A DNA stretch of 24,349 nucleotides. It comes from Candidatus Rifleibacterium amylolyticum. Lineage in GTDB: Bacteria > Muiribacteriota > Ozemobacteria > Ozemobacterales > Ozemobacteraceae. The stretch is taken from assembly GCA_009917695.1 (NCBI GenBank), contig JAACJG010000011.1, positions 156,997 through 181,345 of the forward strand, given 5' to 3'. Shown here piece by piece: positions 1 to 24,349 of this stretch. Numbering within the stretch: the stretch's first letter is position 1; every line of letters starts with the position of its first letter. The notes beneath the pieces are model-generated. The model saw only the letters and a program-made list of their open reading frames with translations. It searched no databases and was not told the DNA's origin. The position numbers and the translations under genes were made by a program.

Positions 1-135
1 GTTCTCGGATCCGGCAACACTGCTGAAATCAGGGTTGCCGTCGACTGGTCTTTCGAAGGTAAAGAGCAGAAGCTTGAAATCAAGGGAAACATCGACGCGA
101 AGCCTTATCGCTTTACCCGCTTCGAGCGCTACTGA
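1..135 (+). CDS. 3' end of an upstream gene cut by the window edge. The product is unknown; it may be another pseudopilin given the neighbours.
   Basis: Frame 1 is open from base 1 to TGA at 133-135 and translates to a protein-like C-terminus (...AEIRVAVDWSFEGKEQKLEIKGNIDAKPYRFTRFERY). It ends 1 nt before the ATG of the next gene. The overlapping frame-2 ORF 35-136 is S/R/T-rich low complexity and looks out of frame. Confidence 0.4.
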   Translation, partial: VLGSGNTAEIRVAVDWSFEGKEQKLEIKGNIDAKPYRFTRFERY

Positions 136-136
136 G

Positions 137-628
137 ATGAGCAGCAAAACACAACAAATCCCGCAAAGTCTTTCCAGATATGGCCAGCGCGGCTTTACGC
201 TGGTTGAGGTAGTTGTCGCGATTGCGCTGTTCGCGGGCTTGATCATCGTGGTCAGTTCGATGTATTCGTTCATCCGCCGCACTTTTACCAGAGTAGATAA
301 CAAAAGTGCCGCCAGCTCTGAGATCGAACGCTTTCTGCTGCGGCTGGATTCTGAACTGCGTACTGCCACTGATGTAACAGTGCCTTCCTCTGATGCTCGT
401 TCCAACTGCCTCACCTTCGTCAACCAGGAAGGCAGCGAAATCAGTTACGAGCATACTGAAGACGGAACCCTCATCCGCACCGATTACCAGAGCGATACGC
501 AACGCGAAATAATGCATGGTGTCGCCAGTCTGACTTTTTCGCGACACACCCGTGGCCTGGTCGAAGTTTCCATAACCGTCGGCCAGGTGCCGGTATTGAC
601 CGCATTTCACGTCTGGAATCTGCCATGA
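137..628 (+). CDS. Pseudopilin (minor pilin) with a prepilin-type N-terminal cleavage/methylation domain, of the type II secretion or type IV pilus kind
   Basis: ATG at 137 gives MSSKTQQIPQSLSRYGQRG|FTLVEVVVAIALFAGLIIV. This is the class III signal motif (G-FTLxE followed by a hydrophobic helix). The stop at 626-628 overlaps the next ATG as ATGA. Confidence 0.7.
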   Translation: MSSKTQQIPQSLSRYGQRGFTLVEVVVAIALFAGLIIVVSSMYSFIRRTFTRVDNKSAASSEIERFLLRLDSELRTATDVTVPSSDARSNCLTFVNQEGSEISYEHTEDGTLIRTDYQSDTQREIMHGVASLTFSRHTRGLVEVSITVGQVPVLTAFHVWNLP

Positions 629-1140
629 AAAGAAATAACAGCAAGCGCGCCGGCATGGCGATACCGCTCGTTCTCGGCTTCATCTTCGTCGCCACCATCC
701 TCGGTACAACGCTGCTTTTTCTGTCCAAGACCCGCGGCGCCGATACGATCAGAACGGTCGGACGCTTTCAGCACCAGCATCTTACTCAGGCAGGCATCAG
801 CGAAGCGCTCGGTATTATCAAACCTTTGCGGATAACCGAAGTTATCGCCAAACGCGGGCCGCGCTGGGACTTCAACACTCCCCAACAGGAATTCGGCAAC
901 GCCACCGGCTGGTGCGAAGTCGAAGTCGAAACCCGTGGTGAAAACGAACTTCATATTACCTCGACTGGTTGCTGGCAGGAGCGCGGTGCTCCACTCCGCC
1001 GTCGCAGTTTTTCCTGTGCTGCGCGCTATAACGAAACCAGATCATCTGAGTCGAGTCGCTACAACACCATGGTTAAGATCGAGGGCGAATGGAAGATTGG
1101 CCGTTTCCAAGAAGCACAGCCAGAAAGAGCAGAGGAATGA
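625..1140 (+). CDS. Membrane-anchored protein that may be a GspK/PilX-like minor pseudopilin
   Basis: The N-terminus MKRNNSKRAGMAIPLVLGFIFVATILGTTLLFL is a basic leader followed by a hydrophobic helix, resembling GspK N-termini. The gene overlaps its neighbours by 4 bp at both ends, which suggests translational coupling. Confidence 0.5.
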   Translation: MKRNNSKRAGMAIPLVLGFIFVATILGTTLLFLSKTRGADTIRTVGRFQHQHLTQAGISEALGIIKPLRITEVIAKRGPRWDFNTPQQEFGNATGWCEVEVETRGENELHITSTGCWQERGAPLRRRSFSCAARYNETRSSESSRYNTMVKIEGEWKIGRFQEAQPERAEE

Positions 1141-1814
1141 CTTCGTTCAGTTCATACCTTTCTAAGGCAGATCTGCTTGCACTGAAGGATTATCTCGATA
1201 ACATGCGAGAGCCGGTGTGGGAATGCGAACTTATCAGAGTCACTTTCGCCGATGCCGACCTGATCAGCGGCAGTGCCCTTGAAATGTACCGCTGGCATTT
1301 CGTGCTTTTTCACCTGCTTTATCTGCTTGTGCCCGAATACGCAGAACAGAACCGCTACCTTCATATTCATTTTATGCGCACCTGCCTCAGAGATTACCCG
1401 GCTGCAGGCAGATGCCGCCATTTTGACGATGAACAGGCCGAATTCTGCGCTGCTTTATGCAGAAATGACGCGCGGTATTGTGATTTTCATCTGGCCCGAA
1501 TTGACGAAACCGGCATCGACCGTCTTTCTGACCGTTATTTTTATCTCGACCCGGCCAATTTTACAGCCTTGAGCGCTCAAAATGCCGAAAAATTCATGGC
1601 CGGCGCCTGGAAGCTGCTGCAGAATTACGAAGAATACCGGCGCTGCCTGGCCATACTCGATCTGCCGGAGGGCGTATCAATCGTTGTCTTGAAAAAACGC
1701 TTCAGATACCTGGCCAGAACCATGCACCCCGACATAACTGCCGGACATCACGAAGAGTTTTCGAAAATCAACACAGCCTATCGTAATCTGTTAAACTGGT
1801 TATCGGCAGGTTAA
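1137..1814 (+). CDS. J-domain protein of the DnaJ-related type, with a C-terminal J domain carrying an HPD motif
   Basis: ATG at 1137 sits after a GAGG ribosome-binding site and overlaps the upstream stop (ATGA). The C-terminus reads LKKRFRYLARTMHPDITAGHHEEFSKINTAYRNLLNWL, which is the J-domain helix II-HPD-helix III pattern. Confidence 0.7.
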   Translation: MTSFSSYLSKADLLALKDYLDNMREPVWECELIRVTFADADLISGSALEMYRWHFVLFHLLYLLVPEYAEQNRYLHIHFMRTCLRDYPAAGRCRHFDDEQAEFCAALCRNDARYCDFHLARIDETGIDRLSDRYFYLDPANFTALSAQNAEKFMAGAWKLLQNYEEYRRCLAILDLPEGVSIVVLKKRFRYLARTMHPDITAGHHEEFSKINTAYRNLLNWLSAG

Positions 1815-1827
1815 AGAGGCAAGGCTG

Positions 1828-2427
1828 TCAGTCCAGCTCTGCATCGGCATAAATCATTATAGGTTTGGCCCGTTCGTAAGTCAGCCGTGGGCCGCCGAGA
1901 TGGATCTTGCGTTTCAAAGCCCAGACACAGAGTCTGCCTTCGAGGTTGGCATACACTTTTTTGTCGTGCTCGGACAGGCTTTCATAGCCGACTTCACGCC
2001 ATTTACGGAAGGCCGCGCGCTCGGCTTCATTGACAAACACCAGTGAAAAACGGGTGTCAGGTGTGGCATGACATTCAAGTGAATAGCCATTCTCGCTGAT
2101 ATTATTAACAGAGATTTCTTCAGGCGTATCGAGGTAGATGTCTTCCAGAGCTGAGATTTCGCGGGTTTTGAGCGGCAGGCCGACAACCCTCAACATGGCG
2201 AGAATATCTGATGTCGATCTTCCCTGATTCAAAAAAAGAACAAAGCGGGCAGCAAACCCGGCCGGATCGCCGGCAAAGCGGAACTTGAGCAGCTCCTCAC
2301 CAGCTTCGCGCCCGGTCATGGTTTCCCACATCAGCCTCTCATCGCCAGTTATCGTATCCGGGCTGTAAGCGAACGCAGAAAGACTGAACAGACACAGCAA
2401 AATACAGAGAACCATGCGTGATGACAT
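1828..2427 (-). CDS. Secreted hypothetical protein with a signal peptide
   Basis: The N-terminus MSSRMVLCILLCLFSLSAFA is signal-peptide-like. It is a clean 199-aa ORF that converges on the J-domain gene. Confidence 0.55.
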   Translation of the reverse strand: MSSRMVLCILLCLFSLSAFAYSPDTITGDERLMWETMTGREAGEELLKFRFAGDPAGFAARFVLFLNQGRSTSDILAMLRVVGLPLKTREISALEDIYLDTPEEISVNNISENGYSLECHATPDTRFSLVFVNEAERAAFRKWREVGYESLSEHDKKVYANLEGRLCVWALKRKIHLGGPRLTYERAKPIMIYADAELD

Positions 2428-2450
2428 AAGTAAGAATTCCTCCTGCTTTA

Positions 2451-2474
2451 ATCATGTTTATCAGTTAACATGAT
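2451..2474. promoter_or_regulatory. Inverted repeat ATCATGTT-N8-AACATGAT in a divergent intergenic region; candidate operator
   Basis: The 8-bp arms read directly from the sequence, centred on GTTAAC. They lie between the divergent genes 1828-2427(-) and 2522-2911(+). Confidence 0.3.
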
Positions 2475-2521
2475 AACAGTTTATCCGGCAATGAGTTACA
2501 ATATTTGCGAAAGGATCAACC

Positions 2522-2911
2522 ATGAACATTTTGCTTTCAATTTTTCTGCTGCCTCAACTGCTGATAATGTACATTTCATTTCATCTGCATCTTTTTGCCC
2601 TGCCCATGATCAAGGAATTGATGCAGAAAATACCGCCAGACGCCGCAACCGCACTCAATGCCAATATTGTAGTCAGAATCGCCGGAGCGTTTGCGGGAGC
2701 CATCGATGCGTTCTACGGCTTCTGGTTCATTGCGATTCCTGTTTTTGCGCTGGTTTCTCAGGTTCTCGTCTATTTTTTGAAAAAGCAGAGTGAAGCAGTC
2801 GCTAAAGTCGGTGTTCTGTTGATAATGACTTTTTTTGCTACCCTTGCCTTTATCAGTCTGTCGGCACAAATGATGACACTGATCATGGTAACCGCGAACT
2901 ACACCAGATAA
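2522..2911 (+). CDS. Small integral membrane protein, hypothetical
   Basis: The 129-aa ORF has about four hydrophobic segments (LLSIFLLPQLLIMYISF..., FWFIAIPVFALVSQVLVYFL...). Confidence 0.5.
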   Translation: MNILLSIFLLPQLLIMYISFHLHLFALPMIKELMQKIPPDAATALNANIVVRIAGAFAGAIDAFYGFWFIAIPVFALVSQVLVYFLKKQSEAVAKVGVLLIMTFFATLAFISLSAQMMTLIMVTANYTR

Positions 2912-3063
2912 GTGAACACCAACCTGATTTTAACTGCGACACCATGGCAAAATACCGACAGAGTTGTCACACCAGTTGTCGCTGAGATTCGTCACAACGC
3001 CTTTTCTGGCAGCTCTTACCGATTCCCCCGATCGCTGGCATGTCATTTGCAATTTAAGCCGGC

Positions 3064-3771
3064 ATGCATTTTCATAATGAACACAACGACATAGCGCATA
3101 CTCAACCTGGCCAGGCGGCCAGTCGTGTGCAGGCGCGCGTCTGGCAGCATGATTTCGCATATCATGCAACATCTGACCGCGGCTTCAATATTTATTTTAC
3201 GCGCGGCATCCTGTTTTATCTGATGGCTTTCATATCAGTCTGTCTTGCCATCCCTTTGATCATTACCACTGGCATAAGTGTCGAAGCATTGATCCGTGAC
3301 CCGTATGAAGGTTTCATGCTGCTTTTCTGCATCATTCTCAACCTGCTGCGAGTTCTGACGGCTGCTATTTTGTACAAATATGTGCGCGACGCCTGGCGTG
3401 AGGTAAGATTCGATGCGTTCGATCAGATGCTGACTATCGAAGATAAACTGCCCTGGTTTGAACTGAGCCGAACGCAGGTCTTCCATATTTCTGATGCAGC
3501 CGGGCTTGAGATCAGAATTCTCAGAACCGTTGATCTTGCCCCGGCCGCTGCCGATGAAGACCCGGAAAACCCGGCCTGTGAAGTGCTCATGCAGTTGAAA
3601 GACGGCAGCGCAATCGTGCTGCTGCCTCGCGTCACATCGATTCAGGAAGCCCGCACTGTGACTTACGAGATTGGCGGTCTGACCGGCCTGACCCTGCTGA
3701 CAGACATTCACTCTCTTTATCGCCATATCCCACGGATAGAACGACAGCTTGCTGATGAAGACTTACTCTGA
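3064..3771 (+). CDS. Membrane protein, hypothetical; the N-terminal start is uncertain
   Basis: The 235-aa ORF has two transmembrane-like segments (ILFYLMAFISVCLAIPLIITTG, FMLLFCIILNLLRVLTAAILY). No recognisable domain. Confidence 0.45.
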   Translation: MHFHNEHNDIAHTQPGQAASRVQARVWQHDFAYHATSDRGFNIYFTRGILFYLMAFISVCLAIPLIITTGISVEALIRDPYEGFMLLFCIILNLLRVLTAAILYKYVRDAWREVRFDAFDQMLTIEDKLPWFELSRTQVFHISDAAGLEIRILRTVDLAPAAADEDPENPACEVLMQLKDGSAIVLLPRVTSIQEARTVTYEIGGLTGLTLLTDIHSLYRHIPRIERQLADEDLL

Positions 3772-3809
3772 TAAAATCTGCATAATGATTCAATGTTGAA
3801 AGGATCCTT

Positions 3810-5594
3810 ATGCAACTGCGGCTAATAGTGTTTTGTCTGACTGCACTGCTGTGTTTTGTTTTTATCACGCATACTGTCACTGCTTCTGATTTTTCTGGTC
3901 GTCAGCTTTTTGCAGCCTTCGAGGAGCTTGCCAGAAAGGGCAGCTTCAATATTTATGCTGATGCTGCTGATGGCAAAATTGCGTCTTTCACGGCTTCTGA
4001 AGGAGAAGACCCTGCTCTGACCCTTGTAAGACTGGCAAAAAACCAGGGTTTGATTGCCTTGCCGATGGGCAGCAGTTTTATGGTAATGCCGCGTGAACGC
4101 TATAACGAGCAGCAGGGACTACAGATCAGAGCGCTTGATTTTTCCAGACTACCAGCGTGCTACGCCAGTGTGAGAATTCGCAGCATATTGCCGCAATCGG
4201 TTAACTCTCATATTGCCAATGAAGCCCACAGCGTTTTTCTATCGGGCTTTCCAGACGATCTCGACGAAGCCGAACTGCTGATTGACCAGTTGTCCTCAGA
4301 GCAGACGCAGCTGCGTGTATACATACAGCTGTCAGCAGCCGATTCGGCGACGAGAACCCGACTTGCTTTTGTATGCATCAACGACATGCCGGCAAACTTT
4401 ACCTTTCAGCCAGCTGCCAGACCAGACGCATTGCTGGCAACTATTACCATTACTCTCAAGGGCAGAGATCAGGCGGTTCTCGCTGCTGCATTCGCCAATT
4501 CCACCGACCCTTCGGCAAAACTGGAAGTCAACCATGACCTCGACCTTCAGAGTGAAACTGCCAAAGAGTTTGTGGTCACTGTCAAAAACGACATCTATAA
4601 CCTCAGCGTGCGGGCAGAACCGATTTCAGCAGAGGCAATTCGCGTCAGCCGACCGCTGTCAGAAAATGACGATGACGAAATCATAATAGACGATGATGAA
4701 GAAGAAGCAACTGACGATTCAGAAGAAGAAAGTGCTGCTGAAACGCCGAAAGTCGAGCTCGATCGACCGGTCGGCGAGGTCTTTGCAAAAATTGCCCGTC
4801 AGAACGGTGCTAATATAGTCTGTGGCAGCAAGGTTGCGGGCACCCTGGCGATCTTTCGTTTCGGTGACAGGCCTTATTATGAAGAAGAATTCAATCTGGT
4901 CGCTCAAGTTAAGGGGCTCAAGGTCCGCAGAATCGGCAACACCTGGCTGGTTGGCGCCGAGAACATGCGTGATGCTGTTGAAAGCAGCCTGTATTCTGTT
5001 CGCCGGTTCAATCATTCAAGTGCCGCCGCCAGAATTGAAGATATCAGGGAAATGCTGAATCGACTGGGGCTGTCAGATAAGGTCCGGGTCGCCCGCGACA
5101 CTTACAGCAACACCCTGATAACTGGAGGCAACAGCCGCGTGATCGATGCCATCGCGAAATATGTCAGGCTGGCAGATGAACAGCCCGACATGATAAAGCT
5201 GCATTGCAAGTTGAATTCAGACAGCCTCGCCTTTGCTGAGGAGCTTGAGGTTCCAGCCCTGCGGCAGATCAGACGCAGTTTTTCCAAGGCCGAAACCCGC
5301 TGTGGAATTGCTATCACACCGGGCTACACTGATAAAAAAGGCAATATCAGCCTTAAATGGCTCATCCAGACAGCGCAGACCGACAACAAGATTTCGATCG
5401 GCAGCTTTGCAATGACTGCAGTGGCTCCCGGCATAGCTCTGGCTGAATTTGACTGGCCGGCCAGAACCCGCCTTGAGCTGGCAGGTACATACAGTCTGCG
5501 TGACCGCAGTCAGGATGACAACTTGTTCTCAGATGGCCCGGAGATCGAAAGCCCGCATGACACAAGTGAAGACCCGTTTTTCGACAAATTTTAA
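3810..5594 (+). CDS. Secreted protein with two secretin-N (STN/N0)-like domains and an acidic linker, but no secretin C-terminal pore domain
   Basis: An AAAGGA ribosome-binding site precedes the ATG and the product starts with a signal peptide (MQLRLIVFCLTALLCFVFITHTVTA). Two segments fit the STN/N0 pattern of secretins and TonB-dependent receptors: LFAAFEELARKGSFNIYADAADGKIASF...LTLVRLAKNQGLIAL and VGEVFAKIARQNGANIVCGSKVAGTLAIFRFGDRPYYEEEFNLVAQVKGLKVRRIGNTWLV. An acidic run sits between them (SENDDDEIIIDDDEEEATDDSEEES). Confidence 0.65.
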   Translation: MQLRLIVFCLTALLCFVFITHTVTASDFSGRQLFAAFEELARKGSFNIYADAADGKIASFTASEGEDPALTLVRLAKNQGLIALPMGSSFMVMPRERYNEQQGLQIRALDFSRLPACYASVRIRSILPQSVNSHIANEAHSVFLSGFPDDLDEAELLIDQLSSEQTQLRVYIQLSAADSATRTRLAFVCINDMPANFTFQPAARPDALLATITITLKGRDQAVLAAAFANSTDPSAKLEVNHDLDLQSETAKEFVVTVKNDIYNLSVRAEPISAEAIRVSRPLSENDDDEIIIDDDEEEATDDSEEESAAETPKVELDRPVGEVFAKIARQNGANIVCGSKVAGTLAIFRFGDRPYYEEEFNLVAQVKGLKVRRIGNTWLVGAENMRDAVESSLYSVRRFNHSSAAARIEDIREMLNRLGLSDKVRVARDTYSNTLITGGNSRVIDAIAKYVRLADEQPDMIKLHCKLNSDSLAFAEELEVPALRQIRRSFSKAETRCGIAITPGYTDKKGNISLKWLIQTAQTDNKISIGSFAMTAVAPGIALAEFDWPARTRLELAGTYSLRDRSQDDNLFSDGPEIESPHDTSEDPFFDKF

Positions 5595-5606
5595 CAGGAG
5601 TATCCA

Positions 5607-6446
5607 ATGAGAGTCACACACAAGCTGACTGTGCTGTTGATATTACTTGCCATTGCAATGGCTTCTTCTTCTATCGTCACTGCCGAAGATAATGAGGTGA
5701 ACACCGATTATTCCGGCTGGTCATTGCCTGAGATCATCGACGACATCGCGAAGATCGGCGGCACCAAGATAAGCGGCGACATTCCTGATGTTAAGGTTCT
5801 GACCGCCGACTTTTCGGGCGGCGTCTACTATGAAGAAGCGCTGAATCTGATTCTTAAAAGCTTTAATCTGGCGTTGCGCAAAAAGGGTGATGAATTTGTC
5901 GTTATCAGAGAAGATGCCGCCAGTGCCGACCCCGACACTACCCGGAACAAAACCCCCGAATCACGAAGCGCACAGACTCTGGCTGAGGTTATCACAGAAC
6001 TGGCGCCTGCCGGCGTCAGTGTACAGCATGTTCCCGAGAGTAATTCACTGCAGCTGAAAGGCAAAACACGCATGCTAAGCGAGGTCGATAAGCTGGTCAT
6101 CGCCCTGGACTTTCCGGTGCACCTGCTTCGATCAAGGTTTTATCTAAAGGCAGAAGCCGATGAAAAGCCACTGGCAGCCATAGAACTCGACACCGACAAC
6201 TGGGAAAAGTTCAAGCAGGCATTTGCCGATGGGAAAGGCGGTATCGAGGGCGCTATTGGCCTGAACGACGATGGTCATGCCAGCATAGAATTCAGCTGTG
6301 CTTTTACAGACGGCGATGACCGGCATCAGTTCAGTCACACTCTCTTACTCGCCGACCCGGCATTGGTGCACAAGCACAGATTCAGCATCGACGGCAAAAA
6401 CTGGGAAATCGGCTGGCAGGTTGAACAGGTGCGAAGAACACAATGA
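5607..6446 (+). CDS. Secreted protein with one STN/N0-like domain
   Basis: An AGGAG ribosome-binding site precedes the ATG and the product starts with a signal peptide (MRVTHKLTVLLILLAIAMASSSIVTA). WSLPEIIDDIAKIGGTKISGDIPDVKVLTADFSGGVYYEEALNLILKSFNLALRKKGDEFVV fits the STN pattern. Confidence 0.65.
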   Translation: MRVTHKLTVLLILLAIAMASSSIVTAEDNEVNTDYSGWSLPEIIDDIAKIGGTKISGDIPDVKVLTADFSGGVYYEEALNLILKSFNLALRKKGDEFVVIREDAASADPDTTRNKTPESRSAQTLAEVITELAPAGVSVQHVPESNSLQLKGKTRMLSEVDKLVIALDFPVHLLRSRFYLKAEADEKPLAAIELDTDNWEKFKQAFADGKGGIEGAIGLNDDGHASIEFSCAFTDGDDRHQFSHTLLLADPALVHKHRFSIDGKNWEIGWQVEQVRRTQ

Positions 6447-6453
6447 ATAAGGA

Positions 6454-7161
6454 ATGTTTCAGACGACCTTGATCCTGCTGCTCGCTTTACTCTGCCTGAC
6501 GCCGGCATTGAGCGGACAAACTCAGGCAGTTTCGCCTGGTCGGTCGCTGGTGATAGCTATAGATCCCGGGCACCCGTCAGAAACCAGCGGAGGCTGTGCT
6601 CACCATGGCCTCAAAGAAGTCGACATCTGCTGGCAGGTAGCACTGCAACTCGAAAAGCTCATAGCTGCCGAACCTGGGTTGCGTTCGATCAAAACGAAGC
6701 AGAAAGTCGATGAGCTCGTCAGCAACCGCGAGCGTGCCGAGACCGCCAACAGGGCCGGCGCCGCTCTGATGGTGCGCCTGCACTGCGACAGCGGCAACGG
6801 CAGTGGCTGTACTGTCTATTATCCCGATCGCCAGGGTACGGTTCAGGATGTTACCGGCCCGTCATACGAGGTGATTGCTGCCAGCCGTCGCGCGGCTGAG
6901 GGCATGCAGGCCGGACTTGCCTTCGTGCTGGGTGGCAGCCTGTACCTCAACCAGATAAAGACAGATTCGGTGACTTATGTCGGCTCGAAGCAGGGTGCGC
7001 TGACCGGTTCGATTTTTGCGAAGGTTCCAGCGCTCGTCGTCGAGATGGTCTATCTCAACAACGCCAGCGACGCCGCCTTCATCGGCAGTCCTGCCGGCCA
7101 GGATCTGATGGCCCAGGGTCTGCTCGCCGGCATCAAAGAGTTCGTTTCTGACAACAAATGA
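6454..7161 (+). CDS. N-acetylmuramoyl-L-alanine amidase of the Amidase_3/AmiC family
   Basis: The product has a signal peptide. It carries the conserved IAIDPGHP...E-ANRAGAALMVRLHCDS...YLNN-SDA core of the zinc amidase cell-wall hydrolases. Confidence 0.85.
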   Translation: MFQTTLILLLALLCLTPALSGQTQAVSPGRSLVIAIDPGHPSETSGGCAHHGLKEVDICWQVALQLEKLIAAEPGLRSIKTKQKVDELVSNRERAETANRAGAALMVRLHCDSGNGSGCTVYYPDRQGTVQDVTGPSYEVIAASRRAAEGMQAGLAFVLGGSLYLNQIKTDSVTYVGSKQGALTGSIFAKVPALVVEMVYLNNASDAAFIGSPAGQDLMAQGLLAGIKEFVSDNK

Positions 7162-7176
7162 ATCCCGGAAAGCAGT

Positions 7177-7443
7177 TCATAGAATCTCTGAATGCGAACC
7201 GGTTCGGATAAATACAATCGTATCGTCTTCGATGCGATATATCAAAAGCCAGTCCGGCCCCAGATGACATTCTCTACAACCTTTCCAGTTTCCGATCAAA
7301 TCGTGATCACGGAACCTGCTCTCAAGTTTTTCCTCTTGCTGTAGCCTTATCATTACATTCTTGAGAGTCGCAATATTGCGGCCCTGCTTCCCGGCTTTTT
7401 TGTAATCTTTTTTGAATTTACTGCCATACTGGGCCTTAAGCAT
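7177..7443 (-). CDS. yafQ: Type II toxin of the YafQ/RelE family (mRNA interferase)
   Basis: HDLIGNWKGCRECHLGPDWLLIYRIEDDTIVFIRTGSHSEIL matches the YafQ C-terminal signature. The ATG at 7441-7443 overlaps the stop of the upstream antitoxin gene by 8 nt. Confidence 0.85.
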   Translation of the reverse strand: MLKAQYGSKFKKDYKKAGKQGRNIATLKNVMIRLQQEEKLESRFRDHDLIGNWKGCRECHLGPDWLLIYRIEDDTIVFIRTGSHSEIL

Positions 7444-7699
7444 CCAGATCCTCAAACATTTCCTCAGGTGTGTTATAAACTTTGCTCAGGTTCTTGCCCT
7501 CAATAGCCTCTTCAATCGCTTTTATCGTTTCAGGATTGGTAATCTTCACCGGAAATGGCAATCCCTGTTCCATGATGATCCGTCTGAAAAAAATGCCAAT
7601 TGCTTCACTGGTAGTCAGGCCGAGAGTCTTCAAAACCTTTTCAACCTCGGTTTTTATACCGGGCTCAATCCGTGTCTGGATAGTAGCAGTTTTACTCAT
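7436..7699 (-). CDS. dinJ: Type II antitoxin of the DinJ/RelB family
   Basis: The 87-aa protein begins MSKTATIQTRIEPGIKTEVEKVLKTLGLTTSEAIGIFFRRII, a ribbon-helix-helix DinJ-like N-terminus. An AGGAGA ribosome-binding site precedes the ATG, and the gene is immediately upstream of the YafQ-like gene. Confidence 0.85.
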   Translation of the reverse strand: MSKTATIQTRIEPGIKTEVEKVLKTLGLTTSEAIGIFFRRIIMEQGLPFPVKITNPETIKAIEEAIEGKNLSKVYNTPEEMFEDLDA

Positions 7700-7726
7700 A
7701 ATTTATTCTCCTGCTATAATTGTAAT

Positions 7727-7744
7727 CTAATGTAACTACATTAG
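7727..7744. promoter_or_regulatory. Perfect 8-bp inverted repeat CTAATGTA-AC-TACATTAG in the dinJ-yafQ promoter region; probable autoregulatory operator
   Basis: Read directly from the sequence. It lies about 30 bp upstream of the dinJ start (minus strand) within AT-rich promoter-like sequence. Confidence 0.45.
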
Positions 7745-7832
7745 CAATACAATTCGACGATTTCATAGAACTACGCCGACAAGGAAGAAAACCGATGTCA
7801 GACAAAAACCTTCGCCAGGCACGCCACGATAG

Positions 7833-9206
7833 TCAGTGGGACACCTTGAGAAACTGCAGATCGTCTGGGGTGCCGGTCTTAAGATCTGAGCCCGGGCTCA
7901 GCAGCGAAGGCGCTGAAGCGTTGTAATTCCAGGCGGCTGCGGTAAACGGGTCTTGCGGCAGCGAGGCCACGCCAAGCCAGGATGCGACTTCGCCAAGATC
8001 GGCCGGCCAGTTGCCATTTTCATTATGGTAAGCGTGCAACGCAACGGCCAGAGCGCCACCACGCAGCATTGCCCTGGTTTTGACCGACGTAATATAAAGC
8101 GTGTCAAGATTCGGCATCATCGTGCCCAGCAATAGCTGCATAAACGAAGTATCCGGCATGAAGAAGAATCTGGTGTAATGCAGGCCGAAACTCGCGTTGA
8201 ACTGTTTTAACGGGCGGGCCAGTTCGTGAACTTGCGCAAGCCGTTTTATCGCCTGCGGGTATGGTTCGGCGCAAACCTGTCGGAAGCCACTCATAATCGG
8301 GACAAGATAAGAGTCAACGACAGCCTGATCACTGAAAAGTGCCACAAGAGCGTGAGGATTTCTACCGAAAGTTTTCATGGCTTCACCGTTGTCTATGGCT
8401 CTCTGCCAATTGCGGGCAAAAGCCGGCCAGAAGTTGAGCTCGTTGGAAAGCACGCGTTCCGGCGAGGGGTATGACTTCTCCAGGGTTTCAGACCATTGCA
8501 GAACCTGGATGGCGTCCGCTTTGCTGCTTTTAATTGTCGGAGCGAGTTCACGCAGCAGACTGCCAGTCAACTGCCCGATGTTTTCGCCAATTGCGTGCCC
8601 CAGGATGGAAAGCGCACCAGTCCAGGTTTCGTGAATTTCAAGAATAGCGCCGACTGCCGCCGGAGCGAATGCAGCAAGCAGTGCCTGCTGCGAGTTCCCC
8701 TGTCGGGCAGCCTGCCATGCCAGCAACGCGCAAAAACGGGCACTGGTTCTGATCGGTACGTATGAAAGTGCTCCAACGTAACAGTTTTTTTCAGAGGGTT
8801 CGGGTGCTGCAACCGGAAAAGATGCCAACAGCTGCGGCAATCTGTCGCATATTGCCCGGGTTCTGGCATCGAGATCGGGAACATTGGCAAGCCAGGCTTC
8901 GATTTTAGCATCTTCAGCAAAAAATTCGCCGCTGCTTTTTCCCCCTTCACCCGCCAGACTGTAAAGCTGACTGTATGTTTCAGATGCCGCTGGTGGCATG
9001 ACCCCGTCAATGAGTGCCATGGGATTGGCGACTGATGAGTTCACGGCCGCCCTGAGATCGGGTTCAGACTTCTGCAGCTGGTTGGTGTTGAGGAAGCTGG
9101 CGTTCAGGTCATACCATAGCGTCAGCAGCCGATAACTCTGGATCAGCGAATATAATATGAGAGCAGCTCCCAGAATCACTCTGGTTTTGCTTTTTATCTT
9201 TATCAT
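7833..9206 (-). CDS. Large N-terminally membrane-anchored protein, hypothetical
   Basis: This 457-aa ORF is the longest open frame here. Its N-terminus KTRVILGAALILYSLIQSY is a hydrophobic anchor. No recognisable catalytic motifs. Confidence 0.55.
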   Translation of the reverse strand: MIKIKSKTRVILGAALILYSLIQSYRLLTLWYDLNASFLNTNQLQKSEPDLRAAVNSSVANPMALIDGVMPPAASETYSQLYSLAGEGGKSSGEFFAEDAKIEAWLANVPDLDARTRAICDRLPQLLASFPVAAPEPSEKNCYVGALSYVPIRTSARFCALLAWQAARQGNSQQALLAAFAPAAVGAILEIHETWTGALSILGHAIGENIGQLTGSLLRELAPTIKSSKADAIQVLQWSETLEKSYPSPERVLSNELNFWPAFARNWQRAIDNGEAMKTFGRNPHALVALFSDQAVVDSYLVPIMSGFRQVCAEPYPQAIKRLAQVHELARPLKQFNASFGLHYTRFFFMPDTSFMQLLLGTMMPNLDTLYITSVKTRAMLRGGALAVALHAYHNENGNWPADLGEVASWLGVASLPQDPFTAAAWNYNASAPSLLSPGSDLKTGTPDDLQFLKVSH

Positions 9207-9363
9207 GCCGCGAATTCCCCTTTTCTGAGATTCCTGCTTTTATTGTTTTTCACGTTGAAAAAATAGAATAATCCAGCAGTCATGGCTGGTCAACAATAAA
9301 ACAGAGATTGCTGAACTGTAGTATATTTGTCGTAAGACAATGGTAGTTTTAAAGGAGTACAGA

Positions 9364-10209
9364 ATGCAGGAATATCGATCGATAAGCAGGGTCGTAAAGG
9401 GTATGGAAACGACCGACGGGGCCGGGGTGCGGCTGGTGCGCGTATTTGGCAGCCGCGATGTCGCTGATTTCGACCCTTTTCTGATGATGGACGCTTTTGA
9501 TAACTCGCAGCCGGAACAGTATATCAAGGGCTTTCCGTGGCACCCGCACCGCGGCATCGAGACGATAACCTATCTGATCGAGGGAAATGTCGAACATGGC
9601 GACAGCCTCGGCAACAAGGGTAACATCTTCAACGGCGACTGTCAGTGGATGACTGCCGGCAGCGGCATCATCCATCAGGAAATGCCGCAGCCGCCCGGCC
9701 GCATGATCGGCGTGCAGATCTGGCTGAATATGCCTGCGAAAGACAAGATGGCGCCGCCGGCCTACGGCGACATACTCTCGGCGAATGTGCCGGTAATAGC
9801 CGATCAGGGCTGCGAAGTGCGGCTGATTTCGGGCACTCATCTCGGCCGCAACGGCGCCTTCACCGGCCATTACATCAAACCTCTGTATATGGACGTAAAA
9901 ATGCCGGCGCGTTCGACCTGGGAGCTGGCAACGGCTGAAGATCAGACGCTTTACACTTACACATTTTTCGGTTCCGGCAGCTTCGATCCTGAGACCGGCA
10001 AGGTCTACGGCAACAAGGTCGCTCTGCTGTTCAGCCCCGGCAAAAAAATGCGCGTCAGCGCCGGCGACGAAGAGTTGCGTTTCATCGTGCTTTCAGCGCC
10101 GCCGCTGCACGAACCCATCGCCTGGGGCGGCCCGATCGTCATGAACACCCAGGCCGAACTCGACCAGGCTTTCCGCGAACTGGAATCCGGCAGCTTCATC
10201 AAAAACTGA
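9364..10209 (+). CDS. Pirin-family protein (cupin, quercetinase-like)
   Basis: An AAGGAG ribosome-binding site precedes the ATG at 9364. Motifs FDPFLMMDAF...FPWHPHRGIETITYLIEGNVEHGDSLGN...GDCQWMTAGSGIIHQEMP are characteristic of pirin/YhhW. Confidence 0.85.
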   Translation: MQEYRSISRVVKGMETTDGAGVRLVRVFGSRDVADFDPFLMMDAFDNSQPEQYIKGFPWHPHRGIETITYLIEGNVEHGDSLGNKGNIFNGDCQWMTAGSGIIHQEMPQPPGRMIGVQIWLNMPAKDKMAPPAYGDILSANVPVIADQGCEVRLISGTHLGRNGAFTGHYIKPLYMDVKMPARSTWELATAEDQTLYTYTFFGSGSFDPETGKVYGNKVALLFSPGKKMRVSAGDEELRFIVLSAPPLHEPIAWGGPIVMNTQAELDQAFRELESGSFIKN

Positions 10210-10219
10210 CTATCACCTG

Positions 10220-10249
10220 CTTTTTTGCTTTGCCGGCCGGTGCTGCCTT
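10220..10249. repeat. 30-bp direct repeat, copy 1 (CTTTTTTGCTTTGCCGGCCGGTGCTGCCTT); the second copy is at 12135-12164
   Basis: The two copies differ at 1 of 30 positions. Copy 1 is non-coding, between the convergent pirin and ankyrin-like genes. Confidence 0.7.
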
Positions 10250-10262
10250 CGGAAAATCTGAG

Positions 10263-11063
10263 TTAATCCTGTTTATCTGCGGGTGTGGGTTTAACGCGCA
10301 TACGCGAGGCTACTTCCGTCAGCTGCTTTTTGACTTTCTCATCCCTGATATCCTCGATCATGGCGTCACGAATCTCAGGCCCGGCGAGCATGAAGAACAT
10401 TTCTACAGCAGTTGGCATGGGAAATGGGACAGGCAAACGCTGGCTGATCGTCTGCCCGCTGTTGATAAGTTCTACAATTATTGCCGATCTTTGGCGCAGG
10501 CTTTCAAGAAACATCGCGCGGGAAAAATTCTTATGATCCGATTCTTTTCTGCCGACAAAAAACGCGACTACCAGGTAATTCTGGCGTTCCGGCTTGAGCC
10601 CCGCCGCTATAAGCTGGCGCAGAAGTTTAAGGTTGTCGGTTCTGACAGCAAGAGCAAGAAGATCGTAGCTGCTTTTCCCCAACTGGCCATCTTTTGTATA
10701 ATGGCTTGCAGTGAGCTCATTAAGCAGTTTTATATCTTTTGTGTCAGCCAGAATTAATGGCAACGATTTTTCTGCTCCGGCAACGACAGCCAGAGAAATC
10801 GGGTTGTAAAGCATGGTTGTTTCGCTGGCATAAAACCGATAGATGCTGTCTGTCGGCAGTTCAAAGCTGTAATCAATTGCGAACTCAGTTTTCTGACCCT
10901 TGCTGAGAAGTTGCGCCACTGTTTCAACATCATCACGAACAATGGCGTCAAGCAGCTTCTTTTGCGAAAGAACAGGATCGGGCAACGAGAAGTGCATGAA
11001 CAGCAGGTAACTGCCAATCAGCAGTGAAAAACTGATAAAAAAGGTCATGACAAATATTTTCAT
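10263..11063 (-). CDS. Membrane-anchored protein with ankyrin-repeat-like segments
   Basis: The N-terminus MKIFVMTFFISFSLLIGSYLLF is a signal or anchor. Stretches such as NPISLAVVAGAEKSLPLILA and DLLALAVRTDNLKLLRQLIAAGLKP are ankyrin-like. Confidence 0.55.
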   Translation of the reverse strand: MKIFVMTFFISFSLLIGSYLLFMHFSLPDPVLSQKKLLDAIVRDDVETVAQLLSKGQKTEFAIDYSFELPTDSIYRFYASETTMLYNPISLAVVAGAEKSLPLILADTKDIKLLNELTASHYTKDGQLGKSSYDLLALAVRTDNLKLLRQLIAAGLKPERQNYLVVAFFVGRKESDHKNFSRAMFLESLRQRSAIIVELINSGQTISQRLPVPFPMPTAVEMFFMLAGPEIRDAMIEDIRDEKVKKQLTEVASRMRVKPTPADKQD

Positions 11064-11154
11064 GCGGCAGACTATCCCCCTGATATTCTATCAGGTTCTT
11101 TACAGGAACGCACAATAGTTATAATTCGCCCAGCAATTCTCGGTCAGAATTAGT

Positions 11155-11248
11155 GTCATTCTGCGCGAGCCGTAAGGCGAAGTCGCAGAATCCACTTTTT
11201 AGCGCTTTTCTGGATCCTGCGACTGCGCTTCGCTTCGCGCAGGATGAC
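11155..11248. repeat. Long imperfect inverted repeat of about 94 nt, predicted to form a stem-loop: a 14-bp outer stem, an internal bulge, an inner stem of about 18 bp and an 18-nt loop
   Basis: GTCATTCTGCGCGA...GGCGAAGTCGCAGAATCC [loop ACTTTTTAGCGCTTTTCT] GGATCCTGCGACTGCGCT...TCGCGCAGGATGAC. The pairing was checked by hand. It lies between the HicB-like remnant and the ankyrin-like gene, both on the minus strand. Confidence 0.6.
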
Positions 11249-11295
11249 AAACAAAAAAGTCAAACCCAAAATCGTTATCACTGTTGATGATGGTT

Positions 11296-11549
11296 TTACG
11301 CCTCACCGAGAATTACTGGAAAGCGCCCGGAAACATCAGCCTCAACGTAGTCTATAGGCTTGGTTTTGGGTTCTGGAATTTTCTTTCCCATATCCATTCT
11401 TGCCGCAACCCATGCAAGAACAGCGTCTTTTCCGTTTTCAAGCGCTTCTTCTTCGGTTTCGCCATCAGACATACATCCGGGCAGATCCGGGCTTCTTTTC
11501 TTTTTCGCCGGAATTCCCAGCCCGGGGCATCTTCATCACATCTTGACAT
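11296..11549 (-). pseudogene. HicB-family antitoxin gene (UPF0150, RNase H-like fold) disrupted by a frameshift, with no hicA partner
   Basis: The minus-strand frame ending at TAA (11296-11298) encodes ...SPDLPGCMSDGETEEEALENGKDAVLAWVAARMDMGKKIPEP..., the HicB PDLPGC-x-S-x-G-x-T-x-EEAL-EN signature. That frame has no start codon upstream of the motif. An N-terminal piece (MSRCDEDAPGWEF) is in another frame. The two frames switch within the A-run CGAAAAAGAAAAGAAG. Confidence 0.55.
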
Positions 11550-11575
11550 ACCAAATATAATATATATACTATAAT
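11544..11575 (+). promoter_or_regulatory. Candidate sigma70-type promoter for higBA: -35 TTGACA (11544-11549) and -10 TACTAT (11567-11572, 17-bp spacing) or TATAAT (11570-11575). This implies a leaderless or near-leaderless transcript
   Basis: Hexamers were read from the sequence. The higB ATG at 11580 lies only 4-7 nt after the -10 element, and no Shine-Dalgarno sequence is possible. Confidence 0.4.
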
Positions 11576-11579
11576 TGGT

Positions 11580-11861
11580 ATGTGGAAAATATACGAACAC
11601 AAAAACCTGTTAAAAGCACTTGAAATGCTGCCTGTAGAAATCCTTAAGCGATATGAAAAGTGGAAAGATATAGTGGCAATTTCAGGCCCTGTTGGACTAA
11701 GGCAGATTAAAGGTTTCAATGACGAGCCATTGCGTGGGGCATGGAAAGGATACCGCTCATCTCGTCTCAATATTCAGTATCGCATTATTTACAAAATAGA
11801 AAACGAACAATTTTTTGTAAAAGTTGTTAAGGTAACGGCTCATGACTATCGGAGGAAATGA
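11580..11861 (+). CDS. higB: Type II toxin of the RelE/ParE superfamily, HigB-like
   Basis: The 93-aa protein ...FNDEPLRGAWKGYRSSRLNIQYRIIYKIENEQFFVKVVKVTAHDY matches the HigB/RelE fold signature. It is followed 1 nt later by an HTH antitoxin gene; toxin-first order is typical of higBA. Confidence 0.8.
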   Translation: MWKIYEHKNLLKALEMLPVEILKRYEKWKDIVAISGPVGLRQIKGFNDEPLRGAWKGYRSSRLNIQYRIIYKIENEQFFVKVVKVTAHDYRRK

Positions 11862-11862
11862 A

Positions 11863-12123
11863 ATGAAAGACTACATCGAGGCAAAAAAAAGAGCAGAAGT
11901 GTCTGTTGGCGAATCCGTAAGAATAATTCGTGAGCTCCAGAATTTAAGCCAGAGTGAGCTGTCTCAACTGACTGGCATACCTCAATCAACGCTTTCGGCT
12001 ATTGAGCACGATAAAATCAATCTGGGTGTTGAGAGAGCCAAAGTATTAGCAAGGGCTTTGAAATGTCATCCGGCTGTTCTGGTTTTCCCAGGCTGGGATG
12101 TAAGTCTGGAAATTGCGGCGTAA
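11863..12123 (+). CDS. higA: HTH_XRE-family antitoxin, HigA-like
   Basis: A GGAGGA ribosome-binding site precedes the ATG at 11863. VRIIRELQNLSQSELSQLTGIPQSTLSAIEHDKINLGVERAKVLARAL is a Cro/C1-type helix-turn-helix. Confidence 0.75.
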   Translation: MKDYIEAKKRAEVSVGESVRIIRELQNLSQSELSQLTGIPQSTLSAIEHDKINLGVERAKVLARALKCHPAVLVFPGWDVSLEIAA

Positions 12124-12131
12124 CCCCCGGA

Positions 12132-12500
12132 TTACTTTTTTGCTTTGCCGGCCGGCGCTGCCTTTGCAGAGGTTTTCGCCGGCTTTTTCTTCGGCTTCGG
12201 TTCGGGCAGTTCCTGTGTGGTGATTCTGATGAGCTCGCACAGCCATTCGCGATCTTCGAACTGGCCGTCGATGAGAAAATTCGGCTTCGCGCCAGGATAC
12301 GGCTGGCCCTCGACCACCTCACCGATAAAGGCGCGCCCGCCTGCCGTCGGCTTGACGAACAGCTGGTTATCGCACACCATGGCAACAACCTTGCCGCCGC
12401 AATAAATGGCATACTCGCCAAACATCTTTTTGCAGCTGACACCCTTCACATCCCGCAGCTGATCAACGATAAATTCGACAAATTCCGCATCAGAAGCCAT
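12132..12500 (-). CDS. TfoX/Sxy N-terminal-domain protein with a lysine-rich C-terminal tail
   Basis: A GAGGT ribosome-binding site precedes the ATG at 12500. MFGEYAIYCGGKVVAMVCDNQLFVKPT fits the TfoX_N core. The tail EPKPKKKPAKTSAKAAPAGKAKK is basic. Confidence 0.6.
   Translation of the reverse strand: MASDAEFVEFIVDQLRDVKGVSCKKMFGEYAIYCGGKVVAMVCDNQLFVKPTAGGRAFIGEVVEGQPYPGAKPNFLIDGQFEDREWLCELIRITTQELPEPKPKKKPAKTSAKAAPAGKAKK
12135..12164. repeat. 30-bp direct repeat, copy 2. It overlaps the 3' end of the TfoX-like gene and encodes its C-terminal tail ...KAAPAGKAKK
   Basis: CTTTTTTGCTTTGCCGGCCGGCGCTGCCTT, 29/30 identical to copy 1 at 10220-10249 and in the same orientation. Confidence 0.7.
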
Positions 12501-12597
12501 ATTGCACCTCAAGTTTTCAAAGTAATGCCAGTCCGAATCAGGACTACCATTCTGGCTTTTACGAAGGTATACTGAATTTTAAAGGATACGTCTGCAA

Positions 12598-12900
12598 ATG
12601 AACACAAAAATCACATATCAATATCGTGACGCCAGTAACTATAAGCTTTCTAGCGAAGTCATCATCAAAGGCGAACTGAGTTTTAAAGACCTAGAACCCT
12701 ACTTGATCGATAGCCAATTTTTTGTGCCCGAGGAGTTGCATTTGCCTCGCCTGCAATTCGACACTCACACAGAAGACGACCACGATTGGCATGAATTCCT
12801 AAGTCTCGAACCCTGCACCGACCCGCCATCAATCGGCTTGACAAGCCAAAAGCTTATCAAGGCTGCAAAAAGCTACAAGTTAAGCCATCCATACATCTAA
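12598..12900 (+). CDS. Small hypothetical protein (100 aa), first gene of an AT-rich cassette
   Basis: An AAGGA ribosome-binding site lies 12 nt upstream. Local GC is about 38% against about 55% in the flanks. The stop is 4 nt before the HNH gene's ATG. Confidence 0.5.
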   Translation: MNTKITYQYRDASNYKLSSEVIIKGELSFKDLEPYLIDSQFFVPEELHLPRLQFDTHTEDDHDWHEFLSLEPCTDPPSIGLTSQKLIKAAKSYKLSHPYI

Positions 12901-12904
12901 CTCA

Positions 12905-13654
12905 ATGACTAAAAATAACAACTGGACAAGAGAAGAGACGATCATTGCATTCGAACTTTATTGCAGAACACCATTCGGTAGAATGCATAAGGGTAACCCT
13001 GAAATAATCGAATTAGCGAAGACTATAACGAGAACCCCAAGTGCCGTGGCACTCAAATTATGTAATTTTGCACATTTAGACCCGACCTTGTCTCAAAAAG
13101 GCGCCTCACATGGGAGTAAGCAAGATCAAAAAATTTGGGACGAGTTCGCTTCGAATCTTGAATCGCTGATTGAAGCTGCCCATGCAATTAAGAAAAGATT
13201 AAAAATGCCTGTCGAAAGTGAAACTGACGAGCCAATTGACCAAATACGCGAAACAGACAAGTTTGCTACAGTCAAAACTAGAGTTGGTCAACGATTCTTT
13301 CGCGCTATGATTCTATCAAGTTATGATACAAAGTGCTGTGTCACCGGTATTGGCTTATCAGAAATATTGGTTGCCAGCCATATTATTCCTTGGTCTGTTG
13401 ACAAAGACCATAGATTGAACCCGAGAAATGGCCTGTGTTTGAACGTGATGCATGATAAAGTGTTCGATCTTGGCATGATGAGCTTGGACGATGATTACCG
13501 AGTGATTTTTTCGAGTAAAATTAAAGATGTTGCAGCCAAGAATGGTCTAGACTTTTTATTGCGGACTGAAGGACACAGAATTACGCTCCCCAAAAGATTT
13601 TTGCCTGATATATCACTCATCCAACAACACAGAATTCAAAATGGTTTTGAATGA
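12905..13654 (+). CDS. HNH endonuclease (HNH_2 / predicted restriction endonuclease type) with an N-terminal W-x-EE-x-AL-LY domain
   Basis: RVGQRFFRAMILSSYDTKCCVTGIGLSEILVASHIIPWSVDKDHRLNPRNGLCLNVMHDKVFDLGMMSLDDDY is the HNH_2 motif set (R-GQ-FR...Y...C-TG...L-A-HI-P...NGL-L...H--FD-G). The N-terminus reads NWTREETIIAFELYCRTPFG. The gene is AT-rich. Confidence 0.8.
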   Translation: MTKNNNWTREETIIAFELYCRTPFGRMHKGNPEIIELAKTITRTPSAVALKLCNFAHLDPTLSQKGASHGSKQDQKIWDEFASNLESLIEAAHAIKKRLKMPVESETDEPIDQIRETDKFATVKTRVGQRFFRAMILSSYDTKCCVTGIGLSEILVASHIIPWSVDKDHRLNPRNGLCLNVMHDKVFDLGMMSLDDDYRVIFSSKIKDVAAKNGLDFLLRTEGHRITLPKRFLPDISLIQQHRIQNGFE

Positions 13655-14357
13655 ACCGTAGTAAAAATTTCAGCATAATAGTTTTTGTCATATGCATTTC
13701 ACTGATGTTCTGTGAAAGTATTTATGCTGATGTAATAAAAGAAATTTCTTCATCCACCTATCACAATGAATCTTATGAGCAGAGATTTGCTGAGACGGAA
13801 GAACTCATGAAGCGGGGGGTGGCGCTGGGGCGGGAGAAGAAATATGCTGAGTCGGCGGCGGAGCTTAGGAAGGCGATCGAGCTGATTCCGGATAATGGGC
13901 CGCTGTGGTATAACCTCGGGATGTCGCTTTATAATGGCGGCGAGACGGATGCGGCCGGCGGGCGTGGCAGAAGACGGTTGAGCTGCGGCCGGATTATGCG
14001 GATGCCTGGTATATGCTTGGGATGCTCGATGCGAAAGAAGGTCGCAGCGCCGAGGCGATCGCGGCCTATGCGAAAAGTTCAGAACTCAAACCGCAGGACG
14101 GCGAAGCACAGGCAGCGCTGGTTAGAGAGTGTCTCAAACTCGCCCGACGTAAGTACGAGCAGCTGCAGCAGAGCGACCCGGCCCGCGCGAAAAAGCTGGC
14201 CGGCGAATTTCCCGGCAATGTTTCGCCTGCCAGCGGCAGCGGAAAACACCCGCTCGCCGATACCGAAATTCCGGGAACCGGCAAAACCTTCGACGAACTG
14301 CTTGAAATTTTCAAGCACATACCATTTCAGCGCACTCAGCCGAAAAGCCGACATTAA
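13651..14357 (+). pseudogene. TPR-repeat protein gene with a signal peptide, carrying a frameshift near 13945-13960
   Basis: The ATG overlaps the HNH stop (ATGA). Frame A gives a signal peptide (MNRSKNFSIIVFVICISLMFCESIYA) and a TPR helix (LWYNLGMSLYNGGETDAA). It then turns Arg-rich nonsense. Frame B continues the TPR sequence (AWQKTVELRPDYADAWYMLGMLDAKEGRSAEAIAAYAKSSELKPQDG...) to TAA at 14355-14357. The frames switch in the GC run GCCGGCGGGCGTGG. Confidence 0.55.
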
Positions 14358-15475
14358 AGGTATAGTTCTTTGAGAAAACGGTCAGCGTCGACAAGGTCGA
14401 TGTTGCCGGACGACTGCTCGCGTTTGAGGTCTTTGACGACCTGAACCCCTTTAAGGTTGTATTTTTCGCAGAACCAGACAAGGCCGGCTGCGATTTTATC
14501 GCGATCGCTTTTTGCTTCGATTGCCATTAAGACCTGCTGGTCGCGGCACAGGCAGAAATCGACTTCCCTGCCCTCTTTTGTGCGCAGGTATTTAAGCTCG
14601 AGCCTGTCGCCGAGACAGTCGTTACTTGCCAGAACATGCTTGAGCAGGCTTACGGCGAGATGATTTTCGAATTTTGCCCCGATATCGCCAACTACCAGCG
14701 AAGTATCATAAAAATAGACCTTGGGGGCCTTCAAAATTGATCGGCCGATATTGCTTGAATACGTGTAAATCCTGAAGATAATGAACAACGACTCGAGAAT
14801 GCTGATGTAACGGGTAGCGGTGACTGGCGATATTCCGGCGTCGCGTGCGATCGAGGCGATTGAAAGCGGCGAACCGACTGAGCGCCGGAGAATCTCAAAG
14901 ACAATTTTTATCGCATTCAGGTCATTGATATTCTCAAAATTCAGAATATCGGTTCTGATAAGACCGTCAATATACTGATTGCGCCAGCGTCTGGCATCGG
15001 TATCGCTCTCAGCCAGAAAGGGCTCAGGGAAACCGCCGCGTTCGATGAAACGATCGATAGTGGCCAGTTCAGCATGTTCTTTTACTTCAGCCAGGGAAAA
15101 AGGAAGCAGACGATGCGCAAAAAAACGGCCGGCCAGCGAGTCGCCGGTCTGTCTGAATGCATCGAGGCGGGCACTGCCGGTCACCAGAATTCTCAGGCCT
15201 TCTGCTCTGGTGTCGAACACACCTTTGATATAGTTCTTCCAGCCGGGCATCTTGTGCAGTTCATCGAGTATCAGCAAATCAGTATTTCTGGGCCAGGACT
15301 CAGCCTTGATAATCTGCTGATCTTCGAAGCGATCGTAATTCAGATACTGGCTGTGCTTGAATTTTCTGGCGATTTCCTTTGCCAGCCAGGTTTTGCCGAC
15401 CTGCCGGGGGCCGACAATGAAGACAATCTTCTTTTCGAGGTCATGAAGAATCTGATCGATCTGATTTCTGCGCAT
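14354..15475 (-). CDS. AAA-family ATPase (AAA_14 domain plus DUF4143 type)
   Basis: It has a Walker A motif (IVGPRQVGKTW), a Walker B motif (LLILDE) and a C-terminal region typical of COG1373-like ATPases. Confidence 0.8.
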   Translation of the reverse strand: MRRNQIDQILHDLEKKIVFIVGPRQVGKTWLAKEIARKFKHSQYLNYDRFEDQQIIKAESWPRNTDLLILDELHKMPGWKNYIKGVFDTRAEGLRILVTGSARLDAFRQTGDSLAGRFFAHRLLPFSLAEVKEHAELATIDRFIERGGFPEPFLAESDTDARRWRNQYIDGLIRTDILNFENINDLNAIKIVFEILRRSVGSPLSIASIARDAGISPVTATRYISILESLFIIFRIYTYSSNIGRSILKAPKVYFYDTSLVVGDIGAKFENHLAVSLLKHVLASNDCLGDRLELKYLRTKEGREVDFCLCRDQQVLMAIEAKSDRDKIAAGLVWFCEKYNLKGVQVVKDLKREQSSGNIDLVDADRFLKELYL

Positions 15476-15497
15476 ATGACTATTTTATACCAGACTG

Positions 15498-15541
15498 ACA
15501 AATAGTCAAGACTATTTGTTATTACGGTAAAAAATAGTCAA
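15498..15541. promoter_or_regulatory. Operator-like element: the palindrome ACAAATAGTC-AA-GACTATTTGT (15498-15519) plus a third direct copy of AAATAGTCAA at 15532-15541
   Basis: Read directly from the sequence. It lies 23-66 bp upstream of the ATPase gene start on the minus strand, and downstream of the gspF-like gene. Confidence 0.45.
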
Positions 15542-15544
15542 ATG

Positions 15545-16504
15545 TTATTTGATACTGTCGAGGCCGGAAAAGATCGAGGAGCCCATGCTGATAATGATAT
15601 AGGCGACAAAACCGGCGATTGGCAGGAAAAAGAGGATTGGCAGCAGTTTGCTGATGACCTGGATCTTGTGGCGGGCGTCGTCTTCGAGAAAATCGCTGGT
15701 TTTTTTCAGCATTTCCGGGAGCTTGCCGCTCTGCTCGCCGACCGTGATCATTTCTTTAATCGTCGAGGGAAGCGCGTTGACCGACTTGAAGCCGTCAGCC
15801 AGCGAACCGCCGCGTTGAATCGAAGCTTTGAGGCTCGACAGTTCCTTTTCGAGCCAGGCATTCGAAGTAACGCTGATCGAAGTTTCCAGACACTGCCCCA
15901 TCGAGACGCCAGCCTGCAGGCCGACACCGAGAGTGCGCGTAAAACGGCACAGTGCCAGTTTCTTGACTATTGTTCCGAAAAATGGAATCTGAACGAGAAT
16001 CGAAGCGACTCCGGAGGTTGACAAGAGCCGGTAAACGCCATAAAGTCCGGCAAGAATGACGGCATATATACCCACAGACCTGGCAATGCCCCAGGGGATC
16101 GAAGGCGCAGTTCCCTTTGCCAGAACAGATTCGAGAATCGGCAGCATCATCAAAGCGAGAAACAGCAGAAACAGCGGATAAGCCATCGATGAAAGAATTT
16201 CGCGCTCAAGATTCATCTCTTTGTCTGCGTATTCAGCCAGGGTTCCGCAGACTTCCGGCAGTGTACCGGTCTGTTCGCCAAACTTCGCAAAGCTGATCTG
16301 CATGCCGGTAAAAGGCTTGCCAGCGCGTTCCATGGCCGTCGAGAAAGCCATTCCCCTGTCAACTTCTTTTGCCATCTTTGCGACCTTGGCCTTCATGCCG
16401 AAGCCGCTGACATTTTCACTGAGAAGATGCAGCGTTCGGGCCAGGGTAACCCCCGACGCCAGCGAAGTTTCAAGCTGCAGAAAAAAGTCGCGCAGATTGC
16501 TCAT
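15545..16504 (-). CDS. Type II secretion / type IV pilus platform protein of the GspF/PilC family, in short form
   Basis: It has two T2SSF-like repeats with characteristic segments: ...MAYPLFLLFLALMMLPIL..., GVSMGQCLE... and EMITVGEQSGKLPEML. An AGGGGA ribosome-binding site precedes the start. Confidence 0.8.
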   Translation of the reverse strand: MSNLRDFFLQLETSLASGVTLARTLHLLSENVSGFGMKAKVAKMAKEVDRGMAFSTAMERAGKPFTGMQISFAKFGEQTGTLPEVCGTLAEYADKEMNLEREILSSMAYPLFLLFLALMMLPILESVLAKGTAPSIPWGIARSVGIYAVILAGLYGVYRLLSTSGVASILVQIPFFGTIVKKLALCRFTRTLGVGLQAGVSMGQCLETSISVTSNAWLEKELSSLKASIQRGGSLADGFKSVNALPSTIKEMITVGEQSGKLPEMLKKTSDFLEDDARHKIQVISKLLPILFFLPIAGFVAYIIISMGSSIFSGLDSIK

Positions 16505-16672
16505 ATATCGATCCCCTTAGCCAGAATTATTCAAATAAATGTTACACGTAAATACCGGGCAAATGCAATTAATCTGATAGTCGGGCGCGAAAAATTCATA
16601 TTTGACTGTTGCCTGCAAACACATGTGGAAGTACTATGTTAAGTAAACATATAAAGTATGGGGTGAAATATC

Positions 16673-17431
16673 GTGAAGCATTTTCTCCTGGCAATGCTGA
16701 TGACGGCATCTCTGGCGTGTGCCAGCGAATCTGCCGGCCAGGCTTCTGGAAGTTATGATCTCGATGCCGAGGCGCTGGTGCGGGCAGTCGAGACGCAGTA
16801 TCAGGGTGACCGTTCGCATGGCAAAATGCGCATGCTCATCAATACCCGCAGCTGGAACCGCACGCTCGAGCTGGAAATGTGGTCGGAGGGCCGCGAAAAA
16901 CTGCTGACGCGCATTCTGGCGCCGGTTAAGGAACGCGGCACCTGCACGCTCAAAGTCGATGACGACATCTGGAACTATATCTCGCGCATCGACCGGCTGA
17001 TCAAGATTCCGTCGAGCCTGATGGGAGACAGCTGGATGGGCAGCCACCTCACCAACGACGACCTGGTCAAGGAAAACAAGGTCGATAAGCTCTATAAGCT
17101 GGCTATTACAGAACGAATGAACAATGAAGTCACGATCACCGGCATACCCCTGCCGGATGCTGCCGTTGTCTGGGGCAGGATCGTCTACAAAATCGACACT
17201 GCCAGCCTGACTCCGCTGCTGGTCGAGTATTATGACGAAGAAGACGTCAAGGTCAGAAGCATGGTCTTTTCAGAATTCAAACAGATCGATCAGCGCTGGC
17301 TGCCTATGGTCTCACGCATCGTGCCCGAAGACAAACCTGGCGAATTCACCGAAATGCAATATCTCGAAATTGACTTTTCAGTTGACCTGCCGCGCGACCT
17401 GTTTTCGATCAAAAGTCTGAGAAACCGCTGA
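16673..17431 (+). CDS. LolA-like outer-membrane lipoprotein-sorting protein
   Basis: A GTG start leads into the signal peptide MKHFLLAMLMTASLACA. MRMLINTRSWNRTLELEMWSEG...DIWNYISRIDRLIKIPSSLMGDSWMGSHLTNDDL matches the LolA_like family. The stop overlaps the next ATG. Confidence 0.75.
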   Translation: MKHFLLAMLMTASLACASESAGQASGSYDLDAEALVRAVETQYQGDRSHGKMRMLINTRSWNRTLELEMWSEGREKLLTRILAPVKERGTCTLKVDDDIWNYISRIDRLIKIPSSLMGDSWMGSHLTNDDLVKENKVDKLYKLAITERMNNEVTITGIPLPDAAVVWGRIVYKIDTASLTPLLVEYYDEEDVKVRSMVFSEFKQIDQRWLPMVSRIVPEDKPGEFTEMQYLEIDFSVDLPRDLFSIKSLRNR

Positions 17432-18663
17432 TGATGATACTTCGCATTGCCTGGCGCAATCTCTGGCGCAACCGGCGGCGCACGCAGCTGACCATGGGCG
17501 CCATGATATTTTCATGTGCCATGCTGGTGTTTTCGCTGGGATACTACGATGGCTTCCTGTGGAGCCTGATCAACAACGCGACCGAAAAAGAAAACGGCCA
17601 CGTTTTTATAGCACTGCCCGGCTACTACGCCAGCCCCACCCTTGAAGACGCCTGCCCCGAAGCGATATCGAGCCAGATTCCGGAGAATGTGAAAAGTGAG
17701 ATCAAGGGCGTGTGTCCGCGCCTGCAGGCCTACGCCCTGCTCAGCTGTGGCACCGAGGAAGAAAACCGCACGCAGCCGGGGCAGATTATCGCAGTAGATT
17801 ATCAGGCCGAACTCGCCAACAGCAAACTGGCCGGTGATATTGTGAAAGGCGATTTTCTGACCGGTGATGCGCGCGAAATTCTGCTCGGCCAGGGACTTGC
17901 GCGCAAAATCAGAGCTGACATCGGCAGCGAGATTATCTTTTTCAGCAGCGCCGCCGATGGCTCGATCGCTTCTGAGATACTGCTGGTCAAAGGAATCTTT
18001 TCGTCAGGCGAAAACATGCGCGATTCGAGTCTCGCCATCATGAATCTCAAGGCGGCTCAGCGGTTGCTGGCACTCGAAGAGCGCGTGCACAGCCATCGCC
18101 TTTTTCTGCGTAACCCGATGCAGGCCGAAGAGATCGCCAGCCGGCTGAATGCAGCACAGAAAAGCCTTGAGGCAACGCCATGGCAGAGTATATTTCCGCA
18201 GATTGCTGATATTCTAAAGATCTGGCTGGGTGTACAGTTGTTCACCGTTGCCATTTATTATGCCGCCATGGCGCTGATAACCTTCAATACCATGTATATG
18301 GCCTTTCTCGAACGTATGCATGAGTTCGCGGTGATGCAGGCAATCGGGTTGACGCGTGGCCTGCTGGCCATGCTGATACTGTGCGAAAGTATTATCATGG
18401 CAACGGCGTCAGGAATTATCGGCACGGCAATCGGCGCCGGCGCCAATGTAGTTCTCTTTTACCACCCGATAGATCTCAGCCGCTGGATGGAAAGCATCAC
18501 CTGGGGCGGGTCTTCGATTCAGCCGATTCTTTTCTGTGTGCCGAGTCTGCTCTCGAATCTGCTGCCGCTGCTGGCCATGATTCTGCTCGGTTTCGCGGTA
18601 GCCGCGCTGCCGACCTGGCGCCTTTACCGGCTCAAGCCGGTCGAAGCGCTGCGGGAGGGTTGA
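17431..18663 (+). CDS. ABC transporter permease of the FtsX/MacB/LolC type
   Basis: The N-terminus MMILRIAWRNLWRNRRRTQLTMGAMIFSCAMLVF matches this family. It has a large periplasmic loop and a C-terminal FtsX four-helix region. Confidence 0.8.
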   Translation: MMILRIAWRNLWRNRRRTQLTMGAMIFSCAMLVFSLGYYDGFLWSLINNATEKENGHVFIALPGYYASPTLEDACPEAISSQIPENVKSEIKGVCPRLQAYALLSCGTEEENRTQPGQIIAVDYQAELANSKLAGDIVKGDFLTGDAREILLGQGLARKIRADIGSEIIFFSSAADGSIASEILLVKGIFSSGENMRDSSLAIMNLKAAQRLLALEERVHSHRLFLRNPMQAEEIASRLNAAQKSLEATPWQSIFPQIADILKIWLGVQLFTVAIYYAAMALITFNTMYMAFLERMHEFAVMQAIGLTRGLLAMLILCESIIMATASGIIGTAIGAGANVVLFYHPIDLSRWMESITWGGSSIQPILFCVPSLLSNLLPLLAMILLGFAVAALPTWRLYRLKPVEALREG

Positions 18664-18665
18664 AT

Positions 18666-19901
18666 ATGCTGTGGCTTAAACTCGCATGGCGAAATCTCTG
18701 GCGCAACCGCACCCGCACTCTCGTCCTGCTGGCGGTTATCTCGGGCAGTCTTGCCTTTGTCGCCTGGATGCTGAACGTCTCTTATGGCTCGTATGAAAAG
18801 ATGATCGAAGACGCAGTGCGCATGGGCAGCGGCCACCTCAGCCTGCATCACCCCGACTACCCGCAGGAACGCCTGAGCGAACTGTTTTTTTCGGGCAACG
18901 AAGCGATGCCGTTACTCGAAAACCGGGCCGGCATCATCAAGACGCTGCCGCGCCTGTATGTTTCGGCGTTGGCCCGAAGCAGCCGCGATAATCGCGCCGT
19001 CATGATTCTTGGCGTCGATTTCGAAGGTGAACTCGAAAACAACCCGTTGTTGCAACCGTCAAAAACCGTCAGCGGGAAGATTCCGGCTTCTGACACCCAG
19101 AATCTTGCTTATATCGGAAACAGGCTGGCCGAAAACCTGCGCATCGATGTCGGCAAAAAGCTTGTGGTCATGTTTCAGGATCTGTCGGGCGAGATCACTT
19201 CAAAGCTCTACCGTGTCGGCGGCATTTTTAAAAGTGGCGTTAATCAGCTCGACAGCGGGACCATCTTCGTTAACCGCCTTTCTCTGGCAACCGCGCTCGG
19301 CAACAGCGACGCCCTGCACGAAATCGCCATTCTGCTGGCTGACCGTGAGCAGCTGCCCGAGCAGCTGGCGCAGCTGCAGAAAGCCTGCGCCGGGCATAAG
19401 GATATCGCGGTTTTTTCCTGGGAAACGACTTCAAAACAGATCGCTGATGCGATCAAGATGGACAGCGCCCAGTTCAAATTCATGATTTTTCTGCTGTATG
19501 TGCTGGTAACGATCGGCACGATAAATCTGCTGCTGATGAGCATACTCGAAAGAACCCGAGAATTCGGCCTGTTGCGAGCCATCGGCCTCGACCGTCGGCG
19601 TATCGGCGGCCTGATTTTCTGCGAAGCGACGTTGCTGGGCATTATCGGTGCCCTGGCCGGGCTGGTTCTGACGATTGTTTTAAGTCTTTACAGCTGGCAT
19701 TATGGCCTCGATTTTTCGAATATGTTCGGCGAGGCTGAAGTTGCCGGCATGCTGGTCAGTATGAAGGTAAACAGCACCTGGGAATGGGATTGGATGTTCG
19801 GTCTCGCGGCCGGCATGGTAGTCGTCGTCATTCTGGCTGCGATCTACCCGGTTAAAAAGGCCCTGCGCGCGGCGCCGGCCGAAGCCATGCGGCATCACTG
19901 A
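18666..19901 (+). CDS. ABC transporter permease of the FtsX type, second copy
   Basis: ATG at 18666 gives MLWLKLAWRNLWRNRTRTLVLLAVISGSLAF. The ORF-track extension back to 18381 overlaps the previous permease gene in another frame and is rejected. Confidence 0.8.
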   Translation: MLWLKLAWRNLWRNRTRTLVLLAVISGSLAFVAWMLNVSYGSYEKMIEDAVRMGSGHLSLHHPDYPQERLSELFFSGNEAMPLLENRAGIIKTLPRLYVSALARSSRDNRAVMILGVDFEGELENNPLLQPSKTVSGKIPASDTQNLAYIGNRLAENLRIDVGKKLVVMFQDLSGEITSKLYRVGGIFKSGVNQLDSGTIFVNRLSLATALGNSDALHEIAILLADREQLPEQLAQLQKACAGHKDIAVFSWETTSKQIADAIKMDSAQFKFMIFLLYVLVTIGTINLLLMSILERTREFGLLRAIGLDRRRIGGLIFCEATLLGIIGALAGLVLTIVLSLYSWHYGLDFSNMFGEAEVAGMLVSMKVNSTWEWDWMFGLAAGMVVVVILAAIYPVKKALRAAPAEAMRHH

Positions 19902-19910
19902 GGAAATTAA

Positions 19911-20600
19911 ATGAGTATAGTATCAACCACAGACCTGAAACGTGTTTATGAAAGTGGCGCAACCGAGGTAAAAGCGGTTAACGGCGTCAGCCTGAGTATC
20001 GAAGCGGGCGAGTTTGCGGTTCTCGCCGGGCCTTCCGGCAGTGGCAAGACGACTCTGCTGAATCTGATCGGCGGGCTTGACCGACCGACAGATGGCAGCG
20101 TTCACCTCGATGGCGAACTGCTCAACGACAAAAGTGACGACGAACTGACACGGGCGCGGCTTTTCAAGATAGGGTTCATTTTTCAGGCATATAATCTGGT
20201 GCCGGTATTGAGCGCTTACGAGAATGTGCAGTTCATTCTGCAGATTCAGGGAGTTCCTGATTCAAAGCATGAAGAGCGCATCATGCCGCTGTTTGAAGAG
20301 CTTGGCCTGAGCGGGTTGGCGCATCGCCGCCCGGGCGAACTCAGCGGCGGCCAGCAGCAGCGCGTTGCAGTGGCACGCGCCATTGTCGGGCACCCTTCGA
20401 TCATTCTCGCCGACGAACCGACGGCAAATCTTGATTCAGAGAGCGCGGTAGCGCTGCTTAACCTGATGCATCGCCTCAATCTTGAACAGAAGGTCACTTT
20501 TCTGTTCAGCTCGCATGATAAAAAGGTCATAGACATAGCACAACGGGTCATCTCGATGCGCGACGGTAAAATCTGTGATGATCACAAAAAAACGCAGTAG
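19911..20600 (+). CDS. ABC transporter ATP-binding protein of the MacB/LolD type
   Basis: It has a Walker A motif (GPSGSGKTTL), the ABC signature LSGGQQQRVAVARA, a Walker B motif ILADEPT and an H-loop. Confidence 0.9.
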   Translation: MSIVSTTDLKRVYESGATEVKAVNGVSLSIEAGEFAVLAGPSGSGKTTLLNLIGGLDRPTDGSVHLDGELLNDKSDDELTRARLFKIGFIFQAYNLVPVLSAYENVQFILQIQGVPDSKHEERIMPLFEELGLSGLAHRRPGELSGGQQQRVAVARAIVGHPSIILADEPTANLDSESAVALLNLMHRLNLEQKVTFLFSSHDKKVIDIAQRVISMRDGKICDDHKKTQ

Positions 20601-20878
20601 TGGTCTGTCACATTTGAACTGCGGGGTAAAGTTGAGCTGAATGCGAAACAAGTTAAGCAGACAAAACAAGGGCGCAGGCGGGTTTCTCAGGCGCGGAAAC
20701 TTCGAGCCAGGCGACGTTGACGCAGAGCCATAGCTATACAACAATACTCACGCCTGGTGAGAGTTGTAGCGAATGAGATTCCGCCGAGAGCCCGGTATAA
20801 GCGGAGATTCTAAGATTTAATTCTTGAACTCTTATGTGACAGAGGAGTAGTGGTCTGACAAAGTTGAATCGCATGGTA
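20594..20878. repeat. Pair of imperfect direct repeats of about 35 bp (20594-20628 and 20844-20878, about 77% identical) flanking a 215-bp non-coding segment
   Basis: GCAGTAGTGGTCTGTCACATTTGAACTGCGGGGTAAA versus GGAGTAGTGGTCTGACAAAGTTGAATCGCATGGTAAA. The first copy contains the ATPase stop codon; the second precedes the downstream gene. Confidence 0.5.
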
Positions 20879-20965
20879 AAAAATGGTCACAGTGAAGAGA
20901 GTAGCGACGAAGCAATCCATCTGCCAATGGGATTAGCATCAGAGCTGGGCTTATGCCTCCTGCAT

Positions 20966-22195
20966 ATGCCACGTCGGGTTGCCGTCGCTTTGCTGCTGTG
21001 CATTGTTTTCGTGCTCCCCTGCCCTGCCGCTGATGATTTAAATTTTGCGACGCGGCAGATCGCGAATTTTTCTGATTATCCGCGGGCCTTCGAAGACACA
21101 GGACTGCTACCCGGAAGAGAATATGCACTGCAGTCGCTGACGCGCGTCATACATCATCGGCGCAGCGACAGGTACCGGCTTAAAATTGAACTTGAGCTGA
21201 CTTCGCTGTACAGCTCGCGCGAGCATCAGAACGCCATTCCGGCGGGCTGGCAGGTTGCCGGCAGCCGCTCAGGATACAAAGCGATCAAGACCGATGCCCG
21301 GCATTCTTACACCGACAGATGGCAGTCGCGTTCTGAGCTCGAACGCTGCGAGATTGCGTTTACAGCTGGAGAATTCGATATTCAGCTGGGCCGACAGCCG
21401 ATAAGCTTTGGCACCAGCCATTTTGTGCCGGTTTTAGACGTGCTGGCCCCTTTTAACCCCGGTTATCTCGACAGCACCTACAAACCCGGCGTCGATGCTC
21501 TGCGCATCAGAAAAGTCGCCGGCACCACCGGCGAAATGGAGCTGATTGCCGCCGCAGCGCGGGACTCAGAGGATTCTGCCGTTATCGGGCGTTACCGCGA
21601 TACTTTTTCGGGATTTGACGTCGAAGCCCTCGCCGGCCGTTTTCGCCGGCGCAATTTCTTTGGCATCGGCTGGGAAGGCGAACGTCGGCGCATCAATATC
21701 TGGGGCGAGGCGGCCATATTCGAACGAAACTCTTCTGACGGCCGGCATCTCGGCGGCTTTTCAGACGATCTGGCCGGCTCCTGGAGCCTGGGCTTTGAAA
21801 AGAGCATCGCGAAGCACTGGCGGGTCGGCATTGCCGGGCTGCATCAGGACTTTGGCGCCCGCAAGGTCGGCGATCTGACGCAGGCCTATGCCAGCACTCC
21901 TTTCCGGCAGGGCTGGATGCAGCTGGGGGCTTCTGACTATCTGATCGTCAGTTCGAACCGCGAGATCGGGCCGTTGAGCAGTGTCAACCTCAACGCGATG
22001 ATCAACCTTGTCGACAACTCGACTCTCTGGCAGCCGGTCTGGAAGATCAACACGTCTGATGAATCAGACATCAGCTTTTTCGCGTGGTTCAAGACAGGGC
22101 GCAGCCCGGCCTCAAGGCCGACCGGCCTCGAACTGCGCAGTGAATTCGGCGCGTTCGCTTCCGGCATCGGCATGCTCTACAGCCACTTTTACTGA
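20966..22195 (+). CDS. Putative outer-membrane beta-barrel protein with a signal peptide; the start could be upstream at 20864 (TTG)
   Basis: MPRRVAVALLLCIVFVLPCPAA is signal-peptide-like. The sequence is Gly- and aromatic-rich with alternating polarity, and the C-terminus ...GIGMLYSHFY is aromatic. It lies immediately downstream of the ABC transporter genes. Confidence 0.5.
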   Translation: MPRRVAVALLLCIVFVLPCPAADDLNFATRQIANFSDYPRAFEDTGLLPGREYALQSLTRVIHHRRSDRYRLKIELELTSLYSSREHQNAIPAGWQVAGSRSGYKAIKTDARHSYTDRWQSRSELERCEIAFTAGEFDIQLGRQPISFGTSHFVPVLDVLAPFNPGYLDSTYKPGVDALRIRKVAGTTGEMELIAAAARDSEDSAVIGRYRDTFSGFDVEALAGRFRRRNFFGIGWEGERRRINIWGEAAIFERNSSDGRHLGGFSDDLAGSWSLGFEKSIAKHWRVGIAGLHQDFGARKVGDLTQAYASTPFRQGWMQLGASDYLIVSSNREIGPLSSVNLNAMINLVDNSTLWQPVWKINTSDESDISFFAWFKTGRSPASRPTGLELRSEFGAFASGIGMLYSHFY

Positions 22196-22279
22196 GCGTT
22201 GTTTATTGAACGTGCGAAAAGCAATTACTTATAAGGGAAACAGCCCGAATCTGTTGTGTACAAAAGCTTGCCTGATGAG

Positions 22280-22891
22280 TTACTGCTCAGACATGTAGTA
22301 GTCGAACTCTTTGGCGCAGACGAGGCAGTATTGCGAATCGCGTTCGGCGCAGGTAAAAGATTCGCCACAGCCGGGGCAGACCTTGACCGGAAGAATCTCT
22401 TCTTTTTCGAGATTTTTGACGCGCACCCACTGCCAGCTGAAGATATTGCGGCCGCAGGCCATGAATTCTTCGGTGACCAGTTTGGCCGAAGCTGCCCGCG
22501 CATCCATGTCGGTGCGGACTTCCGGGGCTCTTTTCCGCAGAAAGAATTTATGCAGCTCAGGCGTCTTTTTTGCATCGATCTTTTTGAGATCGACATAGAC
22601 CCTGACGCCGCGGCCATCGGTGCGATCGTAGACAGTCAGCGCGTAGCGGCCGATGTTATCGTGAATGGTCAGATATTTGTTGCCGACGGTGCACCCGGTC
22701 AGCGCCTGAATTGCGTCGGTCAGGCAGGCTTTGGCCTCAGCCACAACGCCAAGTTTTTTGACTTTGCCGAGCTTATCGAGTCCGAGATTGATCATGGCGA
22801 CGCCGATCGGAACGCCGGGAGCTCGTATCGGGCTTTTACTGCGCAGCTGATATGCCTTTTCTACCTGTTCGAGAAATTCACTGTCATTCAT
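22280..22891 (-). CDS. FmdE-family protein (formylmethanofuran dehydrogenase subunit E-like) with a C-terminal C4 zinc ribbon
   Basis: A GGAG ribosome-binding site precedes the ATG at 22891. KACLTDAIQALTGCTVGNKYLTIHDNIGRYALTVYDRTDGRGVRV matches the FmdE core. The C-terminus reads CPGCGESFTCAERDSQYCLVC. Confidence 0.6.
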   Translation of the reverse strand: MNDSEFLEQVEKAYQLRSKSPIRAPGVPIGVAMINLGLDKLGKVKKLGVVAEAKACLTDAIQALTGCTVGNKYLTIHDNIGRYALTVYDRTDGRGVRVYVDLKKIDAKKTPELHKFFLRKRAPEVRTDMDARAASAKLVTEEFMACGRNIFSWQWVRVKNLEKEEILPVKVCPGCGESFTCAERDSQYCLVCAKEFDYYMSEQ

Positions 22892-23014
22892 TTTATACCG
22901 CTCCGTGACTTTGGTTGTGAATATTATTTCACTTCTCGGTAAAATATGCAATGCCCTTTAAATCGGCTTCGTTACAATGTATACTGGCCGCTAGACATAG
23001 CGCGTGGAGGTAAC

Positions 23015-23593
23015 ATGAAAAAAATATCTGTCGCAGTCATAGGTCTTGTTCTGATGTTCGGGTTTACCCAGGTTTATGCTGCCGAAAGCCTGTATGCCGA
23101 TTTCGTCAGGCTGCAAAACGAGTTTCATGAGTGCGAGGATAGCGATCAGGGATTCAATTACGATACCAGAATGGATAAGCTGGCAAATAAGCTGATGTGG
23201 TTGGCTCTTGACAAGAATGATCGCCTCAATTTTGCAGCAAATGCGGTTTACTTCAGCTATGAGGTGACAGAAAATCTCAAAGTGCAAGGGCCTTATGCCG
23301 ATGACACTTTTCATACCTGTGAGTTTCCGCATCTGAGAATACACCTGGCCGGGCTTCACACACTTTACGTCAACTTCGCCGAAAATCGCCGGCCCGAGCA
23401 TCTTGAGTTCTACATTTTCCCGGGCACAGGGCCGGCCAGTGGCGAGCATAAGCCGCAAAAGGTCACTTTAAACGATAAAAATGAGCTGATTCTGGATCCA
23501 TTCGTCCAGAAAAATCTGGCAACCCTCTTTGCCATCGCCAAAAATCCTCAAGACAAATTTTATCGCAAGTATGTCTGGATAGTTGAGTTCTAA
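23015..23593 (+). CDS. Secreted hypothetical protein
   Basis: A GGAGG ribosome-binding site precedes the ATG at 23015. The product starts with the signal peptide MKKISVAVIGLVLMFGFTQVYA. Confidence 0.5.
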   Translation: MKKISVAVIGLVLMFGFTQVYAAESLYADFVRLQNEFHECEDSDQGFNYDTRMDKLANKLMWLALDKNDRLNFAANAVYFSYEVTENLKVQGPYADDTFHTCEFPHLRIHLAGLHTLYVNFAENRRPEHLEFYIFPGTGPASGEHKPQKVTLNDKNELILDPFVQKNLATLFAIAKNPQDKFYRKYVWIVEF

Positions 23594-23604
23594 GAACGCT
23601 GTAT

Positions 23605-24306
23605 TTAAGCGGTATTCAGGCGTTGTTCGATGTAGTTGTTCACGCAGTCGAACAGCTCGTTCACATTCCCGTCTCCGGGAAGATATGAGCGAATGCTGTC
23701 GAGATAGCCGCGTTCTTTGAGGCGGCGCAGAGTCGGCGCGAAATTGACGTCGAAGACCCAGCCGACCTGCAGCAGCTTGAAATCGTTGAGATTCTGCAGG
23801 TCAGCAAAAAGCACGGTTTCGCCGTTCATGATGCGTTCAAAAACGGCTGGTGAAATACCCGGAGTATCAGGCTGGTTCAGTTCAAGGCCCGGATTGATTT
23901 TGCCGGCGGCACGCTCGCGGTAATAATCGGTAACCACCCACCAGATATCGAGTTTATCAGCGTCGCGCAGCAGTCGTTGATGCAGGCGCACACTTTCATC
24001 ATCTTCATCAGGCAGCTCAAGCATGTTGTGACTGGAAATGCTTTTGATTATCAGTTCCTGCTCAAAAATGCCAAGACGGCTGAGAACGTCATTCTTGATC
24101 AGCACTCCAACTCCGAATGCCGCATGATTGAACGATCTTTTGTCAGAAAACGTGCGATGTCGGGCGAACTGCTCGAACCTGCCGATATCATGAAACAGGG
24201 CCGCAATCTCGGCAAGGCGCAGGTCATTATATATTCACCTTGTGGTGAATATATGTGCTGCATGTCCATGAACATTGATTTGTAAGGAGCTTTCTACCGA
24301 TAAGCT
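23605..24306 (-). pseudogene. HD-domain phosphohydrolase gene interrupted by an in-frame TGA (plus strand 24235-24237)
   Basis: The minus-strand frame reads ...NVHGHAAHIFTTR-stop-IYNDLRLAEIAALFHDIGRFEQFARH...DADKLD..., containing the H...HD...D metal-binding motifs. Upstream of the TGA there is no start codon before the next stop at 24307-24309. The longest startable ORF (GTG at 24105) lacks the HD motif. Confidence 0.5.
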
Positions 24307-24349
24307 TCAGGTAGAAAGAAGGAAGGTGAATAAGCTAATCTCGGTCATT

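Follow-up and report, generated by a model that had tools for sequence, protein, structure and literature searches.

Do the genes in the first 7 kb of this stretch encode one non-canonical machine that spans the periplasm, as the original prediction had it? The window (the whole stretch of 24,349 nucleotides that was analyzed) comes from a MAG of Candidatus Rifleibacterium amylolyticum. Its first part (1-7161) holds a plus-strand cluster of three minor-pseudopilin-like genes, a J-domain gene, two genes for membrane proteins, genes for secreted proteins of 594 and 279 amino acids, and an Amidase_3 gene. Every gene that had been listed is present at the coordinates given. What had been overlooked is a minus-strand gene (1828-2427) for a secreted protein of 199 amino acids, which has no family match in profile searches. 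It lies inside a lineage-specific insertion of 709 bp (1800-2508), outside the conserved operon: by blastn against the relative L003, the alignment breaks at 1799/2509 while L003 runs on (8681 to 8706). The cluster genes are closely packed: some overlap by ATGA, and others are 7-38 nt apart. Overlaps or very short gaps, all on the same strand, join the first pseudopilin-like gene through the J-domain gene, and the second membrane-protein gene through the amidase gene. All of the cluster genes, including those without any hits, are under purifying selection (dN/dS of 0.09-0.23). Region 1-7161 is an apparent operon, specific to the genus, that unites four kinds of genes.

At 1-135, where a prepilin-type gene had been suspected, lies the 3' end of a gene for a GspI/PilV/ComGE-like minor pseudopilin of 171 amino acids, which is complete on a fuller contig (L001:108-623). 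This protein has a hydrophobic N-terminal helix (TTA/TTLVEILIA; the slash marks the motif's division) and a dN/dS of 0.14, and it has weak matches to PilV, XpsI, ComGE, and GspI (E = 6e-5 to 0.015, all under the curated cut-offs). The second gene (137-628, 163 amino acids) encodes a GspJ/ComGF-like minor pseudopilin with the canonical G/FTLVE prepilin motif (QRG/FTLVEVV). Its N_methyl score is 26.9 bits (cut-off 21.2), and its matches to ComGF (E = 1.1e-10) and GspJ (E = 2.5e-6) are below their curated cut-offs. The third gene (625-1140, 171 amino acids) overlaps the second by ATGA. Its product has no HMM family matches and a GspK/ComGG-style N-terminus (KRAG/MAIPLVLG) in which Glu5 is absent. 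This gene is kept in L003 (dN/dS of 0.15), and its position and N-terminus suggest that it is a pseudopilin.

Like the GspI-GspJ-GspK, ComGE-ComGF-ComGG, and PilV-W-X sets, these are three consecutive, translationally coupled small genes whose products have hydrophobic N-terminal helices, and it is the middle gene that has the canonical prepilin motif and the ComGF/GspJ similarity. GspK lacks Glu5, and so does the third protein here. In contrast to those sets, every match other than N_methyl is below its cut-off and the third protein matches nothing. Also, the cluster lacks a GspH-like gene, a major pilin, an ATPase, a platform protein, and a prepilin peptidase, and a J-domain gene comes next.

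The J-domain gene (1137-1814) overlaps the third pseudopilin-like gene by ATGA and encodes a cytoplasmic protein of 225 amino acids. As in other J-proteins with a DNAJ_related domain, that domain is N-terminal (PF12339; 32.2 bits, cut-off 25) and includes the YFYLD motif, and the J-domain with its HPD motif is C-terminal (PF00226; 29.1 bits, cut-off 27.8; it also has J-domain matches in the PDB). Unlike them, it is translationally coupled to pseudopilin genes. A literature search on the DNAJ_related family turned up nothing, so function cannot be transferred to this protein.

Both membrane proteins are described from hydropathy. The first (2522-2911, 129 amino acids) is polytopic, with 3-4 hydrophobic segments, and is not matched by any family profile. 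The second (3064-3771, 235 amino acids) has two transmembrane segments and a C-terminal domain of ~120 amino acids, and its family matches are unreliable (DUF898, 17.6 bits, under the cut-off). According to hmmsearch of the loci and gene tables, both are restricted to close relatives. The final gene of the cluster (6454-7161) encodes a secreted N-acetylmuramoyl-L-alanine amidase of 235 amino acids (Amidase_3, E = 3.6e-26), with the DPGH..E..H..E motifs apparent by eye. Its Amidase_3 domain is full-length, with PDB matches to the catalytic domain of AmiC, to Rv3717, and to CwlV. It differs from such amidases in having the catalytic domain only, with no AMIN, LysM, or SPOR targeting domain, and in being encoded directly after a truncated secretin paralog.

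Outside the cluster, the window also encodes an orphan GspF/PilC-like platform protein of 319 amino acids (15545-16504, minus strand), as had been proposed (T2SSF, E = 1.9e-48; GspF, E = 7.6e-46, under the equivalog cut-off). Its neighbor is an AAA_14/DUF4143 ATPase, not GspE. We found no GspE/PilB ATPase among the window's ORFs scanned against Pfam, and the gene table of L003 lists no such ATPase over 6.5 kb upstream from the cluster. The claims that neither an ATPase nor a secretin is nearby, and that this is not a textbook type II secretion or type IV pilus operon, are upheld.

The two secreted proteins, which we call A and B, have signal peptides and contain three modules between them, each comprising N0, N1, and a small β-domain. 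Protein A (3810-5594, 594 amino acids) combines two such modules with an acidic linker and has a tail at its C-terminus (AF2 model with pLDDT of 81 and pTM of 0.70). In module 1 (3885-4622), N0 spans residues 26-102, N1 spans 105-163, and an eight-stranded β-domain spans 167-271, with pLDDT mostly 85-94. The linker (residues 278-310; 4641-4739; DDDEIIIDDDEEE...) is disordered (pLDDT <50). Within the family, conservation is highest in module 2 (4749-5492; N0 at 314-382, N1 at 394-455, β-domain at 461-561), where the PilQ-like motif YYEEEFNLVA..VRRIGNTW is found. The tail (5511-5591) is disordered and ends in DPFFDKF, which is a diverged form of D-x-AFDSSF-COOH, a motif of both the family and PilQ. 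Protein B (5607-6446, 279 amino acids) was expected to have N0-like content, and it does, but it is also a cut-down paralog, which had been missed: it corresponds to the first N0-N1-β module of B paralogs of ~610 amino acids (E = 2e-29 to B from L016 over residues 1-270), and its tail is absent. It also has a weak match to M13 pIV.

The segments of A and B that had been described as STN-like are not matched by Pfam's STN model, and Secretin_N scores 21 and 15 bits in the two proteins, short of its cut-off of 28.2. Nevertheless, the PilQ model TIGR02515 matches module 2 of A (E = 1.4e-8, model positions 10-192), and hhalign of the family against PilQ from Riflebacteria gives 99.6% probability (E = 2e-23) over N0-N1, which supports the N0-N1 assignment. 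PDB profile matches to the N-domains of GspD and PilQ extend ~40 residues into the secretin domain. The D-x-AFDSSF motif is shared with PilQ by most family members, and among the ORFs of the loci scanned, PilQ and both members of the pair are the only proteins with such a tail. The PilQ of Riflebacteria/Ozemobacteraceae (~465 amino acids; GQF41_0053) and A/B have in common a Sec signal peptide, N0 and N1 (Secretin_N), the motifs YYEE..NLIAK..VRKIGNTW, the first strands after N1, and a disordered C-terminal linker that ends with D-x-AFD(S/T)SF. A/B differ from PilQ in that the N0-N1-β unit is tandemly duplicated in one chain, the genes form an A+B pair, and they are not encoded with pilMNOP. 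Also, a β-domain of ~100 amino acids stands where PilQ has its recognizable PF00263 pore domain. The profile, fold, and tail evidence shows that this family arose by duplication of PilQ, the type IV pilus secretin of the phylum itself. PilQ's periplasmic N0 and N1 domains, which are tandemly duplicated in the full-length proteins, are retained in each member, and so are the strands with which the secretin domain begins. The gated pore domain of ~240 amino acids has been replaced by an all-β domain of ~100 amino acids that is not recognized by secretin models.

That these proteins have no secretin pore domain had been stated for the window, and a recognizable one is lacking across the family: PF00263 is found in 0 of 22 members with the E limit raised to 10, while canonical PilQ from Riflebacteria matches it at 7.8e-44. 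Could the ~100-residue β-domain be a pared-down secretin domain? If so, hetero-oligomers of A and B would form an ungated channel in the outer membrane, and the internal duplication would cut the number of chains needed. Foldseek does match entries that contain only the secretin barrel (6pee and 8axl). The profile of the second β-domain with the tail is collinear with PilQ's secretin domain and tail, including the "TP" strand (80%, E = 1.4e-5), and the tail is common to A/B and PilQ. In some lineages, an AlgE-like porin or a TPR lipoprotein adjoins the pair; in L016, the TPR lipoprotein is upstream and translationally coupled. However, outside the tail, the sequence similarity to the secretin domain is weak, and hhalign on full profiles ends where that domain begins. 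PilQ's gate, lip, and C-terminal IPLLGNIP/LF region have no sequence counterpart in the alignments, and profile comparisons give no significant alignment between the two β-domains. Furthermore, the β-domain strands are only 6-13 residues long in the AF2 model, and the strands of secretin barrels are much longer. We consider a pore unlikely.

The family is small, with ~40 representatives among 1.8 billion proteins, and all of the named members are from Riflebacteria. The two-module architecture and conserved tail are common to 26 members. The genes always occur as a tandem pair, encoding proteins of ~590 and 610 amino acids, and the pair is found in at least nine lineages with variable neighbors. 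As judged from these loci, the tandem A+B pair is a conserved unit across the phylum. Only in a single genus is it seen linked to the pseudopilin, J-domain, and amidase genes.

This distribution bears on whether all ten genes form one pilus- or secretion-like apparatus, with the pseudopilins as a short filament, the membrane proteins as a base, A and B as a periplasmic or outer ring, and the amidase breaching the wall. The operon-like packing (including two ATGA overlaps) and the purifying selection on every gene fit such a machine, as does the conservation of the full gene order in three species-level lineages. But these are all close relatives (the 594-residue protein is 69-81% identical, and L003 is 80-84% identical in DNA), and at this distance, unrelated flanking genes (such as pirin and a gene for a 457-residue protein) are syntenic as well. 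In at least eight distant lineages, the pair is self-contained: hmmsearch of the flanks (<1 kb to 10 kb), along with gene tables for three further loci, found no homologs of the pseudopilins, the J-protein, or the membrane proteins, and no prepilin motif lies beside the pair in any of the 11 distant loci scanned. The original prediction had said that a lack of conserved gene order in related genomes would refute it; since the full order is confined to close relatives and distant lineages carry the pair alone, this argument largely applies to the machine as a whole. The cluster also lacks the core pilus components noted above, and the operon is split here by the insertion with its opposite-strand gene. 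Nor is the genome free of secretins: a canonical PilQ (GQF41_0053) is encoded in this MAG, and an identical protein on other contigs sits in a SpoIID-pilM-N-O-(P)-Q locus. Canonical PilQ machinery is present elsewhere in the genome. The tie to the amidase is the one part of the proposal with some independent support, as an Amidase_3 homolog is 2.3 kb from the pair in a distant lineage (L052/L053; 71% GC). Overall, a dedicated machine seems improbable.

At the other extreme, the pseudopilin/J genes, the membrane-protein genes, A/B, and the amidase could be independent genes that are adjacent by chance in one genus. The contexts of the pair vary elsewhere, and the insertions within and beside the cluster, as far as the alignments go, show local gene flux. 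However, the shared strand, the overlaps, and the very short gaps argue against chance, as does the amidase near the pair in a second and very distant lineage, and we think this quite unlikely. Given the tight packing, the ATGA overlaps, and the recurrence of the amidase, the operon may be a real functional unit at the level of the genus.

Another explanation is that the N0/STN-type domains mediate periplasmic interactions or signal transfer, as in TonB-dependent transducers with FecR/PupR, so that the pair would control neighboring membrane sensors or cell-wall hydrolases. In L019, two membrane sensors of ~965 amino acids (HAMP+SpoIIE(PP2C)) are encoded 37 nt downstream of the pair in the same orientation, and L020 and L018 have the same arrangement. 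In L010, a convergent gene for a HAMP+guanylate-cyclase sensor adjoins the pair, and in L052, an NlpC/P60-like gene is close to the pair, along with the amidase. But sensors are near the pair in only two lineages, the other neighbors are unrelated, and there is no sensor beside the pair in the window. Also, the similarity of A/B to secretins, in both sequence and fold, is much stronger than to FecR/PupR. A signaling role is very doubtful.

The reading that we favor, with moderate confidence, is that A and B form a pore-less periplasmic ring or collar, and that the pilus machinery is encoded elsewhere. A and B would be exported by Sec and would oligomerize via their ring-building N0/N1 domains. 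The shared tail would deliver or dock them at the outer membrane or at PilQ, in parallel with secretin S-domains that bind pilotins or with the stand-alone N0-like proteins BfpG and TcpQ that hoop a secretin. In Rifleibacterium, the pair would be co-expressed with a GspI/J/K-like minor-pseudopilin tip set, the J-protein (which could recruit DnaK), the two inner-membrane proteins, and the peptidoglycan amidase, which might open the cell wall locally for assembly. Assembly of the pseudopilins would fall to type IV pilus machinery whose genes are at other sites in the genome, and not to a private machine. Against this reading, pilQ is not a neighbor of the A/B pair in any of the loci examined. 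Because the tail of A is diverged in this genus and B has lost its tail (along with its second module), an essential tail-docking step fits poorly.

Stand-alone N0-like partners of secretins are known to form rings, and S-domain tails dock in pilotins; BfpG is a 17-mer hoop around the secretin's N3 ring (PMC12531336). BfpG and TcpQ of the type IVb pili are periplasmic, are not lipoproteins, and have an N0-type fold without a pore domain (PMC12531336). A/B, which are predicted to be periplasmic, have these features in common with them. In contrast to BfpG, which consists of one small N0-like domain and has its gene beside that of its secretin, A/B are ~600 amino acids long, combine N0, N1, and β modules, have clear homology to PilQ, and are encoded far from pilQ. 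BfpG is thereby a known case of an N0 protein that lacks a pore and serves as a ring or accessory (PMC12531336). The pore-less secretin paralogs of the Riflebacteria are a new form within the secretin family, and the function proposed for them is inferred.

The cluster at 1–7161 of the window contains a pair of pore-less PilQ paralogues, internally duplicated and specific to Riflebacteria, which we call A and B. Both genes are on the plus strand and both proteins have a Sec signal peptide. A (g7, 3810–5594) has 594 amino acids and exactly matches GQF41_3497, which is encoded in the MAG of Candidatus Rifleibacterium amylolyticum, from the candidate phylum Rifleibacteriota. B (g8, 5607–6446) is shortened in this genome. 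Upstream, on the same strand, are three pseudopilin-like genes (g0, ending at 135; g1, 137–628; and g2, 625–1140), a J-domain gene (g3, 1137–1814), and two genes for membrane proteins that were recognized by hydropathy only (g5, 2522–2911, and g6, 3064–3771). An amidase gene (g9, 6454–7161, also on the plus strand) follows B. A Logan contig adds 488 bp upstream of the window, which gives the complete g0 (171 amino acids). There are ATGA overlaps at g1/g2 and at g2/g3, and the gaps between g6 and g7, g7 and g8, and g8 and g9 are 38, 12, and 7 nt. (In L009, a contig from a relative whose A protein is 69% identical, the orthologues of g6 and g7 are ~780 nt apart, instead of 38 nt; L009:1439–2220.)

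The genes listed in the original prediction exist as described, judging from ORF coordinates, family searches, and dN/dS ratios of 0.09–0.23 for each cluster gene versus a close relative. Such low ratios imply that the ORFs that lack family matches are real genes too. The list had overlooked g4 (1828–2427, minus strand), which encodes a 199-amino-acid secreted protein. g4 lies within a 709-bp insertion (1800–2508) that is absent from a close relative and that splits the operon between g3 and g5. A promoter-like site at 2473–2502 falls within the inserted DNA; our scan for promoters and terminators gave counts near the shuffle expectation and is uninformative. Megablast of the window against E. 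coli gave no match, and PADLOC gave no association with defence. The PHROGs matches were generic (endolysin families for the g9 amidase, a weak match of g8 to pIV of M13, and one family of unknown function for g3), so they do not indicate a phage origin.

A and B had been described as carrying three STN/N0-like domains. Pfam's STN did not match either protein, and Secretin_N (PF03958) was below threshold (21 and 15 bits in the window proteins), but N0 is supported by hhalign and by a PDB profile match to N0 of PilQ from V. cholerae, and the two proteins together carry three copies of it. Of the 22 family members, 11 matched PF03958, the best of them with E = 3.4e-8. The family profile matched the N-domains of GspD in the PDB (E = 3e-9). 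Residues 318–482 of g7 matched positions 10–192 (of 428) of the NCBIfam model for PilQ (TIGR02515; E = 1.4e-8), and the C-terminal half of g7 is homologous to g8. Given an alignment of 26 sequences, AlphaFold2 modeled g7 with a pLDDT of 81 and a pTM of 0.70 (an alignment of 3 sequences gave a pLDDT of 34). The model has two N0-N1-beta repeats, in which the beta domain is eight-stranded and has ~100 residues; an acidic disordered linker separates the repeats, and the chain ends in a disordered tail. Comparing the two beta domains to each other with hhalign gave no significant similarity. In a search of a viral library, pIV was the top match. Foldseek also gave matches to phage hub proteins of the gpD/gp27 type (E about 1e-6), which we set aside because sequence homology favours PilQ and the TM-scores were very low.

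Secretins are normally defined by a gated pore domain (PF00263, ~170–240 amino acids with a gate and a lip), and members of the superfamily form an outer-membrane channel of 12–17 subunits. As predicted, no such domain is recognizable: PF00263 did not match g7, g8, or any of the 22 family members at E-values up to 10. In the AlphaFold2 model, the stretch after each N1 has only ~100 residues, and its similarity to the secretin pore domain is a weak collinear remnant. Given that remnant, A and B could be imagined as a gate-less mini-secretin pore, but with no match to PF00263 we consider this unlikely.

Our scan of metagenomes also recovered genuine secretins of ~465 amino acids, with N0, Secretin_N, and PF00263 (7.8e-44). 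These are named PilQ and are assigned to Ozemobacteraceae, Rifleibacterium, or Riflebacteria. In the long loci that we examined (L039, L049, L058, and L059), they lie within pilM-N-O-(P)-Q, and on two Rifleibacterium-type contigs, a peptidoglycan hydrolase with a SpoIID/LytB domain is directly upstream (L049:4859–6325 and L059:287–1753). Riflebacteria PilQ and the g7 family share the motif YYEE..NLIAK..VRKIGNTW, and the C-terminal tail of PilQ, DDSFDNAFDTSF, is found in the g7 family too. Among the ORFs of the main set of loci that we compared, the tail is restricted to PilQ and the two members of the pair. Aligning the family to Riflebacteria PilQ with hhalign gave 99.6% probability (E = 2e-23) across N0-N1 only, ending where the secretin domain starts. 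In the PDB, matches of the family profile to PilQ from Neisseria and Myxococcus continue for ~40 residues past the start of the secretin domain. An hhalign comparison restricted to the second beta domain and the tail was collinear with the secretin domain of PilQ (80%, E = 1.4e-5), with low confidence outside the tail. From these similarities, we conclude that the A/B family arose from PilQ within the phylum. A recognizable gated pore domain was lost, whereas the N-domains of the periplasm, the first strands, and the tail were retained.

The absence of a secretin, which was part of the original prediction, holds for the cluster but not for the organism. The 90% cluster of PilQ from L049 includes GQF41_0053, a canonical PilQ from the same MAG as the window. 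(L049 is from the same metagenome as the relative L004, and its composition matches.) Proteins identical to GQF41_0053 are encoded on two other contigs (from a Logan assembly and from GCA_012515325.1) behind pilM, pilN, pilO, and a pilP-like gene, and on one of these two contigs SpoIID is upstream of the pil genes.

Word-indexed homology searches returned just the three close relatives, even with a profile of 26 sequences, and a scan of genome contigs found just one relative, so an exhaustive HMM search was needed. Among 1.8 billion representatives, this found only 40 proteins with E-values up to 1e-3, most of them with 570–615 amino acids. 26 of the 40 align from end to end, with the same two-module plan and a conserved D-x-AFDSSF-COOH terminus. 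All of the named family members are from Riflebacteria, and the GC content of the family's loci ranges from 46% to 71%. At every more distant locus (L010/L017, L016, L018–L021, L052/L053, L055/L056, L057, L060, L061, and L062), a gene for an A protein of ~575–720 amino acids is followed directly by a gene for B. Where complete, B has 596–626 amino acids, and it is the best match of g8 from the window (E about 1e-24). g8 corresponds to residues 1–270 of B, which is the first module (E = 2e-29); the second module and the tail of B have been lost in this genus.

Apart from the amidase, the rest of the cluster was not found with the pair at distant loci. We scanned 11 distant loci and found no genes with prepilin motifs beside the pair. 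HMMs of g0–g3, g5, g6, and a neighboring 457-residue protein had no match in the distant loci searched, and the gene tables of three further loci do not list such families. (The flanks of the distant loci extend 10 kb at most, several of the contigs are much shorter, and most of the loci are metagenomic and carry no taxonomic assignment.) The exhaustive search was run with g7 only; g2, g3, g5, and g6 were traced as far as the close relatives. Only L003 (with L004 and L013), a close relative with 80–84% DNA identity to the window, has the complete order g0–g3, g5–g9. The partial contig L009 retains g3–g7, and pieces of the order also occur on other partial contigs of the L003 relative. The A proteins of the relatives are 81% and 69% identical to g7. 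At this distance, unrelated flanking genes are syntenic as well. Given the ATGA overlaps and short gaps, we find it quite improbable that the cluster's genes are simply unrelated neighbors.

Several observations concern these flanks. A 457-residue protein (7833–9206, minus strand) that has a membrane anchor at its N-terminus and matches no family is convergent to g9; its gene is duplicated in tandem in a relative (462 and 458 amino acids). Where relatives have the second copy, the window has a YafQ/ParE-type toxin and a RelB antitoxin (7177–7443 and 7436–7699, both on the minus strand), as seen with Pfam on an identical Logan contig. Two 93-residue ORFs within 11580–12512 resemble a toxin-antitoxin pair, and the matching ORF in L003 is annotated as HigB_toxin; a TfoX_N-like gene (12132–12512, minus strand) is likewise named from the L003 annotation. 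A TPR gene (13651–14357, plus strand) shifts from frame 0 to frame 2 near 13950–13965, and its L003 ortholog (19664–20380) is intact in one frame, so either the assembly is wrong here or the gene is a pseudogene. The genes at 16673–22195 (plus strand) encode a LolA_like protein, two MacB_PCD/FtsX permeases, an ABC ATPase, and a 443-residue protein without a match; these families suggest a transporter for envelope export or of the lipoprotein-release type.

What adjoins the pair varies between lineages. In L016, a TPR lipoprotein with weak similarity to PilW/Tgl is translationally coupled to the pair. TPR proteins are near the pair in L052 and L060, and an AlgE-like porin is near it in L055. 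Large membrane sensors adjoin the pair in two lineages: two tandem HAMP+SpoIIE/PP2C proteins starting 37 nt after the pair in L018–L020 (L019:12760–18544), and a HAMP+guanylate cyclase protein in L010 (4135–7089). These sensors might hint at a signalling or regulatory role for A and B, but with such varied neighbors elsewhere, we doubt it strongly. The one partner from the window that recurs is Amidase_3: in L052/L053, 2.3 kb downstream of the pair, there is a homologue (E = 1.7e-60; Amidase_3 E = 3.1e-25), and next to it is a weak NlpC/P60-like gene. With SpoIID/LytB at pilMNO(P)Q and an amidase at the pair, wall-remodelling enzymes accompany both loci in this lineage. The data show that the conserved unit is the A/B gene pair and not the whole cluster.

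g0–g2 make up a minor pseudopilin set. g1 has a canonical prepilin motif, a match to N_methyl above threshold, and similarity to ComGF/GspJ; g0 has a PilV/GspI/ComGE-like N-terminus, with every match under the curated cut-offs; and g2, with a GspK/ComGG-style N-terminus, no family match, and an empty PDB sequence search, is assigned by position only. Canonical prepilin motifs were found once among the translated cluster genes (in g1, so the cluster has no major pilin) and once in L003. g3 matches DNAJ_related (PF12339) and the J-domain (PF00226; 29.1 bits versus a cut-off of 27.8) and has the HPD motif (...RTMHPDITAG...); our literature searches found nothing usable for PF12339 or for Rifleibacterium pili. 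g9 contains a full Amidase_3 catalytic domain (PF01520; E = 3.6e-26, 92.7 bits versus a cut-off of 27, 173/174 profile positions) and matches AmiC, Rv3717, and CwlV in the PDB.

We found no prepilin peptidase family among the scanned ORFs of the window, and no GspE/PilB-type ATPase among those ORFs or within 6.5 kb upstream of the L003 cluster. The sole other pilus-type gene in the window is an orphan that encodes a 319-residue GspF/PilC-like (T2SSF) protein, 8.4 kb downstream of the cluster, on the opposite strand and outside the operon. The next gene, on the same strand, encodes an AAA_14/DUF4143 ATPase (both genes together, 14354–16504, minus strand), and L003 has the same arrangement. Lacking a GspE/PilB ATPase, a major pilin, a peptidase, and a pore domain, the cluster is indeed not a textbook type II secretion or type IV pilus operon. 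Type IV pilus genes are commonly spread across several loci, so a minor-pilin operon without a nearby ATPase or secretin is not unusual per se. The original prediction went further and proposed a non-canonical machine spanning the periplasm; the distant loci do not show it to be a conserved one. The complete gene order in L003 would fit a dedicated machine, yet in the distant loci the pair was found without the pseudopilin, J-domain, and membrane protein genes, and we view such a machine as unlikely.

Instead, we propose that A and B are exported and that their ring-building N0 and N1 domains may assemble into a pore-less periplasmic ring or collar, with the shared C-terminal peptide docking them to the same partner as PilQ. 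There are precedents: the S-domain tails of secretins insert into pilotins, and the stand-alone N0-like protein BfpG surrounds its secretin with a 17-mer hoop (PMC12531336). Accessory proteins such as BfpG and TcpQ are encoded with the secretin that they bind, whereas A and B, which share the N0 fold, are encoded apart from pilQ and were never adjacent to it in any locus that we examined. In Rifleibacterium, the pair would be co-expressed with the tip-complex-like minor pseudopilin trio, the J-protein, two inner-membrane proteins, and the amidase, which could clear peptidoglycan for this structure. As for the pseudopilins, it is more plausible that machinery encoded elsewhere uses them as substrates. 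The ring and docking step by itself is tentative. We give about even weight to the overall picture of a PilQ-derived pair with ring assembly, docking, and genus-level co-expression, which draws mostly on what the data show: PilQ descent, the domain plan, the lack of a detectable pore domain, the shared tail, conserved pairing, and variable context.

A bolder proposal is that A and B are an unrecognised class of reduced secretin: an internally duplicated, hetero-oligomeric, gate-less ring that provides a minimal type IV filament-like apparatus with its outer or periplasmic conduit. The direct partners of this ring in Rifleibacterium would be the adjacent GspI/J/K-like pseudopilins, two membrane proteins, a J-protein that recruits DnaK, and an amidase that opens the wall. 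Such an apparatus would add a new branch, without a private ATPase, to the type IV filament superfamily, but we think that it is very improbable.

To our knowledge, pore-less secretin derivatives with N0-N1 and a C-terminal targeting tail, duplicated in tandem and maintained as a fixed gene pair throughout a candidate phylum, are undescribed. A and B should be annotated as PilQ-like N-terminal-domain paralogues, rather than as hypothetical proteins or secretins, and counts of secretion systems should leave out the cluster at 1–7161. The pilotin or docking partner of PilQ in Riflebacteria could be sought through the shared tail, and the pair could reveal how N-domains that build rings are put to new use as periplasmic collars or scaffolds.

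Follow-up and report, generated by a model that had tools for sequence, protein, structure and literature searches.

Direct repeats around a toxin-antitoxin islet in Candidatus Rifleibacterium amylolyticum as likely scars of insertion between convergent TfoX_N and pirin genes

The stretch of DNA analysed here in full (the window) comprises 24,349 nt of Candidatus Rifleibacterium amylolyticum (GCA_009917695.1, contig JAACJG010000011.1, positions 156,997-181,345 of the forward strand). Within it, a TfoX_N gene (12132-12500, − strand, 122 aa, PF04993; protein identical to KAF1080341.1 of Ca. Rifleibacterium amylolyticum) and a pirin gene (9364-10209, + strand, 281 aa, Pfam Pirin and Pirin_C; 91-98% identical across lineages) converge and form the left-hand and right-hand anchors, respectively, of a variable locus. 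Two copies of a 30-mer with the consensus CTTTTTTGCTTTGCCGGCCGG(T/C)GCTGCCTT lie between or at the ends of these genes on the same strand and agree at 29/30 positions. The right copy (12135-12164) consists of the last ten codons of TfoX_N and encodes the protein tail ...KAAPAGKAKK. The left copy (10220-10249, − strand) lies 10 nt past the pirin stop and 13 nt past the stop of a 266-aa gene, and is non-coding but would encode the same KAAPAGKAKK peptide. Between this copy and pirin lies a short spacer at 10210-10219, CTATCACCTG (CAGGTGATAG on the TfoX strand). No terminator-like structure was found at either 30-mer.

The bracketed segment has a GC content of 0.45, compared with 0.58 for pirin and 0.55 for TfoX, and contains everything that the earlier note had listed: an ankyrin-like gene, if only by a weak match, a hairpin, a decayed hicB and a higBA pair. 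The gene next to pirin belongs to a module, here called O (10250-11122, − strand), that carries its own upstream region and a 266-aa gene (10263-11063) for a membrane-anchored orphan. The product has no Pfam or NCBIfam match, and its structural model (medium confidence, pLDDT 69) weakly matches ankyrin-repeat proteins; O is represented by just one 90% cluster and one 43% relative in an unrelated context, and was therefore rejected as a widespread mobile gene. A palindromic 94-nt hairpin follows (11154-11248; dG −34.6 kcal/mol, z −3.9). It is a copy of a dispersed element, of which a second arm copy occurs at positions 1-30 of contig L005, and no Rfam family was found for the hairpin, the repeat region or the whole window. 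The HicB-like antitoxin fragment (11296-11472, − strand, 58 aa) is decayed and spans profile positions 25-65 of the 123 in PF15919 (E 9e-5, below cut-off); window positions 11242-11377 are absent from L006 and L007-L013. Next come a strong promoter-like site (11543-11570, + strand, TTGACA-16-TATACT, 11/12 positions), a 93-aa RelE/StbE-family toxin in the higB position (11580-11861, + strand; TIGR02385, 31.4 bits against a cut-off of 27.9; weak Pfam matches to YoeB, ParE and HigB-like) and an HTH_3 (Xre-type) antitoxin in the higA position (11842-12123, + strand; PF01381, E 5e-14). With a RelE-fold toxin upstream and overlapping open reading frames, the pair is a predicted type II toxin-antitoxin (TA) module of the higBA arrangement. 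It resembles known higBA modules in gene order, sizes (93 and 86-93 aa), overlapping frames and possession of its own promoter-like site, and differs in that the toxin scores below the Pfam HigB-like cut-off. The higBA pair is cargo at this locus and not the cause of the repeat. No match to the 1.98-kb segment was found by blastn in plasmid and phage collections.

Exactly two matches to the 30-mer occur in the window at ≤3 mismatches, compared with 0 in 100 dinucleotide-preserving shuffles, and each copy, flanks included, is found again in other contigs (the left in L005, the right in L001 and L002; 99-100% identity). A scan of metagenome and viral contigs with a degenerate 23-mer core returned two same-lineage contigs and three chance matches, which sit in unrelated GC-rich genes, and found no copy on viral contigs. 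The 30-mer is thus not dispersed, a possibility that the earlier note had raised against its own reading, and the 30-bp direct repeat that it described is genuine, with a right copy that is, as claimed, the coding 3′ end of TfoX_N.

Related versions of the locus were compared in metagenome-assembled genomes and metagenome contigs (L numbers), some of which are short (L080, 1.1 kb; L081, 2.5 kb; L017, 3.7 kb). A TfoX query of species-representative genomes yielded L016, L017 and L018, and a 457-aa orphan used as a synteny query found no relatives among the same kind of genomes. The predicted empty site, in which TfoX and pirin converge on a single 30-mer, is present in two independent related assemblies: in L017 the TfoX stop is followed by 7 nt and the pirin stop, and in L080 the two genes overlap by 11 nt. 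L080 is close to the filled locus L081 (TfoX 95.8% and pirin end 98.8% identical). By alignment, the left copy, spacer and pirin of the window are colinear with the L017 and L080 junctions. Because the left copy and positions 10210-10219 are orthologous to the empty-site junction, the left copy represents a relict TfoX 3′ end, as had been proposed, and the empty sites and orthologous spacer together identify the bracketed DNA as inserted. No deletion of the segment was found among contigs of the window's own lineage, and an excised or circular form was not seen either. L018, a more distant Riflebacteria TfoX, is uninformative because it lacks both the extended tail and a neighbouring pirin gene.

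The proposal of an integrated or excisable element thus holds for the inserted state of the DNA but not for a single unit bounded by attL and attR, as the segment comprises at least two insertions. Gene O occurs with its promoter and without higBA in L016, L081 and L017. The order in L081 and L016 is TfoX, 13 nt of ancestral spacer, 36 nt, O, 30-mer and spacer, so that O alone is accompanied by a junction duplication of ~40 nt; in L017, O is placed after a 455-aa gene. The boundary of module O at ~11113-11122 is common to the window, L016, L017 and L081, and the O/30-mer junction is identical in five assemblies from different studies (the window, L006, L016, L076 and L081). Conversely, a unit of TfoX tail, higA and higB without O is found as a separate relic in L006 and L016. 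Most likely, higBA, the HicB fragment and the hairpin were added after O, trimming the repeat to 30 nt; for the window lineage, it is spacer remnants that suggest this order. Recombination between 30-mers in an L006-like state was rejected as the origin of the window, since it predicts TAATCC-higA beside the repeat, where the ancestral spacer is found instead. Recent inter-species transfer, with cargo far more similar between lineages than the backbone, was also considered and rejected: the 79% that had suggested it reflected the 457-aa gene, which evolves fast, whereas pirin is itself highly similar across lineages.

Other cargo occupies the same junction in other lineages, with different duplications. 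L065-L068 and L077-L079 carry a second higBA type, HigB_toxin (PF09907) with a 126-aa HTH protein, and a 31-nt duplication comprising 30-mer positions 6-30 plus 6 nt of spacer, shifted by 5-6 nt; the duplicated positions are 1-40 for O versus 6-36 for this cassette. The spacer at 10210-10219 is identical in the L066 relic. In L075, a 636-aa gene is accompanied by duplication of ~50 nt of the pirin tail and by no second 30-mer, and in L081 hicAB is associated with a 4-nt duplication (TCAG). Relics of the TfoX tail measure 25, 30, ~33, ~60 and 82 nt and all fall inside the final 82 nt of the 369-nt gene; those of 30 to 82 nt are nested in L006 and L016. The most elaborate order is that of L006: TfoX, higA, higB, O, 30-mer, Ank, 33 nt, Rpn, 82 nt, higA, truncated higB, pirin. 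Here and in L016, an 82- or ~60-nt TfoX tail precedes higA and a truncated higB within a 496-bp duplicate that is 96% identical; higB is cut at the equivalent of window position 11718 or 11708 and joined to the last codon of pirin (L006) or to an amidase gene (L016), and these junctions are plainly illegitimate. The islet of L006 and L076 includes an Rpn/YhgA-like nuclease gene (Transposase_31, TIGR01784) flanked by imperfect ~30-nt TfoX-tail-like repeats, of which the right is not a copy of the left, lacking a 6-nt insertion and reaching further into TfoX. At 3-5 kb downstream of TfoX, L069-L074 encode a resolvase and a fragment of a Y2 transposase. A nucleotide tree of TfoX shows loose grouping according to downstream cargo, which fits DNA uptake with one-sided homologous exchange but does not decide the matter. 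On its other side, TfoX again borders a variable region, with defence genes.

Several explanations of the repeat pair can be weighed against these versions of the locus. Mis-joined contigs, or a chance repeat in low-complexity Lys/Ala coding sequence, might be suspected in metagenome-assembled data, given that the Logan contigs break within the segment at the hairpin and that the TfoX tail is low-complexity coding sequence. However, both copies recur with flanks in separate contigs, the O/30-mer junction appears in assemblies from different studies, shuffled sequence yields no matches and the left copy and spacer are colinear with the empty sites; such an artefact is extremely improbable and is refuted to a reasonable standard. 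Site-specific integration is a more substantial alternative, albeit an unlikely one. The TfoX-tail dyad GCxxxGCCGGCCGGCxxxGC could be the attB of a recombinase encoded elsewhere, into which attP cassettes without an integrase integrate serially to give internal att copies besides attL and attR, in the manner of tandem accretion at tRNA sites. Consistent with this, cargo is bracketed by direct repeats, an empty site with a single copy exists, L006 and L016 have three 30-mer copies between cargo blocks with the older blocks farther from TfoX, and the duplications of both O and HigB_toxin plus HTH contain the palindrome; the pattern also resembles the growth of tycheposon islands by repeated integration (10.1101/2020.12.28.424599). 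Other marks of an attL/attR element, namely a nearby integrase, a constant unit with the same ends and a common crossover core, were nevertheless not found. The 24-kb window contains no tRNA gene and, as the earlier note had stated, no integrase; in the arrangements that extend as far as pirin, no integrase adjoins the junction, and no recombinase was found between TfoX and pirin in L006, L066 and L075 or beside TfoX in L016 and L081. The resolvase gene of L069-L074 lies ~5 kb downstream of TfoX, amid mobile-element debris. Identity boundaries vary, the cargo does not come in constant blocks, relics reach 82 nt in length and carry higA and higB with them, and 30-mer copies are absent from viral contigs and from outside the lineage. 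Independent insertions also duplicate different stretches (31 nt shifted, ~50 nt of pirin tail, 4 nt), a pattern that a single crossover core would not predict.

Established classes of cassette and transposon were rejected because features that define them are missing. Integron attC sites are imperfect inverted repeats with the ends RYYYAAC ... GTTRRRY. By eye, such end motifs are absent from the 30-mer and from the hairpin, whose ends are GTCATTCTG...CAGGATGAC, and the window encodes no IntI, which argues against the integron or gene-cassette-like insertion suggested earlier. Modules of the Xer dif/pdif type are flanked by 28-bp XerC/XerD binding sites, and this candidate was dismissed on comparing the 30-mer (AAGGCAGCGCCGGCCGGCAAAGCAAAAAAG) by eye with the dif consensus, which it does not resemble. 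A transposon or insertion sequence was rejected in view of the lack of a transposase in the window and a duplication length that varies from 4 to ~50 nt; none of the 25 longest inverted repeats listed pairs the segment ends. Dedicated cut-and-fill insertion, in which the cuts of a transposase-like, casposase-like or Rpn/YhgA nuclease are staggered by 30-50 nt and leave long target-site duplications, would accommodate the 31-50-nt duplications of three insertions at one junction and the Rpn/YhgA gene between TfoX-tail-like repeats in L006 and L076. We consider it improbable, however, because duplication length is not fixed (4, 31, ~40 and ~50 nt), cargo blocks have neither terminal inverted repeats nor a transposase, the right-hand Rpn repeat was not copied from the left one and the window has no Rpn-type gene. 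We likewise give little credence to the idea that TfoX and pirin, where their 3′ ends abut, offer a dedicated landing pad, at which an unrecognised recombination activity inserts promoter-bearing modules with 30-50-nt junction duplications. Such an activity could come from a recombinase, acting in trans, that recognises the GCCGGCCGGC dyad of the TfoX tail, or from the Rpn/YhgA-type nuclease of L006 and L076; if real, it would constitute an integrase-less cassette-capture system distinct from integrons.

The best reading is that the locus is an ordinary insertion hot spot and not a discrete jumping element, and on balance the 30-mers are probably recombination scars of illegitimate or anchor-assisted insertion rather than a working site. 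As scars would suggest, the locus combines a conserved anchor with variable cargo and orphaned 3′ fragments accompanied by former neighbours, and its junctions are illegitimate in their variable positions, truncated genes and at most microhomology. The sequence of events, together with the enzymology and any part played by selection, may be reconstructed as follows. In the ancestral state, kept in L017 and L080, TfoX_N and pirin would have converged, abutting or overlapping. The promoter-bearing module O would then have entered exactly at the junction with duplication of ~40 nt of TfoX tail and spacer, so that TfoX and pirin both retained complete 3′ ends; this O-only state appears to be preserved in L081 and partly in L016. 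In a second event, a higBA-like operon, the HicB remnant and the palindromic element may have landed in the interval from the TfoX stop to the O promoter, replacing the spacer half of the TfoX-side copy and leaving a 30-nt repeat. Joining would have occurred by illegitimate recombination that is not site-specific, either in one step with duplication or by an anchor route, in which TfoX or pirin provides a homologous anchor and the other end is joined illegitimately (homology-facilitated illegitimate recombination, sequential displacement). Selection for intact TfoX and pirin and the instability of long direct repeats may have filtered the products later. Counting against scars, three independent insertions have duplications of 31, ~40 and ~50 nt in the same 90-nt junction, and two of these three include the GCCGGCCGGC palindrome; the confinement of all TfoX relics to the last 82 nt of the gene counts against scars as well. 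Long junction duplications are not obviously expected from random joints and could hint at a dedicated mechanism; their recurrence at 30-50 nt is the sole unusual aspect of the locus, and would carry more weight if a larger sample made them the rule.

These contigs provide a natural series for the uncultured phylum Riflebacteria, from empty site to single insertion, composite insertion and nested relics, in which small islets, mainly of TA and ankyrin-like genes, accumulate between convergent core genes without recognisable mobile-element machinery. Short gene-end duplicates can mimic att sites, and for annotation, a direct repeat around TA genes is insufficient to call an integrative element.

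Among known systems, genomic islands that tyrosine or serine recombinases place in a gene's 3′ end, with attL/attR duplication and tandem accretion (tycheposons, for example), share with this locus a target gene end present as a direct repeat, an intact functional gene, an empty site in relatives and several repeat copies between cargo blocks. They differ in that no integrase is found here, the repeat boundaries vary by event, the tail of the opposite gene is duplicated in one lineage, the cargo is not constant and the repeat was found on no other replicon. Sequential displacement by homology-facilitated illegitimate recombination leaves 3′ relics in Vibrio cholerae type VI secretion (T6SS) effector-immunity arrays and in Rhs C-terminal displacement (PMC5361080). 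As in those systems, DNA arriving at a conserved upstream anchor gene brings in new cargo on its downstream side, the anchor's former 3′ end and ex-neighbours are displaced further downstream as orphan relics, nested relics record successive events (L006) and no integrase is involved. In contrast, a small TfoX_N gene serves as the anchor here, in place of a toxin gene whose C-terminal domain varies; TA pairs, ankyrin-like genes and a nuclease make up a cargo that has no relation to the anchor; the relics, at 25-82 nt, are very short; in L075 it is the adjoining pirin gene that is duplicated; and natural transformation would be hypothetical in the uncultured Riflebacteria. Chromosomal gene-gain hot spots that lack mobile elements are diversified by recombination in the core genes on either side (Oliveira et al. 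2017, PMC5635113). The pirin-TfoX interval is similar in that its accessory genes, for the most part TA modules, differ from lineage to lineage, in lacking an integrase or transposase in most versions and in having defence genes on the other, variable TfoX flank. A double homologous exchange in the flanks creates no duplication, whereas duplications of 4-50 nt and truncated genes are found here, so illegitimate joints are also involved.

The direct repeat proposed in the earlier note was recovered as described: the 30-mer CTTTTTTGCTTTGCCGGCCGG(T/C)GCTGCCTT occurs at 10220-10249 and 12135-12164 on the same strand with 29/30 positions identical, and a search allowing ≤3 mismatches returned only these two from the window, compared with no match in 100 dinucleotide-preserving shuffles. 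Both copies and their flanks were also found at 99-100% identity in the Logan contigs L001, L002 and L005, in which contig breaks fall at the hairpin described below, where L001 and L005 end. The right copy is the final ten codons of the TfoX_N gene (12132-12500, minus strand), whose product ends in KAAPAGKAKK and is identical to KAF1080341.1 from Candidatus Rifleibacterium amylolyticum. The left copy is non-coding, although its translation would give the same ten residues, and lies 10 nt past the stop of the pirin gene (9364-10209, plus strand) and 13 nt past the stop of a 266-aa gene (10263-11063, minus strand; hereafter O). GC content is 0.45 in the bracketed segment versus 0.58 in pirin and 0.55 in TfoX. 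Besides O, the segment holds a 94-nt hairpin (11154-11248), a 58-aa HicB-like fragment scoring under the Pfam cut-off (11296-11472), and a RelE/StbE-family toxin and HTH_3 antitoxin arranged as in higBA, which have a strong promoter-like site of their own. O has no Pfam or NCBIfam match, and its structure model (pLDDT 69) weakly matches ankyrin-repeat proteins only. The hairpin, which matches no Rfam family, belongs to a dispersed palindromic element; a second copy of its arm lies outside the window, ~460-490 nt before the start (L005 1-30). The window contains no tRNA gene and, as the earlier note stated, no integrase.

Related assemblies include the empty site that the earlier note had proposed to look for, namely convergent TfoX and pirin genes with a single 30-mer. 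In L017 (CAZMWO010000411.1), the TfoX end (...AAAAAG TAG) is followed after 7 nt by the pirin stop on the opposite strand, and in L080 (Logan SRR8925827) the two genes overlap by 11 nt. L080 is close to the filled relative L081, with TfoX 95.8% and the pirin end 98.8% identical. The L017 and L080 junctions are colinear with the window across its left 30-mer, the 10-nt spacer and the end of pirin, so these alignments confirm the left copy as the displaced original 3′ end of TfoX, the relic that the note had taken it to be. The 30-mer itself has no detectable function: no terminator-like structure was found at it, and it was not found at other loci or on other replicons.

The cargo between the repeats has more than one history. 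In L081 and a second related assembly, L016, the order is TfoX, 13 nt of ancestral spacer, 36 nt, the O promoter and gene, 13 nt, the 30-mer and the spacer, with higBA missing from this stretch and a repeat of ~40 nt made up of TfoX tail plus spacer. The window instead has a ~1.0-kb higA-higB-HicB′-hairpin block in place of 49 nt of L081/L016, from the TfoX stop to the O upstream region (window ~11122). The window, L006, L016, L076 and L081 share an identical junction between O and the 30-mer, which therefore has a single origin; in L017, O is placed elsewhere, after a 455-aa gene. Deletion from the window arrangement cannot yield the TfoX-side spacer remnant of L081/L016, which argues that O came first and the toxin-antitoxin block second. 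O would thus have entered at the junction with a ~40-nt duplication, and the toxin-antitoxin block would have arrived later, with the repeat trimmed to 30 nt. Judged from these gene orders, the 1.9-kb segment is not one element, and the single integrated or excisable unit envisaged earlier is not supported, as O occurs without higBA in L081 and L016 and the cargo units are not constant.

Other lineages carry different cargo and scars at the same junction. These lineages are closely related (pirin 91-98% and TfoX 89-97% identical), and a 79% BLAST identity figure traces to the fast-evolving 457-aa gene beside pirin. Contigs L065-L068 and L077-L079 encode a different toxin-antitoxin pair, HigB_toxin (PF09907) and a 126-aa HTH protein; here a 25-nt TfoX relic adjoins the same spacer, the TfoX side keeps 6 nt of spacer, and the 31-nt duplication is offset 5-6 nt from that of the window. 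L075 has no second 30-mer and carries a 636-aa gene between ~50-nt copies of the pirin tail (~80% identical). In L081 an intact hicAB pair is also present, between spacer and pirin, with TCAG as its only repeat. The sequence beyond TfoX runs to >8 kb in L069-L074, where a Y2 transposase fragment, a resolvase gene and a group II intron occur. A further order, TfoX-higA-higB-(hairpin)-O-30-mer-ankyrin gene (523 aa)-33 nt of TfoX-like sequence-Rpn/YhgA gene-82 nt of TfoX tail-higA-′higB-pirin, is found in L006 and L076 and includes a 496-bp duplicate (96% identical). Truncated higB runs directly into the final pirin codon in L006 and into an amidase gene in L016. The Rpn/YhgA-type gene of these sister strains (Transposase_31, TIGR01784; L006 13860-14876, L076 6771-7571) is flanked by imperfect ~30-nt repeats that derive from the stretch of TfoX tail coding for PEPKPKKK. 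A 775-nt ENA contig encodes a TfoX variant (protein P0002) with an unrelated 20-residue N-terminus on a normal body and tail, which implies that in some strains a breakpoint of recombination fell within TfoX.

The wider neighbourhood is also variable. The far flank of TfoX differs by lineage and abounds in defence genes: the window has a 100-aa gene and an HNH_2 endonuclease weakly resembling PT-DNA restriction enzymes (12598-13654), and an SLFN-g3 helicase occurs in L007, L008 and L075, Dcm with AIPR, DUF4420 and Z1 in L016, and AIPR in L077. On the other side, the 457-aa orphan gene adjoining pirin (7833-9206) is 57-80% identical across lineages, compared with 91-98% for pirin, and is fast-evolving or diversifying; the L066 lineage encodes a pair of paralogues (458 and 462 aa). 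Downstream of the 457-aa gene, a relB/yafQ pair (7177-7699) marks a second variable spot; it is missing from L017, which has O at this place, and from L066, which has the 462-aa paralogue there. A ~130-nt intergenic piece (20669-20802), lying between 35-nt direct repeats of family D9 (20596-20630 and 20846-20880), has a 78% identical copy directly upstream of TfoX in L069-L074 (L069 3974-4105) and is possibly a small element with a mobile or regulatory role. A TPR gene of 235-238 aa in L002, L065 and L076 corresponds in the window (13651-14373; GC 0.61, strong GC skew) to a 240-aa ORF and an overlapping 114-aa ORF, and may be frameshifted or a pseudogene in this strain. The 5′ end of the AAA_14/DUF4143 gene, whose start codon is at 15475, carries an inverted repeat of 35 nt (83% complementary, 2-nt gap; 15473-15544), most of which falls in intergenic DNA upstream of the gene.

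In our view the TfoX-pirin locus is a well-documented insertion hot spot of an ordinary kind, marked by recombination scars. A site-specific recombinase with one att core would predict constant cargo units, a common crossover region and usually an integrase, and a transposase would predict terminal inverted repeats and a fixed-length duplication; none of these was seen across the TfoX-pirin arrangements compared, and the integron-cassette reading in the earlier note likewise found no support. A dedicated insertion mechanism at this junction could account for three independent insertions that each duplicate 31-50 nt within the same 90-nt stretch, for TfoX relics that never reach beyond the final 82 nt of that gene, for the GCCGGCCGGC palindrome contained in two of the duplications, and for a recombination-promoting Rpn/YhgA nuclease gene between TfoX-tail-like repeats in the L006/L076 islet, yet we regard it as improbable.

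The variable breakpoints, truncated genes and nested anchor-gene relics with former neighbours match illegitimate recombination at a hot spot. The same pattern is known as sequential displacement at Vibrio T6SS and Rhs loci, where it has been ascribed to homology-facilitated illegitimate recombination (PMC5361080). Two filters may determine which scars persist. Because TfoX and pirin abut or overlap, both would stay whole only where an insertion duplicates the junction, and short relics would persist because long direct repeats would be removed again by homologous recombination. Efficient RecA recombination in E. coli requires roughly 25-30 bp. Subsequent reshuffling probably also occurred, via homologous exchange within the conserved genes on either side (compare PMC5635113).

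Follow-up and report, generated by a model that had tools for sequence, protein, structure and literature searches.

The palindromic element at positions 11154-11249 of the 24,349-nt Candidatus Rifleibacterium amylolyticum stretch that we analyzed in full (here called the window) is best read, with a probability that we put at roughly 80%, as a head-to-head heterodimer, tags outward, of CGTC/TGTC-tagged REP/NTS-SRM hairpins and as a gene-less copy of the Ssn system. A REP-type element had been one of the candidate identities in the initial annotation of this DNA, and it is the one that our analysis favored, as the tag, stem, tail and head-to-head layout all fit the CGTC/TGTC-tagged REP/SRM class. 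The long 94-nt stem-loop that the same annotation had described is a by-product of two hairpins lying in inverted orientation.

The dyad itself was found where it had been reported. It spans 96 bases, and we recovered both of its inverted-repeat pairs: outer arms of 15 nt at 11154-11168/11235-11249, which are 93% complementary, and inner arms of 18 nt at 11177-11194/11211-11228, which are 89% complementary with two mismatches and enclose a 16-nt loop. When the region was folded, as had been suggested initially, it proved far more stable than shuffled sequences both as RNA (z of about -6.6 on either strand) and as DNA. In comparisons with 200 dinucleotide-preserving shuffles, the RNA fold reached an MFE of -54.6 kcal/mol on the plus strand (z -6.63) and -54.1 kcal/mol on the minus strand (z -6.49), the DNA fold reached -30.9 kcal/mol (z -5.56), and the dyad's folding energy was attained by 0 of the 200 shuffles.

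Each arm of this dyad, taken alone, is a perfect 8-bp hairpin, a feature that the initial annotation overlooked. Both monomers have a TGTC tag on the outside, an 8-bp stem beginning with A-T and T-A pairs, a structured loop of 16-18 nt with an inner 3-bp mini-hairpin, and a CCA tail on the inside. The left monomer (11154-11194, plus strand) comprises the tag at 11154-57, the stem ATTCTGCG/CGCAGAAT at 11158-65/11184-91 without mismatches, the 18-nt loop CGAGCCGTAAGGCGAAGT at 11166-83, in which GCC-GTAA-GGC forms the mini-hairpin, and the tail at 11192-94; its DNA fold is -11.0 kcal/mol (z -3.3). The right monomer (11211-11249, minus strand) reads TGTC-ATCCTGCG-CGAAGCGAAGCGCAGT-CGCAGGAT-CCA, with the tag at 11246-49, a stem that is likewise free of mismatches at 11238-45/11214-21, a 16-nt loop at 11222-37 that includes GCGAAGC, and the tail at 11211-13, where its complement TGG is seen; the DNA fold of this monomer is -9.6 kcal/mol (z -2.5). 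Where the long stem has its two mismatches and its wobble, the left and right arms differ from each other, and the same positions pair within each arm. The right arm is the canonical "C-variant" long arm, GTCATYCTGCGCGAAGCGAAGCGNAGTCGCAGRATCC, which is found at many of the at least 120 metagenome loci matching that pattern.

Several shorter sequences surround the two monomers. Between them lies a 16-nt spacer, CTTTTTAGCGCTTTTC (11195-11210), which is identical in a sister copy of the doublet (L163) and similar in two others (L169 and L270). To the left is an extension, CCAGCAATTCTCGGTCAGAATTAGT (11130-11153, plus strand), with a small AATTCT/AGAATT hairpin; it is kept beside the left arm at two independent loci (L163 and L136) with unrelated further flanks, it looks like a decayed extra half-repeat, and it belongs to the repeat unit as a component in the Riflebacteria subfamily. 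To the right, the short flank AACAAAAAA (11250-11258, plus strand) is common to other Rifleibacterium-lineage copies, with the same GATGACAAACAAAAG junction in L169 and L270-L274, and the repeat unit probably ends with it. An inverted form of the left-extension motif, CCAGTAATTCTCGGTGAG (11302-11319, minus strand), sits within the 3' end of a HicB-like ORF and makes an 18-nt inverted repeat with 11130-11147 (89% complementary); this right-hand copy occurs at this locus only, in the data examined, and its membership in the element is uncertain. Searches for further monomers in the window returned chance-level candidates only, such as one at 1441-1469 on the minus strand with one mismatch (~0.5 expected). 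Separately, CTGAGCGAAGCGAAG was considered as a hammerhead core and rejected, as the core is a misfit and its A is replaced by C here.

As is true of CGTC-tagged REP dimers, the window heterodimer has two alternative folds, a pair of hairpins or a single large stem-loop, and covariation distinguishes between these structures. We tabulated covariation over 505 non-redundant arms as raw counts, which include shared descent. At arm pair 6-22, T-A was present in 242 arms, C-G in 222 and G-C in 9, with ~6% of arms not Watson-Crick, and at pair 8-20, T-A was present in 451 and C-G in 33. Pairs 9-19 and 10-18 were occupied by tandem G.A/A.G in 231 arms and by G-C/C-G in 250, with mixed states nearly missing, a contrast that is partly a product of the sequence selection in the C-variant scan. 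Between the two arms of one element, identity was 77% at position 6 and 69% at position 8 (metagenome set). Since pairs within an arm covary while agreement between arms is weaker, we conclude that the arm hairpin is the conserved unit, and therefore that the long dyad is the outcome of an inverted duplication.

This result bears directly on an RNA-level role, under which the element would serve the HicB-like gene as a 3'-UTR stabilizer or terminator, or would regulate the 266-aa gene on its other side from the 5' UTR. Such a role would suit the very stable RNA hairpin predicted on the minus strand, which is the strand of both flanking genes, and REPs have generally been proposed as RNA elements. 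Copies of the family are also somewhat enriched at gene 3' ends: 130 of the 154 resolvable copies are intergenic, and the genes around these are convergent in 44 cases, tandem in 64 and divergent in 22. However, covariation favors a pair of small hairpins, one per arm, over a long stem, and the strength of the RNA fold is equal on both strands. In DNA, moreover, both tandem G.A pairs and the GCGAAGC mini-hairpin are motifs of high stability. Neither strand has a T-run 3' of the stem, where ACAAACAAAAAAG follows on the plus strand and ACACTAATTCTG on the minus strand, and a terminator scan of 10900-11700 was silent at the element, which agrees with the initial view of it as something other than a typical intrinsic terminator. 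A structured ncRNA, also put forward initially, found no backing, as both strands fold equally and Rfam gave no match at gathering thresholds anywhere in the window; at E<=10, a search of 10900-11600 returned just two weak microRNA precursor hairpin matches at the element. Finally, SsnA, the nuclease of the Ssn system, showed no RNA interaction in vitro (PMC11893778). We therefore consider an RNA-level role unlikely.

The arms have relatives in many bacterial lineages. A pattern built from the two outer arms, in which the variable base was free, matched at least 120 stretches of GTDB species genomes as well as 3 viral contigs, and a one-arm C-variant pattern matched at least 120 metagenome loci, many of which come from termite-gut metagenomes, as judged from their accession series. 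The two scans together give more than 240 related copies across many phyla, which is a lower bound. Among the both-arm matches listed, about 13 phyla are represented; the taxa include Acidobacteriota (most), Gemmatimonadota, Bacteroidota, Ignavibacteria, Planctomycetota, Verrucomicrobiota, Chloroflexota, Bacillota, Actinomycetota, Nitrospirota, Desulfovibrio, Pseudomonadota and Saccharimonadales. The common arm in these relatives is GTCATYCTGAGCGAAGCGAAGRATC, arranged around a variable center of 20-50 nt, and relatives with short loops (GAA, GAAG) fall in the same wider family. Across family copies, the base preceding the tag is T in 78% and the base following the element is A in 71%.

Other routes to relatives gave no matches. 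A six-frame peptide search for spurious ORFs over the sister copies, run against 5.8 billion proteins, had no match at E<=1e-3, and the peptides of the window variant are too short or too divergent for a search of this kind. Neither the generic element nor the window element had a blastn match among plasmids, and a literature search on the arm DNA or on arm-encoded peptides (VILSEAKDL, SFASLRMT, RFAQDDK) found nothing relevant.

We found that the arms are associated with one type of gene. When 6953 ORFs from ~245 loci were clustered all-against-all, a small GIY-YIG protein was the sole recurrent neighbor of the arms that this sequence clustering brought out. At three loci (L241, L178 and L142), a GIY-YIG gene of ~100 aa is precisely bracketed by a short arm and a long arm, and such genes adjoin arms in L252 and in L005, L196 and L199 (with internally deleted genes). 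When the gene is read on the plus strand, the unit consists of the short arm, 15-20 nt with a ribosome-binding site, the ~100-aa gene, and the long arm, which holds the last codons. The arm-flanked protein is a single-domain GIY-YIG (PF01541, E 1e-15) with 3257 homologues at E<=1e-5, and most of the best 120 of these 3257 have C-terminal tails translated from the arm in one of three reading frames, such as MDSATPLRSAQNDK, SGPCDFAQGD and GFCDSASLRAE, some of them in tandem. The L178 protein shares 54% identity with the product of a Neisseria gonorrhoeae gene that is flanked by canonical NTS (CGTCATTCCCGCG...GGGAATC repeats).

Flanking of an ssn gene by hairpins is absent at the window copy and present for the same arm variant at L241, L178, L142 and L252. 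In the full-length relatives (L241, L178 and L142), the gene occupies the position of the window spacer. Given that the window has only 16 nt where the gene would be, we conclude that its copy is a gene-less doublet. A six-frame search found no GIY-YIG gene anywhere in the 24-kb window.

Two published repeat classes resemble this element closely. The CGTC-tagged REPs described by Di Nocera 2013 (PMC3733652), which include Neisseria dRS3 and Rickettsia RPE-4 and RPE-6, have a CGTC tag that is often TGTC, with a CCTC variant, 8-9 bp stems starting with AT, loops of 4-5 nt, a CCA tail, and dimers that are mostly head-to-head with the tags outside. The window element shares the tag, as TGTC at 11154-57 on the plus strand and at 11246-49 in the minus-strand reading, and it also shares the stem length with A-T and T-A as first pairs in both arms, the CCA tail and the head-to-head, tags-outside dimer. 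Like members of that class, it is repeated and its family is mostly intergenic. It differs in its loops, which are 18 and 16 nt rather than the 4-5 nt of the four published families. It differs, too, in that we found an enzyme associated with its arm type, whereas the 2013 study described CGTC repeats as having no dedicated transposase and no association with transposase genes.

The second class connects these repeats to a nuclease. Chenal 2025 (PMC11893778) showed that an oriented form of dRS3 (NTS) and Ssn-related motifs (SRM) flank ssnA, which encodes a single-domain GIY-YIG protein (cd10448). SsnA binds the hairpin only as single-stranded DNA and on one strand, and Ssn cleavage falls a few nucleotides upstream of the tag (PMC11893778); the enzyme family has been proposed as a single-stranded DNA cutting tool. 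The window repeat has the same orienting (C/T)GTCAT head, stem starting with AT and ATCC(A/R) tail, and at other loci (L241, L178 and L142) its arm variant lies on either side of an ssn-like gene. In contrast to NTS/SRM, the window stem is TCTGCG and not TCCCGCG, the loops are 16-18 nt with a mini-hairpin where the published pattern allows 0-5 nt, there is no ssn gene, and the host belongs to the candidate phylum Riflebacteria. The published SRM search sequence (HGTCWYN(0-2)YYVSBRHN(0-5)WNVSBRGN(0-2)RNCYNB; Chenal 2025) matched our positive controls, a Neisseria locus (L265) and an Azospirillum locus (L264), and had no match anywhere in the window or in the arms of L241, L178, L142, L252 and Planktothrix.

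The layout NTS-ssnA-NTS is insertion-sequence-like, and its parallel to REP/RAYT has been noted (Chenal 2025, PMC11893778). Like a REPIN-RAYT system, the family considered here has one nuclease gene between inverted hairpins and many dispersed, intergenic, gene-less doublets, with hairpins recognized as single-stranded DNA and no target duplication. This raises the alternative that the window element is itself a REPIN/BIME, a GTAG-type REP doublet mobilized by a RAYT (an IS200/IS605-like Y1 HUH transposase). The logic is the same, with inverted self-folding hairpins, a short unpaired tag and doublets that lack both a gene and a target-site duplication, and Di Nocera 2013 (PMC3733652) left open the use of RAYTs or other transposases by CGTC REPs. 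However, the tag is TGTC/CGTC and not GTAG, only the GIY-YIG nuclease, which is unrelated to the HUH tyrosine transposase, recurs beside the arms in our clustering of ~245 loci, and the 2013 study did not link CGTC repeats to transposase genes. These differences make a RAYT-mobilized REPIN very unlikely.

The dyad is present in one copy within the 24-kb window. A single-copy element had been named initially as an outcome that would count against the proposed repeat or recombination-site identities, and this does not describe the element, because the repeat family is multi-copy and has sister loci in the Rifleibacterium lineage. One of these, L163, is a 98% identical doublet that includes both the 16-nt spacer and the 24-nt left extension, L136 and L169 are related doublets, and all three have unrelated flanks. 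The window's own proteins have exact matches in Ca. Rifleibacterium amylolyticum (GQF41_35xx, on a 181-kb contig). Proteins from L163 and L169 cluster at >=90% identity with Ca. Rifleibacterium amylolyticum GQF41_1000/1002 and GQF41_0646/0648, and we therefore count at least three loci with the doublet in this lineage (the window, L163 and L169/L270).

At the window locus, we compared related Riflebacteria genomes for differences at the element. In one of them (L254-L257), a TfoX_N gene lies directly beside the 266-aa gene, with no element, HicB-like ORF or toxin-antitoxin pair between them, and homology to the window ends at 11122/11123; since the adjacent toxin-antitoxin genes are missing too, the site does not qualify as a clean footprint of excision or insertion. 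The element is retained in another relative (L258), which has a 137-nt deletion (11242-11378) with one endpoint inside the right arm, and the L270 copy has one truncated arm. Short-read assemblies of several samples break at or inside the arms, here and at the sister loci. Logan contigs end at 11159, 11233 and 11285, so that assemblies are interrupted at the element; we considered these ends as an empty-site haplotype and rejected the idea, as an alternative haplotype could not be reconstructed.

Dispersed copies with conserved inverted-repeat ends and a variable center would also be expected of a MITE, an internally deleted insertion sequence recognized by a DDE transposase via its terminal inverted repeats, which was another of the initially proposed identities. 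We found no target-site duplication in family copies, where matches of 2-5 nt were at or below chance, and at no locus did a transposase lie between the arms. Each supposed inverted repeat is, in addition, a self-folding hairpin with internal covariation. A MITE origin is accordingly hard to credit.

We also examined the genes around the element. It lies between two minus-strand ORFs, as had been annotated. The HicB-like identity of the first (11296-11472) rests on a weak match (HicB_lk_antitox, E 9e-5, below the Pfam cut-off). The second (10263-11063, 266 aa) has no Pfam match, so its description as ankyrin-like could not be confirmed; in related genomes, an ankyrin-repeat gene is found one gene further along. 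A RelE/HigB-like gene paired with an HTH gene follows at 11580-12123 on the plus strand. Among the 30 ORFs scanned in the window, there was no integrase (tyrosine recombinase), transposase or GIY-YIG protein.

The adjoining toxin-antitoxin genes are what an integron cassette might carry, and an attC-like site had been suggested initially. Sites of this type are imperfect palindromes of ~60-140 nt with RYYYAAC/GTTRRRY cores, arranged in arrays next to intI, and they conserve structure and little sequence. The window element is likewise an imperfect palindrome, of a length that would suit attC, and it has a variable center and would act as a folded single strand; an attC site recombined by IntI is nonetheless the least credible of the readings, with next to no chance of being correct, as neither core occurs in 11100-11300 (their absence had already been remarked), the scanned ORFs include no tyrosine recombinase or intI, the element occurs once in 24 kb and not in a cassette array, its arms self-fold and are conserved in sequence across phyla, and its relatives bracket GIY-YIG genes and not cassettes. 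Each of the attC, RAYT-REPIN, DDE-MITE and terminator readings fails a defining test.

If the element is an Ssn-associated doublet, its behavior can be sketched from what is known of the enzyme. Whenever the region becomes single-stranded, during replication, transformation or repair, each arm would fold separately, and the folded arm would be a putative binding and cleavage site for a putative cognate Ssn nuclease encoded elsewhere in the genome. A Rifleibacterium Ssn may thus act on the window copy. By analogy with the relation of REPINs to RAYT transposases, the doublet may have been derived from, or spread by, a hairpin-ssn-hairpin cassette, in which case gene-less doublets would be mobilized. 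At this locus, the element probably has no dedicated cellular function beyond that of a recombination- and deletion-prone repeat.

Some observations on the wider class bear on its mobility. In Azospirillum lipoferum 4B, a dimer-ssn-dimer cassette of ~530 bp lies between sufB and sufC. Three close relatives lack it: sufB and sufC directly adjoin each other in A. ramasamyi, whose flanks are 96% identical, and in A. sp. B510 and A. brasilense. A cassette lies between MmeI and DrmA on a Planktothrix plasmid, tandem arrays of half-ends occur beside elements at L054, L032, L214 and in Planktothrix, and deletions are anchored in arms at L258 and L270. We offer tentatively, as an idea less likely to be right than wrong, that hairpin-ssn-hairpin cassettes, together with their gene-less doublets, are an active mobile system that runs on single-stranded DNA and a GIY-YIG nuclease, a counterpart of REPIN/RAYT with an unrelated nuclease at its core, and that the window copy is a recently dispersed, trans-mobilized member of a widespread subfamily missed by the published SRM pattern. 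If this were true, the half-end arrays, arm-anchored deletions and assembly breaks would be footprints of Ssn cleavage and repair. The clean presence and absence of the cassette in Azospirillum suf loci, together with the half-end arrays, make cassette mobility, which is still an idea, testable.

Taken by itself, the window element is an ordinary finding, a gene-less doublet of a class that was described in 2013 and tied to a nuclease in 2025. Its wider meaning lies in the subfamily to which it belongs, which comprises the C variant and the very widespread GTCATYCTGAGCGAAGCGAAGRATC variant. Given that the published SRM pattern misses this subfamily, surveys that use the pattern are likely to give too low a count of Ssn/SRM systems, particularly in Acidobacteriota, termite-gut bacteria and candidate phyla. 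In addition, the covariation within arms, including the swap between tandem G.A and G-C pairs, provides natural specificity variants for Ssn enzymes.

The hairpin doublet at window positions 11154-11249 lies within an 18-nt inverted repeat of its own, the two copies of which (11130-11147 and 11302-11319) are 89% complementary and enclose the doublet together with 53 nt of additional sequence. By a rough estimate, the chance of finding such a repeat in this region is approximately 0.004. At L163 and L136, two of the loci that carry sister doublets, the repeat unit includes the left copy; the right copy, which runs into the HicB-like ORF at its 3' end, is found at this locus only. In the sister genome that keeps the element at the orthologous site (L258, GCA_012515325.1), we observed a 137-nt deletion, equivalent to window positions 11242-11378, in which the HicB-like ORF has lost its 3' end and one of the breakpoints falls within the right arm (GTCATCC^TGCGCG). 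Contigs from independent short-read assemblies also terminate at or inside the arms (L001, L002, L126-L129, L259-L261, L269 and L272-L274), both here, at window positions 11159, approximately 11233 and 11285, and at the two sister loci, as would be expected of a repeat or a polymorphic site.

On a larger scale, the doublet, the 266-aa gene, the HicB-like ORF and the toxin-antitoxin pair are all bracketed by a 30-nt direct repeat, CTTTTTTGCTTTGCCGGCCGG[T/C]GCTGCCTT, present at 10220-10249 and 12135-12164 with 97% identity. Since the second copy makes up the final ten codons of the TfoX_N gene, and the first lies in non-coding DNA beyond the 266-aa gene, this pair suggests a past rearrangement or duplication. 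Within the bracketed cluster, a near-perfect AT-rich palindrome, ACATACCAAATATAATATATATACTATAATTGGTATGT, occupies positions 11546-11583, in the gap from which the HicB-like and RelE-like genes diverge. It overlaps promoter-like hexamers and probably serves as the operator for the toxin-antitoxin pair. We found two further repeats elsewhere in the window. The first, at 15473-15544 between an AAA_14/DUF4143 gene and a T2SS-F gene, is a 35-nt inverted repeat whose halves are 83% complementary and 2 nt apart, and it can also be read as a 32-nt tandem direct repeat (GACTATTT...AATAGTCAA). The second is a 35-nt direct repeat (AGTAGTGGTCTGTCACATTTGAACTGCGGGGTAAA) downstream of an ABC-transporter ATPase gene, with copies at 20596-20630 and 20846-20880 that are 80% identical and 250 nt apart.

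In other genomes, hairpins of this class accompany the GIY-YIG nuclease gene ssn. On plasmid AZO_p3 of Azospirillum lipoferum 4B (L264, 255374-255992), an inserted dimer-ssn-dimer cassette separates sufB from sufC in the suf operon and is missing from three close relatives, making this a clean case of presence or absence of an entire cassette. On plasmid p1 of Planktothrix agardhii (L262, 18530-19446), several hairpin doublets and the ssn-like GIY-YIG gene that they accompany are located between an MmeI restriction-modification gene and drmA of a DISARM defence system. Other arm variants, in a Roseiflexaceae locus (L253, 2720-3520) and in L264, keep the GTCAT head and the self-pairing of the arm with a changed stem, as in ATGCTGCA/TGCAGCAT and ATCCCCGC-GAAG-GCGGGGAT. 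The arm types and their neighboring GIY-YIG genes appear to co-vary.

Many elements are also adjoined by tandem arrays that consist of just an arm's terminal 11-14 nt together with approximately 10 nt of flank, repeated with a period of 22-26 nt in up to six units. We observed such half-end arrays at L003 (880-1200 and 3630-3760), L032 (1700-1775), L054 (2612-2879), L252 (3320-3390), L262 (1195-2050), L097 and L214, and some are translated into repeated GIY-YIG protein tails (DFAQGDKS, three times). We found no description of them in the sections consulted of the two key papers on the class (Di Nocera 2013, PMC3733652; Chenal 2025, PMC11893778). These arrays may be the footprint of a cleavage or repair mechanism.

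Follow-up and report, generated by a model that had tools for sequence, protein, structure and literature searches.

The question raised by this locus is whether an AT-rich patch in the genome of Candidatus Rifleibacterium amylolyticum encodes an immunity system of its own and, if so, which of its genes take part in it. The window, meaning the whole stretch of DNA that was analysed, comprises 24,349 nucleotides, and the patch is located at 12540-13800. The first-pass annotation described a sharp drop to about 38% GC in this region, and measurement bears it out, with 40.0% GC in the patch versus 51.1% in the whole window. Among all stretches of 1261 bp (mean 0.512, sd 0.035) the patch has the lowest GC content, approximately 3.2 sd under the mean. 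The flanks are richer than the patch, as had been claimed, however, they do not reach the proposed ~55%, with 51.6% on the far left and 53.0% on the far right. The left edge of the patch is the softer one, the region at 10.2-12.1 kb already being at 45% GC. The right edge is sharp and lies inside a TPR reading frame, where GC rises from 30.7% at 13651-13790 to 58% at 13791-14373. Judged from this composition, horizontal acquisition of the patch is plausible. A search for element boundaries and target duplications returned only short, chance-level repeats and no transposon-like ends.

The patch features the three plus-strand open reading frames that had been assigned to it, each at its expected position. 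The first is a small gene (12598-12900, 100 aa), and the second is an HNH_2 nuclease gene (12905-13654, 249 aa) that starts 4 nt past the stop of the small gene. The third is the TPR reading frame (13651-14373, TPR_2 match), whose ATG overlaps the stop of the HNH gene in an ATGA. An 85-nt spacer on the plus strand (12513-12597, 38.8% GC) separates a divergent TfoX_N gene from the small gene and carries AAGGA 12 nt ahead of the ATG. This spacer is the presumed promoter region, and the promoter is a presumption because a scan for consensus promoters and terminators gave no enrichment above the shuffled expectation. The surroundings of the patch contain a YafQ-like toxin (7177-7455), a HicB-like fragment (11296-11472), a RelE/ParE-like toxin together with an Xre-type HTH protein (11580-12123), and an AAA_14/DUF4143 ATPase (14354-15475) that matches the PADLOC candidate PDC-S01.

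A three-gene unit had been considered, and the TPR gene does not sustain it. Relative to a 97%-identical locus, the TPR reading frame in the window is broken by a 1-nt deletion at ~13956; the unbroken gene would stop at 14357, and in the related locus it is intact (235 aa). No TPR homolog adjoins the pair of small and HNH genes in ~165 other loci. Given the frameshift in the window and the lack of a link to the pair in other loci, the TPR gene was rejected as a third component and placed outside the module, which leaves a two-gene unit.

The nuclease belongs to the HNH_2 family, as the first reading had it. Pfam HNH_2 (PF13391) matches residues 144-195 with 43 bits versus a gathering cutoff of 21, and the fold of the nuclease domain is that of an HNH_2/His-Me finger. 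The protein is basic (pI 8.6) and consists of two domains (AF2 pLDDT 84). It has >4,500 homologs, most of which measure ~250 aa and bear the label 'putative restriction endonuclease'. The N-terminal domain (12926-13198, plus strand, aa 8-98) is helical and of a DNA-binding type, with conserved W7, L18-Y19-C20, R43, and N54. The 'W-x-EE...AL-LY' pattern noticed earlier is therefore a real and conserved domain, W7, L18, Y19, and C20 being invariant among 40 homologs. This domain is homeodomain/Myb-like, of the HTH type, and would be a DNA binder. The HNH (beta-beta-alpha-metal) nuclease domain (13283-13639, plus strand, aa 127-245) features invariant C144, H159, N175-G176, and H183-D184. H159, N175-G176, and H183-D184 are invariant across an alignment of 40 sequences, the window protein among them, so that the HNH motif is not degenerate; by general analogy with HNH enzymes, these residues are taken to be catalytic. 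The catalytic domain is of the TagI/VcaM4I type, and the PADLOC 'HNH' model PDLC04132 matches the nuclease over its full length (2e-91, 304 bits, aa 1-244 versus positions 23-269 of a profile of 286). Taken alone, the nuclease is thus not uncharacterised in kind, contrary to the first proposal. Within PADLOC it matches 'HNH' and type II REase models only. None of the recognised readers of modified bases or phosphorothioates (SRA, EVE/PUA, SBD, McrA N-domain) was found in the nuclease, and modification dependence is unsupported because the N-terminal domain is HTH-type and not a known reader such as SRA, EVE, or SBD.

The adjacent cognate methyltransferase of a type II restriction-modification system is missing from the window. 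No methyltransferase domain was detected among the neighbours scanned (TfoX_N, the RelE/Xre pair, TPR, and DUF4143), and none was found in nine annotated homolog contexts. C5-methyltransferase-like reading frames occur in 4 of ~240 loci, in a systematic screen that covered C5 enzymes only. The homolog from Neisseria gonorrhoeae (42% identical) adjoins Vsr and a broken or truncated C5-methyltransferase, a context suggesting that some members of the nuclease family may derive from type II systems.

The small protein is acidic (pI 5.2) and features the motifs Y7-x-Y9-R-D-A-S-N-Y-K16, F41-F-V-P-E45, and E59-D-D-H-D-W-H65. Its predicted fold is beta-beta-alpha-alpha-beta-alpha. It had been described as a protein of no recognisable family, and this agrees with the lack of any match in Pfam, NCBIfam, PHROG, or PADLOC; 96 stand-alone members of its family likewise gave no match to the models of these libraries at E <= 1. 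A comparison of the model with PDB and BFVD returned no fold match. A word-indexed homolog search yielded 10 relatives only, and an exhaustive profile search raised the count to >2,300, revealing a family that comprises at least 2,300 clusters and in which the motifs YxYRDxxNYK, FFxPE, and DDHxWH are invariant. A Pfam scan of ten longer fusions gave nothing informative, and a literature search on the motifs and on PcfM/PF14207 found no relevant report. In the model, Y7, Y9, R10, D11, N14, K16, D61, H62, and H65 cluster along a single edge of the three-stranded sheet, where strand 1 ends and strands 2 and 3 begin. The family has a median pI of 4.7 and a net charge of -9, as against a pI of ~9 for the nuclease, and these properties fit a modulator.

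Comparative studies revealed that the small gene and the nuclease gene co-occur decisively in other genomes, as a conserved and co-inherited pair. Among 77 species-representative loci collected with a profile of the small protein, 33 have a small-family gene immediately ahead of an HNH_2 gene, in most cases overlapping it by 4 nt; 28 of these HNH_2 genes share the N-terminal domain of the window nuclease and 5 carry another. The intergenic gaps are mostly -4 nt, and 4-nt overlaps recur across many phyla. Of 57 HNH-centred metagenome loci with adequate flanks, 15 have the small gene as a direct neighbour (2 upstream, 13 downstream), and its presence on either side indicates that the linkage survives a change of gene order. 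The divergences of the two proteins are correlated pairwise (Mantel r 0.67, 0/2000 permutations). In PADLOC-DB v2, no named multi-gene system covers both genes, and the small protein has 0 matches there. The recurring overlaps, the adjacency in both orders, the correlated divergences, and the repeated position of small-family genes directly upstream of other nucleases all argue against independence of the two genes. On that account the HNH protein would be a stand-alone restriction enzyme or a decayed type II restriction-modification orphan, and the small gene would be mobile-element cargo that frequents defence islands. This is improbable, although each gene is very often found alone, PADLOC scores the HNH gene by itself, and the Neisseria homolog has Vsr and a truncated methyltransferase as its neighbours.

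The small gene is missing from 42 of the 57 HNH loci, including that of a 69%-identical homolog, so that about three quarters of the HNH homologs have no such partner. The small protein is consequently an optional accessory and not an obligatory immunity factor, and the nuclease is tolerated alone, such that viability does not require an inhibitor. This distribution bears on a toxin-antitoxin or addiction module, in which the HNH protein would be a toxin and the small acidic protein a labile antitoxin, together stabilising the island and not restricting phage. A small acidic upstream gene coupled translationally to a basic nuclease, the inheritance of both genes as a unit, and their location among toxin-antitoxin modules would all suit such a module. 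However, an antitoxin should be obligatory, the gene order flips between loci, and the small protein, having no fold or Pfam match, offers no HTH, RHH, AbrB, or other autoregulatory DNA-binding fold. The small family also partners large helicase-nucleases typical of restriction enzymes, and an addiction module is accordingly considered improbable.

The small family is not confined to HNH_2 nucleases and pairs with unrelated nuclease folds, every time as a separate polypeptide. Small genes are located upstream of a PLD-helicase-DUF3427 enzyme (PADLOC mREase_IV) in loci L011 and L013, upstream of a DUF2075 nuclease (PADLOC candidate PDC-S41) in three loci, and, at a distance of 45 nt, ahead of a DpnI homolog in locus L039. 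Further partners are YhcG, HNH_3, and HNH_4 nucleases, as well as NOV_C nucleases, which small-family genes likewise precede. The invariant polar and aromatic residues (Y, R, D, N, K, D, H, H) are unchanged whichever nuclease is the partner. Being independent of the partner, they resemble a site for catalysis or for binding a ligand, a metal, or one conserved target more closely than a modulator surface tailored to HNH, PLD, and PD-(D/E)xK nucleases. The family is also found on mobile elements. The small domain is present in 65 IMG/VR loci, and PF14207 (DpnD-PcfM) is fused to it in 12 of 60 extended members. Plasmid copies sit in same-strand arrays of small genes, one of them directly following an orphan cytosine methyltransferase. 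In pCF10, PcfM is clustered with an AcrIIA9-family anti-CRISPR gene; the idea that this PcfM might bear the small domain was rejected, since it is a 63-aa stand-alone PF14207 protein that lacks it.

These results are tentatively brought together, at somewhat less than even confidence, in a model in which 12598-13654 is a two-gene operon of a solitary restriction-type nuclease and a trans-acting modulator, most likely an inhibitor or safety catch. The homeodomain/Myb-like domain of the nuclease would bind DNA and its C-terminal His-Me finger (HNH_2) would cut. The enzyme would most likely behave as a solitary, type-IV-like restriction enzyme that acts on foreign DNA that carries a mark or feature absent from the host. 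The small protein would be made just ahead of the nuclease, often via translational coupling, and would modulate solitary restriction nucleases in trans. Presumably through physical contact, it would most likely prevent the nuclease from attacking host DNA before an infection. An anti-phage role of the pair is likewise presumed. Mobile elements may carry the small domain, often fused to DpnD/PcfM, to counter such nucleases.

The sign of the modulation could also be the opposite. The small protein may be a sensor, activator, or specificity subunit, with a ligand in the invariant pocket (a modified nucleotide, a metal, or a phage product, for example) that switches on or targets the paired nuclease. 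The polar cluster kept across all partner types at one sheet edge of the model would suit a ligand, a separate reader would make sense for a nuclease that has no recognised modified-base reader, and the small module combines with many effector folds. However, restriction enzymes as a rule carry their sensor domain on the same polypeptide as the nuclease, and no fusion of the small domain to a nuclease was found among 150 listed representatives or the loci examined. Most HNH homologs do without the small protein, its strong acidity is unfavourable to DNA binding, and the mobile-element arrays and DpnD/PcfM fusions fit counter-defence better. A sensor is therefore regarded as possible and rather unlikely.

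The inhibitory model may extend beyond HNH enzymes, although this is more doubtful than the model itself. The small family and the DpnD/PcfM domain would then be general trans-acting regulators of solitary (type IV or type IIM-like) nucleases, acting as a safety catch in hosts and as anti-type-IV counter-defence on mobile elements. If so, the host coupling would cover HNH, PLD-helicase, DpnI, NOV_C, and DUF2075 nucleases, and plasmids, ICEs, and phages would bear the small domain as a broad anti-type-IV counter-defence. It would also supply a testable function for DpnD and may account for the presence of dpnD in the pneumococcal DpnI cassette; to our knowledge, no role has been assigned to DpnD since the report of that cassette in 1986. 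Solitary restriction nucleases count among the most frequent defence genes, and they are mostly treated as one-gene systems. Here, several unrelated nuclease folds share a conserved small partner, whose domain also appears in plasmid small-gene arrays and in phage-like elements. This pattern points to a layer of control over these nucleases that has gone unrecognised, and the small family may represent a new class of anti-restriction proteins. The family, which is without a model in the four libraries searched, is in addition a new marker gene for defence-finding tools.

Among characterized enzymes, the window nuclease has its catalytic domain type in common with TagI and VcaM4I, the SRA-HNH and EVE-HNH modification-dependent enzymes (PDB 6ghs, 6yex). 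Those enzymes feature an SRA, EVE, or PUA base-flipping reader, whereas the window nuclease features a homeodomain/Myb-like helical N-terminal domain. Pairing with a small gene is a feature of the window HNH family (the 15 loci above), TagI and VcaM4I having been compared as proteins apart from their gene neighbourhoods. For the PADLOC category 'RM type HNH', of which model PDLC04132 is presumably the source, users report a single HNH endonuclease gene, and the window adds to it a small partner that has no PADLOC match.

The DpnI cassette of Streptococcus pneumoniae consists of the dpnC endonuclease gene and dpnD, whose function is not known. The names dpnC and dpnD appear in PMC3573125. The cassette, in which a small protein accompanies a solitary, methyl-dependent restriction enzyme, resembles the window pair of a small gene and a presumably solitary, type-IV-like nuclease, and the DpnI homolog in L039 has a small-family gene upstream. 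The link to DpnD-PcfM (PF14207) is by domain fusion only, since neither the window protein nor the 96 stand-alone members match it (E <= 1).

The small family shows no sequence or fold similarity to the characterised anti-restriction and DNA-mimic proteins Ocr, ArdA, ArdB/KlcA, and TifA. TifA (Orf65) of the enterococcal phage phi47 inhibits divergent type IV enzymes and has two domains, one of them SH3-like (PMC11322646); it was rejected as a homolog of the small protein because its architecture differs. Like TifA, Ocr, and ArdA, members of the small family are small, strongly acidic, and borne by mobile elements, and they may share with these proteins a trans action on restriction enzymes. 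A related setting is that of the SauUSI-type type IV enzymes (PLD nuclease, SF2 helicase, DUF3427), in which the small gene lies directly upstream, with a 4-nt overlap in L011 (mREase_IV 7e-88). These enzymes differ from the window nuclease in effector fold and size, and the window contains none. A 68%-identical homolog of the window HNH protein is encoded next door to a SauUSI-type enzyme that is itself preceded by a small gene.

The 12540-13800 segment of the window has a GC content of 40.0% versus 51.1% over the 24.3-kb window, which is the minimum among all windows of equal size (about 3.2 standard deviations under the mean) and bears out the low-GC patch described in the first-pass annotation. 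The left flank contrast is modest, with 45% GC at 10.2-12.1 kb. The right edge is sharp and is located inside a TPR ORF, since the first 140 nt of this ORF (13651-13790) are 30.7% GC versus 58% for 13791-14373. The three plus-strand ORFs that had been proposed as a cassette are all present: the small gene encoding a 100-aa protein (12598-12900), the 249-aa nuclease gene (12905-13654), and the TPR ORF (13651-14373 as read); the third, however, is not intact. When aligned with L006, a locus of 97% identity from a different sample, the window is missing 1 nt at ~13956, which breaks the TPR frame; the real gene end would be 14357. The L006 counterpart is intact and encodes 235 aa, and the broken frame in the window reflects either pseudogenisation or an error of assembly. 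The TPR protein features a signal-peptide-like N-terminus. With a frameshift in the window and no TPR homolog adjoining the pair in ~165 other loci, the TPR gene is ruled out as a third component.

The surroundings are roughly those first described, toxin-antitoxin modules and a DUF4143 ATPase, as judged by domain and profile matches. They include a YafQ-family toxin (7177-7455, minus strand; PDB 9lew, E 1e-20), a 58-aa HicB-like fragment, probably a remnant (11296-11472, minus strand), a RelE/ParE-like toxin gene overlapping an Xre-type HTH gene (11580-12123, plus strand), and a divergent TfoX_N gene (12132-12512). The AAA_14/DUF4143 ATPase (14354-15475, minus strand) matches PDC-S01 (4e-57), a single-gene "guilt-by-embedding" defence candidate in PADLOC. 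Its gene is convergent with the TPR gene and their ends overlap.

The nuclease and the small acidic protein are conserved together and co-inherited, and their translation is often coupled. A small-family profile scan of one genome per species found more than 516 relatives, of which the best 80 loci, from many phyla, were examined; 77 have a callable downstream gene. An HNH gene with the same N-domain is directly downstream in 28 of these 77, and an HNH_2 gene with another N-domain in 5 more; the most common gap between the small and HNH genes is -4 nt, with the two overlapping as ATGA. Scanning metagenomes with the nuclease profile yielded 57 HNH-centred loci flanked by 360 nt or more on each side, and a small-family gene adjoins the HNH gene in 15, upstream in 2 and directly downstream in 13, so the linkage survives a change of gene order. 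The divergences of the two proteins are correlated over 25 pairs (Mantel r 0.67, 0/2000 permutations). Small-centred loci, HNH-centred loci and co-divergence agree that the pair is real; the first-pass annotation had named a lack of co-occurrence elsewhere as a refutation, but a small-family gene adjoins an HNH_2 gene in 33/77 and 15/57 loci. The small partner is optional, as 42 of the 57 HNH loci, including one with a 69%-identical homolog (L007), are without it. At L010, a 52%-identical HNH homolog has a 50-aa small-family remnant (3789-3938, minus strand; E 1e-7) upstream in divergent orientation and is followed by a second HNH_2 gene with a ScoMcrA-type sulfur-binding domain; this locus thus combines two HNH_2 restriction genes in tandem with a partner that has decayed. 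An Ozemobacteraceae MAG chromosome (L004, with the intervals 7631-8017 and 8067-8972) features a small gene and a 285-aa HNH_2 gene, then a window-type HNH_2 homolog truncated to 128 aa and a PF01844 HNH protein encoded convergently, which places three HNH genes within 3 kb.

The 249-aa protein contains a Pfam HNH_2 domain and is covered end to end by the PADLOC model PDLC04132 "HNH" (2e-91), which we infer underlies the category below. Papers using PADLOC give a single-gene category "RM type HNH". Most of its more than 4,500 homologs are ~250 aa in length, and "putative restriction endonuclease" is a frequent label among them. In the AlphaFold model (pLDDT 84), a helical N-domain spans aa 9-98 and the nuclease domain aa 127-245, with a disordered linker at aa 106-124. 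The architecture thus joins a domain of HTH type to an HNH domain of TagI/VcaM4I type, which retains its conserved motif residues. The window neighbours scanned showed no methyltransferase domain and nine annotated homolog contexts no methyltransferase, and a C5-methyltransferase query returned only 4 similar ORFs in ~240 loci. A 249-aa Neisseria gonorrhoeae homolog (42% identity) adjoins Vsr and a truncated C5-methyltransferase in the pheS-pheT interval, so the nuclease family may include type II members or relics. This chromosomal locus (L172, filed by PLSDB as a plasmid) features Vsr, the truncated methyltransferase (133 aa), a 113-aa ORF and the homolog at 2968-4759, an interval with no small-family gene; it may be what is left of a type II system based on the window nuclease's family.

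The small family is very large and unnamed; it accompanies several unrelated solitary nuclease folds, and mobile elements carry it too. A word-indexed first search found only 10 relatives, in which Y-x-Y-R-D-A-S-N-Y-K, F-F-V-P-E and E-D-D-H-D-W-H are invariant; no match to the family's motifs was found in the literature. An exhaustive profile search raised this to 2,319 representatives of 50% clusters at E <= 1e-3, of which 991 also passed E <= 1e-10; lengths of 100-130 aa predominate. An additional search gave 807 proteins; among those listed, one carries a Pfam domain and all but one are named "hypothetical protein", the exception being a Scalindua entry named nucleoside-diphosphate-sugar epimerase. 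Several other nucleases also have a same-strand small-family gene immediately upstream. These are a 974-aa PLD-helicase-DUF3427 protein matching PADLOC mREase_IV (SauUSI-like; L011, 4-nt overlap), 658-aa DUF2075/SLFN-type helicases matching the PADLOC candidate PDC-S41 (L001, L005, L014), a clear DpnI homolog (L039, 45-nt gap), and NOV_C, YhcG, HNH_3 and HNH_4 nucleases. A 68%-identical homolog of the window HNH is next door in L011. Some loci carry two small-family copies a few kb apart, as in L039 (2397-2723 and 5001-5321, one of which precedes the DpnI homolog) and L013 (3087-3332 and 5001-5300).

Distant members, mainly from Firmicutes, are found in mobile elements near ORF6N, KilA-N, DUF6908, TrbL, ParB and LPD28 genes, and an IMG/VR search added 65 loci with the domain. 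In these elements the domain forms the N-terminal part of longer proteins, 12 of 60 of which carry DpnD-PcfM (PF14207) behind it; a dedicated profile of the DpnD-PcfM segment identified 27 such ORFs. DpnD, which is not known to have an assigned function, is encoded second in the pneumococcal DpnI cassette. The names dpnC and dpnD are used in PMC3573125. PcfM of pCF10 is a stand-alone DpnD/PcfM protein of 63 aa in which no small domain was found. In pCF10, PcfM shares a same-strand cluster (L244, 15874-19515, minus strand) with PcfJ and a gene whose annotation reads Cas9 inhibitor AcrIIA9 family, which suggests that the DpnD/PcfM domain itself belongs to an anti-defence cluster. In annotated plasmids the small-family gene is found among small hypothetical genes arrayed on the same strand; an orphan cytosine methyltransferase immediately precedes it in one case.

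The operon would be a type-IV-like restriction unit with the small protein as a trans-acting modulator of the nuclease, an inhibitor or safety catch being favoured. This role is favoured because the small protein is in all cases a polypeptide of its own, is acidic (family median pI 4.7, net charge -9) with a basic partner (nuclease family pI ~9), is usually encoded first and often overlaps the nuclease start, and is dispensable for carrying the nuclease. Its copies on mobile elements where counter-defence genes cluster, and its fusion to the domain named for DpnI's unexplained partner, argue for the same role. The main point against a simple inhibitor is that the family's invariant residues are polar and constant across partner types, which suggests that they may form a ligand-binding, metal-binding or catalytic site, or bind one conserved target. 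For this reason a sensor or activator is a serious rival to the inhibitor. Informally, a functional two-gene unit is very likely and a restriction or defence role is probable; the composite explanation overall falls slightly short of evenly balanced, and inhibition specifically is more doubtful still.

No named multi-gene system in PADLOC matches the pair. TifA of phage phi47 demonstrates that divergent type IV enzymes can be inhibited by a small acidic protein (PMC11322646); TifA is an analogue of the small protein, not a homolog. No recognised modified-base reader was found in the nuclease, and it is therefore not filed as a proven type IV enzyme; its predicted working is most like that of TagI and VcaM4I. 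As a member of the HNH_2 restriction-type family the nuclease is already known in kind; the novelty lies in the family of accessory proteins and in how it recurs linked both to solitary restriction nucleases and to DpnD/PcfM.
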